A stretch of 64,000 nucleotides of DNA from a virus, in IMG/VR virus record IMGVR_UViG_3300045922_001038, positions 7,639 through 71,638 of that record. One strand, given 5' to 3'. Below, piece after piece: positions 1 to 64,000 of this stretch. The stretch's first letter is position 1; each line of letters starts with the position of its first letter. A program made the position numbers and the translations under genes. The notes under the pieces were generated by a model. The model ran no database searches, was not told where the DNA came from, and saw only the letters and a list, made by a program, of their open reading frames with translations.

Positions 1-3000
1 TATCGCTTTCCACGCGTCCAAATACAGTTTGGAGGACTTGACCGACTTGGGGTGGATGATCGCCTTGTTTGCCTTCGACGATTTCCTTTGGTCTTTGCTT
101 GCGTAAGGGTTCGGGTTGACCTTGGTAAGGTCAATCTCGTTCTTGTTGGACAAGTCCGGACCGGCAGGCTTCCATTTAGCCAGCCACTCAGGGTCAAGGC
201 TTACGTCCTGCTTGTGCGAAAGCCCGTCGTTGCGGAAGTCCTTTGGGTCGATGTCAAACCCTATGGAAGACACTGCCACCGCCGAATACCCCGGGGTACG
301 GAGGTCTATGCCTTTGCGCTGCACCAAAGACGACAGGAACGCCTCGGGACGGTCGCCAAAAGCCGGGAAATCAAAGAACGCCCCGCTGTACAACGATTCC
401 TCCACGGACCTGTCGATGGCTTTTTTCCTTAGCTCGCTCTCCAGGTAGTCCATCAACTTGTCTACGTCGATCCGGTCCCCTTCTTCTGTAAACAGTTCTT
501 TTTTAAGGACTTCCAAGTTGTCTTGGTACATACTAGCCAACAGCATGTGGTAAGCCTCTTGCAGCTCTTCCCCCTGCATCACGGTAGGTTTCCCGTTGAC
601 GTTCACTTTGTAATGCGCTTCCGCGTCCAAGTTCGCAATCGCCACCTTGCGGAGCTGCGCGGACAACTTGTTGGTTTCGTTCTCCACTTCGGACGGAACT
701 GTCATCTGCACCCCCCAGTACTTCATTGAGGTGGGGAAAGACCTTATGTTCCGTTGGTCTTCGGGGAGCAGCTTTCCCTCTTTGTCAAACAGCGTGGAGT
801 AAGTGCCCCACCCAAACTTGGCGGCGGAAGACGGCATGATTATGTCGACGGGCTTGTCCCCGTCCATCAAGTTGGCCAATTCGTTGCGGGTTTTGAACGA
901 ATGCAGCTGCGGCCAGATGATGCTCATCGACAGTTTTGCATTCCGGAGGTACGAGTCCTGCCTTGACGGGTTGTACTTTTGCTCTACGTAAAACGGTTTG
1001 ATGGGGGTAAAAAATCCAAGCTTGTTGAGTTGGTACAACTCTTTCGGGGTCAGCTCTTTGCCGTTGAACAATTTGTACACAGGATTGTTGGGACTGTCCC
1101 AAGACCTTTCCCACCTGCCTTGGTTGCGAAGGAACCGTTCCAAAAACCTCGGCGTAACCCATACCTGCGCGTCTGCCGCGTTGATGGTATCCCCCGGCTT
1201 GCCGAGCCCCTTTTCGATGGCATCCTTGGACATTTCAAGCTCTATGTCCTGTATCAGGATGGTGTTAACGGTATCGTGCTCGTTTATGCCTTTTTGCGTA
1301 GGGGATACAATCGTTTTCGCACGCTTGTTTTTGTCTATAAGGGATTTGTACTGACTGGTATGGCCTAGCGTGAGCGTGTCCAAAGTGCGGCGGTACACAA
1401 ATTGGTGGTACCTAAACTCCAAACGGATCAGCCTGTAAACCAAGCTTTTGGGTATCTGGTTATACTCAAACGTTGGAGTGTACAGCCCAAGCCGTTTGAA
1501 AAGCTCCTCCATGTCGTTCGTGTCCACGGAAGCCCCAGTCTCGACCAAAAACTCCTTGGCTGCGTTTTCAAACACTACGTCCCAGTTGACGTCTTCCCGG
1601 TAGGTCCCGTTTACAACCTCCAACTGCTGTATAGAAGGCAAATGCTCATAAGTAACAAACTTCAAATTGTTGCCGGCACGTACTTTGTTGTTGGCAACGT
1701 CTATCTTGAAATCGCGATGCTCGATCAGCAAATCGTCATCGCGGTTCATTTTTTGCCTATAAGCAATGTTTATACGTGCTATGTTGTCTAAAGCAGTTTT
1801 GATGTCCCCCGAAAACTCCCCGTAGTTTACGGTTCCCCCGGGCCCGGTTTCAAACAAATCGGGAATCACCAGCCCAACGTTTTTGGGGCTTCCCACGTGG
1901 AGCATTTTGTAAATGCGCAACTGCTGGCTGATCCGGGCTTTCTCGTACTGGAGGTCCTTTATGACCTCGTTTTTGAAAAGCTCGACACCGTCTTTCAGTT
2001 GGTCCTGCACCTCCTTGAGCAGCAGGTGTTTTTTGGTAGACAGTTCAGCGACGGAAACGATGCCATTCAGCCGGGGAACGTTAAACACCCAATAAGAAGG
2101 GCTGTCCGCATGCGCTTGAGTGGTGATGCGAACGCTGTTGTTTTTACCCCCACGGTAAAACAAGGTAATTTCGTACTTGTCGTATTCATCCTTGAACAAC
2201 AGCGAACTGATTTTGCGCCCAGTTGGACGCTTCCCAAAGGAAGGCCCAAGCTGTTTAATCCCGTCGATCGGGTTTAACGACACTTGGTTTTGCTCAAGCA
2301 GTTCATAGTTTACATACCAACTTCCATCGGGGCTGTACTTTACCAGCTGTTCAAAAAACGCGTCGTGGTAGTAAGGGGACGCTTTGTTGCCCGCACGGAC
2401 AGCCGCCACGTGCCTCGACGCCAACAAGCGTATGGCTTCCATTTTGCTGTCGTCGATTTTGTCGAACAACTTGGCAAGGTCGCTAAGGTAGTTTGAAACG
2501 GCAGCTGCATAGTACGGCTCCCCGTCCACGTTCTTTTCTTGGTTGCTCTTGAACAAGTTTGCAAACGGTATGAAAGGCTGTATGGCAGCCGGCAAACGTC
2601 CTGTCTGCTTTGTAAGCAACAACTTGATGTACAGCGCTTTGTCCTCACGGATTTGTTCCGGGGTCATGGTTGCATACGCTTCCCGGTAGGCGGCGTTGCG
2701 GCCAGAGTACCCTTTGGCCATGTAGAATTCTGTCGTGGTAAAGCTTAGCGTAGACCCCACAAACGTCTTTAAGTATTCAACGGCAGCTTCGCGTTTTTGC
2801 TCCTCCGTAATCGAAGGCATTTGGTTTTTACTGAAATGTAAATCCAAAGCCTTCCGAGTGAGGTTGTGGTAAACAAAATTGCCATTGTCGTCAACGCCTT
2901 GGATTTTCAAAGCCAACCCAGTTTCAGTGATAAACTTGGTGATGGCGTCCAGAAGCTTCTCGTATGGCAACTGGTATATAGCTGCATAGTTCAAGGGCTT

Positions 3001-6000
3001 GCGGATTCCCAAGATGTAATCTAGACCGAAGCTGTCTAAATTGCTTTGTATGGTGTTGTAAATGTATTGGACACTTTCATTTGAAAATTTGCTGCTTCCC
3101 GTGTAAATGCGCGAAGGCGATACAAACACTACGATCTTTTTCTGTAGTTGTTTGTCAAAGAAGTACACAAACTTGTCCCGTAGGATGGAGTTGTCGTCCA
3201 AAGTTGCGACCAACTCCAAAAACCCGGGCCGCACCTGCCCCAGCGCCTGCAATTGCCGGCGCATGTCATCCCACGTAACCAAACCGATCAACGTAGATTC
3301 CAGCGTGGCGTACGCATCCTCGAAATTCAGATAGGAAACGCTGTCTTTGGGGTAGTAGGTGGTTGGTACGTATACTGCGTCAGCCGGAGACAGCGAGCTA
3401 GTCAGCATCTTTTCAGGGAGCAGCTTGATTAACCGTTTGAGGTCTTTGCTCATCGACCTCGTCAAGGACAGCTTGTCAAACGCCCCGTCCCAATCTTTTT
3501 CCATTTCGTCGTCGTTCACCAAAAAGTCTTCCAGGTTTTCGACGTTAAACCGGGTAAGCACCTCTTGGAACGAGCGGTCGAACGGGTTCATGTACCCCAA
3601 GTTGCGGGCCCTGGTATAAGATCCCAACACAGCCTCCAACTGGGATGCCAAATCAGGGTTTGACCCTTTGACCTCTAAGTACTTTTTATACAGCGAATTC
3701 CAGACCAACGCCTGCACCACTTGCTCTATGTAGGGACGCGATGGGCCTTGCTCTTCGGTTTCAGCCTCCAGCTCTTGTTTTACCACCTCTTGCCACACTT
3801 CGCTGGCCTCTTCCACTGGCGCGTCTTCCCTTTCATCGTCGTCGGAAGTTTGGCTGTCCACAATTTCAGGGGAGGTGAGGTCTGAAAAGGGGGACGCCAA
3901 AAACTGCATCGTTTGGCCTATGTTGGATATTTCCAACGCAGGCTTGTTCAAAGCCAGCTGAGGGTCCTGCACGGACTCCCTGTTTTTCTGGTATTCCAAC
4001 AGCAGCTTACGCAGTTGGTTGTAAGCCGCCAGCCCGGCATCCGTAACGCTCCCTTCCCGGGCAGTGTTTATCAGGTGGGTGTAGTATACGATCTGGTCCG
4101 AAGTCTCCCGGATGAATTGGGTGTCTTGTTTGGGGGTCAACCCTTCGATTAGCTTGGGGGCGGACGAACTGGCGTGCTTTGCATAAAACGAGTCCATCCG
4201 ATCCGTTCGCTTCAAAGAAGGAACCGCGTTAGACAACCCACTAAACAACAATGGAATGGAATCATAGTCTGGGTTCAGCACTACGTCCCGTATCCAAGCG
4301 ATCAGCTTTTCGAAAAACCGCAACAATTGCTTGAACAAGCCTGCGCTTTGGCGCGTGGCTTCGTACTCCTCGAACAAGTCGGCCAAGTACTCTTCCACCT
4401 CTTGGTCCGTCGAATTGACCAAGTTGTATTGCTTGCGGGCTTGGGCAATCAACCGCTTGTAGGTAGCCTCGGGGAGGCTCATCCGCATGACCACGTGGAA
4501 CGCTTCGTGGTACGTGGTTTTGTCCGGGGCCCCTTTGTACACTTGGACCGCCCCGTCCTTGAACAACCCCCAAGCAGCTTGCCCACCGTACGAAAGCACG
4601 TTTTCGACCACCTCAAACGGCACGTTCGGGAACCGGTTGGTCCACCAACGGATTGCCCTTTTCCGGTTGATGGGCTTCATCGAATGGGTGGGCATCTCTT
4701 TCGTGCCTAGGCTGGGCTCGACGACTGGGCTCTGCGCCCCATCCGTTGCAGGCGACTGCACCTTAATTTCTTCCGTGGTTTGTCGTTGCGCTGCCGTTGG
4801 CGGCGGAGTGGGTTGCGCTGAAGTTTCGTAAACGGGCTTGAAGTTGGTGATGTGTATCCCAAAACTGATGGTATGAGTAACCGGCAATGTGCTGGCTTCC
4901 CCCACAAGCCGTTCAAGGGGAAAGTTTTGCGGAAGCTTGATCCCGCCTGTGATCGCTGAATAGTTCAACTCAGCCAACGCTTCCAAAGTCAGTGGCTTGC
5001 CTTGCAGGTCTTCGTATATGACCAATGTCTTCGAACCGTCCGGGGCGACTAGGTATGCGTAAGCCTCGTTTCTTATGCCGGACTTGGCACGCATCGCCCG
5101 AAACGTCGCGGACTTTACACCAAACAACAGGTTGGGGTCGCTTGCGTGCTGTACACGGCCACCGGTAGGCTCGATGTCGGAAGTCCCTACCAATGCCTTG
5201 TCGTCCGTAACGGGGACCACTTTGTAACCTAAGTCGTCTAAGTCGTAGGCCAAAAGCAGCTGGCGTATCGTAATGGGCTGGTCTATGGGACCGCCAACCA
5301 ACGAAACAGGCAACAGTACGTCGCTGTGGGTCAATTTGCGGGTCAGCTTGGCTACGCCGGGCTTAAAATGCTTTCCGATTTCCGAATGCTGGGGGGTTCC
5401 CACTTTGTACACCAAGACCTGTTTCTTGTTCTTGTGGGACCAGCTCACTAGAAAATCACCGTTTTCGTCTTTGGTGATGGTTACCGTTTTTCCAGGGGTA
5501 AGCGTCTGAAGTTTTCGCAGCGTGCTTACGATTTCCTGGGTAAGTTTTGTAACCGCCAACGTAGGATACACTTGGTTGAAGTTGGTATCGTTGTTGGTGA
5601 AATGCCAGGACGGAATCGATATAGGCACAAACGGGACGGTGGTTTCCGTCGACGGCTGTTGTTGGGTATGCGACTCAGGCGTAGTTGGTGCCACCTGCGG
5701 GGGCAATGCAGGCTTGGGATCTTCAACCGGTTGTGTTTGAACAACATCCGTTGGTACAGGTTCGTTTTCTATGGCCTCTTCGTCAAGGGCCACACTTTCC
5801 ACCGGGGCTTCTGCCTCAACCGAGGGGTTGCTTTCTGCCTGACCAAGGGTAGATTGGGCTTGCGCTTCGGCGAATTGGGACGCTTGTGCAGTCTCGTCCA
5901 AAGGAGGAACTGCAGATTGTGCTTGTTCTTGTGCTTGGGCCTGTTGTTGTGCTTTTTGCTCCTTTATTTTTTGATCGACTTCTTTTTTGGTATCGTTAAT

Positions 6001-8481
6001 GAAATCCAAAAAGTTTCGAGGAGTTAAGTTGCGTATGGCGTCGTTTAATGATTCGAGAATGGTTTTAGTGTGGAACTGAGTGGCAAGAGCGATTACAAAA
6101 TCGCTTCTGTTTCCTTGCAATATACCGTCCACAAATTGGTCCAACACCCGTTGTTTAGCTTTGGCTTTTTCCAAAGCCTCCACTTTTGCAGCTAAGTGTT
6201 CTTTTACTTGGTCTCTAGGAGGTTTGCTTTCGTATTCATTTAGATCGTTTTCTAATTTTTGTATGTTTTGTTTGGCTTCTTTAACGGCTTCTTCAAGCGA
6301 AGCTAATTGTTTTGTGAGAGCTTCAACCTGAGCTTTGTAATGTGGGGTTACATATTTGTCTTGGAATTTACGGGACAATTCATGTTGCGTATCGTTTGGA
6401 GCTTCAAGAGCAGTTAAGTCATCTAACAATAACTGCTGTGCAAAGCTTTTTGCAAATAACTGAACTTCAGGGCTATCTAAAACCTCGCTTGGTATGCTAC
6501 TGTCTTGACGTGCTTTTTCAAGCAACTTTTGGTTGCGGTCTAAATACATCTGCATAGCCGAACGTTTAGTATGCAGGTTATATTTAGTGCTTATGTAAGC
6601 CGTCCGCAATTCAGGGTTTGGAATCCGATTACCCTCAAGCTTGGCTTCTCGCGTTATTTTTTCAGCGGTGTTTATTTCCCTGGTTAAGTGAGTGCGTAGT
6701 TTTTTAAGTTCGTCTTCAATGATAGAAAGCAGTTTTGGTGCAGTTGTGTTTGGGGAAACAGGGGTGTTTGTGGAAGTGGGAGTGGGAGTATTTAGAAAGG
6801 TCGAAATAGTTGGTGAAACCGGCGGTGTCGAAGTACTTGGGGAAACTTGAGTATTCAGTGAAACTGGTGTGTTTTCACTAGGCGCGGTACCCGATTGTTG
6901 CGCCAGTATCAACCTAGAAACGTTGTCAAAATCAGACGACGCGATAAAACGTTTGATAAATGGCAGGTTGTTGTTTTCAATCGCCAACCCAGCAATTGCA
7001 TACGAGTGGGTCGCTTTTAACGTGTCCAACGCCAAATCGCGTTGTTCAGTTGACAGGTTTGGATTGTTGACGATGTCATTTACATCTTTCCAGTATTGCT
7101 CCGTCAATTCTTGCTGCTTTTTTAGCCGGGTCAAATAACTACGGGTCGCTTCTTCCCTCTGGTCGGCTTCTTGCTGAAAACGGGCTGGATGTGATACTGC
7201 ATCCCGTATGGCAGGCGCTCCAAAAGCGATGCCTCCCAACAGCCCGCCGACAAACGATTCAACCGACGATTCCCCGCCAAAGTTGTCGAAAAACGAAGCG
7301 TCGCTTTTCCCTTTTGTGGCCAGTTGGTAGGCGTGCAACGCCCCTGTCTGCTGGGCGGCGTTGTTGACCAACTCTTCGATGCCTTCGCTGAATGGGCCCA
7401 GCGTTGCCTCGCGTATCGAGGTAAGCCGCATGGATTTCGCCAGTTGCTTGCGCGCGTCTGACAAGGAACCTGCAAAAAGGTGGTCGCTTACGTCTTGGCC
7501 GGTCCTGAACCGTTTATGGGCAGCGTCCACTACGTCGTCCAGCAACCCGTCCCCCGTACGGCCAAAACGGCGGACCAAGGTCCCCATCTGGAGTATGTCG
7601 AACAACAGGTTCGAATAGTTCAGCTGGTATGCCTTGACAGCCCCTTCGCCTGCGAGGTATTCTACCAAAGCTTCGTCCGTTACGGGGATACCGTCCGCTA
7701 TGAGCTCTTGCCCAATGCGTTGGCGAGCTTCAGGGGAGATCAAGGAAGGATTTGCAGTGAGCTGCTTTTTGATGTCTTGGTACAAATTGGAAGCTTCCAT
7801 GTAGGCTTCCATATGGCGCATGGCAATGCCGGACGTGGTTTGCTGTCCAACCAGCTGTACAACCGGGTTTGTAGCCACCCGCCCAAGCACCTGACCGACT
7901 TGCGTAAGCTGCCGCGCACGTGCAATTGCGGTAACGCCAGCCCCAAGCAACCCAATGCCTTTGGCCACGGCCGTGCCCGGCACCAAAAACCCCAAGCCAG
8001 AACCAACGGCAGACGGGGCAATGCGGAACAAGTCGGTGGCTTCGAATTGATAGGGGTCAATGTCATAAATCGGGTTGGTTTGGCGGTCGATTTCCGCCAA
8101 GGACCTGCTGGTACGGCTAAAAATGTCATTCCCCGCAACTACCGGTTCGGAGTCGAACAACGAATAGACCGGCCCAGCCACGGCGCCTACGCTTCCGTAT
8201 ATCGTTGACGCAAAAGTATTTGCAGTTTTTACCAAACCCCTTCCAAGCGTTTCCAGCAACCCCTGTGCCTTGTACCTTTCCCTGTAAGCCTGCTCAGGGG
8301 ACGTAAAAACTGGGTATTCATATCGTTCATTTGGCATCTGGCGGTACGAAACATCCCCCGGAAGTGTCGTCGACTGCGTCGTGATGTCAAACCAAGCGGG
8401 AGGCGTATTGGCTCCTTGACGGGGAGGCTTCAATACATCGATAGGGGAAGGCGGCGTTTGGTTTTGGTTGATCGGTAGCAT
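1..8481 (-). CDS. Giant virion-packaged RNA polymerase/zincin polyprotein (crAss-like cargo), 3' end outside window, at least 2827 aa
   Basis: ATG at 8481 (MLPINQNQ...). The frame was open in the stretches translated by hand and runs off the window start, consistent with its absence from the ORF track. Contains zincin motif TTYHEAFH...EEYLAD (~4370-4515) and crAss RNAP-like motifs GHTSQYK..DKNKR (~1320-1365), INAADAQVW (~1160-1185), PSSAAKFG (~815-835), PGYSAVAVS (~270-295). Follows the cargo and muzzle genes. Confidence 0.85.
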   Translation of the reverse strand, partial: MLPINQNQTPPSPIDVLKPPRQGANTPPAWFDITTQSTTLPGDVSYRQMPNERYEYPVFTSPEQAYRERYKAQGLLETLGRGLVKTANTFASTIYGSVGAVAGPVYSLFDSEPVVAGNDIFSRTSRSLAEIDRQTNPIYDIDPYQFEATDLFRIAPSAVGSGLGFLVPGTAVAKGIGLLGAGVTAIARARQLTQVGQVLGRVATNPVVQLVGQQTTSGIAMRHMEAYMEASNLYQDIKKQLTANPSLISPEARQRIGQELIADGIPVTDEALVEYLAGEGAVKAYQLNYSNLLFDILQMGTLVRRFGRTGDGLLDDVVDAAHKRFRTGQDVSDHLFAGSLSDARKQLAKSMRLTSIREATLGPFSEGIEELVNNAAQQTGALHAYQLATKGKSDASFFDNFGGESSVESFVGGLLGGIAFGAPAIRDAVSHPARFQQEADQREEATRSYLTRLKKQQELTEQYWKDVNDIVNNPNLSTEQRDLALDTLKATHSYAIAGLAIENNNLPFIKRFIASSDFDNVSRLILAQQSGTAPSENTPVSLNTQVSPSTSTPPVSPTISTFLNTPTPTSTNTPVSPNTTAPKLLSIIEDELKKLRTHLTREINTAEKITREAKLEGNRIPNPELRTAYISTKYNLHTKRSAMQMYLDRNQKLLEKARQDSSIPSEVLDSPEVQLFAKSFAQQLLLDDLTALEAPNDTQHELSRKFQDKYVTPHYKAQVEALTKQLASLEEAVKEAKQNIQKLENDLNEYESKPPRDQVKEHLAAKVEALEKAKAKQRVLDQFVDGILQGNRSDFVIALATQFHTKTILESLNDAIRNLTPRNFLDFINDTKKEVDQKIKEQKAQQQAQAQEQAQSAVPPLDETAQASQFAEAQAQSTLGQAESNPSVEAEAPVESVALDEEAIENEPVPTDVVQTQPVEDPKPALPPQVAPTTPESHTQQQPSTETTVPFVPISIPSWHFTNNDTNFNQVYPTLAVTKLTQEIVSTLRKLQTLTPGKTVTITKDENGDFLVSWSHKNKKQVLVYKVGTPQHSEIGKHFKPGVAKLTRKLTHSDVLLPVSLVGGPIDQPITIRQLLLAYDLDDLGYKVVPVTDDKALVGTSDIEPTGGRVQHASDPNLLFGVKSATFRAMRAKSGIRNEAYAYLVAPDGSKTLVIYEDLQGKPLTLEALAELNYSAITGGIKLPQNFPLERLVGEASTLPVTHTISFGIHITNFKPVYETSAQPTPPPTAAQRQTTEEIKVQSPATDGAQSPVVEPSLGTKEMPTHSMKPINRKRAIRWWTNRFPNVPFEVVENVLSYGGQAAWGLFKDGAVQVYKGAPDKTTYHEAFHVVMRMSLPEATYKRLIAQARKQYNLVNSTDQEVEEYLADLFEEYEATRQSAGLFKQLLRFFEKLIAWIRDVVLNPDYDSIPLLFSGLSNAVPSLKRTDRMDSFYAKHASSSAPKLIEGLTPKQDTQFIRETSDQIVYYTHLINTAREGSVTDAGLAAYNQLRKLLLEYQKNRESVQDPQLALNKPALEISNIGQTMQFLASPFSDLTSPEIVDSQTSDDDEREDAPVEEASEVWQEVVKQELEAETEEQGPSRPYIEQVVQALVWNSLYKKYLEVKGSNPDLASQLEAVLGSYTRARNLGYMNPFDRSFQEVLTRFNVENLEDFLVNDDEMEKDWDGAFDKLSLTRSMSKDLKRLIKLLPEKMLTSSLSPADAVYVPTTYYPKDSVSYLNFEDAYATLESTLIGLVTWDDMRRQLQALGQVRPGFLELVATLDDNSILRDKFVYFFDKQLQKKIVVFVSPSRIYTGSSKFSNESVQYIYNTIQSNLDSFGLDYILGIRKPLNYAAIYQLPYEKLLDAITKFITETGLALKIQGVDDNGNFVYHNLTRKALDLHFSKNQMPSITEEQKREAAVEYLKTFVGSTLSFTTTEFYMAKGYSGRNAAYREAYATMTPEQIREDKALYIKLLLTKQTGRLPAAIQPFIPFANLFKSNQEKNVDGEPYYAAAVSNYLSDLAKLFDKIDDSKMEAIRLLASRHVAAVRAGNKASPYYHDAFFEQLVKYSPDGSWYVNYELLEQNQVSLNPIDGIKQLGPSFGKRPTGRKISSLLFKDEYDKYEITLFYRGGKNNSVRITTQAHADSPSYWVFNVPRLNGIVSVAELSTKKHLLLKEVQDQLKDGVELFKNEVIKDLQYEKARISQQLRIYKMLHVGSPKNVGLVIPDLFETGPGGTVNYGEFSGDIKTALDNIARINIAYRQKMNRDDDLLIEHRDFKIDVANNKVRAGNNLKFVTYEHLPSIQQLEVVNGTYREDVNWDVVFENAAKEFLVETGASVDTNDMEELFKRLGLYTPTFEYNQIPKSLVYRLIRLEFRYHQFVYRRTLDTLTLGHTSQYKSLIDKNKRAKTIVSPTQKGINEHDTVNTILIQDIELEMSKDAIEKGLGKPGDTINAADAQVWVTPRFLERFLRNQGRWERSWDSPNNPVYKLFNGKELTPKELYQLNKLGFFTPIKPFYVEQKYNPSRQDSYLRNAKLSMSIIWPQLHSFKTRNELANLMDGDKPVDIIMPSSAAKFGWGTYSTLFDKEGKLLPEDQRNIRSFPTSMKYWGVQMTVPSEVENETNKLSAQLRKVAIANLDAEAHYKVNVNGKPTVMQGEELQEAYHMLLASMYQDNLEVLKKELFTEEGDRIDVDKLMDYLESELRKKAIDRSVEESLYSGAFFDFPAFGDRPEAFLSSLVQRKGIDLRTPGYSAVAVSSIGFDIDPKDFRNDGLSHKQDVSLDPEWLAKWKPAGPDLSNKNEIDLTKVNPNPYASKDQRKSSKANKAIIHPKSVKSSKLYLDAWKAI

Positions 8482-8487
8482 GAAGTT

Positions 8488-10542
8488 TTAACGGGGTAAG
8501 AACGATTGGTAAAACTCCAGTTCGTTTTGGTACACTACGGGTTGGCCATTTGTAGGGGTTACGACTATCCGTTGGCCTTCCGGGGTGGTGGTTGTTTCGA
8601 TGGTGCCCAGGTTGCCAATCGGCACGCGCATGTGTTTTGCCATTTCCATGGTCAACGCAAACTCCTCAGGATCCATTCCAAAAGCCTGCGAGGCTTGCTC
8701 GGTCACTACGTACCGCAACGTGTTCATGTACTCTGGGGTAGTGTCTACGTTAGGCAGTATGCCAATCGCTATCTGCTGGTTGAACTGCGCACGCTGGACA
8801 GGATCCAAGACTTGCCCGCGTACCTTGAGCGCCGGGTTGTTGCCGTTTGAAGGCAAGGTTTGTGTAATGTACGGCCTGCCGCCGTCCAACATCAATTGGT
8901 AATCTTGGTAACGTCCAGACTGCTGGTTTCGCTGGTACATTTTGGCAAGGTTCAACTGTGCCACTTGGTTTTCCGTCATAGGTTTCCAAGTGTTTGAACT
9001 GGCGTCGAAGTACTCCAAGTTGGCATAGTTTTCCGGCGACAGCGTAACCGAGGCTTGTTGCGCCACAACCCTGTATTGGGGAGAGGATGGGTTTACCGCA
9101 AGCGAGTAAGTGGATTGGTTCCGGCGTCCTAAGTCATTGACCATTCCATCCATGTAAGTGGTGATTGGGCCCAACGCGTCTTTCAACTCGTCTTCTTGAT
9201 ACAGGAGGAGAGCCCCCAATAACGGATTCATGAACGGCATCGTGTTTCTTCCAAGGCGTTCTGCAAAGCTGCGGTTCCGATGGGCTGACGTACCTCCCCA
9301 CAATCCAGCTACAACCGCTGGATCGTTTGCCATTTGGTTTGCACGTTCTTCCGAATACCCTAAAGCCTGTAATGCCTCAGATAACTTGGTTTTGTCCACC
9401 GCATTAAAAGCTTGCAAATACCCGGGACTTTGTAGTATGGAAAAGTACAAATTACGTTGCTGTGGGGTGCCTTCCCGGGTTCCAGTCAAATAGTCGATGA
9501 ATTTGCTGGCAAACGCGGCGTTTTCACGGGACGAATCCGTTGCCACTATCCCGGCGCGTTGTTGCTCTTGGCTTCCGCCCCAATGTTCGGGCGCAAACGA
9601 CACCGTCTGGTCTCTTTCTTGGCGGTTGAACAAACGTTCTTCGGCGGTGCCAACCAGCGAATCGTACACGTTTTGGAGCACGTATTTCTGGAGGTCTTCA
9701 CCCGACAGCCCGGCACGCCTTCCTTGCGTCGTGTAGACTCCCGCTTCTTGCCTGCCTTCCGCCGTTGTCAGGTAATCCCTCAACGCGGACGACTGCATCA
9801 TGGACTGTGTGGTAGGCCGGCCCGATGCGTCGCGCGTAATGCCCAGCAGACTGTCGATCACTTGGCGGTTGCTTTCCACGGAACCGGTGGAATGGTACAC
9901 ACGCCCGTCTTGGGTGATGGTAACGTACCCGTTTTCCGTTCTCGACGCATGGGTATTGTCGAAAAACCCTTCCCTGCGTTTCCGCCAATCCAACAGCTCT
10001 TCCATGCCGCTGAAACTGCGCGCTTCAAGCCGGTTGTCCCAGTTGTCGACGTCGTTTTGCTGGTTTACCCATTGCATTTCGCTGGCGACATTGGGCAGGT
10101 CTTGGTGGAGTAACCCCTTGTTTTGGAGCTCTTGTAGCCGTTTTTGGTATTCCTTGTAGTATTCTAACCTGGTTTTCAAAGCTTTGATCCTTGGGTCATG
10201 GCCCAACTGGTTTGCCATGTTTTCAATCGCCCCCAAATAACGCCGGTCTGCGTAGCCGCGCTCGAAAGTCCCCGACAGTTCGTCCACCCTCCCTTGCAGC
10301 TCTTGCACGATTTGTTCCTGCACTTGCCGGTCGCGGGCCCAAGGGGCAACGTCGATGGCACGCACAAGGCCTGCCATCTTTTCCGTCTTTGCCCGGTTTT
10401 CGTCCGCGCGCTTTTGCACGGCTTCCGCCACCGCCCCGATCTGGTCCACTGGGACCCCTACGTACGGGACGGGCACAAACTGTTGTACGTAAGGGGACAG
10501 CCTTACGGGTTGGGCAGGGACTTCGTACCGGTTTATGGCCAT
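8488..10542 (-). CDS. Virion cargo (ejected) protein, crAss-like
   Basis: 684-aa ORF with N-terminal PYVQQFVPVP motif then coiled-coil; lies between cargo protein 1 and the RNAP gene. Confidence 0.65.
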   Translation of the reverse strand: MAINRYEVPAQPVRLSPYVQQFVPVPYVGVPVDQIGAVAEAVQKRADENRAKTEKMAGLVRAIDVAPWARDRQVQEQIVQELQGRVDELSGTFERGYADRRYLGAIENMANQLGHDPRIKALKTRLEYYKEYQKRLQELQNKGLLHQDLPNVASEMQWVNQQNDVDNWDNRLEARSFSGMEELLDWRKRREGFFDNTHASRTENGYVTITQDGRVYHSTGSVESNRQVIDSLLGITRDASGRPTTQSMMQSSALRDYLTTAEGRQEAGVYTTQGRRAGLSGEDLQKYVLQNVYDSLVGTAEERLFNRQERDQTVSFAPEHWGGSQEQQRAGIVATDSSRENAAFASKFIDYLTGTREGTPQQRNLYFSILQSPGYLQAFNAVDKTKLSEALQALGYSEERANQMANDPAVVAGLWGGTSAHRNRSFAERLGRNTMPFMNPLLGALLLYQEDELKDALGPITTYMDGMVNDLGRRNQSTYSLAVNPSSPQYRVVAQQASVTLSPENYANLEYFDASSNTWKPMTENQVAQLNLAKMYQRNQQSGRYQDYQLMLDGGRPYITQTLPSNGNNPALKVRGQVLDPVQRAQFNQQIAIGILPNVDTTPEYMNTLRYVVTEQASQAFGMDPEEFALTMEMAKHMRVPIGNLGTIETTTTPEGQRIVVTPTNGQPVVYQNELEFYQSFLPR

Positions 10543-12323
10543 AGCGAATTGGTCGTGTTTAATCCAAGCGAACTGCTCAAGGCTGGGCGGGTGTACCCGT
10601 TTTGCCTAAGGTGGTCCCGCATCGACTTTACGGCTTGCGCGAGCTGCGGGTTCATCCCAAAAATCTGGTCGATGCGGTCGTCCGTAAGGTAAGCCACGTA
10701 ATCAGGGTTGTCCTCCAGCCTTGCTATCGCGGCGGAGGCGTCCCGTTGCGCAAGCATCTCGTATTGGCGGTCTTGGGCCCGTTCCATGGCAAAGTTCCGC
10801 TGCTGCATCTGCATGTTGCGGTACAAGTCGGCCCCGGTTTGCCCAATCCCGGTCATGGCTTGGGTTTGGAATTGGGTAACGGCAGCCTTGCTCCGTGCGT
10901 TCAAGTCTTCCACCCGCCTCATTTCTTGGTCCCGTTGCTGGGCGAACTGGTTCCGCAGCTGCAAATTGGCCGCGTCAATCCCCAAAGCTTCGTTTGCGGC
11001 TTGCGAGTTGATCTGGTTCTGCATCCCCGCGCTGCGAGCGGCGATTATGGCTTGGTTTGCAGCCATCACGGACGGGTTTCCCCCGGCCACTTGCGCCATT
11101 GCCAGACGCTGTTGTTCCAGCACCTGCCTGCGTTGCGGGTTGTAGCGGTCCACGAACATCTGCTCTTCCGGGCGCGTTACAATAGGCTGCACGACTTCCG
11201 GGCGTTCAAGGAACCCGCGCAACGAATTGTACACGTTTGGCAACTGCGTCAACCCTTGCGCAACGGCGCCAAACGGGGTAACCGTTGGAGTTGCTTGTGG
11301 TTGGGTTTGCAATTGGACTTGTGGTTGAGGCACCGCCGGCGCTGGTTGCAAAACAGGGTTTGCCGTCGCGTAAGGCACGTTACCGTATTGCCCGTACTCT
11401 GTTGCGGCTGGGACGCTCCCCATCGTGTTGGACGGCTGGTACGCCGGGACCGGCGGGACGAACTGGGGCATCCACGACGGGTCTCCAGTGTAAGGGGTTA
11501 AACCTGGGAAGGGGTTTGTGTAGTAAGGGGTGTCGTCTTGGTACAAAAACGGGATTGGCCCTCCGTCTTGGTACGCCTCAAACCCAGAAGTGCCTTTCTT
11601 GTACTTGGGGATGTCTATGCGCTTCCCTTTTTTGGCTTGCTCAACAGGTTGGTATGCAGGGGGTTCCATGTTGGGGTTGTTTTCTGCTATCGCGTCCAGT
11701 ACTTGTTTGGTCGCAACGCGGTCCCGCGGCAATTCCAAGCGCAGCCGTTCCAGCTTGGCTTGGTCTCGTTGTTCCCACGCGCGCAGGAATTCTTCGCGCT
11801 TGGCTGCCGGAGCGATGAACTGCCCTGACTTAGCCGTAATAACCTTTCCCCCCTTCGTATGTGGCTTCGCATTTTTGAAGTCTTGGATTAGGTAGATGTT
11901 TCCAGTTTCCGGGTCTTTCCCAAACAAAAGCTCCCCTTTTTCGACTTCTATGGGCTTTGCCATTGCCAACGGGGTTTCCAAATGCTGGGTTCCGTCTTGG
12001 TAAAGGGTAGGGGAAATCTGGCTAGGCTCCCGGCCCAAATTCATACGCTCGACTTCTGCCCTTCGCATGTTTTCCTGCATGGCTTGTTGCCGGGCGGCAT
12101 TGATCGAATTAGCTTTCAATTGGGTGCCGATTGCCCCTACCAACAGTCCAGCCCCGCCTCCTATCGCCGCCCCCACAGGGCCGCCAAAAGTCATCCCCAA
12201 AGACGCGCCTTGCCCGGCAAGGCCCAAAGTAGACCCAAGCTGTTCTGCGGCGGCGTACTCGGGCGGAACTACCACGCGCTGCAACCCCATGGCCGCTTTT
12301 TGCACACATCGTTTTTTCTTCAT
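10533..12323 (-). CDS. Virion cargo protein 1-like (ejected, membrane-interacting)
   Basis: 596 aa; Gly-rich hydrophobic segment GGPVGAAIGGGAGLLVGAIG, IEVEKGE...HTKGG motif, Q/A-rich helical C-terminus; directly after the muzzle gene. Confidence 0.65.
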   Translation of the reverse strand: MKKKRCVQKAAMGLQRVVVPPEYAAAEQLGSTLGLAGQGASLGMTFGGPVGAAIGGGAGLLVGAIGTQLKANSINAARQQAMQENMRRAEVERMNLGREPSQISPTLYQDGTQHLETPLAMAKPIEVEKGELLFGKDPETGNIYLIQDFKNAKPHTKGGKVITAKSGQFIAPAAKREEFLRAWEQRDQAKLERLRLELPRDRVATKQVLDAIAENNPNMEPPAYQPVEQAKKGKRIDIPKYKKGTSGFEAYQDGGPIPFLYQDDTPYYTNPFPGLTPYTGDPSWMPQFVPPVPAYQPSNTMGSVPAATEYGQYGNVPYATANPVLQPAPAVPQPQVQLQTQPQATPTVTPFGAVAQGLTQLPNVYNSLRGFLERPEVVQPIVTRPEEQMFVDRYNPQRRQVLEQQRLAMAQVAGGNPSVMAANQAIIAARSAGMQNQINSQAANEALGIDAANLQLRNQFAQQRDQEMRRVEDLNARSKAAVTQFQTQAMTGIGQTGADLYRNMQMQQRNFAMERAQDRQYEMLAQRDASAAIARLEDNPDYVAYLTDDRIDQIFGMNPQLAQAVKSMRDHLRQNGYTRPALSSSLGLNTTNSLWP

Positions 12324-12325
12324 GG

Positions 12326-15300
12326 CTACCTGTGGTTAGGGCGGAAAAACGTCTTTATGTACCGTAAATCAAACCGCACGCGACTGTTTACGTTGTTGTC
12401 CCAAATATACTTGATCTTTAGAAACTTGCCCTTTAGTTTTTGAAAATAAGACAAGGCAGGCGGAGGTATTGACCCTATCGGTTGGTATAAGTTTGACGTA
12501 GACTCCAATGGCTGCATTTTGTCCACCACCATGTCGCGCGGAATTGCCAGCCTCCATTCGCGGTTTACGTACCTTACATTGTCCACGTTGTAGTTGGTGG
12601 AGGTTGGGTAGGACAGGTTGAAAGCTACCTCGCCTGAGTTTTGGAACTCGTTGTGGTACCTGGCCGCCGCGAAAAACAAGTTGTACAACTTCAAGGAAGT
12701 GTCAATGTCGGTAACTTCCATGTTCACCGTTTGGTTTGTGAACGTCTTGGTTACGTCCGGCAATTCCCGCACCCCAAACTCAATCGAACTTGGAAACGAA
12801 TCCAGCCACGGTGGGACTTGTATGGGGAAGTTTCCAAAATCGCCTACCCCGTGTTCGAAAAACACGAACTCCAAGGTAGACCCGTATTTCTCCACCACTT
12901 GGTTCCCTATGTGGAATGGGTGCGCCAGCCGGTAGGAATGGAACGAACGCCAGATCTTGCCTAGGAAAGAGTACGAAAGGGTATGGTATTTGGTGGAGTC
13001 GTCCGCTTGGTAATTGATCCCCAACAGCACCCTTCGGTGGCGTTGGTCGTAAACGGCCACTATGCCCGTCGCAAACAGGTTGGCCGGGTTGTTGTTGAAG
13101 TTGGGGTTGTACAACGGATGGCCTGCCGAGTAAGGGTTTTGCTGCAACTGTAGGTTGGACAAAAACCATTTGCTCATCCTGCCTTCGTACGATATTTCCT
13201 CCAAGGTGTCGGTCAGCAAGAACACCTTGGCATTCTGCGCATCGACGAAGAAATGCCCAAAAGGGGTAGTTACGGACCCCCATTTGTGCTGGCAGCCGGC
13301 ATACCCGCCGTCAAGGGAAAACAGTTCTTGGCTTGGCTTGGCGAACACCTTTCCAGTCCCTAGGTAAACTTCCCCCAACGTGGAAGCGATAGCCCCCATC
13401 GAATTGAAAAACGTCCGCCACAAAGACGCAGACGTATGCAAGTACAACTCGCCGTTCCAGACAAATTGGTTGGTGATCTCCCCGGAATGTTTTGGAAGGT
13501 CGTGGTAGTCGTTCGGCAGGAATATGCGGTACCTGTCCTGCTGCTCTCCTTCTTCTGAAAACTGCGAGTAGATTGTCCGAGTGGGGAACCTGTTTACAAA
13601 CAACGGGTTTAGCCCAAACGAGAACGTTGGCTTGGTGTTGCTTAGGAGTGAGTATTGTTCATTGTACCCTTTCGCTTGCCCCGCCACCGAATCGTACCCC
13701 CAAACGCTGTCCGGGTCGCTCAAGGAATAAGGGGTACCCGTTGGGTTTGGCCAGTATGGAGGCCCGTAGTTCCCGTTTTGATCCAGTTCCCGGTGCCGGT
13801 ATTCTGCATTCGTAGCGCATTCGACAAAAAACGACGTTACTGTGCGCAGGTGGTGGTTAGCATTTATGCCTTGGTAAGTAACGCCTGCCCCAACCCTCCG
13901 AAAAGCGGCCGAATTTCGGTACGAAAACTGACAAACGAAAGTGTCCCCGTTAAACGCAAAAAAGTACGGTTGACTGCCAAAGTAGATTTTGTCGCCGACA
14001 AATGTTATTTGATTCAGATTAAAATAAAGCGAGTCTATAATCGAGTACTCTTTATTGTCCAAAGTTCCGTATTGAGCCGTCAAATGAACCCGCAAATTGG
14101 ACAAGTATCTACTATGGACACTTTTTGTAAAACTAGAGTTGGAAATGGTAAGATCATACCTGTCCCTGCCCGAAACAGAATTCAAAACAAATGGATAATG
14201 GTATATGTTGTTGGCGCTGTTGGAAGTCGAATTGGTGTCGTTGATAAGGGTCTCGGAGAACCCCACCACGTCGTTAGCGGCAGCGTCGTGCAGCTCAAGC
14301 AGCAAGTAGTCTTCTGTCCCCCTGTTCCACACTTTGGTGCCCTGGACGGCAACCGGAGTAGGAAATGACGAGTCATCTATGTCTAAGTCGGTTGAGAACA
14401 ATGGGTTGGTTTTAACAGGGGATAAAACAGCTGACGATGGGCTGTACGCTTGCTTCCATAACCGTTTTATGGACCTGCGCTGTGAAAGCGTCGCGTTGTA
14501 GTACGGTTCGTACACAATATCAACACCTCCCCAAGCTTCCAAATACCAAGAATGGTTGACGAATTGTTTAGTGTCCGTCGACGCAATGACACGCGGGTAG
14601 TCTTCATTGAGCCGGAGTTCCGGAGTAATATAATTGGGGGACACTTCCCTGTTTGCCAAAATCGTGTCGGGCGACCAAAACCCACAATACCGGCTGCTTA
14701 CGTACCGCGTGTTTTGATCTTTTGTGGAATCGTGGAAGTCCCTTGAAAAAACGAAATGGTACATGAAAGCATCCGCCCCTGGGTGCTGCACATCCGTGTC
14801 TCCGTTCAATGGGTTGAGGTGCAATATGTTGTACCGGGAAACATCGTTGGATTCCAACCACATCGCCTTGTTGTGAAACCCTTGCGCCAGTATAGTCCGG
14901 TTGTTTATCGTGTTGCGTTCCTCACGGCAGAAATATATGCCTTGTATGTTCGATTTAAGCGTTTCCCTAATAAAGGTGTCGGTTATATAACTAAAATCGA
15001 TGTTGTCGAATTTTAGCCCCAATACCCGGACCGAACATTGCGGAGGACTTACAGGGAGATAGGCAAAATGGGGCTCCTGTTTCAGGGTAGGCATGAAATG
15101 GTGGCAAATCGGGAACGGATCACTGGCGCTTATCCCCAATGCCGCGTTCACGGCAGGCGTACGCCAAGATGGTGCGTTATACAACTGGGTGGTTTGCAAC
15201 GATTTGTAAACCCCCACCCGCTTTGACGAAGTGTCCGCCTTAAGATGCTGCTCCCCGGAAGTGGCCATCATGGCCAGCCAATCCGAATAGTCCGAATCAC

Positions 15301-16645
15301 TTAGATGCCGGAACGCAGGTATATGGAAAGCTTCCGACAACGACCCGTCCTTGAAAATAACCCCAAACCCCAGCGAATAGGATTCACCTCGTTGGTACCC
15401 TTTGTTTTTGTAGCAATTGTAAGTGGACTTGTACCCCGGCTTGCTGGATGGGTTTTGCTGAAATACGTCGTAATCAATATTTTTGATGGTGTATGAAACC
15501 ACTATCTCGTTCGCTACTTTTTGCAGCTCTGCGTAGTATTGGGTTTTTTCAAGGTTTGATAGCAGCAGCCGGTTGTCTTTTTGTATTATGTGCGCCGCTT
15601 TCGAGTAGGATATAGGACGTTGTACAATGTCTTCCAATAACAACTCTTGTGAATTGTCAGGAAAATTCCCATCAAACAGAACCTCAATAGAACTTTGGGT
15701 TATCTTGAACCTATTAAACGTGCGGGCCTTAAAACTAAGATCAGAACCTTCCCGGTAAATAACCGCCACTTCAACGTAGTCATAAATAGGGTCTAAGTTG
15801 GATACTGTTAGTTTGATGCTTTTTACCCCGACTGCATTAATGTACCCAATCCCATCGTACGCTATCCAATTGCTTGCCTCGGATTCGTCCACGACAGGAA
15901 TTTGATTGCAAGGCAGCCCAAACGTAGTGGGCAACAGGTCTTTTGAAAGGTACCGGGCAATGAACTGGTACGACCCCGGCTTTACATTCCCGCCGTCCAC
16001 CACCTCGACGAACTCGCATACAGGGAGTTCCATGTCCGCAAACAAAGCAGTTTGCCTAGCGATGTCTATGTAGTCCGTTACTTGGTCTAGGTCGACGTAC
16101 CGGGGGCGGTTTAAGTTGTCGGTGAAATACGCGATCCGGTGCAGGTTGGCAATTTGCCGGCCAGTGGCGTCAACTTGGTAGTGCCGGCTGAAGTTTAACT
16201 TGGACGTTCCTGCGTTGTTCACCGTGAACCCGGTTTTGTATGTAGGTTCTGTACCGGTGAAAGTTAGGCCGTCATTTACCTTGGTGTGATACTGCTTCGA
16301 GGCGTAGTCCCAAATCCCAATCTCGGACCGAAACGGGGCAATGGCCTGCACCAAGAACAACACTTGCCACCGGTAGTAGTTGCCGTCTGGGCCTACCCCG
16401 GTAAGCGGGCAGGAACCAATCACCTGCCAACCGGCGTCGCCCGCATGGGACTCAGTTCGGTCCGCCTCGTAGGCCAATTCAAACCCACGCTCGTTGGACA
16501 GCATGGCCGCGCTGCCGTTGTCGGAATTGTCGACGACATTCCAAGCTTCGATGTACTCGCCGTCTTGCAGGTTGAGCACATCGGCGTCTTTGTTCATACC
16601 TTTCAGGAAGGTATTGACTGCCTGAAGCTTGGTCTGGTTTTCCAT
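12326..16645 (-). CDS. Tail stabilisation / muzzle protein (P22 gp10-like)
   Basis: 1439 aa; N-terminal FLKGMNKD, YFTDNLNRPR, GYQRGESYSLG and GYAGCQHKW motifs typical of crAss-like stabilisation proteins; gene order. Confidence 0.8.
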   Translation of the reverse strand: MENQTKLQAVNTFLKGMNKDADVLNLQDGEYIEAWNVVDNSDNGSAAMLSNERGFELAYEADRTESHAGDAGWQVIGSCPLTGVGPDGNYYRWQVLFLVQAIAPFRSEIGIWDYASKQYHTKVNDGLTFTGTEPTYKTGFTVNNAGTSKLNFSRHYQVDATGRQIANLHRIAYFTDNLNRPRYVDLDQVTDYIDIARQTALFADMELPVCEFVEVVDGGNVKPGSYQFIARYLSKDLLPTTFGLPCNQIPVVDESEASNWIAYDGIGYINAVGVKSIKLTVSNLDPIYDYVEVAVIYREGSDLSFKARTFNRFKITQSSIEVLFDGNFPDNSQELLLEDIVQRPISYSKAAHIIQKDNRLLLSNLEKTQYYAELQKVANEIVVSYTIKNIDYDVFQQNPSSKPGYKSTYNCYKNKGYQRGESYSLGFGVIFKDGSLSEAFHIPAFRHLSDSDYSDWLAMMATSGEQHLKADTSSKRVGVYKSLQTTQLYNAPSWRTPAVNAALGISASDPFPICHHFMPTLKQEPHFAYLPVSPPQCSVRVLGLKFDNIDFSYITDTFIRETLKSNIQGIYFCREERNTINNRTILAQGFHNKAMWLESNDVSRYNILHLNPLNGDTDVQHPGADAFMYHFVFSRDFHDSTKDQNTRYVSSRYCGFWSPDTILANREVSPNYITPELRLNEDYPRVIASTDTKQFVNHSWYLEAWGGVDIVYEPYYNATLSQRRSIKRLWKQAYSPSSAVLSPVKTNPLFSTDLDIDDSSFPTPVAVQGTKVWNRGTEDYLLLELHDAAANDVVGFSETLINDTNSTSNSANNIYHYPFVLNSVSGRDRYDLTISNSSFTKSVHSRYLSNLRVHLTAQYGTLDNKEYSIIDSLYFNLNQITFVGDKIYFGSQPYFFAFNGDTFVCQFSYRNSAAFRRVGAGVTYQGINANHHLRTVTSFFVECATNAEYRHRELDQNGNYGPPYWPNPTGTPYSLSDPDSVWGYDSVAGQAKGYNEQYSLLSNTKPTFSFGLNPLFVNRFPTRTIYSQFSEEGEQQDRYRIFLPNDYHDLPKHSGEITNQFVWNGELYLHTSASLWRTFFNSMGAIASTLGEVYLGTGKVFAKPSQELFSLDGGYAGCQHKWGSVTTPFGHFFVDAQNAKVFLLTDTLEEISYEGRMSKWFLSNLQLQQNPYSAGHPLYNPNFNNNPANLFATGIVAVYDQRHRRVLLGINYQADDSTKYHTLSYSFLGKIWRSFHSYRLAHPFHIGNQVVEKYGSTLEFVFFEHGVGDFGNFPIQVPPWLDSFPSSIEFGVRELPDVTKTFTNQTVNMEVTDIDTSLKLYNLFFAAARYHNEFQNSGEVAFNLSYPTSTNYNVDNVRYVNREWRLAIPRDMVVDKMQPLESTSNLYQPIGSIPPPALSYFQKLKGKFLKIKYIWDNNVNSRVRFDLRYIKTFFRPNHR

Positions 16646-16646
16646 A

Positions 16647-17333
16647 TCACAGGCTCAAGTTTTCGTGGTACACGGAATTGGCAAACCCGATGGTGTATTC
16701 GTGTATACGGGGTATCAGTCGTAGCCAGCTGGTCTTAAGCTGCTCCATGTCGTTTATGGACTGTGGCATCCGGTAATGCGTTTTCGCTTTGTGGCAGTAC
16801 TCCTTCCATTGATCCCGTGCGTACAGGTAATTGAACGTAGGGTCCGAATGAGTGTACCCTCCCATGATCATTTTTGCCAGCACATACCAAAAAAGTGCCT
16901 CACGCACATATGGGTTGTCAGGGATCAATGGAAACCCTTCCGAATCAATAGGAAACGCCAAATACTCAAGCGTCAATTCCCCATCCCTATAACTGGTGTT
17001 TATATAAGGGAAATCGATCGAAAACGAGTAAGGCACTTTTCCTGGCGGGTAAAACGAGTCGTTTTGCTTCGCAAAGACGTCTTGCTGCAATACCTGCCCA
17101 TCGGAATAGTAATCGCAAGGAAGCAAAGCGCGGTGGTTTTCAACCGGCAACGTAATTTGTTTTTTGCACAAGGTGGCATGGATATGGATAAACTCCATCC
17201 CCTCACCGATCCATTCGACGAAATCGTGCCAACGGTCTGAGTTGTCGTCGCGCAAGTTCAAATCCCTAAACACTTTAGAGATTATTTGTTTGCTGCTTAC
17301 ATAATTTTCGCTACTGATTCGCATACACTTCAA
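16647..17333 (-). CDS. Tail ring protein (P22 gp4-like tubular protein)
   Basis: 228 aa; YVSSKQIISKVFRDL...EWIGE and YLAFPIDSEGFPLIPD...EALFWY; immediately upstream of the muzzle gene. Confidence 0.7.
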   Translation of the reverse strand: MKCMRISSENYVSSKQIISKVFRDLNLRDDNSDRWHDFVEWIGEGMEFIHIHATLCKKQITLPVENHRALLPCDYYSDGQVLQQDVFAKQNDSFYPPGKVPYSFSIDFPYINTSYRDGELTLEYLAFPIDSEGFPLIPDNPYVREALFWYVLAKMIMGGYTHSDPTFNYLYARDQWKEYCHKAKTHYRMPQSINDMEQLKTSWLRLIPRIHEYTIGFANSVYHENLSL

Positions 17334-17338
17334 GTTGG

Positions 17339-17848
17339 TTAATCAACGTTGGACTGTATATTTCGTTTTCCGTGGTACCCATTTCGGAACAATTTTTTCT
17401 CCAAAATAGCATTGGACAAAATAGATTTTTTCCGTCTTTGTATACGAAATACATAGTAGCTACAAAATTTGTGTTGTGTTTTTACCCACTTGAATTTATA
17501 GTACTTGTAATTACTGTGCTCGTTAAAGTGATAACATACTTGACGATTCGTAATGGTTTTTTTCCAATCCACACGCAAAGTTTTTGCAGAAGCGACTGAG
17601 TTTTCTTCGATTACGATCTTACCCAGCGATCCCATGTTGATAGGAATACCGCGAAAGATTAAATCATCCAGCACCAACTCCATCATAAAACGGAGTATTT
17701 TACCATATGTTGAATGATGCATCTTCTTTGTTTCGTTCTCAGGCAACAACTTTTCAAATTGTTTATAATGCCGGAACAAATCGATCAGCCTTACTGACGT
17801 GCTATGGTCTTGTCCTGGGACCACTTCTTGTATCGTTCGCTTCGTCAT
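17339..17848 (-). CDS. IHF/HU-like DNA-binding protein (crAss tail-module type)
   Basis: 169 aa, basic; GIPINMGSLGKIVI...VDWKKT...FNEHSNY.YKFKW. Confidence 0.55.
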   Translation of the reverse strand: MTKRTIQEVVPGQDHSTSVRLIDLFRHYKQFEKLLPENETKKMHHSTYGKILRFMMELVLDDLIFRGIPINMGSLGKIVIEENSVASAKTLRVDWKKTITNRQVCYHFNEHSNYKYYKFKWVKTQHKFCSYYVFRIQRRKKSILSNAILEKKLFRNGYHGKRNIQSNVD

Positions 17849-18470
17849 TGTGCGTGGACGTAGTTTGAGCCAAATCAGCCACCACCAATTGAATCAACAA
17901 GTCAACCAAGTAATTAGGCAATGGGTATTTGGATGTCATTTCATCGTAACAAACACCGTTGCAACTATTGATTGCGCTTAATTCGACTGGGTTTTCAAAC
18001 ACAGCTGCGATGCGAATATACTCAATCGTCTTGTTGTTCGTGATGTACAACCGGTTGTTAAGGTAGTACACTTTGGGAAGCTTCGCGGTAAAGCGGCCAT
18101 AGGCATCCCACACGGACCGGTTGGCGGAAACCAACTGGAAATTTTGGCTACGGTCGATAGGGCCTATAAAAGCAAACAGGTTGTTGTACACGCTTGGAAG
18201 CAAGTACTTCGTTTTCAGTATCAAGCAATCGCTTTGGATGTCGCAGCATTCCGACTTGTCCGCCAAGACGGTTTCATAGCACTTGATCTCCTGCAAAAAT
18301 TCGGGGTGAACGGCATCCCGGTTCTTTTGCAAATACTCCTTGATCAAACGGGCCCGTTTGTTGTGTACCAAAAAATCGACCTCCCGGTTTGACAGCAGCT
18401 CGTCGTCAGAAGTCAAACCCCCACGGAGCCTGTCTAAAATGGCATATCGTATTTCGGGCAAGGTGGCCAT
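17802..18470 (-). CDS. Tail ring protein
   Basis: Likely start MATLPEIRYAI at 18470 (TAATG overlap with upstream stop); SDD..LS...V.F....RA.L and AVFENP...YPLP motifs. Confidence 0.65.
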   Translation of the reverse strand: MATLPEIRYAILDRLRGGLTSDDELLSNREVDFLVHNKRARLIKEYLQKNRDAVHPEFLQEIKCYETVLADKSECCDIQSDCLILKTKYLLPSVYNNLFAFIGPIDRSQNFQLVSANRSVWDAYGRFTAKLPKVYYLNNRLYITNNKTIEYIRIAAVFENPVELSAINSCNGVCYDEMTSKYPLPNYLVDLLIQLVVADLAQTTSTHNDEANDTRSGPRTRP

Positions 18471-19255
18471 TACACAAGCATTTTGCCTAAGTACGTAAAA
18501 TGGGCCCTTAGGTTGATGTTGGCGTTGTTGTTTACAATCAACCACACCTCGCCATCGTCCGTGATGGCATACGCACCGTAATTCACCACATCGGGCCCAC
18601 TGTCAGCATCGGACAGCTGGCTTCTGATCGTCGCCGACGATACAGTGGGCGAGCCCATGGAATACAGCGAATGCGGGCAGAATTCAGCCCCTAACTTACC
18701 CAACAGGATACGGGTCCCCCTTGGGTGTGATTGACTTAAAAATCCGCCTTTGACCACTACGTAAACGGTCGCCCCAAGACGATGCGCCTCTATAAGGGGT
18801 GCGCTGCCTCCGACCGTTACAGCAGGGCTTAGGCTGGGGTTTAGACCCGCAAGTGTCGTGTTCGTGATCAATATCGTTTCGCTCGCAGAATACAACGAGA
18901 CAATGTACTTCTTGCGGCTTCCGTCCATCATAGGGACTACATACACGGACGGCAGGCCCGTATCGCCCTCCACTACGGGAAGCTGCTTGGGGGTAGTCGA
19001 CAACGGGTACGTTACCCCGTCTAACACGACTGAATCGTTTTCCGTATCAACGTCGTTTGGCGTGCTTTGGGCTACAATTCCGGCAGACGTTGTCGTAGAC
19101 GCGTCTTCAAGTATGTTGACGCACGAAGCCAACAAGTTTTTGAACGTATTGGAAGACGGGTCGTGGTTAGGCCCAAACCGAACCGAGTTATTGCGGGGGC
19201 TCTTTTGGGCGGTTTCTTGGAAAAACCAGCTGCGAATTCGTTTGGCTACTGTCAT
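18470..19255 (-). CDS. Tail-associated protein (fibre/hub-like)
   Basis: Likely start MTVAKRIRSWF at 19255; beta-rich C-terminus resembling fibre tip domains; in tail block. Confidence 0.45.
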   Translation of the reverse strand: MTVAKRIRSWFFQETAQKSPRNNSVRFGPNHDPSSNTFKNLLASCVNILEDASTTTSAGIVAQSTPNDVDTENDSVVLDGVTYPLSTTPKQLPVVEGDTGLPSVYVVPMMDGSRKKYIVSLYSASETILITNTTLAGLNPSLSPAVTVGGSAPLIEAHRLGATVYVVVKGGFLSQSHPRGTRILLGKLGAEFCPHSLYSMGSPTVSSATIRSQLSDADSGPDVVNYGAYAITDDGEVWLIVNNNANINLRAHFTYLGKMLV

Positions 19256-19257
19256 AA

Positions 19258-19824
19258 TCACAAATGGATTGTAAAAGGGTTGCATTGAACCGTGTCTTCC
19301 AAAATAGTCATATGGTCTATCCCTAAATTGGAAGACGAAACAAAATTTGAAACGAAATCATCCAAGTTTAACTTGAATTTACAAGCCAAAGTTGTTTTTA
19401 CACAATCGTACTTATACTTTGCGTGTAAAATTGCATCACAATCAGAATTGACCCGCAACAATCGTAAGTATTCAACTAACGCAAGTAAGTACATTATTTT
19501 GTAAAACGTTTTGTATGATTTCTCTGTTTCACCTCTAATGGCTTCTTCTTTGTACGCAGCAAAAAGAGTAGCGAACAACGAATCCAGTGTAACGTACAAA
19601 AATGGATTTGGCCGTGTGTCCAACCCCTTGACTTCTTCGCATTTGAACGGTATGAACAAGCCCAAAATGCTTGGGTCGCGCGGGGAGCACCTAAGCTCCA
19701 TGAAATCCGGTATGGTTTTGACCGTCGGATCAGATAGGCTAGGTACAAAGTCTTTCGGGGTATCGATTTCAACATCCACAATCACCTCCAGTCTTGATAG
19801 ATGAAACGTCAGATTGGCATCCAC
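19258..19824 (-). CDS. Hypothetical tail hub-like protein
   Basis: 188-aa ORF, start uncertain; Cys-containing C-terminus; in tail block. Confidence 0.4.
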   Translation of the reverse strand: MDANLTFHLSRLEVIVDVEIDTPKDFVPSLSDPTVKTIPDFMELRCSPRDPSILGLFIPFKCEEVKGLDTRPNPFLYVTLDSLFATLFAAYKEEAIRGETEKSYKTFYKIMYLLALVEYLRLLRVNSDCDAILHAKYKYDCVKTTLACKFKLNLDDFVSNFVSSSNLGIDHMTILEDTVQCNPFTIHL

Positions 19825-21334
19825 AATCCCCCATGATTTTGCACAACTTCTCTAGTTTGTTTAGCAAAACCTCAACGTCAAACAATGACGTCAGTTTGGA
19901 TTTGTACAAAGCGCCTTCAATGTACACTTCGTTTTGGTGTTGCAAGTTTATAATCGAGAACAATAACTGGTATTGTGCCATAAACTTGTTCAACATCCAC
20001 ATGTCTTTTTCCGCACAATGATCGCAACAAGGTTCGTTTTCACTACATAAAATTTTGAGTAGTACATTTAAGTAACATTCCCGTAGATTGCACCAATTGT
20101 ACCACACAAATGTTTTTGTAGTTTCATTTTGTCCTTCTGAAGTACTTATCTGAAACACGTAAATACCGTCTTTGGGCATTGTAATGTCCAGAGTAGATTG
20201 CGGAAGTACAGACAAAAATGAAGTGGAGCTTCCTAAAATAAACGCAGAAGAAGTTGGAATTGGGTAATCAGGTATGGTTTGTCCATAGTAATTTTTTGCC
20301 ACTTGATACAATCGTATCCAGTAAGTCTGAGTAGACGAACAGTTTTCAAACTGGTATGTATTACAGGTGATTTGCGTTACATTGTAATTGTTGCATATTT
20401 CAATGTCTTTAGTGTAGGTTTTTTCACAACAGCAAGTTCCAACTTGGTAAGAAATTGTGTAGGTTCCTTTGCTGTCTAAAGTAAAGACAAGTGATTCTGC
20501 TTCGGTAAATACCAAAGGCTTGCTTGCAGTAGACAAAGTATACGTTTCCGTAGCCAGCACGTTCGTGGTATCCCCAGATTCGTACACTGACATTGTAAGA
20601 GACAATTCATCGCATAGCTGGGTTTCAACCCCTTCGACTGTGTAGCTATAGTCTGGGAATTCTACTATGGAATATGCAGTGATACTCTCGCCTAAAATAT
20701 AACAATCACAGTCGCCTGAAGAGCATGAATTTGTTTGCTCGTCAAAGAATTGAGCTTGTATTTTGAACAACCTTTGTACAATCTCAAACTCAATTTCGGC
20801 AGTTGCTACCGTAGTACCTGAACATCCACAATTACTTCCGTATTGTTTTTTGTAAGCAATAGCTTTTACAAGTTCCCCTTGTACTTGATCATACGTAAAC
20901 TCACTGTTGCATTTATTGAACACTGCAAACAAATTGTTTTTTGCTTGTAGTACTTCTACCCCATTGACTAACCAATCAATTTCGTTAGGTGTGTCAGAAG
21001 ATGTCCAATAAAAATACAGTTCGTTAGAGCATGGTTTTTGGTACCCGTAAATAGAACCAAAAATATCATTCGAATCATGCACCGCATAAGTTATTAGCTT
21101 GATAGGTATCACAAGATCGTACCCAAACACAGTAAACGTAGCCTCGTAAGGCACGTTCAAGCCACTGTCGGATATGATTTGCACGCTTACAACCCCAGTG
21201 TCCCCTAACGCAACAGGCACGGTGTACCCATTCGTCCCGTACGCCAACGGGACATTGTTGAACATTACCACCGAATTGGCGGTCCACGCAACGGGTGCGC
21301 TCGTTTCGTCGGTTACAATGAAATCTAGGTACAT
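19769..21334 (-). CDS. Tail hub-like protein, Cys-rich
   Basis: Likely start MYLDFIV at 21334; many Cys pairs, ends GDCGC; follows the auxiliary capsid gene as crAss tail hubs do. Confidence 0.55.
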   Translation of the reverse strand: MYLDFIVTDETSAPVAWTANSVVMFNNVPLAYGTNGYTVPVALGDTGVVSVQIISDSGLNVPYEATFTVFGYDLVIPIKLITYAVHDSNDIFGSIYGYQKPCSNELYFYWTSSDTPNEIDWLVNGVEVLQAKNNLFAVFNKCNSEFTYDQVQGELVKAIAYKKQYGSNCGCSGTTVATAEIEFEIVQRLFKIQAQFFDEQTNSCSSGDCDCYILGESITAYSIVEFPDYSYTVEGVETQLCDELSLTMSVYESGDTTNVLATETYTLSTASKPLVFTEAESLVFTLDSKGTYTISYQVGTCCCEKTYTKDIEICNNYNVTQITCNTYQFENCSSTQTYWIRLYQVAKNYYGQTIPDYPIPTSSAFILGSSTSFLSVLPQSTLDITMPKDGIYVFQISTSEGQNETTKTFVWYNWCNLRECYLNVLLKILCSENEPCCDHCAEKDMWMLNKFMAQYQLLFSIINLQHQNEVYIEGALYKSKLTSLFDVEVLLNKLEKLCKIMGDCGCQSDVSSIKTGGDCGC

Positions 21335-21342
21335 GGCACGTA

Positions 21343-21384
21343 AAGATAAAAAGAAAGGGGCTGGCCATACGACGCAACCCCTGA
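21343..21384 (-). terminator. Intrinsic terminator/attenuator after auxiliary capsid gene
   Basis: Minus strand AGGGGTTG-loop-CAGCCCCT followed by TTCTTTTT. Confidence 0.55.
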
Positions 21385-21401
21385 CCAAAACTCAAACGAC
21401 A

Positions 21402-22337
21402 TTAAGCTACAAGCGATTGCAACAAAGTCCTGAAAGCCGCTTTTGACGCAGCGTCAGACTTGAAGTACACTTTTTGGGTAATTGGGCGGCGAGACCTGCG
21501 GTGGCCGAAAGACTCGTTCTCGCTCAGGTGCTCGATGGTAAAGCAATCGTACGTGCTGGAATCCACAACCGCAGTCTGCAAAGAGCTTTGGTTTTGGTTG
21601 AATACGTTGTGCTCCCGGTACTCGGTTTTGTTGACGCCTCCGGAGTGCAGGTATTCCTCCTCCTTCACCATGGCGGCAGTCCCAGCCCCACGCACCCATG
21701 CGACGGTTTGGGTGTTGACGGGGTCCACCCAGTTTTCACCGGCGAACACCACGTTGAAAATGTCCTCTTGGCTGCGGGCTGTCAGCGTAAGCACGTCGCC
21801 CGACACAGTAGAGTTTACAAACCGGTTGGCGTCGTTGTTGATCAGCGTGTTGAACTGGGCCGCCAAATAGTTCTGCGGGTTTGTAGTGCCCACAGGAATC
21901 GAAACGGTGTAGATGCGTGGCATCAACTTGTGCATAAACGGCACATTTTCGGCGCTTCCCTCCACAATCGTTTTCAGTATGTAGGTAAGTCCTGCAGTAA
22001 TGCCGGAACCGCCGCTGGTCATTTCTGCCGTACGCACTTGGGACACAGGGGCTTGGTAAGCGCAATGACGGTAGTACACTACGTTGCCTTGGCCGTCCGA
22101 GTTGTCCCGGGCAATTACGGGCCCGAGGCGGATCGGCTTGTTGAACCCGTCAGCAGCCAACGAAGGGCTGTAAACGGCAAACTGTATCCGCTTGCTGCTG
22201 GTGGTGGCCAATTGGCGGGTGTCGGCATCGATTATGGTAATCTCGCCGGACGTAATGGTGGCTGAGTTGAGGTCCCCTGAAATCGCGTCGTAGGATTCGG
22301 CTACGAACAGGTGGACTGGGTTGGTGTACTGGCTCAT
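21402..22337 (-). CDS. Auxiliary capsid protein (crAss-like)
   Basis: 311 aa; position after ring protein in the MCP block; C-terminal YDCFTIEH...S...PITQKVY pattern. Confidence 0.6.
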   Translation of the reverse strand: MSQYTNPVHLFVAESYDAISGDLNSATITSGEITIIDADTRQLATTSSKRIQFAVYSPSLAADGFNKPIRLGPVIARDNSDGQGNVVYYRHCAYQAPVSQVRTAEMTSGGSGITAGLTYILKTIVEGSAENVPFMHKLMPRIYTVSIPVGTTNPQNYLAAQFNTLINNDANRFVNSTVSGDVLTLTARSQEDIFNVVFAGENWVDPVNTQTVAWVRGAGTAAMVKEEEYLHSGGVNKTEYREHNVFNQNQSSLQTAVVDSSTYDCFTIEHLSENESFGHRRSRRPITQKVYFKSDAASKAAFRTLLQSLVA

Positions 22338-22340
22338 GGG

Positions 22341-23027
22341 TTATTCGTGGTTGGTTATTTCGTTGATTTGTGTTTGGTAGCGACTCAAGTGCTCGATGGA
22401 TTCCAAAGCCTTCCGAACGCTCAAATTCACTATTTCGGTGTGGGTGTGGGCTGGTAAATCACAGTTGACGCTGGGCGAAATGCTGACTGTGTTTGGGCGA
22501 CGCAAGTACGTTATCCGGTACAGTTGCGACGTGTAACGCGTAGTGGACAATTTTTCCCCGAAAAACAACGTAAACCCATCTGCCGTAATGATCTTGTTTG
22601 GAGTCAACGGAGTGGACCGGTTGAATGGGTTCATTTCCACCTCTTGAAGGTCGTCTACTTGGCGCGTTTTAATGTGCCCGGTAAACTCCTTTTGGCAAAC
22701 CGCGTCGAACAAACGGTATTGGTCCGCCAAATAAAACCAATACGGGAACGCAGGGGCGTCCAACAGGCTCACCGGCAAAACGTACCCCCCAAGGTTGTTG
22801 TTGTAGTACGGAGCAATCGCTACGTAACTGCCTACAATTACCAAAGACCGCAGGTCATCGATTCGTTTTTGGGTTTGTTCAAATTCTCTGTACCGGGTTT
22901 TAACGAACTCTTCGATCCCTAGGTTTAGGTAATGCACGATTTCGTCCGGCGTAAACTCGTCCAGCGTAAGCGAATCGGTTTTATCCAACAGCAGCTTGAA
23001 CTGGCGAACCATTTCCAACGTAGTCAT
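22341..23027 (-). CDS. Ring protein (conserved crAss capsid-block gene)
   Basis: 228 aa; MTTLEMVRQFKLLLDKTDS...PDEIVHYLN, YLRRP, CDLPAHTHTEIV. Confidence 0.7.
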   Translation of the reverse strand: MTTLEMVRQFKLLLDKTDSLTLDEFTPDEIVHYLNLGIEEFVKTRYREFEQTQKRIDDLRSLVIVGSYVAIAPYYNNNLGGYVLPVSLLDAPAFPYWFYLADQYRLFDAVCQKEFTGHIKTRQVDDLQEVEMNPFNRSTPLTPNKIITADGFTLFFGEKLSTTRYTSQLYRITYLRRPNTVSISPSVNCDLPAHTHTEIVNLSVRKALESIEHLSRYQTQINEITNHE

Positions 23028-23920
23028 TACCCAACCTCTTTTAAGATTGCCGCTTTTACGTTGACAAAACCGGGCTGGTCAAGGGTGTTCATTGCTTCTT
23101 CCAACGTCCGCCCTAGGTTGGTGCGCTCGTGGTAGTACCCGTCGGAGCCCTTTTTGATCAAGCCACGGCTGTACGCCTTGAACACCAAGATCCGTTGCGC
23201 ACGGTTTGGGTCCTGCATGTAGTTTATGAACCGTTGCGTGTTTCCCGGCCCGCTGAACACTTCCTCAGAAAGCATCGCCACCACTTCCGTGTCGTTCATG
23301 TTGATGGGGACGATGCCGTAAAGGTAGAGCAGCTCCCGTTTGTCGTACACCGACATGCTGGAAAGCAGAATGGCCGCTTCTTGCATGGCAGTGTATTTCT
23401 TGACTTGGTTTTTTGCCGTTTCCTGTGGGTCCAAAATGACAAACTTGGCACCGGGCTTGTTGGAACGGTCCTGCTCCCCGTCGGCTACCATCTTGTTGGT
23501 CCGCAACACTTGGTAAGTCAGGTAGTCCAAAGGGTCCGACATGTCCAGTTTGCGCACCGAATGGGTCAACAGGATGCGGAACTCCGACATGAAGTCGCGG
23601 TACGACTTGCCCGTTACCCGTTGGAACGCCGGGTTTTTGTCGTATTCGTCTTCCGTGATGCCCGCTTTCCAGCGTATCACACCGTGTTGGCTGCGCTCGC
23701 TGTCTATAGTGGCGGACAGGAACACGATCGCGTTCGACGAAAACGCCTTTTTGTCAAGCGGGTCCGGGGAAGTGATGGGCGTGATGTACTTGTACACCGG
23801 CAGCTCGTCCGTTGGCGCTTTGGTTGCGGCCGGCTCGACAGTTGTTTTCACTTCGTCCACTTGTGTCAACGTTGCAAAAGGATCCACAATTGACGTAGAG
23901 TCTTGTTTGCGAGTACGCAT
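23027..23920 (-). CDS. Conserved crAss-like protein following MCP (gene 75-like)
   Basis: 297 aa; LDMSDPLDYLTY and C-terminal GLIKK..DGYY....LG.T.EEA. Confidence 0.65.
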   Translation of the reverse strand: MRTRKQDSTSIVDPFATLTQVDEVKTTVEPAATKAPTDELPVYKYITPITSPDPLDKKAFSSNAIVFLSATIDSERSQHGVIRWKAGITEDEYDKNPAFQRVTGKSYRDFMSEFRILLTHSVRKLDMSDPLDYLTYQVLRTNKMVADGEQDRSNKPGAKFVILDPQETAKNQVKKYTAMQEAAILLSSMSVYDKRELLYLYGIVPINMNDTEVVAMLSEEVFSGPGNTQRFINYMQDPNRAQRILVFKAYSRGLIKKGSDGYYHERTNLGRTLEEAMNTLDQPGFVNVKAAILKEVG

Positions 23921-23947
23921 AATAGGCTGTGTTTGAGGTTTTGGTAC

Positions 23948-23971
23948 AAATAAGGGGGTATTGCTACCCCC
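23948..23971 (-). terminator. Terminator after major capsid gene
   Basis: Minus strand GGGGGTA-GCAA-TACCCCC-TTATTT. Confidence 0.65.
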
Positions 23972-23977
23972 GTGTGG

Positions 23978-25438
23978 TTACGAGAAGCTTTTGACCAGTT
24001 GCCCGCAAGCGTACGGGTTTTTGACCATGATGCCTTCCTGCTTGAGCCAGTGTTGGGTGTACCCGTCCACGCCAGAGCTGCGCATCGGGGTAACCGTTTG
24101 GCCGGGAGGCGCGTGAGAACCGGCTTCAAACCAGTAGCGCAGCGAGCGGTCTTCCCCATTGCCGGCCTTGTGCACAATCTGGATGTTGGGTTCCCCGTTG
24201 TAGTCGCTCATGTCCATGAACACCAGACGGAAACTCTCTTTTGGAAGGCCTGTGGCAGGGTCGCGGTCAGTAAACAGCTTGGGGTTGTCCATCATGGGGT
24301 CGTGGACCACCGTTACGGTCGTCCCAAACAGCCCTTCGTAAGTGATCCACTGGTTGGGCGCGTACATCAGCGATTTCCCGTTCCGCATCACGTAGTACTT
24401 GCCCAAGTCGGTGGTGTTGGGGTTGGACTTGACGGCGTCCTTGATCGCGTTTTGGACCTCGCGGTACCCACCGGCCCCCGTACGCAACACGAACCGGGTG
24501 CCCGAGCTGGCGTTGGCCTGCATTTGCAAGTGCATCAGGTACTCTTGCAGGTAGCCTTCCGTCATGTTCGTGTAGGTGCCTTGGTTGCTGTTTGCGATTT
24601 GGGCCAAGAAGCCTGCCCCTGCCTTGATGGGGCGGCCGTTTTTGCCGAAGATGGTGAAGTCGCCGCTTGGCGTTTCGGTCTTCTCCCCGTACTGCAACCA
24701 GTACTCAGCCCCTTGCAAGAGCTCCTGGAGCGCAAGCCATTCCTCGAAAGCGCACCAATACGTCATTTTCTGGCCATCGATGGTAAAGTCGATCGCGGCC
24801 ACCTCGGTGAGCGCGTCGCCCGTAACCGTGATGGTCTTGCGCATCGTGGTCATGATGTTCTCGAAATAGATGGGGCTGGGAGACGAAGTGCCCGACCCTT
24901 GGTCCGAAAACTCTTCGTAAATGCCCGTCCCGATCTTGGCCACCTGCTTGCCGACGGCAACCGCAGCGGGGTCCACGAACGAATCGGGGCTCGCGTTCAC
25001 CAGCTGGAGCGTGTACGTCCAAGTCCCGTCGACCATGAAAGGCTCCTCCATGACGCGGGCGTGGGAACCGTCCCCGTAGCGGATCACGTCGCCGGGGGAA
25101 AAGTAGCGGTCCTCAAACCGGTGCGTCCAAGTGGAGTTCAGGATTCCCACGTTGGTGGCGGGAGTCGGGGTGTCCACGATGTTGACCGCTTTTTGCAGTT
25201 CCGGCATCATAGCCCATTGGAACTTGCCGTTGGGGGCGCTTATCGTAGTTACCCGGCCAAGCCCTTCCGTAAGGAAACGGAACATGTACTTCTTTCCCAA
25301 GAACTGTGAAACTACGCCCAGCATGTAGGGCTTAGTCATCAACGCGTTCGTTAGGCTGTTCGTATCGGTGAACCCGGCTTTTTCGTTCCATCGAACCCGC
25401 CGGATTTGTAGGTTGTTGACTTTCGTTGATGCTGACAT
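23978..25438 (-). CDS. Major capsid protein (crAss-like, HK97 fold)
   Basis: 486 aa; FTDTNSL, YTLQL, YEEFS, GRPIKAGAG, TGAGG, HDPMMD, DGYTQH motifs; strong codon bias; follows portal and scaffold. Confidence 0.9.
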   Translation of the reverse strand: MSASTKVNNLQIRRVRWNEKAGFTDTNSLTNALMTKPYMLGVVSQFLGKKYMFRFLTEGLGRVTTISAPNGKFQWAMMPELQKAVNIVDTPTPATNVGILNSTWTHRFEDRYFSPGDVIRYGDGSHARVMEEPFMVDGTWTYTLQLVNASPDSFVDPAAVAVGKQVAKIGTGIYEEFSDQGSGTSSPSPIYFENIMTTMRKTITVTGDALTEVAAIDFTIDGQKMTYWCAFEEWLALQELLQGAEYWLQYGEKTETPSGDFTIFGKNGRPIKAGAGFLAQIANSNQGTYTNMTEGYLQEYLMHLQMQANASSGTRFVLRTGAGGYREVQNAIKDAVKSNPNTTDLGKYYVMRNGKSLMYAPNQWITYEGLFGTTVTVVHDPMMDNPKLFTDRDPATGLPKESFRLVFMDMSDYNGEPNIQIVHKAGNGEDRSLRYWFEAGSHAPPGQTVTPMRSSGVDGYTQHWLKQEGIMVKNPYACGQLVKSFS

Positions 25439-25466
25439 TGCTTGCCTTTGGATTGTTAATCGATGC

Positions 25467-25474
25467 CAAAGTTA
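25467..25474 (-). promoter_or_regulatory. Bacteroidota primary-sigma -7 element (TAnnTTTG) upstream of MCP
   Basis: Minus strand TAACTTTG about 29 nt upstream of the MCP ATG in an AT-rich intergenic gap. Confidence 0.55.
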
Positions 25475-25548
25475 TATGCGTAGGTTGGCTTACAGCTGGT
25501 TATGGAGTTTTATTGTGCATAACCATTTTATAGCATAACCAAAATAGG

Positions 25549-26601
25549 TTATGAAAAGAACTCCTCCATAAGAAGCTCGGCTTTGGTGGGCGCCTTGGCG
25601 ACCGGGGCGGAACTGGCGCGCGTGGAGGCGTCGCTTGGCTTTCCCAGCTTTTCGATCAGTTTCCGCACCGCCGGGGTCTGCTCCTTGGACTCCACTTTCG
25701 TTTTGTCGATGCCTTTCATTTCCAAAAAGGCCACCTTCAAAACCAAGTCGGGGTCTTGCTTGTACTTCGCCCCGCGCGGGGTGAGGCCCGTCTTCGGGTC
25801 CACTTTGTACAGGTAGTCGAACAGCTCGGACTTCAGCTTGGGGGTCAACTGGTACCCCGCTATTTCGGCCATGGACTCAATCGCCTTCTTTACGCCTTCC
25901 CGCTGTTGTTCGAACTGGCGCTGCTGTTCTTCCTGCTTCTTCTTTTGCTCCTGCACGATGGCTTCTTTCTTCGATTTTTCCAGCGCCTTCAGGTCTTCGA
26001 GCGCGTCCAAGGCAAAGTCCTCCAACTCTTCCGCTTCCTTGGCCACTTTCACCAACTTCTCGATTTTCTCGCGCTTGAAGTTTTTGCTTTCCAGCAACGC
26101 ACGGTAAACGCGCTCTTGCATCGCCGCGTCCTTTTGGAGCGTTTCAGGCGAGATGGCTTCGTACGACTCGGGTGCCGCGTAATACTGTGCGTAGAAATCG
26201 CGCGGCGTACCCCCAGCCTTGACGAAATCGTTGAGCGCCTGGACTTCAGGCGACGCAAAGGCGCGGCTTTCCGCACTGTTTTCAATCACGTTGTCGATAA
26301 ACGCGAGAAAAGACTCCTCGTCGTTGAAATCCACTTCGCTTTTCAGCGCGTTGATGTCGTCGTCGGACCACCCCCACTTTTTCCCAAGCGCCTTGGCAAA
26401 GTAGAAATAGTTAAGGTCTTCGTCTTCGTTGCCGGCTTCCTCCGTGACTGTGTCAGTTTGGACCTTTTGTTCTTGCTCTTGTTCCTCCACGTCGCGTTCG
26501 TCCACGATGTCCGGGTCTTCAGCGGTAGCCTCGGGCACGTCCAGTTGTTGGGGATCGTCCGACATGAACTCTTCAAACGGGTCTTTCACTGTAGTTGACA
26601 T
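25549..26601 (-). CDS. Scaffold-like acidic coiled-coil protein
   Basis: 350 aa, very acidic N-terminus and coiled coil; between portal and MCP. Confidence 0.7.
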   Translation of the reverse strand: MSTTVKDPFEEFMSDDPQQLDVPEATAEDPDIVDERDVEEQEQEQKVQTDTVTEEAGNEDEDLNYFYFAKALGKKWGWSDDDINALKSEVDFNDEESFLAFIDNVIENSAESRAFASPEVQALNDFVKAGGTPRDFYAQYYAAPESYEAISPETLQKDAAMQERVYRALLESKNFKREKIEKLVKVAKEAEELEDFALDALEDLKALEKSKKEAIVQEQKKKQEEQQRQFEQQREGVKKAIESMAEIAGYQLTPKLKSELFDYLYKVDPKTGLTPRGAKYKQDPDLVLKVAFLEMKGIDKTKVESKEQTPAVRKLIEKLGKPSDASTRASSAPVAKAPTKAELLMEEFFS

Positions 26602-26611
26602 ACTGTTTGGG

Positions 26612-29029
26612 TTAGGGTTTGAGTTTTAGTTCTTTGTTTTTCAGTTCCGCTTCGGTTTCAAGTTTTTCACGCTCCAGTTGGCGGTCTTTTTCGCGTTGTT
26701 CCATTTCCTCGCGGAGCTTGACTTCCTTGAACTGCTGTTCGGCCGCCACGTACTCCTTGCTGTTGCGCAAGTCGTCCTTGATTTTGGCATTGGCGGCTAT
26801 CTCCGCGACCTTCAGCTTGGTCTCGTTGTCCTCGCGGTTCATCTGCATTTTGGCTTCCAACTCCATCTGCCTTGCCTGCAACTCTTGTTGCAGCTGACTT
26901 GCCTGCTCGGACGCCTGCTCCTGCATCATCGCCTTGCGCGCCTCTTTCGCCAATTCCAAAATGACCTTCTTGTGGTTGACCGAATCGGCTTCCAACACCG
27001 CCACTACGTCGGACAGTTGCAGCTGGTCGTTTTGCAATGCCGCCAAAGCGTTGGCTTCCAAGAACTGGCTGATTTTCTCGTACTTGGCGTGGTTGCTCAG
27101 GTGGAGGTCAAACTCCGCCAGCGAATATACCTGCCCTTCAATGTCGAAAAGCCGCTGCACGTCGTCGTCCAAGAAGTAGTACCCTTTTTTCCCGTCTTTC
27201 CAGCATATGGTGGATATGTCCAATAGCTGCTTCAGCGCGCGGATGCGGGCAAGCGAGTGGAGGTAAAATATGTGCTCGGTTACGTAGGCGGATTGCTGGA
27301 TGGCGCTGGATACCCCGCCTGCCGTTTCGTACTGCGATATGGAGCCCTTTGACTGCCTGCTGATGCCGCTCGATTCCTCGGCCATCAGTTGAAGTTTGTC
27401 CAGTATCGCTATGTAGGACGCGATCGAGTTAGCCAGTGAAAGGTCCAGCGTCTGGAAGTTGGACCACCGTGGGGTAGTGCCGGCTTGGCTTCCTCTCCCT
27501 TCCTCCATGGAATTGACGAACGCGATGCCCATCGTTTCCAGGTAGTACATGAACCGGTTGATGTTGAACCCTTCCGAAAAAGGGATTTGGGCTATGTCAA
27601 ACAAACCAACCTGCCCTTTGGCCTTCGCGATCGTAAGCTCCAAGCGGTACATTATGATGTTGTACAGCATTTGGTACGGCTTCAGCCGCTCCATCAACGG
27701 GTACTGGACCTTCACCCCGCAATACCCCAACTTGACCTCCATCGGGTTGGACAAAGACCGGTACTGGTTGGGCTTCACTTGGTAATGGATCACGCGGTCG
27801 TCGTTCACTTGGACGGCTTCCCACACCTCTTGGACCCAATACCACACGAGCGTTTCCCCTTTGGGCGAAGTGTGGACTTCCCTCATGGCGTTGTTTACGT
27901 ACTCGGTCGACTTTTTCCACCCTTTGGTCGGAAAGTATTCGTCCACTATGGATTCCACGTAGTCCTCTTCCCCCTCTTCGTGGCGTGTCAGATGGCCCAC
28001 CTTCCGCAGCGTCTTCCACTCGTAGTTCACCACTTTCACCGCCGTGTTGGACGTTACGACAGGTTCAGGGACGGAAAACCGTTTCCCTTTGCACTGCTCC
28101 AAGTAGTCGATGTCTTCCTCCACCAGGTATTCCCCGTATTCGTCGTACACTTGGTTGACCGAAATGTAGCGGGTCTCGCACGCCCAAGAAGCGTCTTCGA
28201 TAAAATGCGTCTCTGCGGAGCAATCGTACTCCAGATACCGGGAATCCACCACGCGCAAGTACGGTTCCCCGTAGCGCTTCCCTACGTAGTAACAGTCCAA
28301 GTACGAGCACAACAGGTTGTCAAGCCCTTTCAAAAACTTGAACCTGAGGTTGTTCTGTTCCCACAAATAGCGAAGGGCAATGTCCCCGTACTTTTCCAGC
28401 TTGTCCTTGTACGATACGTTTACGTCCCGCTCGATTTCCTGCGCGCTTTGGACCGGCACTTTGGAGGCCATTTCGACCGCCTGCGGGTTGACCAAAGGGG
28501 CGACCTCCGGGTTCCTGCTTAGCGCCAGCACCAAGTCCCGTTCGATTTGTTCCCGTATCCGTTCGTTCTTTTCGTCCAGCTTTTTTGATATGGTCTCCAT
28601 GTTGGTGGACACCACCCGCACGTCCAACGGGCGCTTGATCTCCTCCCCCCGTATGCGCTCGATCGACGTGGACAAAATGTCATAGTGGTGCAGCTTGGCA
28701 GGGGATTTTGGCTTCCCGGCCGTGGGCAACCGCTGCTCGTCGCCCATGTACGAATTGAACTTGTCGATGTAGTCGACCATCGACGTGTTGAACCGCCCTT
28801 GCAGCAGCTCGTAGTTGTCCAAGATGTGGGTTGACGCGGAAGGGTTCTGCTGCTGGAAATGGGTGTACTGCTGCCGAAACCCCATTATCGTGTTTCGTAC
28901 CCATTCCGCCACTGAACCGTACAGCTCTATTTTTTCCGCCTCCGTGAGCTTTTGAGGGGGAATAAACCCTTCGTTGGCTTCCTTCCGGGACTCTAGCTGG
29001 GCGACAAACGAATTAAGGGGGGAGCTCAT
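26612..29029 (-). CDS. Portal protein
   Basis: 805 aa; IRGEEIKRP, LKPYQMLYNIIMYRLE, SGISRQSKG; follows terminase. Confidence 0.9.
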   Translation of the reverse strand: MSSPLNSFVAQLESRKEANEGFIPPQKLTEAEKIELYGSVAEWVRNTIMGFRQQYTHFQQQNPSASTHILDNYELLQGRFNTSMVDYIDKFNSYMGDEQRLPTAGKPKSPAKLHHYDILSTSIERIRGEEIKRPLDVRVVSTNMETISKKLDEKNERIREQIERDLVLALSRNPEVAPLVNPQAVEMASKVPVQSAQEIERDVNVSYKDKLEKYGDIALRYLWEQNNLRFKFLKGLDNLLCSYLDCYYVGKRYGEPYLRVVDSRYLEYDCSAETHFIEDASWACETRYISVNQVYDEYGEYLVEEDIDYLEQCKGKRFSVPEPVVTSNTAVKVVNYEWKTLRKVGHLTRHEEGEEDYVESIVDEYFPTKGWKKSTEYVNNAMREVHTSPKGETLVWYWVQEVWEAVQVNDDRVIHYQVKPNQYRSLSNPMEVKLGYCGVKVQYPLMERLKPYQMLYNIIMYRLELTIAKAKGQVGLFDIAQIPFSEGFNINRFMYYLETMGIAFVNSMEEGRGSQAGTTPRWSNFQTLDLSLANSIASYIAILDKLQLMAEESSGISRQSKGSISQYETAGGVSSAIQQSAYVTEHIFYLHSLARIRALKQLLDISTICWKDGKKGYYFLDDDVQRLFDIEGQVYSLAEFDLHLSNHAKYEKISQFLEANALAALQNDQLQLSDVVAVLEADSVNHKKVILELAKEARKAMMQEQASEQASQLQQELQARQMELEAKMQMNREDNETKLKVAEIAANAKIKDDLRNSKEYVAAEQQFKEVKLREEMEQREKDRQLEREKLETEAELKNKELKLKP

Positions 29030-29038
29030 AAAGCAAGG

Positions 29039-31033
29039 TTACGAAAAATGGCTATGGAAAACGCTCCAACTGCTGCTAAACTCTTCCGCTCTGCGGTCTT
29101 TCACGACTATCTTGTGGTCTTCCTGTAATTGGATCATCACCATCATGAACGCCATCACACGGTCCGAGTTGACTACCCCATCGTACCGTATAAGTTCGGC
29201 GATCAAGTTTTTGTCCTGCAACGTATGGAGTCGCAATTCGTTCGATTCCCCAACCACTTCGGTCAACCAGTCGTTTATCCAAGTTTCACCAGCACGTTTT
29301 ATCTCTTTCGTCATGTGGACGCCTTTCCCACGGTTCACCTGACTCTGCGAAATTATGGATTTGATGGTGTTTTTTGGTTCATCTTTAAGTAAATAGAGTT
29401 TGTTACGCTTATAGTAATGGTTTTTCATGTCCTTAAACATGTTTTCGTGCAGGCACTTTGCATTGTAGTATTCCTGCAACAGTATGCAGGTGTCGTAAAA
29501 AGCCTCGCTCCGGTCTGGCCTCCCCACGTAAGAAGCCACTATGATGTCGGACGTCTGGGACGCATCGATAAACCGCTTGTAAATGTAGATGGCCCCCAGC
29601 GAATCACCCGACGAAGTGTCCTGCGAATACGGGTCGCACCCGGCAATGTACAAATTGTCTGGCACCTTCGAGTTCCCCCCGAAGTACGGGTGTTCGTAAA
29701 TTACCACGCACCCCTCCTTTTCCGTGGGCTTGTACGGGTAAGCCGCCTCGACCGCCTTGTCGTCCGGGTTCCAGATGACGGTGGACCCGTTGTGCGACAA
29801 ATACCCCCGTTGACCCAGCTTTGCGGCCTGTCCGTGGGCTTGCAGGTAGGACAGGTGCGCGTTCAGTAGCCCGGCTGGGAAACAGGCTCCGGACGTGCGC
29901 AGGAAGGCCTCCCTCGGGCACAGCGGGTACTGCGTGAGGTTGTTCTCGTACACCTTCTGGTTGTTGGAACTCCGCGCCTGCCTGCGGCCTTCCAGTATCA
30001 CTTTCTTGGCCGCCTCGATGTCGGAGTTCCCGTCCTCGTCTATGTAGGGGTACTTGAACATGTAGTCGGGGACAAAAAACCCGCACGCGTTGTGCTCCTG
30101 CCCTTCGTCCCACACGTTCTTGAACGCCCTGAATCCGTACGCGTGGGGGGAGTAAAACATTTTTTCAAAATCGACCGTGCCTTTGTCCATGTCCCCGCCG
30201 GTACCCCATATCAACGGGGTGCCGATCCGGACGGACCCTTCCCGCAAGGCAGGGTCGATTTTCCCGTACGCGTCCAACAGGCCGGGCCACTTCCCGGCCT
30301 CCTCGAACGACCACAAATCCGCCGTCTTGCCGATCCCTTTGTCCGGGTTGTCTTGGAAAGACAACGTAATGATCTGAGAACGAAACCCTTTTTTTATCTG
30401 TTTCCCATTGGATATGTCGATGAACCCCGACTCGATGTGGTCTTTCCTGTCCACCAGCCTTCGCTTCGACCAGGCGGTGTGCTGGTCGACAAAAGTCAGC
30501 ATGTCCAGCACCATCCGCATCGTAAAGTTCGCGTACTCGGAATCGTACGCCGAGATGATGCAGATGGATTCCCGCTGGAACGAATACCGCCGGGCCTTCA
30601 AGGCGGCCGCCTTGAACGAAAAGCCCTTGCGGCGGGCCTTCCCCACGATCATCCCTTCGCCGGCCAGCTCGGCCAGCTCGAACTGGGTGAAGAAATGGTA
30701 GTCAATGTCCAAAAAGCGCGGGAACTGCAAGCTTTTCTTCAGCTTCTTGTTCGGCGAAACGTCCCCGAGGGCCCGTATCGGGCAATAGTTCAGGTAAAAG
30801 TAGTGGTCCCCCGTGATACGTACCCCGTTCACCGTGTACCCTTCCTGCACCCTCCGCTCCTCCTCGTCCCAAAACTCGTCGTACGACAACGTCCCTTCGG
30901 GGGCGTCCGTGTACGCGCCGGTTTCGTTGAAAACGGCAGCCGCAGGGCTGAACAAGTGGGTGTCCTTGAACCGGTAGTTTTCGTACCGGAGTTCGACAAC
31001 CGGCTTTTCCCGGGACGATATCACTTCATCCAT
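29039..31033 (-). CDS. terL: Terminase large subunit
   Basis: ITGDHYFYLNY, Walker A KARRKGFS, Walker B FEEAG, GTGGD, nuclease IAGCDPY and DRVMA. Confidence 0.95.
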   Translation of the reverse strand: MDEVISSREKPVVELRYENYRFKDTHLFSPAAAVFNETGAYTDAPEGTLSYDEFWDEEERRVQEGYTVNGVRITGDHYFYLNYCPIRALGDVSPNKKLKKSLQFPRFLDIDYHFFTQFELAELAGEGMIVGKARRKGFSFKAAALKARRYSFQRESICIISAYDSEYANFTMRMVLDMLTFVDQHTAWSKRRLVDRKDHIESGFIDISNGKQIKKGFRSQIITLSFQDNPDKGIGKTADLWSFEEAGKWPGLLDAYGKIDPALREGSVRIGTPLIWGTGGDMDKGTVDFEKMFYSPHAYGFRAFKNVWDEGQEHNACGFFVPDYMFKYPYIDEDGNSDIEAAKKVILEGRRQARSSNNQKVYENNLTQYPLCPREAFLRTSGACFPAGLLNAHLSYLQAHGQAAKLGQRGYLSHNGSTVIWNPDDKAVEAAYPYKPTEKEGCVVIYEHPYFGGNSKVPDNLYIAGCDPYSQDTSSGDSLGAIYIYKRFIDASQTSDIIVASYVGRPDRSEAFYDTCILLQEYYNAKCLHENMFKDMKNHYYKRNKLYLLKDEPKNTIKSIISQSQVNRGKGVHMTKEIKRAGETWINDWLTEVVGESNELRLHTLQDKNLIAELIRYDGVVNSDRVMAFMMVMIQLQEDHKIVVKDRRAEEFSSSWSVFHSHFS

Positions 31034-31036
31034 GGC

Positions 31037-31549
31037 CTACTGTTCCCGTTTGCTGATGCTGCCCCCGCCCCGGTGGGTGGACTGGGCGACTTTTTCCTTC
31101 CTGACCTGCTCCTCCAGCGTGTTCAACGACACGATGATGTCCTTGACCTCCTTCAGGCTTTTCGACACCTTTCCCACGTTGTCGTCGGTTATCTCCACCT
31201 CTTGGAAATACTTGCCCAATTTGTGCGCTGCGAGGCGGGACGACTCAAGCAGGCGTATGGATTCGGACGTGGACAGCTCCTTGTACAAGCCGACGCACTT
31301 CTTGACGTAATCCGGGATGTCCTGCCCCTCGTTTTTCAACAGCTCCGACCGTATTTTGGCGTCCCTTTCCTCTTCCGGGAACACGGAATACGGGCTTTCG
31401 AAGTCGGCCATGAAATAAATGTACTTGGCCCACAGCTGCTGGGCGGACTTGTCGCCCGACGACTGCACGAGCCGTTCAAAAGACGGCAAAGTAGACGCTT
31501 GGCTGGTAAACGAAGCCTCACCCTTTGCGTTGATCTGTATCAGTTTCAT
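31037..31549 (-). CDS. Conserved protein upstream of TerL (possible terminase small subunit)
   Basis: 170 aa; YIYFMAD..SPY and C-terminal RGG; position next to terL. Confidence 0.5.
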   Translation of the reverse strand: MKLIQINAKGEASFTSQASTLPSFERLVQSSGDKSAQQLWAKYIYFMADFESPYSVFPEEERDAKIRSELLKNEGQDIPDYVKKCVGLYKELSTSESIRLLESSRLAAHKLGKYFQEVEITDDNVGKVSKSLKEVKDIIVSLNTLEEQVRKEKVAQSTHRGGGSISKREQ

Positions 31550-31862
31550 TCGCGTTTTGCTGCTTTTTTGCGTTGTACTCGATATCCTTCAGCTTCCGCC
31601 ATTTTCTCCTGTACTCTTGGCTTTCAAATCTGCCAAAGCTAGGTATGGGAACGCGTGGGAAAAACTTCTCTTCCGGCTTTACCGTCCTCGATATACCGTC
31701 CCACAAAGACATGTACAGCACAAACAACTGGTCTTTCGAGTATTCCGGAAACTTTTCGTGCGTCCGGTCCACCAACCGCTTCCTGCGCTCGGGAGCCATG
31801 CGGCTTTTGAACAGCTCGATCATGTACCGTTTGTCAGACTCGTCTTTCTTTGGCTTGAACAT
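31518..31862 (-). CDS. Small basic IHF/HU-like protein
   Basis: 114 aa; VPIPSFGRF resembles the HU/IHF beta-arm motif. Confidence 0.45.
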   Translation of the reverse strand: MFKPKKDESDKRYMIELFKSRMAPERRKRLVDRTHEKFPEYSKDQLFVLYMSLWDGISRTVKPEEKFFPRVPIPSFGRFESQEYRRKWRKLKDIEYNAKKQQNANETDTDQRKG

Positions 31863-32241
31863 TTGGGTTGTAGGTTAAAGTGAACTTCACTTCAATCGTA
31901 AAAGGGTCGTTTGACGTAAAGTTGAGGTTGGCAAAAAACGACGCCAACGTAAGTTTCCCTGTTTCCGTGTACTTTAACGCGCCCTTGGAGCGAAGCGTTT
32001 TCACGTAGTTGTTGAAATTGAACTCCGAAATCCCCAGCTGTTGCCGTATGTGGGCCTTTACTGTGGAGTCAATGACGTGCACTCCCGCCCATTTGAACTT
32101 GAGCAACCACCGCATGATCATCTTTTCACGCGGGGAAAACCGGAAGTACCCAGAAAATATCTTAAACAGGTTATCGATAACCCCTTCTTCCACAATGTAC
32201 TGTGCAGAGTAGTTCACTGGATAATGCTGCATGTTGGTCAT
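31834..32241 (-). CDS. Winged-HTH DNA-binding protein
   Basis: 135 aa; FSPREKMI...IRQQLGISEFNFNNYVKTLRSKGAL. Confidence 0.55.
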   Translation of the reverse strand: MTNMQHYPVNYSAQYIVEEGVIDNLFKIFSGYFRFSPREKMIMRWLLKFKWAGVHVIDSTVKAHIRQQLGISEFNFNNYVKTLRSKGALKYTETGKLTLASFFANLNFTSNDPFTIEVKFTLTYNPNVQAKERRV

Positions 32242-32324
32242 TTTAGCGTAAATATCAATAGATTTTGTGTTATACCGTACTATTTGTAGTTATGACTTGG
32301 GTAAAATTTATCGGACTGGAAAAT

Positions 32325-32425
32325 TTGGGGATTAAAAATTGCGCGTGTGAATGAACTGGTACCCCCTATACCGTAGTCCCCCCTATACCCGCCGATTTCA
32401 CCCACCCCCCCGTACCCAAACCCTC
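32325..32425 (-). other. G-rich putative packaging/terminus signal at the strand switch
   Basis: Minus strand GGGTACGGGGGGGTGGG...GTATAGGGG twice...CACACGCGCAATTTTT upstream of the terminase operon. Confidence 0.35.
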
Positions 32426-32459
32426 ACGCCTTGTTTTCCAAAGTGGGCGTAGCCATCAT

Positions 32460-32496
32460 TTCCCCACTTTGGACTGGCGTGCGAACAAATGCACGC
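32460..32496 (+). promoter_or_regulatory. Early box-plus-hairpin element, copy 1
   Basis: TTCCCCACTTTGGACT G GCGTGC-GAACAAAT-GCACGC; ATG at 32504. Confidence 0.7.
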
Positions 32497-32503
32497 ACAA
32501 GAT

Positions 32504-32911
32504 ATGAAACAGGATAATAAACGCGGGTTGAGCCGAAAGGCTCAACGCCGTGAACTTCGGCGAGCTCTAAGGCTCGCCGAAGCAGCGCTCTTGGCCGAAG
32601 AAGAGGCCAGGAGCGCGAAATCACAATATGTCTGGGGCTTCTCCCAGGCAGAAATGCAGCTCCGAGAGGAGCTGCTCTGGAACCCGGAATACCTGGGTTC
32701 CGATGACTTCTGGTCGCTCGTAGAAGCGGCCACTGAAAGCCTCCTCCAACAGTCGGTGGAGGCTGAGGAGTCGGCCTACGAGGCCGAAGCTGAACTGAAA
32801 GCCCAACTGGCGCACATGCGCCAGTTGGGGACGAAATTGATGTACGATGCTCGCTCTGTAGACTTCGACTACAGGGCAAAGAAGTTCCGCATCACAAGTT
32901 CGTACTTGTGA
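32504..32911 (+). CDS. Hypothetical early protein (basic N-terminus, acidic coiled coil)
   Basis: ORF; start MKQDNK chosen from the position of the upstream element. Confidence 0.65.
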   Translation: MKQDNKRGLSRKAQRRELRRALRLAEAALLAEEEARSAKSQYVWGFSQAEMQLREELLWNPEYLGSDDFWSLVEAATESLLQQSVEAEESAYEAEAELKAQLAHMRQLGTKLMYDARSVDFDYRAKKFRITSSYL

Positions 32912-32920
32912 TGCGGGGGG

Positions 32921-32960
32921 GGGAGTGGTACGGTTCACAACGTACCACTCCCTGTTTTTT
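32921..32960 (+). terminator. Intrinsic terminator
   Basis: GGGAGTGGTACG-8 nt-CGTACCACTCCC followed by TGTTTTTT. Confidence 0.8.
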
Positions 32961-33254
32961 CTTTCTCGGTCCTATACAGATCAGTTGGGCCCCGGACTTG
33001 GTGCCTTACTATATCGGTTTCTCGGGCGGTCCTATATCCGCGTTATGCCTTGCTCCTTCCTTATAGTTGACGGGCAAACGCGTTGCGAAGCGTGGCGTGC
33101 GCCTGGGCAATTAACGCAGTGGGGGCACGGCCAGGCCGTTTTGGGGACTCGTGGGAATGGCCGGGTATATAGGTTACTTAGGCCCTTTTTCCACCCGACG
33201 AAGGTTGCTTGCCCCGATGCGAGGAGCGCTCCTCTACCTCCCCCTCGGGGGCGT

Positions 33255-33878
33255 TCGCGAAAAGGTGCGATGCGAAAAGCGCTGATCGATTGCCTTCGGC
33301 AACAACGCCCGAAGCGGAGGAAGAGAGGCGGGCCCCCTGACAAACGCCCGGGCATCGTGACGATACACGAAAGGCCGTCGGAAGTGGCCGTCCCTGGGCA
33401 TTGGGAGGGTGATTTGATCGTGGGTAAAGACCACCAGGGCGCAGTGATCACCCTCGTTGAGCGCGCCAGCCGCTTCCTTCTGATGACGCCTATACCTGAC
33501 CGCCACTTTCGACGCCGCGCTTAGAAAGCTCGTCAGGCGGCTCCCGAAAGAAATGGCGAAGTCAATCACCTACGACAGGGGAAAGGAAATGTCTAACCAC
33601 CAGTCGTTTACCATCGATACCAAGATTGCCGTCTACTTCTGCGACCCCGTGGCAGCGGGGCACAAACGAGAACACCAACGGCCTCATTCGTGACTTCTTC
33701 CCAAAGGGTACAGATTTTAGGCAGGTTAGCTATCGGAAACTGGCACGTGTGCAGTCACTTTTAAACGACCGCCCACGCGAGACTCTTGGCTTCGAAACCC
33801 CCCGGAACACGTTTTCCAGCTTCATTAAAAAACCTTCTTAAAATTATTCCGTTTTTGCGTTAACAACTTGAAACCACC
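33255..33878 (+). pseudogene. IS30-family transposase remnant with right-end inverted repeat
   Basis: IHERP...GHWEGDLIVG...TLVERASR, then in other frames SITYDRGKEM...VYFCDP and WQRGTNENTNGLIR.FFPKGTD...LNDRPR..LGF.TP. Two frameshifts, N-terminal HTH missing; ends ...ACTTGAAACCACC like IS30-family termini. Confidence 0.9.
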
Positions 33879-33907
33879 AAACGTAAGCACCCGGCCTTTT
33901 TCTTCGT

Positions 33908-33943
33908 TTCCTCCCTCCGAACCGACGGGTAAATAAACGCCCG
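33908..33943 (+). promoter_or_regulatory. Early box-plus-hairpin element, copy 2
   Basis: TTCCTCCCTCCGAACC GA CGGGT-AAATAAAC-GCCCG; ATG at 33950. Confidence 0.7.
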
Positions 33944-33949
33944 AAGAAC

Positions 33950-34231
33950 ATGACGTTACGAAAGACAGAGCAAAACACCATGGCCTACGTGAGGGCCATT
34001 TCGTATGCTCGTTACGAAGCGTACTTGCTTCACCGCGAGCTGGAGAGGGAAACCGACGAAGTTTCCCAAATTCTCTTGCGCATAAAGCGCAACGAGATGC
34101 TGGCCGCGGCCAAGGAGCTGGACGCGCAGTTCAAGGCGCGGCTGGAAGAGCTCCGCGCACGCGGCAAACGGTGGGCCCAGCTCGCCGACCAACTACAGCG
34201 GGAATACCACCGCTGGAACGCAACGAACTGA
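33950..34231 (+). CDS. Hypothetical early coiled-coil protein
   Basis: 93-aa ORF behind element copy 2. Confidence 0.65.
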   Translation: MTLRKTEQNTMAYVRAISYARYEAYLLHRELERETDEVSQILLRIKRNEMLAAAKELDAQFKARLEELRARGKRWAQLADQLQREYHRWNATN

Positions 34232-34237
34232 GTGTAG

Positions 34238-34274
34238 TTCCCAACTCCGAACCGGCGAGTACTAAACCGCTCGC
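34238..34274 (+). promoter_or_regulatory. Early box-plus-hairpin element, copy 3
   Basis: TTCCCAACTCCGAACC G GCGAGT-ACTAAACC-GCTCGC; ATG at 34283. Confidence 0.7.
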
Positions 34275-34282
34275 ACCATATC

Positions 34283-34480
34283 ATGCTGTCAAAGCGTGAC
34301 GACTTAATCCTCACTGTAACGCTGGCCATTGGGCTGGCGTTCATCATAGGGCTGTGGACATACCTCCACGCCGAACGGGTGGCCATTGCCCCGAAATGGG
34401 GCACCGTGGCCAAAATGCAACAAGGGCCGGGCAAGGAGAAGGGCTTGCCGGCCAGTCTTCAGGACAAAGCCCCGCAATAG
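34283..34480 (+). CDS. Small single-pass membrane protein
   Basis: 65 aa; hydrophobic helix LILTVTLAIGLAFIIGLWTYL. Confidence 0.6.
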   Translation: MLSKRDDLILTVTLAIGLAFIIGLWTYLHAERVAIAPKWGTVAKMQQGPGKEKGLPASLQDKAPQ

Positions 34481-34577
34481 CGGGGCTTTCCCTTTCCGCG
34501 CTTAGTCGTTTCAAACTTGGCGCGATCTTGGGGCCCCGTGGCGAAAGCCTTCGTATACTGGTTACGGAGGACCTTAG

Positions 34578-34614
34578 TTCCCCACTCGGTTTTGGCGGGT
34601 ACTTTCAAGCCCGC
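34578..34614 (+). promoter_or_regulatory. Early box-plus-hairpin element, copy 4
   Basis: TTCCCCACTCGGTTTT G GCGGGT-ACTTTCAA-GCCCGC; ATG at 34623. Confidence 0.7.
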
Positions 34615-34622
34615 ACACAGCC

Positions 34623-34817
34623 ATGGACTTCCATGAGCTACTCCACCGGGTCTGGTGGGAGGCCGCCAACCAAGCCATCGAGTGCCTACCCGAGCACCAG
34701 AAGGCTTGGAACGAGGCGGAGAACCAGCTGAGGAAGCTGGCGCTCGCCACCAAAGGCCTCCCCATCGCCCCACCACCCGACCACTCGGTCGTCCTGACGG
34801 ACGACGACGACGAGTGA
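34623..34817 (+). CDS. Small early protein with acidic tail
   Basis: 64 aa ending TDDDDE, behind element copy 4. Confidence 0.6.
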   Translation: MDFHELLHRVWWEAANQAIECLPEHQKAWNEAENQLRKLALATKGLPIAPPPDHSVVLTDDDDE

Positions 34818-34917
34818 GCGGCACCCGCCCGGGAGCGCAGCGATGCGTCCTCGGGCCGGGTAATTTCCCCCCGGCCCCTTATACCGGTTCCACCCAAAAG
34901 GCCCCTTCCCCCGTTGT

Positions 34918-34954
34918 TTCCTCTCTCCGTGCCGGTGGGCGCAAACAAGCCCGC
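34918..34954 (+). promoter_or_regulatory. Early box-plus-hairpin element, copy 5
   Basis: TTCCTCTCTCCGTGCC G GTGGGC-GCAAACAA-GCCCGC; ATG at 34962. Confidence 0.7.
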
Positions 34955-34961
34955 AAACTAT

Positions 34962-35252
34962 ATGAGGACGCTGATACTGGCCGTGGAGAACGGCCAAAGC
35001 GAGTGGGACCACATAACTCGGTACGACGGTGTCGTACGCGAATGCAGCATGCGCGCCGTCTTCTCGCAGATCTACCGCGCAAACGCCTACGAAGGCGTGC
35101 CCGGCAACCTCGTGGTGGTATTCCACACGAACAACGCACGGGAGGACGCGCACGCCGTGGAGATGTTCATCTCCGCCGCCAACATCCCCAACGTGTGGGT
35201 GGGCCACGTAGACCGTTGTGGAGCCTCCGTACCGACAGATTGGAGGGAGTAA
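34962..35252 (+). CDS. Hypothetical early protein
   Basis: Start MRTLILAV; alpha/beta pattern; behind element copy 5. Confidence 0.6.
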   Translation: MRTLILAVENGQSEWDHITRYDGVVRECSMRAVFSQIYRANAYEGVPGNLVVVFHTNNAREDAHAVEMFISAANIPNVWVGHVDRCGASVPTDWRE

Positions 35253-35270
35253 AACGCGCTTCTTATGTGC

Positions 35271-35302
35271 AACCATTAACCATTAACCATTAACCATTAA
35301 CC
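35271..35302. repeat. Tandem heptamer (AACCATT)x4.5
   Basis: aaccattaaccattaaccattaaccattaacc directly upstream of ATG 35309. Confidence 0.9.
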
Positions 35303-35308
35303 AAGCTC

Positions 35309-35632
35309 ATGAACATTGTAAACCTCACGCCGCACCCCATCAACATCGTGGGGGCCGACGGCACCGTGGTGCGCACGATCCCAAGCTCGGGAACCGCACG
35401 GTGCTCCACCCACCGCGTGCAGGTGGGGGACGTGGACGGCATCCCCGTGAACAGCGCCGTGTTCGGCAACGTGAGCGGGCTGCCGGACCCGGCAGACGGG
35501 ACCGTGTACGTCGTGTCCGCAATCGTGGCGCAGGCGGTCCCCAACCGGGCGGACGTGCTCGTCCCCGACGACACCGTGCGAGACGGCGCGGGCCAGATCG
35601 TCGGGTGCAGGGCCTTCGCGCGGATCAACTGA
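35309..35632 (+). CDS. Conserved phage protein of the NLTPH family (unknown function)
   Basis: IVNLTPHPINI...SG.AR...GLP.P..GTVYVVS...RADVLVP...VRD..GQIVGC, a widespread small phage protein pattern. Confidence 0.75.
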   Translation: MNIVNLTPHPINIVGADGTVVRTIPSSGTARCSTHRVQVGDVDGIPVNSAVFGNVSGLPDPADGTVYVVSAIVAQAVPNRADVLVPDDTVRDGAGQIVGCRAFARIN

Positions 35633-35651
35633 CCACAGCCGGGACGGGTAT

Positions 35652-35681
35652 TTCCTCACTCCGTCCCGGCACAATAACGCC
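35652..35681 (+). promoter_or_regulatory. Early box-plus-hairpin element, copy 6
   Basis: TTCCTCACTCCGTCCC GGC-ACAATAAC-GCC; ATG at 35690. Confidence 0.65.
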
Positions 35682-35689
35682 ATGAAACT

Positions 35690-35989
35690 ATGATCTACAA
35701 ACTCGACCTTGCAGACCCCGAGTACGCGGGGCAGGAGAACGACTGGGGCATCCCCGCCCGCTACCTCGACGGCGTGCGCCCCGAAGACCCGTGGGAGGTG
35801 ACCGCCCGCGCGATCTACCGCAACGCCGCCCCCGAGCCCGCCGGGTTCGCCGCAGCCGTCGCGATGCTGTACGTCTCGTACGCGTCGCGCACGTCCGGAA
35901 ACCCGGAAGACGCGCCCTCCATGCGCGAAATCCTCGCGGTCGTGGAAGAGGAGGCCTACCACGCCATCATCGGCGACGAGCCCTACTGA
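35690..35989 (+). CDS. Small acidic early protein
   Basis: 99-aa acidic ORF behind element copy 6. Confidence 0.65.
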   Translation: MIYKLDLADPEYAGQENDWGIPARYLDGVRPEDPWEVTARAIYRNAAPEPAGFAAAVAMLYVSYASRTSGNPEDAPSMREILAVVEEEAYHAIIGDEPY

Positions 35990-35994
35990 ACGAA

Positions 35995-36026
35995 GCCCCG
36001 GGGACTCATCCCTCGGGGCGTTGCTT
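35995..36026 (+). terminator. Hairpin, probable terminator
   Basis: GCCCCGGGG-ACTCAT-CCCTCGGGGC followed by GTTGCTT. Confidence 0.45.
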
Positions 36027-36400
36027 GTGGATAACTTGAAAATAGACGCGAGAGACGCCGAGATTGATGTGGATAACTTTTTAAACCCTTGACGTTGAAG
36101 ACGTTACAGAGACGGTATGTGAAAATGTAGTTACACCACCTCTGAAAAAGGTGTTTTTGGAAACTTGATAATCATCAAATAACCCCAAAATCGCGTTTTT
36201 TTCAGTCAAAAAGTTAGGTAATATCACTTTTTCTCGCTGAAAACCAATGGGTTGCAACTTTCGATGTAACTTTTTCGGCCCAAAAACGTAGAACTCTCTA
36301 GAGAGTTTTGAACTCCATCGAGGACGTCCTAAGAGGTTGATCAGAGACGTTCAACCTAGAAGAAGAGAAGATGAGATGACGAGTTGAGGGGGTGCCCCCT
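36026..36400. other. Origin-like non-coding block (two DnaA boxes, AT-rich stretch, palindromes)
   Basis: TGTGGATAA at 36026 and 36068; AT-rich 36110-36290; perfect palindrome AACTCTCTAGAGAGTT at 36292-36307. Confidence 0.45.
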
Positions 36401-36466
36401 ACCCTTTCTTCTCTTACTCCCCACGACCCCGCCGACGCACCTCCCCCCGGTTTCCGCCCGCCTTAG

Positions 36467-36498
36467 TTCCCTCCTTTGGGCCGGCCTAATGTTGGGCC
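36467..36498 (+). promoter_or_regulatory. Early box-plus-hairpin element, copy 7
   Basis: TTCCCTCCTTTGGGCC GGCC-TAATGTTG-GGCC; ATG at 36537 after a longer leader. Confidence 0.6.
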
Positions 36499-36536
36499 AT
36501 TACCCTTTTCAACAACTCAGACGACTCAGACGACTT

Positions 36537-37049
36537 ATGGAGACCAAGATCATTGTACCCGGAGACCAACTGCTGCGCGTAACCCGCAAGAACGCGGACG
36601 GCAGCCAAATGACGAACGCGCTGGGCAAGCCGCAGTACGTGTACATCGCACGGCTGCAAAGCGGCGAGGGCGTGATCATAAGCCAAGGCCACTTGACCAA
36701 CGCGCTGCGGAACGTGATTGGGGCCGAGAAGGTGCGGCAGCTTGCGGCGTTCGGGATGAACCCGGCGGACGTGGCGATGACCATCGCGCGGGCCAGCGGG
36801 CTGGCGCTCGTGTACACCTCCCACAAGGCCGGCGACCCCATCGTGGGCGTGGAGGGCCGGGTGTACAGCAAGGACACCCTTGCGAGCACCATCGCCACCG
36901 CGTTCAACCTGACGCCCGTGCAGGTGTTGCAGATGCTTTTCAGCATACTGCCAACCGACGGGGCGGTGCACGCGCCAGCCGCGACGCCCCAGCACGACGT
37001 GGAGGCCGACGTGGAGGCCAGCGCGCTGCCGATGGTTGACGGAATGTAG
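36537..37049 (+). CDS. Hypothetical early protein (beta-rich, acidic C-tail; possibly SSB-like)
   Basis: Start METKII; 170 aa, strong GC3 bias, acidic unstructured C-terminus. Confidence 0.6.
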   Translation: METKIIVPGDQLLRVTRKNADGSQMTNALGKPQYVYIARLQSGEGVIISQGHLTNALRNVIGAEKVRQLAAFGMNPADVAMTIARASGLALVYTSHKAGDPIVGVEGRVYSKDTLASTIATAFNLTPVQVLQMLFSILPTDGAVHAPAATPQHDVEADVEASALPMVDGM

Positions 37050-37112
37050 ACAGGACGCGCCCGAGGGAACCCCCCTTGGGCGCACCCTTGAATCGGTGCC
37101 TCCGGCGGGCGA

Positions 37113-37330
37113 CGTTCCACGTCCGTTCCACGTCCGTTCCACTACGTTCCACTCCGCCCCACTCCGCTCCACTCGAAACCGGGAACGTGGCCCCGCTATA
37201 CTGGTTATCCGCCGCAAGTGTCTGTGTACCAGACTGTGTTTGATTGAATGGTACCCGTTCGTCGATTGAATGGTACCCGTTCGATTGTGTCCATTTTGTG
37301 TCCATTTTGTGTCCATGTCCTTGTGTGTCA
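37113..37330. repeat. Cluster of short direct repeats
   Basis: CGTTCCAC-type 10-11-mer x6 (37113-37174); GATTGAATGGTACCCGTTCG x2 (37242, 37264); TTGTGTCCAT x3 (from 37285). Confidence 0.85.
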
Positions 37331-37415
37331 GTGTGTTGACAGGTGTTTGTTCAATGAACGCTTGAACCACTGACATTGGACTAAACAACCACTAACATTT
37401 AACTAAACAAGTGCT

Positions 37416-38030
37416 ATGAAACCTTTGAAAACCAGCGAATTAAACGAGTTCGCAAAAAGCCTGGGGTGGCGGTCAACCAGCGACCACCCCGAACAGACGC
37501 TGCCGGCGGGACATTACTTTGTAAGCCGGTCGAAAACAAACCCAGAAACGGACGCGCTTCCCGCCACATGTTACTGGGACGGTACTAACTGGCGGGACAT
37601 CAGCGGGTTACCGATGGAACACTGCAGATATGCGTTGTCTTATTATCCATGGTTTCGTTATATGTTTGCGTTGCCTATAATCGGGCGGTCGGTTTTGTGT
37701 AAAAGACAACCACAATTCCCAAACAACCTCAAAATCGCCCTCCCCGAAGTTGGCCGGATATACACCATAAGGGACTTCCTGTACTTCCCAAAACTGGGAA
37801 GGTACACGATCACCCTGTCCCAGATACGCAACAAGCCCGTCGAAATGTCGGCAATGGTCCACGAGGCTTACGGGCTTCCGGAAGGGATGGACGAATGGCC
37901 GGAACAAGTAGAACAACAGTTCAACTACAGCAATTTCGTGGCGGTGGACGAAGACACATTTTCGCCATTGCCCTCGTTCGCCGTAAGGCAAATGGAAAAC
38001 TCAATCAAACTGATGCTATACCAGGCATGA
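37416..38030 (+). CDS. Hypothetical protein
   Basis: 204-aa ORF with A-rich leader. Confidence 0.65.
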   Translation: MKPLKTSELNEFAKSLGWRSTSDHPEQTLPAGHYFVSRSKTNPETDALPATCYWDGTNWRDISGLPMEHCRYALSYYPWFRYMFALPIIGRSVLCKRQPQFPNNLKIALPEVGRIYTIRDFLYFPKLGRYTITLSQIRNKPVEMSAMVHEAYGLPEGMDEWPEQVEQQFNYSNFVAVDEDTFSPLPSFAVRQMENSIKLMLYQA

Positions 38031-38245
38031 AAACCTACACGACCCAATCGTACTACGGTAAATGCGTGGTACAGCTGTCTAGACTGGACGACGCCACCTA
38101 CGAAGTGGCGTCGTTTGAATACCCGGAAGGGGACAAGTACGAAGTCGTTCCTTTCAAGGGCGACTTGGAGGCTGCCTTGCAATACGTAAACAGCCTGGTG
38201 GATTTTTTGAACGGACTTTACGACCAAGAAAACAAAGCACAATGA
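38027..38245 (+). CDS. Small acidic hypothetical protein
   Basis: MKTYTTQS start overlapping the previous stop (ATGA). Confidence 0.55.
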   Translation: MKTYTTQSYYGKCVVQLSRLDDATYEVASFEYPEGDKYEVVPFKGDLEAALQYVNSLVDFLNGLYDQENKAQ

Positions 38246-38439
38246 CCAAAGAACAAACCATACTGTTGCTCGACGCATGCAAGGAGGGGGTAATGGAGTA
38301 CCAAAATCGGAAAGGGAGCTACCAGTCCACGGAAAGGCTGTCGAGTGCGCCCCCGGAACTCGCGATCCCCACCTGTTGCCAGCCGACGTGGTAACGAAAT
38401 GCAGGCAACTGAACCTTACCCTTAACATATTGGTTTCCA

Positions 38440-39006
38440 ATGACAAAAGAGAAAAACCTAATTGCACTTTCCTCGGCGGGTGCAACGAAAGAGCAACTTG
38501 AAGCCTACCGGCGGTGGAAAGGGACTTTCAACCAGTTCCTCCGCGAATACCCAAGTTTCGCTTTGTGGGCGAAGCGGCGGATACCTGGCTTGTTTTCCGA
38601 CAAGCTGATGATCGAACTGGCCTACGACAACCCAAGGCACGCGTTCCAGCACGTGATGCCAATGTTGCCAGAAAAAGTGCGCGTGGAGTTGGCCCGGAAG
38701 GACGTACGAAACGCGATCCAGATGGTGCCTGAATGGCTGCCGGTGGAAGTGCGGGTCGAATTGGCCCTGCTGGAGCCGGTAACCGCGTTGAGGTGCATGG
38801 AGAAACTTTTGCCTACGGGCGTGCTGAAGAGGCTTGCGTTCGAGAACGTGCAGGTGGCCTTGTCCCACGCTTGGTCGATCCCAAAGGAGTGGTTGGCGGA
38901 ACTTGCCGAAATCGAGCCTTACATGGCTTGGTCGTACGCGTCCGACTACCTCCCGGAAGATGTGTACGAAAAGCTGAAGGCGCGTTACCCGCTCAAAGAA
39001 GGCTGA
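38440..39006 (+). CDS. Alpha-helical repeat protein, paralog A
   Basis: About 23-aa repeats LP..V..ELA...P..A; N-domain MTKE.LI.L...EAY..W.G.F..F...YP.FA.W. Confidence 0.7.
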   Translation: MTKEKNLIALSSAGATKEQLEAYRRWKGTFNQFLREYPSFALWAKRRIPGLFSDKLMIELAYDNPRHAFQHVMPMLPEKVRVELARKDVRNAIQMVPEWLPVEVRVELALLEPVTALRCMEKLLPTGVLKRLAFENVQVALSHAWSIPKEWLAELAEIEPYMAWSYASDYLPEDVYEKLKARYPLKEG

Positions 39007-39240
39007 AGCTTCGAGGCAACCGAACTGGCAAAAGCGTACGCAACCTGGAAGAAAAGCTACACCTCCTTTGCCAAACGGTACCCCAAGTACGCGATGATGG
39101 TGCACGGCGTCGCTGCTGGGCAAAAAGAAAGCCCGCGCCGTTCGTACACGCGGCAAAACGGCTGGTTGGTGGAATGCGCAAGAGGCCCACCTTCCGGCGC
39201 ACGTCCGCGAAGAGACCAGGCAACTGACCGCAAAAACCAC
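39007..39240 (+). pseudogene. Degenerate third copy of the helical-repeat gene
   Basis: In frame after the TGA of paralog A: AKAYATWKKSYTSFAKRYPKYAMMVH, matching the N-domain of A and B; a shifted frame gives HLPAHVREE. Confidence 0.5.
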
Positions 39241-39283
39241 TCCCGAAGATTGTTCACCTGAAACTGTTTCACCCAATTGACTT

Positions 39284-40180
39284 ATGACAAAACAAGAAAT
39301 ACTACGTTTGGCTGAATCCAACATGGCATGCAAATGCGGGTTGGAAGCGTTAGAGGAATGGGAAGGCGACTACGTTTCGTTTGCTTTCGCTTACCCCAGT
39401 TACGCGTTCTGGATGCACCGGCACGCACCGGAACTGCTTGGGCCAAGTCAGTTCCGGCGGCTGGCGATTGAAAACCTGGGCACCGCGCTGGACAAACTTG
39501 GCGACGTGATGCCTAGGAAGCTGTTGCTGGAACTGGCCGAGCTTGCCCCCATCGCGGCGGTGGAACGGGTGGGCTACCGGCTTCCAAGGAAAGTCTTGGC
39601 CGGAATCGTAAGGCAGCACACGAAAGAAACGTTGAGGTGCGCAGTGCACCTGTTGCCCGTGGAGCTGCTCGCGGAATTTGCCCTGAAATGCCCCGAGGAG
39701 GCGATGTGGTGCGCAGACCAACTGCCGAAAAGCGTCTTGTTGGAAACCGCACGGAAACACGGGAAATGGGCGGTGCAATACGCAGCGCACTTGTTACCGG
39801 AAAACCTGCTGGACCAATTGGCGGAAAAGTACCCAGTTACCGCCGTCAAGTACGCAACGCACGTGCTGAAGGAACGCGTACTAAGCGAACTGGCACTGAA
39901 ATATCCGGTAGTCACGATCAAGTACGCGATTGAGTGGCTTCCAAGCGCGGTACGGAACGTGATCATACGGGCCAAGCCCATAACCGCGCTGAAGTACGCG
40001 CCTTCTTGGGTGCCGGAAACACTGTTCCGGGAGCTTTCGAGGAGGTACCCACGCACGGTGATAGCTTGGTCGTTGTACCGGGCGGAAAAAAGCGAGTTGC
40101 CACGGCTAATCAAAGGCCATGAAAAACTCGTTTTGAAACGAGCACAAGCCATCTACCAACTTTTGACACCAACCAACTGA
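39284..40180 (+). CDS. Alpha-helical repeat protein, paralog B
   Basis: About ten 23-aa repeats (LP..LL.ELA.KYP.TA.KYA); same N-domain as paralog A. Confidence 0.75.
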   Translation: MTKQEILRLAESNMACKCGLEALEEWEGDYVSFAFAYPSYAFWMHRHAPELLGPSQFRRLAIENLGTALDKLGDVMPRKLLLELAELAPIAAVERVGYRLPRKVLAGIVRQHTKETLRCAVHLLPVELLAEFALKCPEEAMWCADQLPKSVLLETARKHGKWAVQYAAHLLPENLLDQLAEKYPVTAVKYATHVLKERVLSELALKYPVVTIKYAIEWLPSAVRNVIIRAKPITALKYAPSWVPETLFRELSRRYPRTVIAWSLYRAEKSELPRLIKGHEKLVLKRAQAIYQLLTPTN

Positions 40181-40188
40181 AAACCCAT

Positions 40189-40617
40189 ATGGACAAAGTC
40201 AACTTCTTCCGTTACAATCACTTGCGGGTAGACTTATACACGCCTGAATTGGCAAGGGCAAACCCGTCGTACGTGTTTTTCTTTGGGGACAACACGTACC
40301 GGAAAGGCCTCGGCGGACAGGCGTGCATCCGCATGGAATCAAACGCAATCGGGATCATCACCAAGGTGGCACCGTCCGACACGCCGGCATCGTACTTCTA
40401 CGACGAGCACGAACCGTTGTACAAGTGGCTGCTTGAAGCGGAGCACGGACGGATAAGCCGCTTGCTGGACTCAATGCCGCACGTCGACACGCTGGTGTTT
40501 CCAAGCGCCGGTCTAGGCACCGGCCTTGCGGACATGCCGAGACGTTCTCCCAAATGCTACGCGGCATTGCAGGACTTTTTATGGCAAAAGTTCGGGATTG
40601 CGAACGTGGCCAAGTAA
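40189..40617 (+). CDS. Conserved phage protein, macrodomain-like (FxFGDN/GxGGQA)
   Basis: YVFFFGDN...GLGGQA..R...NAIGIITK...FPSAGLGTGLA. Confidence 0.55.
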   Translation: MDKVNFFRYNHLRVDLYTPELARANPSYVFFFGDNTYRKGLGGQACIRMESNAIGIITKVAPSDTPASYFYDEHEPLYKWLLEAEHGRISRLLDSMPHVDTLVFPSAGLGTGLADMPRRSPKCYAALQDFLWQKFGIANVAK

Positions 40618-40685
40618 CCCATTTACTGCTTTGTACAACAAAGGCGTAACAACGAAAGTTGTTGCGCCTTTTAACCCACTTACTT

Positions 40686-41204
40686 ATGACACAACACAAG
40701 TTACGCCAAATCATCAAGCTCCACGCGCACTGGTTCCAAACGAACTGCAAAGACGGGAAACGCGCGGTTTTGAAAGACGTAGAACTGAACCAACTTCAGT
40801 TCACGTATTCCATGCTCACCCAGTCGGTGTTCCAGCGCATGCGGTTTTTGAAGTGCGATTTTAACTGGGGGTACCTAGACCGAAGCGTTCTAGAAAGCAA
40901 TGTGTTTGAAGGCTGTACGTTTAGGTTCTTAAATGCAAAGTCGTGCGAGATCAATAAAACGTCATTTGTGAACTGTACGTTCTTTCAAACTGAGTTTGCA
41001 AACTCACATTTGACGGAAGCTCAGTTTGTCAATTGTAAATTGGTTGATTGCGGATTTGAGAATTGCTTTGTACAAGGGTCGCTTATAGTGGATTCTTGTT
41101 TGTGGCGGTGTGATTTTTCACATTCAATCTTCAATTCGAACACCCTAAAAAACAACGACTTTTTCCAATCAAACCATGGACACGACCAAACTACGGCCGA
41201 TTGA
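40686..41204 (+). CDS. Pentapeptide-repeat protein 1
   Basis: N-cap LRQIIKLHAHW...DGKRA followed by 5-residue F/L periodicity. Confidence 0.85.
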   Translation: MTQHKLRQIIKLHAHWFQTNCKDGKRAVLKDVELNQLQFTYSMLTQSVFQRMRFLKCDFNWGYLDRSVLESNVFEGCTFRFLNAKSCEINKTSFVNCTFFQTEFANSHLTEAQFVNCKLVDCGFENCFVQGSLIVDSCLWRCDFSHSIFNSNTLKNNDFFQSNHGHDQTTAD

Positions 41205-41646
41205 CCCTTTGTACTTCGAGTTCTTGGTAAAACAAGGGGTCTCTTGGTTTTACACTTCAGGGCGTATGGGAAACGGCATTTGCTTGAATGCCATGGATCT
41301 ACGAAAAATGCCCTTTGCCTCCAAACAACTGTGCAAAGCACAGATCGTCAACTGCTGTATGGATTATGTCAACGCAAACAAGGCAGATTTCTACAATGCA
41401 GTGTTCAAAAACGTGTCGTGTTTTGCAATGCAAGCCCAAAATGCCTTGTTCGACAGGGCTAGTTTCAACTCAGTGGACTTTACGGATGCTTCTTTGCCTG
41501 AAGCTGCTTTCCGTGGTGCTCATTTCATTAACGTGAAATTCAATAGAGCTGATTTGCGAAACGCAGACTTTCGTTACGCAAAACTAGAAAACGTCGATTT
41601 TTCTGACGCAGACCTGACAGGAGCAACGTTTGAATTTACCACTTAA
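41176..41646 (+). CDS. Pentapeptide-repeat protein 2
   Basis: ASFNS VDFTD ASLPE AAFRG...ADLRN ADFRY AKLEN VDFSD ADLTG. Confidence 0.9.
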   Translation: MDTTKLRPIDPLYFEFLVKQGVSWFYTSGRMGNGICLNAMDLRKMPFASKQLCKAQIVNCCMDYVNANKADFYNAVFKNVSCFAMQAQNALFDRASFNSVDFTDASLPEAAFRGAHFINVKFNRADLRNADFRYAKLENVDFSDADLTGATFEFTT

Positions 41647-41667
41647 TTAACCCAAACAAACCAAGAA

Positions 41668-42210
41668 GTGGAAATTTGGACAAATCCAACTGCGGAAGAA
41701 ATTAAAATTCCTCGAATGCTCGTAACAGACAAATCGGGCGATGAAAAAAGCATAGTGTTGCAATTTGACGAGATAAACTCTAGTCAAATTAGTGCTTTGC
41801 TTTCCGACTTCGCACGTTCCAAGTATGCAGATTTGTATACAAGGAATGAAGATTGGTACGAAAAACAGCCGCTTACACATAAACGGCAATCATTTTTTGT
41901 ACTAAAACTACTTACATTTTACCCGTACCGCATGGAAACTCCTGAGTTTGTAACAGACGAAAACTTAAACATCTTCTTTGAAAAGTTCAGAAAAGATGTT
42001 GAAAACGCTGGTGAGGATACTTTTCTTGTTTTTAGCAACTTTGTACGTCAAGTTCAAAATCTGATACAAAAATCAATTGACTTGACACAAGATACAGAAA
42101 ACGAGAAAAACGTTGAAATGCTTTGGTTAAGGGAAGCATGCAAAATACTAAGCGTAGAGCGGAAACTTTTCAGTTTAGTACGGAGCTGTTTTATTACAAC
42201 CTTACGGTAA
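41668..42210 (+). CDS. Hypothetical protein inserted in the pentapeptide cluster
   Basis: 180-aa AT-rich ORF, GTG start. Confidence 0.55.
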   Translation: MEIWTNPTAEEIKIPRMLVTDKSGDEKSIVLQFDEINSSQISALLSDFARSKYADLYTRNEDWYEKQPLTHKRQSFFVLKLLTFYPYRMETPEFVTDENLNIFFEKFRKDVENAGEDTFLVFSNFVRQVQNLIQKSIDLTQDTENEKNVEMLWLREACKILSVERKLFSLVRSCFITTLR

Positions 42211-42302
42211 AAGGCAACTTTTACAATAAGGTAAAACAAGCTATCGACGTAATAGAGCCGTATAAAAACCTTTCGGCTTTGAACAAACAGTAACGAAGGT
42301 GT

Positions 42303-42336
42303 AAAAAGGAAGTTTAGGAAACTGAACTTCCTTTTT
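42303..42336 (+). terminator. Bidirectional intrinsic terminator
   Basis: AAAAAGGAAGTTTAG-GAAA-CTGAACTTCCTTTTT. Confidence 0.75.
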
Positions 42337-42412
42337 GATTGTCTCCTGTATCAAAAGGGAATTTTAATTTTTTCAAACCAACAAAACCACTTTTACCCCT
42401 CTTTTTACCACA

Positions 42413-43258
42413 ATGGAACACTCCAATCGGACAATGTTTGATGGGATGCGCTTTGCAAACTACGACTTTACAGGCATGAACCTAGAAGCTTCCAGCTTCC
42501 GTGGGGCTGTGCTAGACAACTGCAATTTCCGTTACGTTGACCTGAAAGGCGCGAACTTTTCCAATTCGGTAATCGAGAACTGCGATTTCTCGTTTGCCTA
42601 TATGGAAGAGGCGAATTTGGAATTCAGCCGGCTGCTAAACAGCCAGTTTTACGGAACCAACTTCAAGTCTGCGCTCTTTACGGGAGCCCATGGAAAGACT
42701 TCGCGGTTCAAGGACGCGCAATTCCGCAATGCAACGAACGTAAGCGACGGCATTTGGTACCAGTACCATTTGACCACCGGCCAAACCACCCCGGAAGTGG
42801 TCGAATCGATACTGGAACGACACGCAAAATGGATAGCCACCGGCGGAAAACACGGACGGAAAGCCGACTTCCACAAGATGCACTTGGGGAAAACCGACTT
42901 TTCCGGGCTGAACTTGGATTTTGCCGACTTTTCCCACGCAAAACTGGGGCTGGCAAACTTTGAAAACTGCTCGCTCGAGAAGGCGGAGTTTATAAACGCG
43001 ACCTTGATCGGTACCAACTTCAAGGGCGCGCACCTCAAGGAAACTTCGTTTTTGAATGCAGTGGCAGGAAACGCGAACTTCAGGAAGGCTACGTTGAAAG
43101 GCGCCAGGTTTTTGTTTGCAGTGCTTGACCTATGCGATTTCACCGATGCGGACTTGACGGAAGCGTTGTTTTTGGAAAGCAGCCTGGTAGGGTCATGCCT
43201 GACCAGGGCAAAGACCGATGGAAGCAAGTTTTCGTCCATAATTGGGATCACCGTCTAA
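42413..43258 (+). CDS. Pentapeptide-repeat protein 3 (two fused modules)
   Basis: Two repeat tracts separated by an internal cap VESILERHAKWIATGGKHGRKADF. Confidence 0.9.
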   Translation: MEHSNRTMFDGMRFANYDFTGMNLEASSFRGAVLDNCNFRYVDLKGANFSNSVIENCDFSFAYMEEANLEFSRLLNSQFYGTNFKSALFTGAHGKTSRFKDAQFRNATNVSDGIWYQYHLTTGQTTPEVVESILERHAKWIATGGKHGRKADFHKMHLGKTDFSGLNLDFADFSHAKLGLANFENCSLEKAEFINATLIGTNFKGAHLKETSFLNAVAGNANFRKATLKGARFLFAVLDLCDFTDADLTEALFLESSLVGSCLTRAKTDGSKFSSIIGITV

Positions 43259-43273
43259 TTGCGCATTGAACCT

Positions 43274-43792
43274 ATGCTAACAGTCGACCAAATAGACCAG
43301 ATGTGCAACGACCACTTGGTTTGGTTGTTGAGCAAGAAAGCCAAGGGCACCCGGGCCGATTTTACAGGCGCGTCGCTTGTAAACTTCAACTTCAGCGGGT
43401 TGAATCTGTCCGAGGCCGTGTTCGACTACGCTAACCTAGAGGGAGCGTCGTTTGAGCACGCCCTTTTGAAAAACGCAACGTTCGTGGCTTGCAAACTCAA
43501 GAAAGCCGAATTCATGGGCGCCGACCTGAAGGGGGCGAACATGTCGTATTCGGACGTACGGGATGCCGATTTCACGGACGCCAACTTGTACAAAGCCAAG
43601 CTTGCCTGTTGCCAAATGGCGCGGGCAAGCTTTGTGCGGACGCAGCTGTCGTACGCAACCTTTGCAAACTCGGCTTTGCTGCGCACGAAGTTTGAGGGCT
43701 CGGTGTTCTACCGCACCCAATTGACCGGGATGACCGACGCGGGCTTGCCGATAACGCCTGACCAAGTCAAAGAACTGGCCGTGTACGTTTAA
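43274..43792 (+). CDS. Pentapeptide-repeat protein 4
   Basis: Cap IDQMCNDHLVWL...GTRADF followed by A(D/N)LxG repeats. Confidence 0.9.
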   Translation: MLTVDQIDQMCNDHLVWLLSKKAKGTRADFTGASLVNFNFSGLNLSEAVFDYANLEGASFEHALLKNATFVACKLKKAEFMGADLKGANMSYSDVRDADFTDANLYKAKLACCQMARASFVRTQLSYATFANSALLRTKFEGSVFYRTQLTGMTDAGLPITPDQVKELAVYV

Positions 43793-43803
43793 CTTTTCCA
43801 ACC

Positions 43804-44580
43804 ATGACCCAAACCGAATTAAACCAAGTACTTGAAAACCACCGCCTTTGGCTTGAATCAAATGGCCAATCCGGGATACGCGCCGATTTTAGGCGCGTAA
43901 CGCTGCACAACGTTACCATGCACCAGCCCGTGCTCACCGGAGCGTGGGTAGAGGGGTTGAGCGTGTACAACAGCGTGCTGGACCGGGCAAGCTTCGAAGG
44001 CGTGGAGTTGGCCAACGTGAAATTGCACGACGTGGAGATGTACCAAACGTCGTTCAAGGGTGCAAAGCTCGAACGAATGGTAGTGGCGGATTCATACTTT
44101 GCGGACTCGGATTTCACCGACGCGCAAATTGATTGCCTCGTGATGTACAACTGCAACCTCGAAAACGCGTTGTTGTACAAAACCGTTTGCGCGAACAGCA
44201 AGCTGGAGGAGGTTAACCTGTCCCAGTCTTCGTTGATGCACATTGAATTCGACCACGTGGCATTCCACTACGTCCAATTCGACGGTTCGAACTGGCTTAA
44301 GGCGCAAATGTCCAGCTCCAAGTTGTATGCGTGCTCGTTTGCGGAAAGCAGGTTCCACCATTCAAATTTTGTGGACACTTGGGCCACGAAGACCACGTTG
44401 AAAAACGCCTCCGTTTCAGGCGGCAAATGGTCGAAGTGCGTGCTGTGGAAATGCGGTTTCAATGAGGCCAGCTTCCAGCAGACTGTGTTTGACCAGGTGG
44501 AAATGCGCGATTGCGATTTCACAAACGCAAGCGTGATGCACACCGTGTGGGAAACAAGTCATCTGGAAAACAGCCTGTAA
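43804..44580 (+). CDS. Pentapeptide-repeat protein 5
   Basis: Cap LNQVLENHRLWLESNGQSGIRADF followed by a long pentapeptide tract. Confidence 0.9.
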   Translation: MTQTELNQVLENHRLWLESNGQSGIRADFRRVTLHNVTMHQPVLTGAWVEGLSVYNSVLDRASFEGVELANVKLHDVEMYQTSFKGAKLERMVVADSYFADSDFTDAQIDCLVMYNCNLENALLYKTVCANSKLEEVNLSQSSLMHIEFDHVAFHYVQFDGSNWLKAQMSSSKLYACSFAESRFHHSNFVDTWATKTTLKNASVSGGKWSKCVLWKCGFNEASFQQTVFDQVEMRDCDFTNASVMHTVWETSHLENSL

Positions 44581-45107
44581 CCGATTTGGGCTTGGTGATG
44601 GCGGGACGTGGGGAAATATGAGTAGCCAAAGGTTACCCTGCCCACGCTCCCGCCCATGCCAGCCCCGAAAGAACCGGGCGTCTGGAAAACCGCGCTGGCG
44701 TGGAACGTTAGTTTTGGGTCTTTTACTACCTGCACCGTTTCCCGTCTTATAATGGTTTGCGTAGGCAAGTTCAGACGGTAAGAAAGGTCGGACGATAACA
44801 AAATACCCCTAACTTGGACATTCCCTTGAATGGAAAGCGTGTCGTTGTGGCGGTGCAACGCGTACTCGCGTACGCTGTCCGCTATCTCGACTAGCCGCTC
44901 AATGGTATATTCGACCGTGTCGCGGTAAGCCCTGACCAAAGCGTACGGTTTCAAGATCGTGTCGCGGACTTCGACCCGGGATACCACGGTATCGGTGGTG
45001 TGCGTGGTCAAGTAACGAACCCCTTGCTTGGGGTTCACCACAAAAAATGCCCCCACTACAACCCCAAAAACAAAGATGATCAAGCTTTTTACAAACGCGT
45101 TAGCCAT
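44559..45107 (-). CDS. Membrane-anchored lysis accessory (spanin-like) protein
   Basis: Start MANAFVKS; N-terminal TM helix, DTV-rich stalk, C-terminal beta strands ending IGYRLF; at the end of the lysis cassette. Confidence 0.55.
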   Translation of the reverse strand: MANAFVKSLIIFVFGVVVGAFFVVNPKQGVRYLTTHTTDTVVSRVEVRDTILKPYALVRAYRDTVEYTIERLVEIADSVREYALHRHNDTLSIQGNVQVRGILLSSDLSYRLNLPTQTIIRRETVQVVKDPKLTFHASAVFQTPGSFGAGMGGSVGRVTFGYSYFPTSRHHQAQIGYRLFSR

Positions 45108-45558
45108 TTTCGTGTTGTTTTGCTGTTTGTCGAATTGGTGTGCCGAAGAGTCCAAGCCAACCGCCCACAAATTGGACGGGGTAAAAAGGCAACACGCCGC
45201 ACGCTCCGTTATGGACTTGCCTTACGTTTTGTTCGACCATGGGCTTTCCACCCAATACGGCTGGTGCGCGGTGTTTGAGACTGGCTGGAGGCGGTTGCCA
45301 AGCTACCCGCACAACTGGTTTGGCTTGTCTGACGCCAACGGGGTCCCATTCCACTACCGCTCAATCGAACACTGCATCGAAAACCTGAAGGCGATTGGGG
45401 TTGACTCCGTTTCAACTGTGTCCGAATTGTTCAGGTGGATGCAGTCGAAAAATTGGAACCCATACCCCGGGTATTACAAGTGGTGCTCCCAAGTGGTGCA
45501 GGACAACCCTTACGATTTTGCGGCGGTCGTACAAAACGCAGACAAATACGCACAATGA
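45076..45558 (+). CDS. Signal-anchored glucosaminidase/lysozyme-like muralytic enzyme (GH73-like)
   Basis: N-terminal hydrophobic segment; AVFETGW...HNWFGL...Y.SIE.CI...WNP.PGY pattern. Confidence 0.55.
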   Translation: MIKLFTNALAIFVLFCCLSNWCAEESKPTAHKLDGVKRQHAARSVMDLPYVLFDHGLSTQYGWCAVFETGWRRLPSYPHNWFGLSDANGVPFHYRSIEHCIENLKAIGVDSVSTVSELFRWMQSKNWNPYPGYYKWCSQVVQDNPYDFAAVVQNADKYAQ

Positions 45559-45571
45559 GCCTGACTTGGGC

Positions 45572-45829
45572 TTATTGTTTCAACTTTGACTTGACGTATT
45601 TGACTACCAACGAGTAAAACCCAGTGGAAACCAAAACATTGGTCAACAGCGGTTCCAGCCCAACGCCAAATGCGGTATACCACAACACGCCTAGGATTGC
45701 GCCTGTACATATGGCCACGACGCGGGACTGCACGTGATTTTCGCGCACCACGGTAAGGGCCAGCACAAGCTCGGTGCAGCTGATGTGGGCAAAAATGAAG
45801 CTTAGGTTGAGGAAATCGAGCATGTTCAT
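45572..45829 (-). CDS. Holin-like membrane protein
   Basis: 85 aa, three hydrophobic segments, basic C-tail; ATGA overlap with the amidase stop. Confidence 0.6.
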   Translation of the reverse strand: MNMLDFLNLSFIFAHISCTELVLALTVVRENHVQSRVVAICTGAILGVLWYTAFGVGLEPLLTNVLVSTGFYSLVVKYVKSKLKQ

Positions 45830-46416
45830 TTGAGTAGCGATTCCGCGATTAAGTAAGCGACTTGGTCTTTTTTGGCGCGGTAGGCCTTGAGGTTGTGCGC
45901 GTTCAGGAAACACACCTCCAGCAGGATCATGCTGGGCAACGTGCGGTCTAGTATACCCAAGGACCGGTGCTGGGACTCGTTGGGGTACTTGTAGTCTCGC
46001 GTGGGGACAGAACGCCGGATCGGGATGCCCAGTATGCTGGCGATTTGCACCGCCATCCAAGTAGCGCGCGTCTTGTTCGTTTCGTTGGTGTACGGGTTCA
46101 CGAACACCTCGACCCCGGATGCGGTAGGATGGTTGAAGTTGAAGTGGATGTCGACTCCAACGGCGTCCTTGGCCTTAGGGAGCGCGTTCACTTGCGCTAT
46201 GGTTTGCGCGAGCTTGTCGCTGTCCCGGTCCGTTACGATGGTCAATTCGAGCGTGTTGAAGCGTTGCATGGATTGCTTCATCTGTTGCAAGTGCAGGACG
46301 ACTGTATCGCGGAGGTCCTTGGTGAGGTCTGCCTCTTTGGTGCCGTCGTAGGCGATTGCCCCCGGGTCGCCGGCTTGGTCGTGCCCGGCCAAAACGATCA
46401 CTGTCTTACTTTGCAT
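45826..46416 (-). CDS. N-acetylmuramoyl-L-alanine amidase endolysin (Amidase_3)
   Basis: AGH...DPGA...E, IHFN, ASGVEV, LLEVCFL zinc-amidase motifs. Confidence 0.9.
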   Translation of the reverse strand: MQSKTVIVLAGHDQAGDPGAIAYDGTKEADLTKDLRDTVVLHLQQMKQSMQRFNTLELTIVTDRDSDKLAQTIAQVNALPKAKDAVGVDIHFNFNHPTASGVEVFVNPYTNETNKTRATWMAVQIASILGIPIRRSVPTRDYKYPNESQHRSLGILDRTLPSMILLEVCFLNAHNLKAYRAKKDQVAYLIAESLLK

Positions 46417-46729
46417 TGCTGACTTCGATTTTAGTGCGGAGTTCAATTAACAAGTCCCGTATCTGCCTCATGTCGGAGTCCAGTTCGGCGCCGCGGTTTT
46501 TTGAGTCGGCTATGTGTTGCATCATTAACGTCTCCAGTTTCGACAGCCCTTCCTCTTGGGCGGCGTATCGGTCGTGGTTACGTTTTTCGCTGTGCTCTTG
46601 CCGGGCCTCTAACCGTACAAAGCGAGCGATTGCATAGGCAATCGCGCCTAAAAGTGCTACAGTTTGGCTTAACAGCCAGAGTACTACGCCTTCAGTGATC
46701 ATACGTTTTGGATCAAGCGCACTAGACAA
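46406..46729 (-). CDS. Membrane-anchored coiled-coil protein (holin-like)
   Basis: One TM helix then coiled coil; directly upstream of the endolysin. Confidence 0.55.
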   Translation of the reverse strand: MSSALDPKRMITEGVVLWLLSQTVALLGAIAYAIARFVRLEARQEHSEKRNHDRYAAQEEGLSKLETLMMQHIADSKNRGAELDSDMRQIRDLLIELRTKIEVSNAK

Positions 46730-47631
46730 GGTTGGCCGTAGTTCAAATAGCCGACGGCGTGGACGGCGTCAACCACGCTTCCATCCGACGAGGTAAAACA
46801 CAGTTCCCTCCCGTCCATGTACAGCACGCCATGCCGGTAGTTGCCAGAAATCGGGTAAGGGTACATAAACTGCGCCTGCACCGCCCAAGGGTGGTCAAGC
46901 CAGATAGTGCCAGTAGTGTTGTCAAACCCGTGCAAGACCCCCAGTATGGGAGGCTGCTTAATGGCTTCCGTAATTCCGTAAACGTCCACTGCAAACTGGG
47001 CTTCCACGATGGTACCGTCGGGTACCGGAAGCGCATGCTTCACGTACCCGGCCAAGCCCGGTCCGCCTTGTGGCACCGAGTGGATGATCGTGAGCAGCAG
47101 CCCGTCTTTGATCAAGGTTAAGTAATCCCCGGCAACTGCGTCCAAATGGGCCATTACCTCCAAAACCACGTCCTCGGTGTTTCCAGTGGGTGGATAATCC
47201 ACGGCAGTGAGCGACACGGTCCCTACTTCCGGGACAAACACCTCGACGCTGGATGGGGTGGCCTGCAACGGGTCTTGCACTTCCGAGATCCACCAGCTGT
47301 CCCCTCCATAGTCTAAGTCAAGTACACCAAAATCAAACGAGATTTGGTGTTGCACCGGGTTGGCCAGTATGTCATAGTACGCAGGCTTAATCTCCCCGGC
47401 GGCTTCATCCCAAACCACGGGCTTCCCGACGTGGTAGTCTTCCCACGCGTAGTAGTTGGATGCAAAGCTAACCTTTGACGTGTCCGATACCAAGACCGAA
47501 GGTTTGAAGTCGGCTTCGTTCGCGGTTACAAAAGCTTCGTAATCGCTTTCGTCATTAAACGAGGCGATCAAAATGCCTGAATCATCGTACACTTCGTACG
47601 ACCCAGCGTCGTTGATTACTGTGTGGTACAT
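46699..47631 (-). CDS. Acidic hypothetical virion-type protein
   Basis: Start MYHTVIN (TAATG overlap); about 310 aa, beta-rich and acidic. Confidence 0.55.
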   Translation of the reverse strand: MYHTVINDAGSYEVYDDSGILIASFNDESDYEAFVTANEADFKPSVLVSDTSKVSFASNYYAWEDYHVGKPVVWDEAAGEIKPAYYDILANPVQHQISFDFGVLDLDYGGDSWWISEVQDPLQATPSSVEVFVPEVGTVSLTAVDYPPTGNTEDVVLEVMAHLDAVAGDYLTLIKDGLLLTIIHSVPQGGPGLAGYVKHALPVPDGTIVEAQFAVDVYGITEAIKQPPILGVLHGFDNTTGTIWLDHPWAVQAQFMYPYPISGNYRHGVLYMDGRELCFTSSDGSVVDAVHAVGYLNYGQPCLVRLIQNV

Positions 47632-48338
47632 TAGGCAAAAGTCAAAAAAGCGGATACTAAGTTTGTGTACGGCCCATACGCGAGTGTGCTTGGCAAGCTG
47701 GCAAACGGCGAAGTTACCGGGGAAGAAATTTGGTTGGCGTAAACTGTGCAAAACCCAGTTGGCTCCAGCACTGTGTGGTGGTGGCCGCTGTCAAATCTCT
47801 TAATCGCAAGCCCAACTGACAGTGCATTGCAGTTAAGGGCCAGATAGTACAGCTTCCCTTGTTCAAACGGCACGTTTGCGGTGGTAACTACAAGCCCAGG
47901 CGTATTTGCGGCAACCACGTTCCCTACATGCAGCGCGTTCATTGGGCGAAGATTTACTGGGTCGGCGTCAAACCACCCAATGCGGATTTGAACGGGAACT
48001 ACGTTGGTGCGCAAGACGCCAATGTTGACTATAGTCGTGTGGTTTGGGTTGCCGGTAGACACGTAGTACGGAAAATACATAACTCGGTTTGGTTGGGGGT
48101 ACGCCGCGTTTCCATAGCCCCCTGTAGAGTGGCAAACCAAAGGTATCCCGGTAAGCAGCACGGGTTTGAACGTAGCGGAAGCACGCTGTTGGTTTGCCAA
48201 AGTTTCTGTTTCGGTGGACCCGCCCAATGGCACGACGGCTTGGTTTGGCAACTGCAAATACGGCTTGCCATTGCGCTGGAAGTAAAAACCACCGTTGATA
48301 GGGGTTTTGGCTTGTGGAAGTGTGGTTGGCTGGCTCAT
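47631..48338 (-). CDS. Putative fibre/receptor-binding type protein
   Basis: 235 aa beta-sandwich-like (IRIGWFD...P...L, LYYLAL). Confidence 0.5.
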   Translation of the reverse strand: MSQPTTLPQAKTPINGGFYFQRNGKPYLQLPNQAVVPLGGSTETETLANQQRASATFKPVLLTGIPLVCHSTGGYGNAAYPQPNRVMYFPYYVSTGNPNHTTIVNIGVLRTNVVPVQIRIGWFDADPVNLRPMNALHVGNVVAANTPGLVVTTANVPFEQGKLYYLALNCNALSVGLAIKRFDSGHHHTVLEPTGFCTVYANQISSPVTSPFASLPSTLAYGPYTNLVSAFLTFA

Positions 48339-48396
48339 GGCTTAGATTGATTGCTCCTTTTCCTTTCTTTGCCTTGGCTTACTTAATGACTGACCC

Positions 48397-50310
48397 ATGC
48401 AACAAGTCTTCTTTGTTACGAACGAACTCAGCTACAAAGGTATCATACTTGACTCCGAGCTTGAATTAACTGGGATTGAAAAACTTGACGAAGTATTATA
48501 CCGCTGTAGCAACGAACGGATACCCTGCACGCTTGACATTGAGACCAACGCATCGCTTGACCCATACCGGGGAAAGATCGTGTTGGTGCAGCTCAAGCCG
48601 CACGGCCAAGACACTTACGTATTGGTGGACTTAAACACGGTTGACAAAGACCTAGTGGCAAACGTGTTCAAAAAATACCCCAACGTAACCTATTTTGGGA
48701 CTTACTTGACGTTTGAATACAAATGGTTTTCAAAGCAGTTGGGTGTAAAACTGGAGCACTTGGTCGACATCATGCTAATCGAACAGCTGTTGTACAACAA
48801 CTCCAAAGTATCGTTCCGGCCTGAATTCTTTACGCTCAAGTCCATGGCCATGCGTAGGCTGAAAGTTGAAATGGACAAGACGGAACAGACCCAGTTCAGC
48901 GACGTCGGTTTGCACACTGCAAGCCAATTGCAGTACGCCATCGACGACGTAAAATACGTGGAGCACATTTACCAGAAGCAACTCCCTGACATAAAACGGT
49001 TCCGGCAAGAAAACATAGTATGGCTGGAAAACAACGCGCTCAAGGCTTACGGAGACATGGAACTAACAGGGCTGCCGTTGGACCAGTCCATGTGGCTAAA
49101 ACTGTACGAGGCCAACGTAGTGAAGCGCGACCAAGCCTTGGAAAAGCTCAACGAGTACTTCAAACGTAAACTGGAAGCGCACCCAGAGCTAACCAAATGG
49201 ATTGAAAATGACGAAGTTACCATAAATTGGATGTCTACCAAACAGGTAATTGAGTTGTTTGGTATCGTAGAGCCGTCGATACCGATCAACGAATTCTACG
49301 ACGTGAAAAAGAACGAACTGCGAAACAGCGTGAGCTCCGCCCACCTAACCCAGTTTAGCGGCAACTCGGAACTCATACCGCTGCTGCTTACGTACAGGGA
49401 ATTGTGCAAGGCGTGCAATACGTACGGCGTGGACTTTCTGAAGTACGTGCACCCCGTTACGCAACGCATCCACTGCACGTTCAACCAGCTGCGCGCAAAG
49501 ACAGGAAGGGTAAGTTCAAGCAAGCCCAACCAACAAAACATCCCAAGCGACGCGGAATACCGCAACTGCTTCCGGGCCAAGGAAGGGTGGAAAATCATAT
49601 CCGTCGACTATTCGCAGGCGGAGCAGCGCATCGCGGCGGACAAAAGCGGAGACCGCCACATGCTCCAAGGGTTTGCGAATGGCGAAGACCCGTACTGCAC
49701 GGCGGCCACGTTGATGTTCAACACGACTGTAACAAAAGAAATACGGAAAGACCTCAGGAAGATCGCGAAAGCCATCGTTTTGGGGTACAATTTTGGGATT
49801 GGGGCTGCCAATTTGGCCAAGCAAGTGGGCTGCACCACAAACGAGGCGCAAGAATACTTGACCAAGTTCCGAAAGGCGATGCCCCAATTGGTCGCCTACC
49901 TAAAGCACCGTAACGAGTTTGCAAAGCTCAACCGGTGCACGTTTACCGACGACAAGTTCAACCGCCTGTGCTGGCTTTCCCCAAACGAGGAAGTTAGCAA
50001 TGGCGAGCTTGGGAAGATTGGCCGCAATGGGCAAAACCATAGCTGCCAAGGCTCAAACGCAAACTTGACAAAGCTCGCCACCGTCAAGGTAAGGGAGTTT
50101 TTGTTGGAGTTTAATGCGCAGTTCGAACAGCCTGAAGCTTACTTGATCAACCAGATCCACGACGAGCTGCTGCTGGAGGTGAAAGACGAGCACGTTACGC
50201 ACATCGCGGAAAAAACCCGGTCCCTGATGGTTGAAGCGGGAAAGGACATCTGCGACAAAGTGGTGATGGACGCGTCATACGTAATTGGACAACACTGGAT
50301 TAAAGACTGA
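48397..50310 (+). CDS. polA: DNA polymerase family A with 3'-5' exonuclease
   Basis: Exo LDIET and YAIDD; TGRVSSSKPNQQNIP; motif A DYSQAEQR; motif B RKIAKAIVLGYNFG; motif C QIHDEL. Confidence 0.95.
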   Translation: MQQVFFVTNELSYKGIILDSELELTGIEKLDEVLYRCSNERIPCTLDIETNASLDPYRGKIVLVQLKPHGQDTYVLVDLNTVDKDLVANVFKKYPNVTYFGTYLTFEYKWFSKQLGVKLEHLVDIMLIEQLLYNNSKVSFRPEFFTLKSMAMRRLKVEMDKTEQTQFSDVGLHTASQLQYAIDDVKYVEHIYQKQLPDIKRFRQENIVWLENNALKAYGDMELTGLPLDQSMWLKLYEANVVKRDQALEKLNEYFKRKLEAHPELTKWIENDEVTINWMSTKQVIELFGIVEPSIPINEFYDVKKNELRNSVSSAHLTQFSGNSELIPLLLTYRELCKACNTYGVDFLKYVHPVTQRIHCTFNQLRAKTGRVSSSKPNQQNIPSDAEYRNCFRAKEGWKIISVDYSQAEQRIAADKSGDRHMLQGFANGEDPYCTAATLMFNTTVTKEIRKDLRKIAKAIVLGYNFGIGAANLAKQVGCTTNEAQEYLTKFRKAMPQLVAYLKHRNEFAKLNRCTFTDDKFNRLCWLSPNEEVSNGELGKIGRNGQNHSCQGSNANLTKLATVKVREFLLEFNAQFEQPEAYLINQIHDELLLEVKDEHVTHIAEKTRSLMVEAGKDICDKVVMDASYVIGQHWIKD

Positions 50311-50311
50311 A

Positions 50312-51556
50312 ATGAACCAAAACAAGACGAAAGTACAAAGGCAGTTGCTTAAGTCGTGGGCAGACCACGGCTTCAAAGGCTACATAGAAGCGGTTACCGG
50401 CATTGGGAAAACCCGGATCGGGGTGATAGCCGCCGGGGAATTCATCCGCAGGGACCCAAACGAAACTTCGTTGGTGGTAACTCCTACCATTCCGTTGCGA
50501 GACGACGAATGGCACAAGGAGTTTGTCAAATGGGGTTACGAAGACGTGGTGGACAAAGTCGAGTTCCAATGCATCCAAGGGGTGTACAAACAAACCGGGC
50601 GGCATTGGGACACTTTGGTGGTGGACGAGGCGGACACTTGCTTGGGAGACAAGTATTCGGAGTTTTTCAAAAACAACACGTTTAACCGGATACTGTGTTT
50701 GTCGGCATGCTACGACAAAAAGGATGTGGCCAACCTGCAGTCGTTGGGCATACCTTTAGTCGGAAAAATAGACTATGAAGAGGCTTTGAAGTACAATCTC
50801 ATCACGCCTTTCAAAATCTACAACGTCCGGCTGCAACTAAACCCAGAGCAAAATCTGGCGTACTACGAACTCGACAAGAAAATCAACTTGTTGGTTTCTG
50901 ACCTATGCATCTTGCTCAATGCGAAGGCGTCGACCGTTTTCACCGAGATTGACAAATTCAAGACGGCTTACGAAAGGAACTGCATTGCGCGTACCGAGCA
51001 AGCGGTGTCTGTGTACAACAAGGTGGCCGCATTGTTCACGTTGTACAACAACCGGAAATCGTTTTTGAGCCACGGCAACCACCGAATATCGGACACCTTG
51101 CTGATATGCCTTCGGATACCGGAAAAAGTATTGGTGTTTTGCGGATCTATCGCAATGGCTTCCAAGCTTGCTTCCAGGCTTTCGAAAGTTCGGAAGACGT
51201 TTTTGTACCATTCAAAAATGCCTGAAGAAGTCAGGAGGCGGTCGTTGGAACAGTTCAAAGAATCCAGCGACGGCATCTTGGTAAGCATAAACGCCCTCAA
51301 TAGGGGGATAAACGTACCCGACTGCAACTTTGGGGTCATCTGTTCAGCGTCTAGTTCGGAACACGACTTCATACAAAGGCTCGGCCGCGAGGTGAGGCTG
51401 TCGACAGACCCCAACAAAGTGGCCATTCTTATCCAGCCTTTCTATGCTGGGACGCAAGAGGAGAAGTGGCTGCGCAAACGCATAGGCTCTTTGGAAACCA
51501 CGGACATAACCAAAGACGACTTATTCAAGTTGTTAGCTGCTTACAAAACAAATTAA
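50312..51556 (+). CDS. Superfamily 2 helicase
   Basis: TGIGKT, VVDEAD, LSA, RGINVP, IQRLGR. Confidence 0.9.
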   Translation: MNQNKTKVQRQLLKSWADHGFKGYIEAVTGIGKTRIGVIAAGEFIRRDPNETSLVVTPTIPLRDDEWHKEFVKWGYEDVVDKVEFQCIQGVYKQTGRHWDTLVVDEADTCLGDKYSEFFKNNTFNRILCLSACYDKKDVANLQSLGIPLVGKIDYEEALKYNLITPFKIYNVRLQLNPEQNLAYYELDKKINLLVSDLCILLNAKASTVFTEIDKFKTAYERNCIARTEQAVSVYNKVAALFTLYNNRKSFLSHGNHRISDTLLICLRIPEKVLVFCGSIAMASKLASRLSKVRKTFLYHSKMPEEVRRRSLEQFKESSDGILVSINALNRGINVPDCNFGVICSASSSEHDFIQRLGREVRLSTDPNKVAILIQPFYAGTQEEKWLRKRIGSLETTDITKDDLFKLLAAYKTN

Positions 51557-51560
51557 CGTA

Positions 51561-51592
51561 AGGTAAGGTACTTGTAATCAAGTACCTTACCT
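51561..51592. other. Perfect 14-bp inverted repeat without U-tract
   Basis: AGGTAAGGTACTTG-TAAT-CAAGTACCTTACCT. Confidence 0.8.
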
Positions 51593-51609
51593 GTCAACTT
51601 CCTTTCAAC

Positions 51610-51774
51610 ATGAAACACGACATCATCATCCCGTCTTTGAACGAAAAACAACCAAACAAAGAACAAATAGACCGAGCGAAATACACGTATCTTCGCGAAA
51701 ATGACGTGTTTATTTACGCAAAGGACAAACACGGCTTTGTCTACCCTTTCAAAAAAACACACTACACATGGTAA
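51610..51774 (+). CDS. Small hypothetical protein (54 aa)
   Basis: MKHDIIIPS... fills the gap and overlaps the dUTPase start; below the ORF-track cutoff. Confidence 0.4.
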   Translation: MKHDIIIPSLNEKQPNKEQIDRAKYTYLRENDVFIYAKDKHGFVYPFKKTHYTW

Positions 51775-52223
51775 TCAATCTAGTCCTGAAAGACAACGCT
51801 AAAATCCCAACGGCAAGCTCGGCAAACGCGGCGGGGTTTGACTTGGTGGCCACTAGTCGGAGGTTTGAGTTTGCAAACCCGCTAAGCAACAACCGGGTTT
51901 TGCGCTACGTGGAATACGGCACAAATGTGTTTGCACAAATACCCAAAACCCACTTTGGGATGTTGTGCGCAAGGTCGTCCATAAGCAATTACGACCTAAT
52001 GCTGTGCAACGGGGTTGGGATCATCGACTCCGACTATAGGGGCGAAATCAAGCTCCGGTTTCGCGTGCTCCAGCATTTGGGGGAAACCCCGTCCGTGTAC
52101 GAAGTCGGGGACAGGGTTGGCCAACTGTTGATTTTGCCTATGTCCTTTGTGCAATTCAACGTCGTAAGTTCGTTGGACCAAACCGAACGCAACGAAAAGG
52201 GCTTTGGAAGCACTGGCACCTAG
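51768..52223 (+). CDS. dut: Trimeric dUTPase
   Basis: AGFDL, ARSS, GIIDSDYRGEI, GDRVGQ, R...GFGSTG. Confidence 0.95.
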   Translation: MVINLVLKDNAKIPTASSANAAGFDLVATSRRFEFANPLSNNRVLRYVEYGTNVFAQIPKTHFGMLCARSSISNYDLMLCNGVGIIDSDYRGEIKLRFRVLQHLGETPSVYEVGDRVGQLLILPMSFVQFNVVSSLDQTERNEKGFGSTGT

Positions 52224-52302
52224 GCTCTGATTGAACTTCCTGCGCCTTCCTTCCTCTGGGTTGGCGCAGTTTTGCCCTATTTACATCTTAACCATCCCAG
52301 CA

Positions 52303-52600
52303 ATGGATGCAGCACACAAGCAAACCGAGGGAAAGCCTCGGATGGATTTGATCGCCCCGGAGTTTGTGGAGGCGTTGCCTGACCCAGGGAGCGGCCAAAT
52401 ACGACAAATCCTTGGACGACATCAATTACCGGAAACGACACCAATGGCGGAATCTGTACTCTGCCGCATCTAAACACGTGGCACCAAGCGGTTTTGGCTG
52501 CAGGAATGGCCGACCTTGAGACAAACACGTCCCATTTGGTGAACGCAGCCGCAAACTTGATGATGCTGTACATACAAGAACTCAACCACCCAATCATACC
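52303..52600 (+). pseudogene. Frameshifted dATP/dGTP diphosphohydrolase (DUF5664-like)
   Basis: GKPRMDLIAPE / LTQGAAKY...NYRK..QW..LYSAASKH / DLETNTSHLVNAAANLMML, split over three reading-frame segments. Confidence 0.7.
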
Positions 52601-52602
52601 CA

Positions 52603-53139
52603 ATGACAACGACAATAAACCTGCAATACCTGCGGAACATCCAATTCCCAGTGATGGCCTACATTATTGCGGAACACTATAGGACGGACAACCTCGCGTT
52701 GCTGAGGACCAGCAAAGGCGTCAGCATGGCCGAGGAAGAAGTGGAAACCCAGACCAAATGGCTGGTTGACAATGGGTACTTGAAAGACGGAGCCGTTACC
52801 CAACTGTACTTGGACATGTTCTTGTCCGACAGCGAACTGCTGTTTGAGGAGTTTTGGCAGGCGTTTCCGGTCCACAGCCCTAACGGAAGGGTGTTGAGGA
52901 CCGACAAACGGAAAAGCTACGAACTCTACAAAAAAGCGGTGAAAGGGAGGCGGTTCGTTGCGAATGAGATCATGGCCGGGCTTAAGGAACAATTGCGCCA
53001 AACGCCTGCGCAAGACCTCAAGTTTTTCAAGTCGACGCCCGTGTGGCTAAGGTCCCAAACGTGGAAAGATTACCTGCAAGAAGCTTACGTACAAGCAAAC
53101 AACCCAGCACAACCACAGCATGGAGACATCTTTGGATAA
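52603..53139 (+). CDS. Replication initiator / helicase loader-like protein
   Basis: FEEFWQAFP and KFFK...VWL...TW; overlaps the dnaB start. Confidence 0.55.
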   Translation: MTTTINLQYLRNIQFPVMAYIIAEHYRTDNLALLRTSKGVSMAEEEVETQTKWLVDNGYLKDGAVTQLYLDMFLSDSELLFEEFWQAFPVHSPNGRVLRTDKRKSYELYKKAVKGRRFVANEIMAGLKEQLRQTPAQDLKFFKSTPVWLRSQTWKDYLQEAYVQANNPAQPQHGDIFG

Positions 53140-54193
53140 CACAGCTTCGTTTACGCAGCGCATACTGTCCCAAAACCACATATCCAAGCTTAGCTTGGAA
53201 GCGCTGAAGACCATTGACCAAAGGCGCAAAGGGCTTGTGCATGGGCTAAAAAGCTCTTGGCCAGCGTGGAACTTGTTCATGGGCGGGTGCTTTTCATTCG
53301 GTACATTTTACGTCATCGGGGGCAGGCCGGGAACGGGCAAATCAAACCGGGCCTTGCAGTTGCTCGACGATTTTTGCTCCCTCACCAGCAACTTGGAGTG
53401 GAAAAACAAAGTCGTGGTCTTGTTTTGGTCTGCGGAAATGGCGGCGGAGCAAAACGTGTTGCGGCTGTTTTCGAAGTACACCAAGCATAGCCTGTACAAG
53501 CTCCAATCCACCAAGGATAAGCTGACAGACGCTGAATACGACCAAGTAAAGCGGATGGCGGACAGGTTTGCCAACTACCCTTTCTACATAGTCGACACCC
53601 CCATTTCAGGGAACAAAATGTACCAAGTGAACGACCAGCTAGTACGGGGCAACCCTGATCTCCGGGTTGTAAACTTGGTGGACCATAGCCGATTGATACC
53701 CGGGACAGACGAAAAAACGGAGGAGGAACGGATTAGCAACTTGTGCGTCATGATGAACACCTCCACAAAAGTGCACAAGTCCTCTTGGATACTGCTGTCC
53801 CAGCTGAACCGGAACATAGAGTCGGTCGAACGGAGGAGGGAATCGTCCTACCCATGGCCAATGGCATATGGGAGCGATTTCTTCGGATCTGACGCAGTGC
53901 AGCAAAACGCACACGTAGCTTCCATACTGTTGGATCCGTACGAGTTTTGCAAACGCCCAACCGTGTCAAAAAACGACACAGAAATCGCGTTAAAAAAGCT
54001 GGTGCAAAACGGAAACAAAGTTTTTGAGCATAGGTTGCTGATTGACTACATTGTAAAGAACCGTAACGGGGCAATGGGGGAAATCTACAACGAAGTATGC
54101 TGGGCAACCAACACAATCAAAGAACTAGGAACCCAATTAAATACAGGCTTACCCAATGAGTTTACCAAAACCACCGACACACCACCTAACTAA
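53120..54193 (+). CDS. dnaB: DnaB-family replicative helicase
   Basis: GGRPGTGKS, SAEM, LVDH, LSQLNR, KNRNG. Confidence 0.92.
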   Translation: METSLDNTASFTQRILSQNHISKLSLEALKTIDQRRKGLVHGLKSSWPAWNLFMGGCFSFGTFYVIGGRPGTGKSNRALQLLDDFCSLTSNLEWKNKVVVLFWSAEMAAEQNVLRLFSKYTKHSLYKLQSTKDKLTDAEYDQVKRMADRFANYPFYIVDTPISGNKMYQVNDQLVRGNPDLRVVNLVDHSRLIPGTDEKTEEERISNLCVMMNTSTKVHKSSWILLSQLNRNIESVERRRESSYPWPMAYGSDFFGSDAVQQNAHVASILLDPYEFCKRPTVSKNDTEIALKKLVQNGNKVFEHRLLIDYIVKNRNGAMGEIYNEVCWATNTIKELGTQLNTGLPNEFTKTTDTPPN

Positions 54194-54809
54194 TCTGGAG
54201 TATTTTGCACAACTGGTGGAAAAACTCCAAATGAAAAAAGCAATTCCAGCACATTACAAAGAACCTGAACAAGTGTACATGGCACTTATGAAAGGCGATG
54301 AGCTTGGATTTGCGGGCCCTGCGACATCAATAGAAGCGTTTATCCCTATAAATGGGAACCTTACACTGCGAGAACCAGTGGCAAATGCTTTGTTGTTGAA
54401 GCACAACATTTACATAAACGTGATTAAAGACTGTCAAGCGGAATATAAAACCGATAAAGACGGAGCGTCAAAAATTCACGATTTTGTAACCACTTTGGAA
54501 ATGGTTCGTCCTACAATTATCAACAATCAAATCCACGAACGAAAGCAAACCGCTACTTTTACACTTCGTGACGCTCAAACAGCAGGTTTATCTGAACGTG
54601 ATGTGTGGAAAAAGTGGCCAAAACAAATGCTGTATTGGCGATGTTTTGGTTTATTGGCTGATCGAATGGCATCCGACATTTTACTTGGCTTGAAAACCAC
54701 TCAACAACTCCACCATTTGGACGATAAACTTGAAATCACGTTCAACAACAACACTCCAGAGTACACATACCAAACAAACTCCGATTTTGAATTGGAAGAC
54801 ACAAACTAG
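54156..54809 (+). CDS. RecT-like ssDNA annealing protein
   Basis: G.ELG...INGN and FT..DA..AGL...VWKKWPKQMLYWR. Confidence 0.6.
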   Translation: MSLPKPPTHHLTNLEYFAQLVEKLQMKKAIPAHYKEPEQVYMALMKGDELGFAGPATSIEAFIPINGNLTLREPVANALLLKHNIYINVIKDCQAEYKTDKDGASKIHDFVTTLEMVRPTIINNQIHERKQTATFTLRDAQTAGLSERDVWKKWPKQMLYWRCFGLLADRMASDILLGLKTTQQLHHLDDKLEITFNNNTPEYTYQTNSDFELEDTN

Positions 54810-54840
54810 TTTGGTATTTTATTAACCCTTTCCAAACAAA

Positions 54841-55302
54841 ATGATCATCATCCCAGAAAAACCCAAACAACCCCGGAAACGCAACACCAGTTTCGTTACG
54901 GCTGAAACCCCTTTGGTACGCGTGAATTTCAAGCGTGGCCGGCTTACGTTCAACCCAGCTGCCTACCGGTTCCTGCAAGAGCAGGAAGGCAAGCCGGAAG
55001 AGTTGCGCAACGGGGAAATTGTGAACGGAGTGCGTTGCCGGTTGGCTTTCCCAAGCGCGCTAACAGTAAATTCACCCTTAATGTGGGTTACGTTTTCCCC
55101 TGAACGGAACGTGCGCATCCAAGAAAGGGGTGAAACTGCCTCCTTGAACCTTTCGTTTGCGCTCAAGGTTTTCACCACCCATTTTCCTCAATTCGAAAAC
55201 ACCTCTGTAATCCTTGAACTTAGCAAAACCCAAACGCAGCTGCAAGACTCTGTGTACGGGTATGGGCTAAACAAACCATTAACCATTGACCAAAACAACT
55301 GA
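54841..55302 (+). CDS. Hypothetical protein
   Basis: 153-aa ORF in the replication operon. Confidence 0.6.
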   Translation: MIIIPEKPKQPRKRNTSFVTAETPLVRVNFKRGRLTFNPAAYRFLQEQEGKPEELRNGEIVNGVRCRLAFPSALTVNSPLMWVTFSPERNVRIQERGETASLNLSFALKVFTTHFPQFENTSVILELSKTQTQLQDSVYGYGLNKPLTIDQNN

Positions 55303-55304
55303 CC

Positions 55305-55802
55305 ATGTTTGACGTAGAAAGCGTAGAAATTTCGCGGCCCTACCTAGCCGCAGGCAAACACCTAGTAACTGTCGACAGTTACTCAACAGGTACCACCAGT
55401 ACAGGGAACACATACATTGACGTCATCTACCATTCGGAAGATTACGCCCAATTGCGCCACCGGTACATTTTCTCGGAACGAAGCGCGCCTGTCCAGCTCG
55501 GGTTAATGCTGCGGCAAGTCGTGGCAGCCCGTGGGTGCAGCTTGGCGGAAGCCAAGGAACTTCTCAGCAAGGCTTCCAGCGCAGAAGAACTGGGGGACCG
55601 TTTCCTCGATGCCATGAAAAGCCAAAAGCTGGGGGTCGTCGTTTACAACAAGGCGGTAAACGGCCGGGTGTTTGGAAACCTGGACGAAACGCAGTTCTCC
55701 AACGAGAAAAACTTCGGCACTTTGGAGTACGACCCACGAAACAACCAAGTTGCACCGCAGGCTGTCGTTAAACCGTTGGGCATGTTTGACCAGCTAGGAT
55801 GA
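55305..55802 (+). CDS. Putative single-stranded DNA-binding protein (DUF669-like OB fold)
   Basis: AGKHLVTV...TSTGNTYIDV...; directly upstream of primase. Confidence 0.5.
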   Translation: MFDVESVEISRPYLAAGKHLVTVDSYSTGTTSTGNTYIDVIYHSEDYAQLRHRYIFSERSAPVQLGLMLRQVVAARGCSLAEAKELLSKASSAEELGDRFLDAMKSQKLGVVVYNKAVNGRVFGNLDETQFSNEKNFGTLEYDPRNNQVAPQAVVKPLGMFDQLG

Positions 55803-56848
55803 TCTGGACTGGGAGTGTAGACGAATATGCAACCGTACTTGCACATACAGTCGAATTCCCAACAGTAGATTACTTACTAGCGCGGGTTGACGAACGCGAC
55901 ATTTTCCATAGTTATTTGGGTATATACCCAAGTGTTGAGGGTAAAGTGGTGTATTGTTCGCCTCTGCGGGTAGACCGGCATCCTACGTGCTGGTTTGTTC
56001 GTGGGGCGAACAATCGCCTTTATTTCCAAGACTTTGGCGCAAACTACGACAACAAGTCCCGGTTAGATTGCTTTGACGTAGCGCAGTACGTTACCAAAAA
56101 ACCGTTCTGGGAAACGCTGTTGGACATAGCCAGCAGACACAAGCCTTGGGAAGCCCAAAACCCCATCAATTTACGCCAAGGTACTTTACCAAAACCGACG
56201 ATCTACGAAGTCAAGTATCAACCGGCCCCATGGAGCCAGCGCGATATTTGGTATTGGGGGTTGTTTGGGATTTCGGTAAGCACTTTGGCGTATTTTAATG
56301 TAGAGCCTGCCAAGATGGTTTGGGTAAAGCACCCAGCCGCAAAAGAGTTCCAGGCACGCTTTTACTATGACGAAAATGTGCTGTTGTATGTGTACAACTT
56401 CAAGCAGGGCCAGTACAAAAAAGTGTACATGCCCCTTGCCAAGAAGAAGGAGCACAAATGGTGGTCAAACGCACACCACAAAATCATACAAGGGTTTGAG
56501 CAGCTGACCTATTACACGTCTGTACTGGTGATAACGAAATCGCTGAAGGACGTGATGTGGTGGTACCAAAACCTTGGGGTAGACTCGATCGCTTTGCAGT
56601 CTGAATCTACTTTGGTAGACCAAGAATTGCTAGGCTCGATCTGCGACCGTTACAAAACAGTCGTGGTCAATTACGACAACGACCCCGTGGGCAAGGCAAA
56701 CGCAGCCAAGCTAAAAGCCATGTTGCCAAACGCCCGGCTAGTGTTTGTCCCAAACGATTATAAGTACAGCAAAGATTTCACAGACCTTACAAAAAACACG
56801 TCCCTCGACTACGCAAAGTCAGTGGCAAAACGACAACTACAATGGTAA
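55799..56848 (+). CDS. DNA primase (crAss-type, Toprim)
   Basis: SPLRVD.HPTC, DFG, DCF, ITKSLKDVM, QSES, YDND..G, KDFTD. Confidence 0.88.
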   Translation: MIWTGSVDEYATVLAHTVEFPTVDYLLARVDERDIFHSYLGIYPSVEGKVVYCSPLRVDRHPTCWFVRGANNRLYFQDFGANYDNKSRLDCFDVAQYVTKKPFWETLLDIASRHKPWEAQNPINLRQGTLPKPTIYEVKYQPAPWSQRDIWYWGLFGISVSTLAYFNVEPAKMVWVKHPAAKEFQARFYYDENVLLYVYNFKQGQYKKVYMPLAKKKEHKWWSNAHHKIIQGFEQLTYYTSVLVITKSLKDVMWWYQNLGVDSIALQSESTLVDQELLGSICDRYKTVVVNYDNDPVGKANAAKLKAMLPNARLVFVPNDYKYSKDFTDLTKNTSLDYAKSVAKRQLQW

Positions 56849-59280
56849 TCAAGAACGTTACCCACGTCGTCCTGAGGGACGACGAGCCGGTCGTAAAACA
56901 CGACATTGGCATCCGCAAAGAGGACATGGGCGTAGTAACCAAATTGCTACGGTCGTCCATCTACTCAGACCCAATCGGCACCATAGTGCGCGAGTACACC
57001 AGCAACTGCCTGGACGCGCACGCGGAGGCTGGCATTGAAGACGTGCCGGTCGAAGTGTCGATAACAGCATCAACCCGCGACATCTTGGTAGAGGCCAACT
57101 ACACGATTTCGTTCCAAGACTACGGCATCGGGATAAGCCCAGACCGTATTGCAAACATCTTTTGCAACTACGGGGCCAGTACGAAGCGAGAAAGCAACGA
57201 CTACATAGGCGGGTTTGGCATTGGCGCCAAAAGCATGTTTGCCTATACGAACACCTTTTTCGTGCGTACAGTGCACAATGGGGTGGAGTATTTGTACAAT
57301 TGTTTGCTTGACGAAAACGACGACAGCACCATTGAACTGGTGTACAGCACGGAGACCACCGAAAAGTCCGGTACCAAAGTGTTTGCGTCGATACTGTCCG
57401 ACAACGACGTGCAAGCTTTCAAAAGGGCTATAGGTAAGCAGCTGTTGTTTGTACAAAACAAAGTGCGGTTTTCATTACTTGGTCTCAACAGTGAGGAGTC
57501 GTCCAATGAGCTGTTTGGGCAAATCCAAGTGGTAAAAACAACTCCGCTGTACCACATAATACACGTAAAGCAAAACGTACATGCGTTTTCGAACCTGTGC
57601 GCGGTAGGTGATATTGCCTATTCGTTTCCCCACAGCGATTACTTTCAATCCATTGTAACTCAGTACAATGCGCAAACCCACCACATAGTCCCACGGTTTA
57701 AGATCGGAGAGTTGCAAGTAACGGCAAGTCGGGAAAACATCTACCTTGATCCAAATGGAAAGACTATCCGGTTTATTGAGCAACGATTCACAGAAATTCG
57801 CGAAACGGTGCTCAAAGACATCAAGCGTATAATAAGTACCGTTGACTACGCTACATTGTTGAGATTCTTGTTACTGGATCGAAATTTGATCCAGCTTCCA
57901 GAATTGATGTTTAGGTTCTACCAAGTCGAATTTGAAAGTACTCTGTTTGGTCCAAATTGGAATTTGTACAAACAAATGTACACTACGCTGAATGGGATAA
58001 GCGTCAATCCAATTGAGCTAGTCAAAGTTGGAAACGTTTATTACATAGGACCTAACAACAAGCGTTCAACCTACAAGTTACTTAGAAACGCCAAACAACA
58101 GTCAATACCGTTGTTGGACGTTAGCCACCGGACAGTGCAATCCAATTCTTTGGTCTGGATATGGCTAACCGTGTTGCCGTACGTCCAAAAAGGGATTCCA
58201 ATCACCCGGAAAGTGTTAGCAGCTTGCCATTCCAATCCGGAAAAAATCCGGTTCGCTTTCCTGTTGTTGCGGGTACTGGAAAATCACTTTGGAACTACCT
58301 TGACTGTATATACAGGCACTGTAAAGTCAGTTGCCAAACAGTTGGGGATACAGAGTGGTAGTCTTCCCCTCGATGAAGTCAAAGTTAAACAAAGGAGTGT
58401 GATACGTGATTTCAATGCCAGAGTGTACAGAACAAACTGTTTGGTAAGTGAAATTACTAATTACGAAACCTTTAGTAGTGTGTTTAACGCTCCAAACACT
58501 ATGTTCTATGTCGTTTTGGCGAAACAAGATACTTTGTTCAAAGCGTCATTGAGGACCTGCCAAAGGTTTTTACCAGAGTTTAGCTGGGGCAAACCAAAAG
58601 TGTCTGTAATATCAATGGTGGTGTTGTATCGCCAACGTGATTACAAGCGTATCATAGGGCTGTTCAAACAATGCCCGAATGTGAAATTTGTCGAAGTCGA
58701 CAATTCGGACCATGCAGAATCGCTCGAAGGGAAATTGCTTAGTCTATGGAAGCCGCTGATCTACTTAGCTGCTTGGTATCAGCTGCTAAAGGTAAACAGT
58801 TTTATCCATCGCATTGGCTTTTTGCCAGAGCCGAACGATTTGCGTGTGCGTAACTACACAGACGGTGTAAATTGGAGGGATTACCCGTACCTTTTGACCA
58901 AGCAAGGGAGAAATTTGTACGACAGGCTAAGTGCCATTGTAAAAAATCTCTCTTCCTTGGAAGCGGACTCTCGAAACGACATGCAACTAGCGTTGTTTCC
59001 TTTTGTCAAACTACAGGAGGAAATACAATGCACAGCTTCAATGCCCGCCGTATCCGTAATCAAGGAAAACTTGTACTCAGACCTAACCCAATTATACAAC
59101 AGAGCAGTACAATTGCTTGCAGACCAAAACCAATCCGTAGCACTTATATTGCGACACAGCAAAACCCTTTTACACTTTACCAACCAACTACTTACTTATG
59201 TGGAACAAACAACCCCTCCGTTACCGGCTACACAACGATCAATTGACGTTGATAGCGAACGGACAGACTTACAGCCGTAA
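56842..59280 (+). CDS. rIIA: rIIA-like protein (GHKL ATPase N-domain)
   Basis: IYSDP...VREY.SN..DAH, DYGIGIS, YGASTKR.SN..IGGFGIGAKS, SRE. Confidence 0.88.
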   Translation: MVIKNVTHVVLRDDEPVVKHDIGIRKEDMGVVTKLLRSSIYSDPIGTIVREYTSNCLDAHAEAGIEDVPVEVSITASTRDILVEANYTISFQDYGIGISPDRIANIFCNYGASTKRESNDYIGGFGIGAKSMFAYTNTFFVRTVHNGVEYLYNCLLDENDDSTIELVYSTETTEKSGTKVFASILSDNDVQAFKRAIGKQLLFVQNKVRFSLLGLNSEESSNELFGQIQVVKTTPLYHIIHVKQNVHAFSNLCAVGDIAYSFPHSDYFQSIVTQYNAQTHHIVPRFKIGELQVTASRENIYLDPNGKTIRFIEQRFTEIRETVLKDIKRIISTVDYATLLRFLLLDRNLIQLPELMFRFYQVEFESTLFGPNWNLYKQMYTTLNGISVNPIELVKVGNVYYIGPNNKRSTYKLLRNAKQQSIPLLDVSHRTVQSNSLVWIWLTVLPYVQKGIPITRKVLAACHSNPEKIRFAFLLLRVLENHFGTTLTVYTGTVKSVAKQLGIQSGSLPLDEVKVKQRSVIRDFNARVYRTNCLVSEITNYETFSSVFNAPNTMFYVVLAKQDTLFKASLRTCQRFLPEFSWGKPKVSVISMVVLYRQRDYKRIIGLFKQCPNVKFVEVDNSDHAESLEGKLLSLWKPLIYLAAWYQLLKVNSFIHRIGFLPEPNDLRVRNYTDGVNWRDYPYLLTKQGRNLYDRLSAIVKNLSSLEADSRNDMQLALFPFVKLQEEIQCTASMPAVSVIKENLYSDLTQLYNRAVQLLADQNQSVALILRHSKTLLHFTNQLLTYVEQTTPPLPATQRSIDVDSERTDLQP

Positions 59281-60262
59281 TTTGACCAGTGGGGAGGACT
59301 TAACGTTTTCCGAACTCTTTGTGAATTACCACAAGACGCTTGCAAATCCAGCCTCGTCAGAAGCGGACTGCGAGTTTGCCGAAAAGCAACTGCTCTATTT
59401 CTTCTCTCCAAGCCTGCTGTTGGAACAACTGCACGAAAACGTAAGTGTGGACACTAGCACGGGCAAAGTGATGGTGGAAATAGACGGGACGCAAACCACG
59501 TTGCCGGACACCCTTGGCAAAATCACCCGGACGCTTTACAAGGACAAGCGGATCAAGGATTTCGAGAGCGTTCTCAAGTTCTGGACCAAACTTGTACGAA
59601 ACCCAACGGTTGAGCTGAGGGACCGGCTCTTCGACTTTACCCACTACTGCCAAAACCAAATTACGCTGGACGGCAACTTCATTGGTTACAAGGCCGTGGC
59701 ACGCGTGGTGGTGCGGGACAAAGAGAAGTTTAACGAGCAACTTGCCAACATCGTGAACGTTCTGGACGAAGCCGACGCAAAGAAATGCGTGTTGGCTTAC
59801 GAGGCACGGTACGAAGAACTGATTTGCACTATGCACGAATCGTTGGTATCCCCCGAGCACTACCTGCTCGGCACCGTATGGGACATCCATTCGAGGATTG
59901 CAGGCAAGACGTACAACTACAGCGTAGGGTACACGGACATTTACTCAGGACGGACTACCATACAGCTGAACAGGGTAGTGTCGATGCCACGCAACGAGTG
60001 CGACGAAGACCCGTCCGAAGCTTGCAGCAGTGGGCTGCACGTTGGGTCTTTCCGCTACGCGATGGATTACTCCAACTGCCTCAGCAACCCCAACCACGCA
60101 ATGTTGGAAGTGTTGGTATCCCCGACGGACGTGGTGGCGGTCCCGGAGTACTGCGCCGAAAAACTGCGGACAGCGCGTTACTTGCCCGTTGCGGAAATCG
60201 GGGTTGACAGCCCACCGGCAAGCGTGTACATAAACCACCGGGAGTTCTCCCATCTATTGTGA
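59198..60262 (+). CDS. rIIB: rIIB-like protein
   Basis: FW..L..NP, ITLDGNFIGYKAV, MPR..CD.DP...CSSGLHVG, V.P.DVVAVP, KLRTARY. Confidence 0.9.
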   Translation: MWNKQPLRYRLHNDQLTLIANGQTYSRNLTSGEDLTFSELFVNYHKTLANPASSEADCEFAEKQLLYFFSPSLLLEQLHENVSVDTSTGKVMVEIDGTQTTLPDTLGKITRTLYKDKRIKDFESVLKFWTKLVRNPTVELRDRLFDFTHYCQNQITLDGNFIGYKAVARVVVRDKEKFNEQLANIVNVLDEADAKKCVLAYEARYEELICTMHESLVSPEHYLLGTVWDIHSRIAGKTYNYSVGYTDIYSGRTTIQLNRVVSMPRNECDEDPSEACSSGLHVGSFRYAMDYSNCLSNPNHAMLEVLVSPTDVVAVPEYCAEKLRTARYLPVAEIGVDSPPASVYINHREFSHLL

Positions 60263-60747
60263 AATCTGCGTCGATTGTATCTCCACCCTCTTCATTGAGG
60301 GTGGAGATTTTTGATTACCAGAGTTACATGGTTTTGGGGAAATCAAAACCAAGGAAACTATACGTGAATTGGAATTTGATTTGGAATGGCCAGATCAGCA
60401 AGTTTTCCAGGGCCTCGCTCAAAAAGCAGTTGGAAACGTACCTAGGGACGCACATAGACGCGCAACTAGGGCCTTACAAAGGCTTTTTACGGGAAAACGT
60501 GGGAAAGACCTGCCGGCTGTCCATCGAAATGGAAGTGCACAAAAAACGCCGCAAACCCTTGTGGGACACGGACAACTTGGGCATTTGGGTAAAGGCTTTC
60601 AACGACACCCTGAAATCAAGGGGTTATATTGAAGACGACAACTACTTGTACATCAAAAAATCAGGGGGAGTCGAGGAATTTGAGCTTCCTTTGAATTCGA
60701 CTTTTGACAAACTGCTTGCTTTCAATCTACACTTTGTAAACTTATGA
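60259..60747 (+). CDS. RusA-like Holliday junction resolvase
   Basis: WDTDNL..WVKAFNDTL...GYIEDDN. Confidence 0.7.
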   Translation: MKSASIVSPPSSLRVEIFDYQSYMVLGKSKPRKLYVNWNLIWNGQISKFSRASLKKQLETYLGTHIDAQLGPYKGFLRENVGKTCRLSIEMEVHKKRRKPLWDTDNLGIWVKAFNDTLKSRGYIEDDNYLYIKKSGGVEEFELPLNSTFDKLLAFNLHFVNL

Positions 60748-61745
60748 TAGCCACCGTACTTGCGGACTCTGCGTTCAAAGGGTCCAGGCTCACCACGATG
60801 GTAGTCAAGATCCCTAGGATGCTGCTGTCTGAGTTCAACACACACCGCGCGTTCTCGCGCAACAGCGCGTCGTCCCGTGCGATACCCTTTGTGAAGCGGT
60901 CTTCCGACTTGAAGAAAGGGCTTAACTCCACGACGCACTCCGTAGACCCAAACTACTGGAAAACGGAACACGACGCCTTCATCCCTTGGCATTGGCCAAA
61001 AGCCAATAAAGGGATGCAAGGGATACTGAAGCCTGTTTACGAGCACCAGTCGGAATGCGCAAACTATTGGGTAGCCCTCGGCAAGGAAGCGGTGTCCAAG
61101 GCAGCCGTGTTTGCGTCTGAACCTTACAACCTGCACAAATCGATACCAAACCGGCTGTTGGAGCCGTTCTTATGGCAAACGGTCTTGGTTACTGGGAACG
61201 AAGCCGCGTACAAATCGTTTTTCGAACTGCGCGGTGCCCCAACGGTCAATTTGCAAGGGGGAGGGCCAGCCGTGCCCATACGGGATATTTTCGCGTCCCG
61301 GCCAAAGGACGTTGCCATATCGTCCTACGAATACGGGGAAGCAGAGCCCCACTTCACGGACTGCGCGATGGAGATGCTTTCCGCGTACTTGCGCAGCGTG
61401 CCGGTGGACCTCACTGCCGTCGACTATTCCATGCATGCGCCGTTCATCGACTTTGGAAAAGACATCGAGCGCATCAAGGAAGCCTACAGGCGGATAAACC
61501 CGGAGGTACAGCTGGGCCACTTTATCGGTTTCATATCGGCGGCTAGGTGCGCGAGGGTAAGCTACGACAACGTAGACGGGACTTCATCCACGCTGGAAGC
61601 TGATTTTGAGCTGTCTTCACGCCTAGTGAAAAATAGGCATTACTCGCCTTTGGAACATTTTGCATTTGCAGACCGCTCGGCAACCGACCGGTTGGCTCGA
61701 AACTACAAAACCCATTGGGCCCAATTGCGCGCTTACTATGACTGA
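60744..61745 (+). CDS. thyX: FAD-dependent thymidylate synthase (ThyX-like)
   Basis: EFNTHRAFSRNSASSRAIP, LHK...NRLLEPF, FFELR, SAARCARVSY, H.SPLEH. Confidence 0.85.
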   Translation: MIATVLADSAFKGSRLTTMVVKIPRMLLSEFNTHRAFSRNSASSRAIPFVKRSSDLKKGLNSTTHSVDPNYWKTEHDAFIPWHWPKANKGMQGILKPVYEHQSECANYWVALGKEAVSKAAVFASEPYNLHKSIPNRLLEPFLWQTVLVTGNEAAYKSFFELRGAPTVNLQGGGPAVPIRDIFASRPKDVAISSYEYGEAEPHFTDCAMEMLSAYLRSVPVDLTAVDYSMHAPFIDFGKDIERIKEAYRRINPEVQLGHFIGFISAARCARVSYDNVDGTSSTLEADFELSSRLVKNRHYSPLEHFAFADRSATDRLARNYKTHWAQLRAYYD

Positions 61746-62787
61746 TTACACATTACCAAACGGAGCGGTGTTTACGCAAAACCCGCAATTTGAACCTTTC
61801 CTCGGCGGAATCCCAGATGCAGACTACTTCAGGCTGCCGTACATAAGCAACAGTTTCCTCGGGCTCGTTAACGCAGGGATAGATTGTTTGCTAGCCCCTG
61901 TAAAAGAAGACACAGGCAGCCCGGCAATGTCATTTGGGTCGCTTGTCCATTGTCTGTTGCTTGAACCTGAGCTCTTTGACGACAGGTACAAAGTGTACGA
62001 CAACCTAAGTGCACCAAAGCCAGATTCAGTCGCCTACAAAGCGTTGCAGTCAATCCAAGCCTTGATGGGCAAAGAGGACGCAATCAAGCTGTTGTCAGAA
62101 GAAAGCATTACGGAAGAGTCTGCCGAAAAGTGGGGGCAAGTGGCCGCCATGATAGAGACCCGGTACAAAGCAAACACGATAAAGGCGAAGGCACAGGAGT
62201 ACGTTGACTACGCAATCAACGTATTGTACAACAATGCCCCACAAACGGCAATTACGTTGGAAACATATGAACTTGCTTGCAAACTAGTCGAAACAGCCAA
62301 AAACACCCCGATGTGGAAAACCTTGGTAGAAAACACAGCCAAATGCGAGCAAACCGTATGCACGACTTTGCCAGACTCGAATGGCTTTGTATGCAAAGGA
62401 AAAATTGATTTGCACACTCCAAACGCTTTGGTAGATGTAAAGACAACGTCAAAAAGCATTAACCAGTTTAAAGCCGATTATTTACGTCGTCAATACTACC
62501 GACAATTGGCTTTTTATTTGGATTTGTACAACGAAGTTGCTTTTGCACAAAACCAACCTTTGATAAGCAATTCTTCAACCTACATTCTAGTTATTCAAAC
62601 CATAGAACCATATTTGGTTTGGTGGGTTGAGTTGTCTAGTAATGACATTGAAGAAGGTGCTAAGCGATACAAGAAATTGTTAGGGGAAATTACGTCTCGT
62701 ATGATTACCAATAATTGGGAAATACCAGCGCAAGTCTTTGACAATTTCTCAAACGAAAATGACCTGTTTAGGTTGCTTGAGTTTTAA
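61738..62787 (+). CDS. PD-(D/E)XK exonuclease (RecE/ExoVIII-like)
   Basis: ISNS.L, FGSLVHCLLLEP, KGKID...DVKTT, YYRQLAFY. Confidence 0.85.
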   Translation: MTDYTLPNGAVFTQNPQFEPFLGGIPDADYFRLPYISNSFLGLVNAGIDCLLAPVKEDTGSPAMSFGSLVHCLLLEPELFDDRYKVYDNLSAPKPDSVAYKALQSIQALMGKEDAIKLLSEESITEESAEKWGQVAAMIETRYKANTIKAKAQEYVDYAINVLYNNAPQTAITLETYELACKLVETAKNTPMWKTLVENTAKCEQTVCTTLPDSNGFVCKGKIDLHTPNALVDVKTTSKSINQFKADYLRRQYYRQLAFYLDLYNEVAFAQNQPLISNSSTYILVIQTIEPYLVWWVELSSNDIEEGAKRYKKLLGEITSRMITNNWEIPAQVFDNFSNENDLFRLLEF

Positions 62788-62792
62788 CGCCA

Positions 62793-63398
62793 ATGTTTGT
62801 ACAACAACGAACTTTCAATTGTAGCTACTACGGCTTACGACCTTTGTTGTATTTACAAAGTGATTTGTACAAGAAGGCCGTGCTTAACACCTATTGTTTT
62901 GTCGACCAAACTACAAAGGTGTTATCGTATCCGAAATCAGTGTACTTACTACTGGACAAAGCAAAAATAAACACTGAAATACTACAAAAACAAAGCGACG
63001 ATTCCACTGATTTTGAAGTTGACTACATTGATCAAATGCTTTTGCCTTACTACTACACTCACGGAATCTACGATGAGTTAGTAGATTGGTACGAAAACGA
63101 TACCAATCTGCTGTTAGTGGCTAAACTGCAAGAGTGTTTTTTCGATGATTACTTGCTATTCTTTGAAGGTAAATACTCCCATTACAGCGAACAAGCGAAG
63201 AAAAAAGCTTTACAAACAGAACCAAAAGCAATGGAATTGAATGGGAAATTCTACCGCAACTCGTACTGGAGTTTGTTTTATCCCGGGGAATCTGAACGAC
63301 GAATTGTAGAACAGATATTTGAGACAAAACTGGAAACGGTACCGGAGACAATGCACATCCCGATTAAAAGCCAAGAAACGCTGCACGTCGAATTCTAA
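62793..63398 (+). CDS. Conserved hypothetical protein
   Basis: 201 aa with DY.LF.EGKYS; last gene of the replication operon. Confidence 0.6.
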   Translation: MFVQQRTFNCSYYGLRPLLYLQSDLYKKAVLNTYCFVDQTTKVLSYPKSVYLLLDKAKINTEILQKQSDDSTDFEVDYIDQMLLPYYYTHGIYDELVDWYENDTNLLLVAKLQECFFDDYLLFFEGKYSHYSEQAKKKALQTEPKAMELNGKFYRNSYWSLFYPGESERRIVEQIFETKLETVPETMHIPIKSQETLHVEF

Positions 63399-63402
63399 AT
63401 GG

Positions 63403-63430
63403 AAAAGGCCACCTTACGTGGCCTTTTTTT
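63403..63430. terminator. Bidirectional terminator between convergent modules
   Basis: AAAAGGCCAC-CTTAC-GTGGCCTTTTTTT. Confidence 0.8.
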
Positions 63431-64000
63431 TAATTGTGCTTTAGATAATAGCTCGACGTTTGCTCCAAGTATTCGGCTTTGATTACTTGGTTCCAAACCG
63501 GCACCAAACGGCCTAGTTGGACGTATAGCTTGTTTTCCCCTCGGTACGGGCCTCCACGGTAAGTGAGGGTGGAAGGGTCAATCGCGCCTTGTATCAGAGT
63601 GCTGGTCAGTTTGACTGCACGGTCCACCACGGACTGGGCGGCAAACGGGTCATTCAACATCCGGTTTGCCTGAGGGATAAACCCATAGCTGGGACGTCCG
63701 TAATTGTCCGGCACCATAGGGTAAAAAGCCGACAAGTGGGCCGTGAGCTCGTCCGTGAGGCGCAAACCCATATTGACCAGCAATCGGCCGAACCAACTCA
63801 TTTTCCGTTTCTCCTCGATGTCGAATTGGCTGTGCGCAAACACGGACAGCATGGTAAGCGACAGGATTACCCCTAACTCGGCCCAGTTCTTGCGCATGTC
63901 CCGTTGGTTCAATTCCACCATCTCGGGGGTTTTGCCAAACTTGCCCAGCAGTATGTCTTGTACGTAGCGGTCGTTTTTTCCTTTTTTCTTTTTCAGCAAC
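63430..64000 (-). CDS. C-terminal end of giant virion cargo/RNAP-type protein (5' part outside window)
   Basis: Open to the window edge; hydrophobic helix, R...EL, P.AA and Y.GGPYRGENK motifs like the C-terminus of the last crAss giant protein. Confidence 0.7.
   Translation of the reverse strand, partial: LLKKKKGKNDRYVQDILLGKFGKTPEMVELNQRDMRKNWAELGVILSLTMLSVFAHSQFDIEEKRKMSWFGRLLVNMGLRLTDELTAHLSAFYPMVPDNYGRPSYGFIPQANRMLNDPFAAQSVVDRAVKLTSTLIQGAIDPSTLTYRGGPYRGENKLYVQLGRLVPVWNQVIKAEYLEQTSSYYLKHN

Follow-up and report, generated by a model that had tools for sequence, protein, structure and literature searches.

The stretch analysed here, called the window, comprises 64,000 nucleotides (positions 7,639 to 71,638) of the 71,638-nt viral contig IMGVR_UViG_3300045922_001038, which comes from hot-spring mats and has a GC content of ~51%. 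Judged by its predicted proteins, the genome is that of a distant crAss-like phage, as an earlier note on this DNA had assumed: the major capsid protein shows ~30% identity to its Crassvirales counterparts, and the portal and TerL proteins match PHROG families. A giant ORF on the minus strand (contig positions 5005 to 16119) encodes a protein of 3704 aa, of which the N-terminal 2827 codons occupy window positions 1 to 8481. The C-terminal half of this protein is a homologue of the crAss-type virion RNA polymerase (vRNAP) that the note had expected. It matches the phi14:2 virion RNAP structure 6VR4 with E = 1.6e-22, the DFDxD segments align, and the DFDVD motif lies at residue 3018, just beyond the window. 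Neither Pfam scans, covering 46 predicted proteins, nor PHROG scans, covering 22, turned up a sigma factor or a second RNAP. A Shine-Dalgarno-like 4-mer precedes just 2 of 46 genes, a scarcity that points to a Bacteroidota-like host.

On the plus strand, a 16-nt box, TTCCYHHCTYBGNNYY, opens nine cassettes, numbered c1 to c9 from left to right. Cassette c1 (32460 to 32503), the first element to the right of a divergent junction, consists of the box (32460 to 32475), GGC (32476 to 32478), a stem (32477 to 32482 paired with 32491 to 32496) closing an 8-nt loop, and 7 nt leading to the ATG of the ORFan e1 at 32504; its box doubles as the 3' arm of an inverted repeat, perfect over 11 bp, whose other arm is 32437 to 32447. 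In c2 (33908 to 33949), the box is followed by GAC, a 5-bp stem (CGGGT/GCCCG), an 8-nt loop, and 6 nt before the ATG of e2 at 33950. Cassettes c3 (34238 to 34282; ATG of e3 at 34283) and c4 (34578 to 34622; ATG of e4 at 34623) each carry the box, a 6-bp stem, an 8-nt loop, and 8 nt before the start codon, and the box of c3 begins 6 nt past the e2 stop. The 6-bp stem of c5 (34918 to 34961) includes an internal U-G pair and is followed, after its 8-nt loop, by 7 nt and the ATG of e5 at 34962; e5b (35309 to 35632) comes after e5 and has no box of its own. Cassette c6 (35652 to 35689) has a 3-bp GGC/GCC stem, then 8 nt and the ATG of e6 at 35690, and its box is embedded in a strong upstream hairpin (35638 to 35670). 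In c7 (36467 to 36536), the box is followed by a hairpin (36483 to 36498) and a long leader, with the ATG at 36537, and the cassette heads a long rightward block extending to ~44580. The last two cassettes had not been recognized before. Cassette c8 (48360 to 48396) carries the box and GGC and no hairpin; it lies within the 58 nt that separate a leftward gene (ATG 48338), whose block contains an endolysin, from the divergently oriented gene for DNA polymerase A (ATG 48397). Cassette c9 (52247 to 52302) likewise has the box and GGC with no clear hairpin, begins 23 nt past the dUTPase gene, and heads a block with a DnaB-like helicase, a Toprim primase, and a GHKL ATPase.

Terminator-like hairpins on the plus strand close the c1-e1 unit (32920 to 32953, 13 pairs plus a T run) and the c2-c6 cluster (35995 to 36019, 9 pairs), so that the structures found at the ends of e1 and e6 are of the ordinary terminator type and are not boxes. 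At 63%, the GC content of the early cluster exceeds the ~51% found elsewhere, and the cluster contains an IS30-like remnant. Eight early proteins are mutually unrelated (best pairwise E = 0.10), which means that one shared module heads different genes.

Specificity and architecture of the box

Scanning both strands of the window gave nine exact matches to the box, where 0.26 are expected from 100 dinucleotide shuffles (standard deviation, 0.50; largest count, 2). The seven positions given in the earlier note all match exactly, and its count of seven has to be raised by the copies at 48360 and 52247; the remaining 7.6 kb of the contig holds no further copy. All nine lie on the plus strand, in intergenic DNA, 37 to 70 nt 5' of a plus-strand ATG. 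The box is associated with gene starts, not gene ends, and confined to the rightward arm. GG follows it in eight of nine copies and GA in one. The full motif has 19 nt, TTCCYNNCTYNGNNYY-GGC.

A position weight matrix (PWM) for these 19 nt, trained on the seven original sites only, scored them at 21.6 to 26.6 bits; the next matches were 52247 (19.4), 57193 on the minus strand (16.6), and 48360 (13.2), with the rest at 12.0 or below. With a 23-nt PWM, the seven sites reached 26.5 to 30.6 bits, clearly separated from the best score per genome in 200 Markov-1 random genomes (mean, 13.6; standard deviation, 2.2; maximum, 20.7). The two extra sites are weak by this measure (8.4 and 7.4 bits, equalled or beaten at 17 and 24 of 143,232 positions), which counts against the interpretation preferred below, and we deem 48360 and 52247 probable members of the set mainly on grounds of location. 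A covariance model found nothing else above 18.6 bits, compared with 37 to 57 bits for the seven copies from which it was built and which match by construction. The motif evidence comes from one genome.

The box is a single block with neither an AT-rich −10 element nor a −35 element. In sequence, it resembles neither the promoters of Bacteroidota nor those of sigma-70; the note had already set it apart from TAnnTTTG, and none of the 23 matches to that pattern in the window falls inside a cassette. Nevertheless, host RNAP with an alternative sigma factor, or with a phage or virion specificity factor, might read the box in place of an injected polymerase. At box positions 8 to 12, some 5 to 7 nt before the proposed start, three of nine copies have CTTTG, which loosely resembles the way the Bacteroidota −7 element ends (TTTG). 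Functions are unassigned for many of the rightward ORFans, and the ~30 ORFans of this kind could conceal a factor that is sigma-like or confers specificity. The transcripts of the phi14:2 vRNAP, for their part, lack a motif. However, TA occupies the expected positions of a −7 element in none of the nine copies, there is no upstream −33/−35 block or AT-rich melting element, and the Pfam and PHROG scans mentioned above offer no sigma factor. The capsid gene has a different, canonical-looking element: TAACTTTG, on the minus strand at 25467 to 25474, 29 nt 5' of the major capsid protein ATG, is a Bacteroidota-type −7 element. Moreover, c1 must fire before any phage protein is synthesized, so that only components of the host or the virion can read it. 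In crAss001, replication genes are classed as middle and not early (PMC8375218), which favors the host enzyme and runs against a virion polymerase. On balance, we regard transcription by host RNAP as unlikely.

The hairpin downstream of the box

A clearly non-random hairpin lies directly 3' of the box in six of nine copies, c1 to c5 and c7: the folding energy of the 24 nt past the box falls in the lowest 0.3 to 4% of a background of 3000 random 24-mers from the window, and the predicted fold persists at 60 to 70°C. The earlier note described a fixed geometry of box, G(G/A), and hairpin with a loop of always 8 nt. This description fits c1 to c5, where 1 to 2 nt, a stem of 5 to 6 bp, and an 8-nt loop follow the box and the ATG comes 6 to 8 nt past the stem. 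It does not extend to c6, whose 3-bp stem is not above background (20% of random 24-mers), or to c7, where the minimum-energy fold is a 6-bp stem with a loop of 4 nt, not a 4-bp stem with a loop of 8 nt, and the ATG lies ~40 nt farther downstream. Neither c8 nor c9 has a convincing hairpin after the box.

The claim that the stems differ and yet keep pairing proved overstated. Of six stem pairs, two are invariant, two vary one-sidedly from G-C to G-U, one deviates only through unpaired cells, and a single pair shows compensatory change (GC, AU, UA); 17 of 500 shuffles reached the covariation score. For the most part, the stem is conserved in sequence (GCGNGY/RCNCGC), while the loops are variable, and an A invariably follows its 3' arm. 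The four G-T pairs among c2 to c5 do favor the plus strand, as had been suggested: in five of six hairpin copies (not c1), they stabilize its fold over the complement by 3.1 to 4.7 kcal/mol.

The note had likened this arrangement to the hairpin promoters of N4 vRNAP. In such a system, the box and inverted repeat would form an extruded DNA hairpin, with transcription starting past the stem, 1 to 3 nt before the ATG, and yielding almost leaderless mRNAs. The box-stem-ATG geometry fixed in six copies, the constant A after the 3' arm, and the larger box-containing inverted repeats at c1 and c6 would suit this arrangement. Like N4 vRNAP, the phi14:2 enzyme gp66 prefers single-stranded templates in vitro, and PMC13434306 describes for N4 an injected polymerase with that preference and inverted repeats at early promoters. 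As described there, however, the N4 hairpin consists of DNA and is held within the active-site cleft of a T7-like polymerase, whose family is not that of the enzyme encoded here. The hairpin of the present cassettes stands downstream of a conserved box, is missing from two to three of nine copies, has variable 8-nt loops, and through its G-T pairs favors the non-template strand or RNA, not the template strand. Since the box and GGC are retained in c8 and c9, where the hairpin is missing, box and hairpin are separable and the box is an autonomous unit, GGC being conserved independently of the stem. The analogy thus fails on geometry and polymerase family, and we think an N4-style promoter quite improbable.

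The preference for RNA pairing, the constant spacing from hairpin to ATG, and the conserved stem with its varying loop could also indicate an RNA-level element devoid of promoter activity, that is, a processing site, or a translational operator recognized by a phage or host protein through its hairpin 6 to 8 nt before the AUG, in longer transcripts that start at other promoters; with c3 lying 6 nt past the e2 stop and no terminator between them, read-through RNA would include it. But c1 and c8 have no upstream plus-strand gene or obvious promoter, the box of c8 is just 21 nt from a divergent start codon, and a box-to-ATG distance ranging from 37 to 70 nt indicates that the box is not tied to translation. 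RNase III needs stems longer than the 5 to 6 bp found here, and the information in the box is sharp and position specific, unlike the preferences of S1 or RNase E. Such an element appears improbable to us.

Strain variation and possible recombination of cassettes

Three collections yielded no relative closer than ~38% TerL identity, and the relatives found at that distance lack the box. The sole variant contig, L003, is 92.5% identical in the early region against 99.6% in the structural genes. There, c1 is 100% conserved from about −24 through to the ATG, the coding DNA past the ATG diverges, and the flanks show a 130-nt indel and dense substitutions.

These differences bear on the alternative in the note, that the repeats are recombination sites for gene cassettes. 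In this reading, they would serve first of all to shuffle cassettes, in the manner of integron attC or of PeSL (promoter-early stem-loop) cassettes, with regulation secondary. An indel breakpoint adjoins c1, one module heads unrelated ORFans, and the 63% GC cluster contains the IS30-like remnant. There is a precedent in the PeSL of T4-type phages, which are described (PMC2839356, PMC4122927) as promoter plus stem-loop modules before ORFans in a hypervariable early region. PeSL resemble the present cassettes as composite repeated modules, a few of them beside replication genes such as DNA polymerase, and in the G-T pairs of their stems. They differ, according to the same papers, in that their promoters follow the sigma-70 consensus and a Shine-Dalgarno sequence follows, where the box is not sigma-70-like and no Shine-Dalgarno is present, and in that their stem-loops are terminators at variable positions, whereas the hairpin here is fixed after the box and has no T run. 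Against dedicated recombination sites, Pfam scans found no integrase or recombinase, the sites lie 5' of genes in one orientation with start-codon-linked geometry, and in c8 and c9 the genes that follow form conserved replication operons and are not cassettes. A primary role in recombination therefore seems very improbable. Repeats can recombine by homology in the absence of any dedicated site, which makes shuffling compatible with a promoter, and this part of the note fits the PeSL precedent but does not exclude promoter function, with one variant contig bearing on it. All copies may have arisen by duplication of a single module, in which case their similarity and fixed geometry could partly reflect ancestry and not constraint.

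A candidate promoter for the virion RNA polymerase

The explanation that we prefer, and to which we give about an even chance of being correct, is that TTCCYNNCTYNGNNYY-GGC serves as a phage-specific promoter, built as a single block, from which the injected RNAP transcribes with +1 at or near the G that follows. That it is a promoter, which polymerase reads it, where +1 lies, and what the hairpin does are all inferred from the motif, its context, and the RNAP homologue. The promoter would drive the rightward arm, both early ORFans and replication genes, and its reader would most likely be the virion-delivered two-barrel RNA polymerase within the 3704-aa protein. With initiation at or beside the G following the box, the RNAs would start with GGC, and in the ORFan cluster the first ~21 transcribed bases would form a GC-rich hairpin at the extreme 5' end of a 22- to 29-nt leader. 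A 5'-terminal mRNA hairpin would explain the invariant box-to-stem spacing and might plausibly protect or tune the short ORFan mRNAs, whose start codons lie in an A/C-rich unstructured stretch, 6 to 8 nt past the stem, with no Shine-Dalgarno sequence. Heading unrelated genes as it does, the promoter-leader module would behave as a portable regulatory cassette. Rightward gaps of ~200 nt inside the c7 block have no box, so it need not be the sole rightward promoter. The vRNAP-promoter reading of the note is partly supported, by the RNAP homologue, the association with gene starts, and the restriction to the rightward arm, and not by the N4 analogy or covariation.

No T7-like RNAP was detected among the proteins scanned. 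Promoters of T7-type single-subunit RNAPs consist of one block of ~17 to 19 nt abutting +1, with G-rich initiation and stem-loops near transcript 5' ends. The cassettes share the single block abutting the proposed +1, the G-rich start, and the 5' stem-loops, although the polymerase folds are unrelated and the sequences not similar.

A close comparison is phi14:2, whose polymerase belongs to the same family (DFDxD, homology to 6VR4) and whose genome similarly has a rightward arm of ORFans and a replication module and a leftward arm of RNAP and capsid genes. According to the phi14:2 preprint, early transcription covers all of the rightward replicative module and is carried out by the vRNAP, and the box is distributed like this regulon. 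The preprint detected no common motif upstream of early transcripts, whereas the arm of the present phage carries a sharp 19-nt motif, and the present RNAP is fused into a 3704-aa protein in a ~51% GC phage of hot-spring mats. Since the phi14:2 early transcripts are motif-less and gp66 is non-specific on single-stranded DNA in vitro, a sequence-specific crAss vRNAP is not established anywhere; in agreement with the note, we found no crAss vRNAP promoter motif reported in the literature searched and no definition later than this preprint.

A precedent outside the crAss-like phages is P23-45 (PMC10770324), a thermophilic phage in which the two-barrel virion RNAP and a giant structural protein are fused and a single strongly conserved motif lies directly 5' of the mapped pre-early start sites, a likeness that we draw from its description. 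As given there, that motif is AT-rich, P23-45 is a siphovirus, and its starts were mapped by ONT-cappable-seq and ChIP-seq, whereas ours are proposed from the sequence. In our view, the box is most likely the long-sought start signal for the RNAP injected by crAss-like phages.

Nine box copies and the gene arms they head

According to our analysis, the seven exact copies of the 16-nt box TTCCYHHCTYBGNNYY reported in the earlier note, at 32460, 33908, 34238, 34578, 34918, 35652, and 36467, are present as described, which we confirmed by reading positions 32300 to 36700 and by a pattern search; the same search, applied to the window, returned two more exact copies, at 48360 and 52247. All nine boxes, numbered c1 to c9 along the sequence, lie on the + strand, while 0.26 matches are expected by chance on both strands together and the largest number found in 100 dinucleotide shuffles was 2. 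The window corresponds to bases 7639 to 71638 of one 71,638-nt contig, whose remaining 7.6 kb holds no further copy. Alignment of the nine sites lengthens the motif by three bases, which are GGC in seven of the nine and GAC and GGT in one each.

A 19-nt weight matrix trained only on the seven sites of the earlier note scores these at 21.6 to 26.6 bits, and the best untrained scores are 19.4 bits at 52247, 16.6 at 57193 (- strand, inside a gene), and 13.2 at 48360, with all others at or below 12.0 bits. Its 26 best sites include 19 untrained ones, three of which are intergenic (52247, 48360, and the weak 63533). With a 23-nt matrix the seven sites reach 26.5 to 30.6 bits, compared with a maximum per random genome that averages 13.6 and never exceeds 20.7 bits (200 Markov-1 genomes), and the two new sites are weak (8.4 and 7.4 bits). 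We keep 48360 and 52247 as probable members of the family, since they match exactly an independently defined pattern, carry all of its invariant positions, and are located accordingly. Two box-like sites fall below threshold: 57175 to 57193 (-), which is antisense in a GHKL ATPase gene and scores 16.6 bits (18.6 by a covariance model), and 63533 to 63551 (+), which is intergenic, near the contig end, resembles the box minus one base, and scores 11.6 bits.

The rightward gene arm begins at 32504 with eight small, mutually dissimilar proteins, of which only e5b is assigned to a family, and then leads into a long block, five of whose products are pentapeptide-repeat proteins (40686 to 44580; Pfam E values of 1e-12 to 8e-34), which may be DNA mimics or anti-defence proteins. 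A leftward block, in which an endolysin is encoded at 45826 to 46446 (-) (PHROG 435, E = 3.7e-25), interrupts the arm, and after it the rightward genes encode DNA polymerase A, a helicase, a dUTPase, a DnaB-like helicase, a Toprim protein, and the GHKL ATPase. Within this layout, c1 comes first to the right of the divergent junction and forms, with the first early gene e1, a unit closed by a 13-bp terminator-like hairpin with a T run. The boxes c2 to c6 are arrayed in tandem across 2.1 kb, with a terminator-like hairpin at 35995 to 36019 closing the series, and c7, at the head of the long rightward block, comes after an AT-rich gap of 447 nt. Further along, c8 occupies the divergent gap of 58 nt that separates the polymerase gene from the leftward block, where rightward genes restart directly, and c9 stands at the head of the helicase/primase block. 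All nine boxes are thus single blocks on the + strand, intergenic, upstream of + strand ATGs, and the seven original sites are separated from the background by a score gap; no leftward gene head is preceded by a copy. The box marks starts, not ends, and is found where rightward transcription must begin or restart. Since three gaps of about 200 nt within the c7 block are free of boxes, we do not claim it as the sole rightward promoter.

Several other features lie between these genes. The 447-nt AT-rich non-coding gap between the terminator-like hairpin and c7 (36020 to 36466) contains two exact copies of TGTGGATAACTT (36026 and 36068), which we take to resemble DnaA boxes, and a second direct repeat, of 24 nt (36221 and 36264); the gap could be a replication origin or encode a non-coding RNA. 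Highly transcribed long intergenic regions are described for the early arm of phage phi14:2. Two copies of the direct repeat GTMCCCCCTATACC occupy 32359 to 32389, in the junction from which the terminase-side genes and c1 diverge, and C-rich blocks precede the first rightward gene in five loci of distant relatives (L006, L007, L012, L026, and L028); the repeat region may mark an end of the genome or serve in packaging. The start codon of e6 is overlapped, in an ATGA arrangement, by a mini-ORF of three codons (ATG AAA CTA TGA, 35682 to 35693), and the start codon of e5b, at 35309, is closely preceded by a short tandem repeat of a heptamer.

Hairpins following the box

In c1 to c5 the box is followed by G (GA in c2), a GC-rich stem of 5 to 6 bp, an A-rich loop of 8 nt, and, after a further 6 to 8 nt, the ATG. 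The other copies depart from this layout: c6 has a stem of only 3 bp, and c7 has a best fold of 6 bp with a 4-nt loop and an ATG about 40 nt further downstream. No convincing hairpin follows the box in c8 and c9. The 24 nt after the box fold better than 96 to 99.7% of random 24-mers from the window in six of the nine copies, and the folding energy of c6 is unremarkable, at 20% among random 24-mers.

The covariation previously claimed for the stems is also thinner than described. Only one of six stem pairs is compensatory (GC, AU, and UA); two are invariant, two change on one side (G-C to G-U), and one departs only through unpaired cells, and the covariation score was equalled by 17 of 500 shuffles. 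The stem is mostly conserved sequence, GCGNGY...RCNCGC. One position has three kinds of base pair, G-U pairs occur, and c6 and c7 have stems of their own; together these favor a structure over a protein-binding dyad, though only moderately. In five of the six copies with a hairpin, c1 being the exception, the + strand fold is more stable than its complement by 3.1 to 4.7 kcal/mol. The predicted stems of c1 to c5 and c7 persist at 60 to 70°C, which is relevant since DNA of this phage is present in hot-spring and microbial-mat metagenomes; these, among others, make up the 20 sequencing runs listed, all of which are of DNA. The sequence after the hairpins is A/C-rich and without T runs, and Rfam models at gathering thresholds gave no match in the window.

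Pairing of the box with upstream sequence occurs only in c1 and c6 (two of the nine copies), and we rejected it as a general feature of the box. In c1 a perfect inverted repeat of 11 bp (32437 to 32447 with 32463 to 32473, 15 nt between) has the box as its 3' arm. The repeat is retained in L003, a variant contig, where a 130-nt indel stops at its 5' edge; it may act as an operator of the first early promoter or form a DNA structure there. The c6 box lies inside a strong hairpin at 35638 to 35670, directly 3' of the e5b stop codon (minimum free energy of −24.6 kcal/mol for 35633 to 35695, z = −4.4), which could be a terminator overlapping the next promoter.

Candidate polymerases for the box

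The phage is crAss-like (Crassvirales-type) by sequence homology. In the leftward arm, the major capsid protein shares about 30% identity with Crassvirales capsid proteins over 98% coverage (E = 6e-69), and PHROG matches were obtained for the major head protein (1e-72), portal (7e-97), and TerL (1.8e-135). A giant ORF of 3,704 amino acids (contig positions 5005 to 16119, -) contains GMDFDVDKLY at residue 3018, with the DFDxD signature of the polymerase; its C-terminal half matches the virion RNA polymerase (vRNAP) of phi14:2, gp66 (structure 6VR4), with E = 1.6e-22 by phmmer in three aligned stretches that include DFDxD, which makes the protein a crAss-type vRNAP homologue, presumably packaged in the virion. 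No sigma factor, second RNA polymerase, or integrase was identified with Pfam among 46 predicted proteins or with PHROG among 22, and no tRNA genes were found. A second giant ORF of at least 1,668 amino acids, with a weak match to an exonuclease PHROG (1.1e-07), occupies positions 1 to 5004 (-) of the contig outside the window (L001) and is cut off by the start of the contig. As the contig ends show no overlap, the genome is probably incomplete. Only 2 of 46 start codons have a Shine-Dalgarno-like 4-mer upstream, and TAACTTTG, which we take to be akin to a Bacteroidota promoter element, lies 29 nt upstream of the ATG of the capsid gene; both sequence features are compatible with a Bacteroidota-like host.

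The Bacteroidota primary sigma factor recognizes a −7 TAnnTTTG element a few nucleotides upstream of the start and a −33 TTTG. None of the 23 TAnnTTTG matches in the window falls in a cassette, none of the nine copies has TA at the corresponding positions, and no upstream block is conserved. A consensus scan for sigma-70 −35/−10 hexamers 16 to 18 nt apart (31500 to 38500 and 44000 to 53000) gave no site at any cassette, the box being a single block without an AT-rich −10. Likewise, we rejected by eye sigma-54 and ECF-type promoters, as the GG/GC spacing is inconsistent across copies and the block is too short for a −35 plus a −10, and a reading of the loop as −10 with TTCC as −35, as no common hexamer occurs at that position across the nine copies.

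According to the phi14:2 preprint, the early class of that phage comprises the entire rightward replicative module and is transcribed by the rifampicin-resistant vRNAP gp66, the leftward middle and late genes being transcribed by host RNAP. The distribution of the box here is shaped like this vRNAP regulon, with the caveat that in crAss001 the replication genes are classed as middle (PMC8375218). For phi14:2 no promoter motif was found, and the enzyme was only nonspecifically active, on single-stranded DNA. In the literature searched, supplements aside, we found no later definition of a crAss vRNAP promoter. A strongly conserved motif is placed directly upstream of mapped starts of the two-barrel vRNAP of Thermus phage P23-45 (PMC10770324), so that sequence-specific initiation by this class of enzymes has precedent.

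We propose that the injected RNAP would use the box as its promoter and start transcripts at the G that follows it or next to this G. The box and GGC would be an autonomous unit, since both are retained in c8 and c9 without a hairpin, and the resulting leaders would be of ordinary length (21 to 54 nt). A hairpin that must occupy the extreme 5' end of the RNA, where stem-loops protect transcripts, would account for the constant spacing of one base between box and stem. In addition, another promoter upstream of the box would have no room at c1 and c8. That the vRNAP would read the box is suggested by exclusion and by analogy with phi14:2, and all evidence on the box comes from paralogous copies in one genome and one c1 variant, in L003. 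A serious rival is host RNAP with some other specificity factor. To a lesser degree, so is an N4-like DNA hairpin promoter. The N4 vRNAP is T7-like and its promoter requires a template-strand DNA hairpin, whereas here the box is separable from the hairpin, which c8 and c9 lack and c6 has only marginally, the + strand is favored by the G-T pairs, and the polymerase is of the two-barrel, 6VR4-like type. An RNA-level operator is a rival of similarly lesser weight, for which the greater stability of the + strand fold may speak.

Overall, the box observation is confirmed and extended, and its reading as a phage-polymerase promoter with a leader hairpin cassette is partly supported. Somewhat short of an even chance, we would see here the first sequence-defined promoter class for a crAss-type (two-barrel, QDE-1-like) vRNAP, in which a T7-like block, TTCCYNNCTYNGNNYY, abuts a GGC start across the whole rightward regulon of a thermophilic crAss-like phage, with a co-inherited 5'-terminal RNA hairpin on the mRNAs of ORFans.

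Possible cassette exchange, relatives, and implications

Head-to-head comparison of the early ORFans showed that the same module precedes genes without mutual similarity. In L003, the one variant contig, identity is 92.5% in the early region compared with 99.6% in the structural genes. At c1 no difference occurs from about −24 to the ATG, whereas substitutions start just after the ATG and the 130-nt indel stops just upstream of the identical stretch. The GC content of the early cluster (34000 to 36000) is 63%, against about 51% elsewhere (44 to 57% across the rest of the window), which suggests that the early ORFan genes were acquired from a GC-rich source. At about 33270 to 33840, after the terminator of e1 and before c2, lies what is left of an IS30-type transposase gene, with frameshifts (Pfam rve, E = 0.0025 for one fragment); such a remnant is unusual in the early region of a lytic-type phage and could hint at the host.

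PeSLs, in which an early promoter and a stem-loop precede ORFans and mediate modular exchange in T4-type phages, are described in PMC2839356 and PMC4122927. The likeness lies in the c1 identity island in L003, the high-GC cluster, the IS30-like remnant, and the unrelated ORFans behind modules; as to exchange itself, one variant contig shows a hypervariable region with an indel beside c1. PeSL promoters are, however, of the sigma-70 type and their stem-loops are terminators, whereas here the box is not sigma-70-like and the hairpins lack T runs; the resemblance is functional only. Integron attC sites, which are long imperfect palindromes 3' of their cassettes and depend on an integron integrase, were rejected, since the boxes lie 5' of genes, the stems are of 5 to 6 bp, and Pfam scans gave no integrase.

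When we searched for relatives by TerL, viral contigs gave 34 loci (3 near-identical fragments, the others at 35 to 45% identity), metagenome contigs gave 20 loci, mostly at 35 to 47% (one 41-residue fragment at 59%), and genome contigs gave 1 locus at 35%; across these three collections we found no relative closer than about 38% TerL identity. Searches with PolA, the e7 protein, and DnaB returned no relative, e5b returned 7 loci from unrelated phages, and an exact 22-nt piece of c4 occurred in 0 contigs. The box pattern is absent from the relatives' loci, except for c1 in L003 and one chance match in L026. The relatives at about 38% TerL identity have a GC content of 27 to 33%, and in five of them a cursory look by eye at the sequence ahead of the first rightward genes showed neither a box nor a hairpin that recurs.

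The crAss-like phages, which count among the commonest phages of the human gut and also occur widely in the environment, inject an RNAP that must find the early genes, and in the one case studied no promoter motif was found. Nine crisp copies of one short element, exactly where the regulon should start, offer concrete templates for transcription and structural work with an enzyme that is probably thermostable, and can serve as a model for finding early promoters in crAss-like genomes from the environment. They extend the idea of a portable promoter and stem-loop cassette, known with host-type promoters in T4-type phages, to a phage with its own polymerase. If our reading is true, a crAss vRNAP could for the first time be made to transcribe from a specific promoter in a reconstituted system, promoter recognition by this type of enzyme would become directly testable, and divergence or a missing factor, not a want of specificity, would explain why phi14:2 shows no motif.
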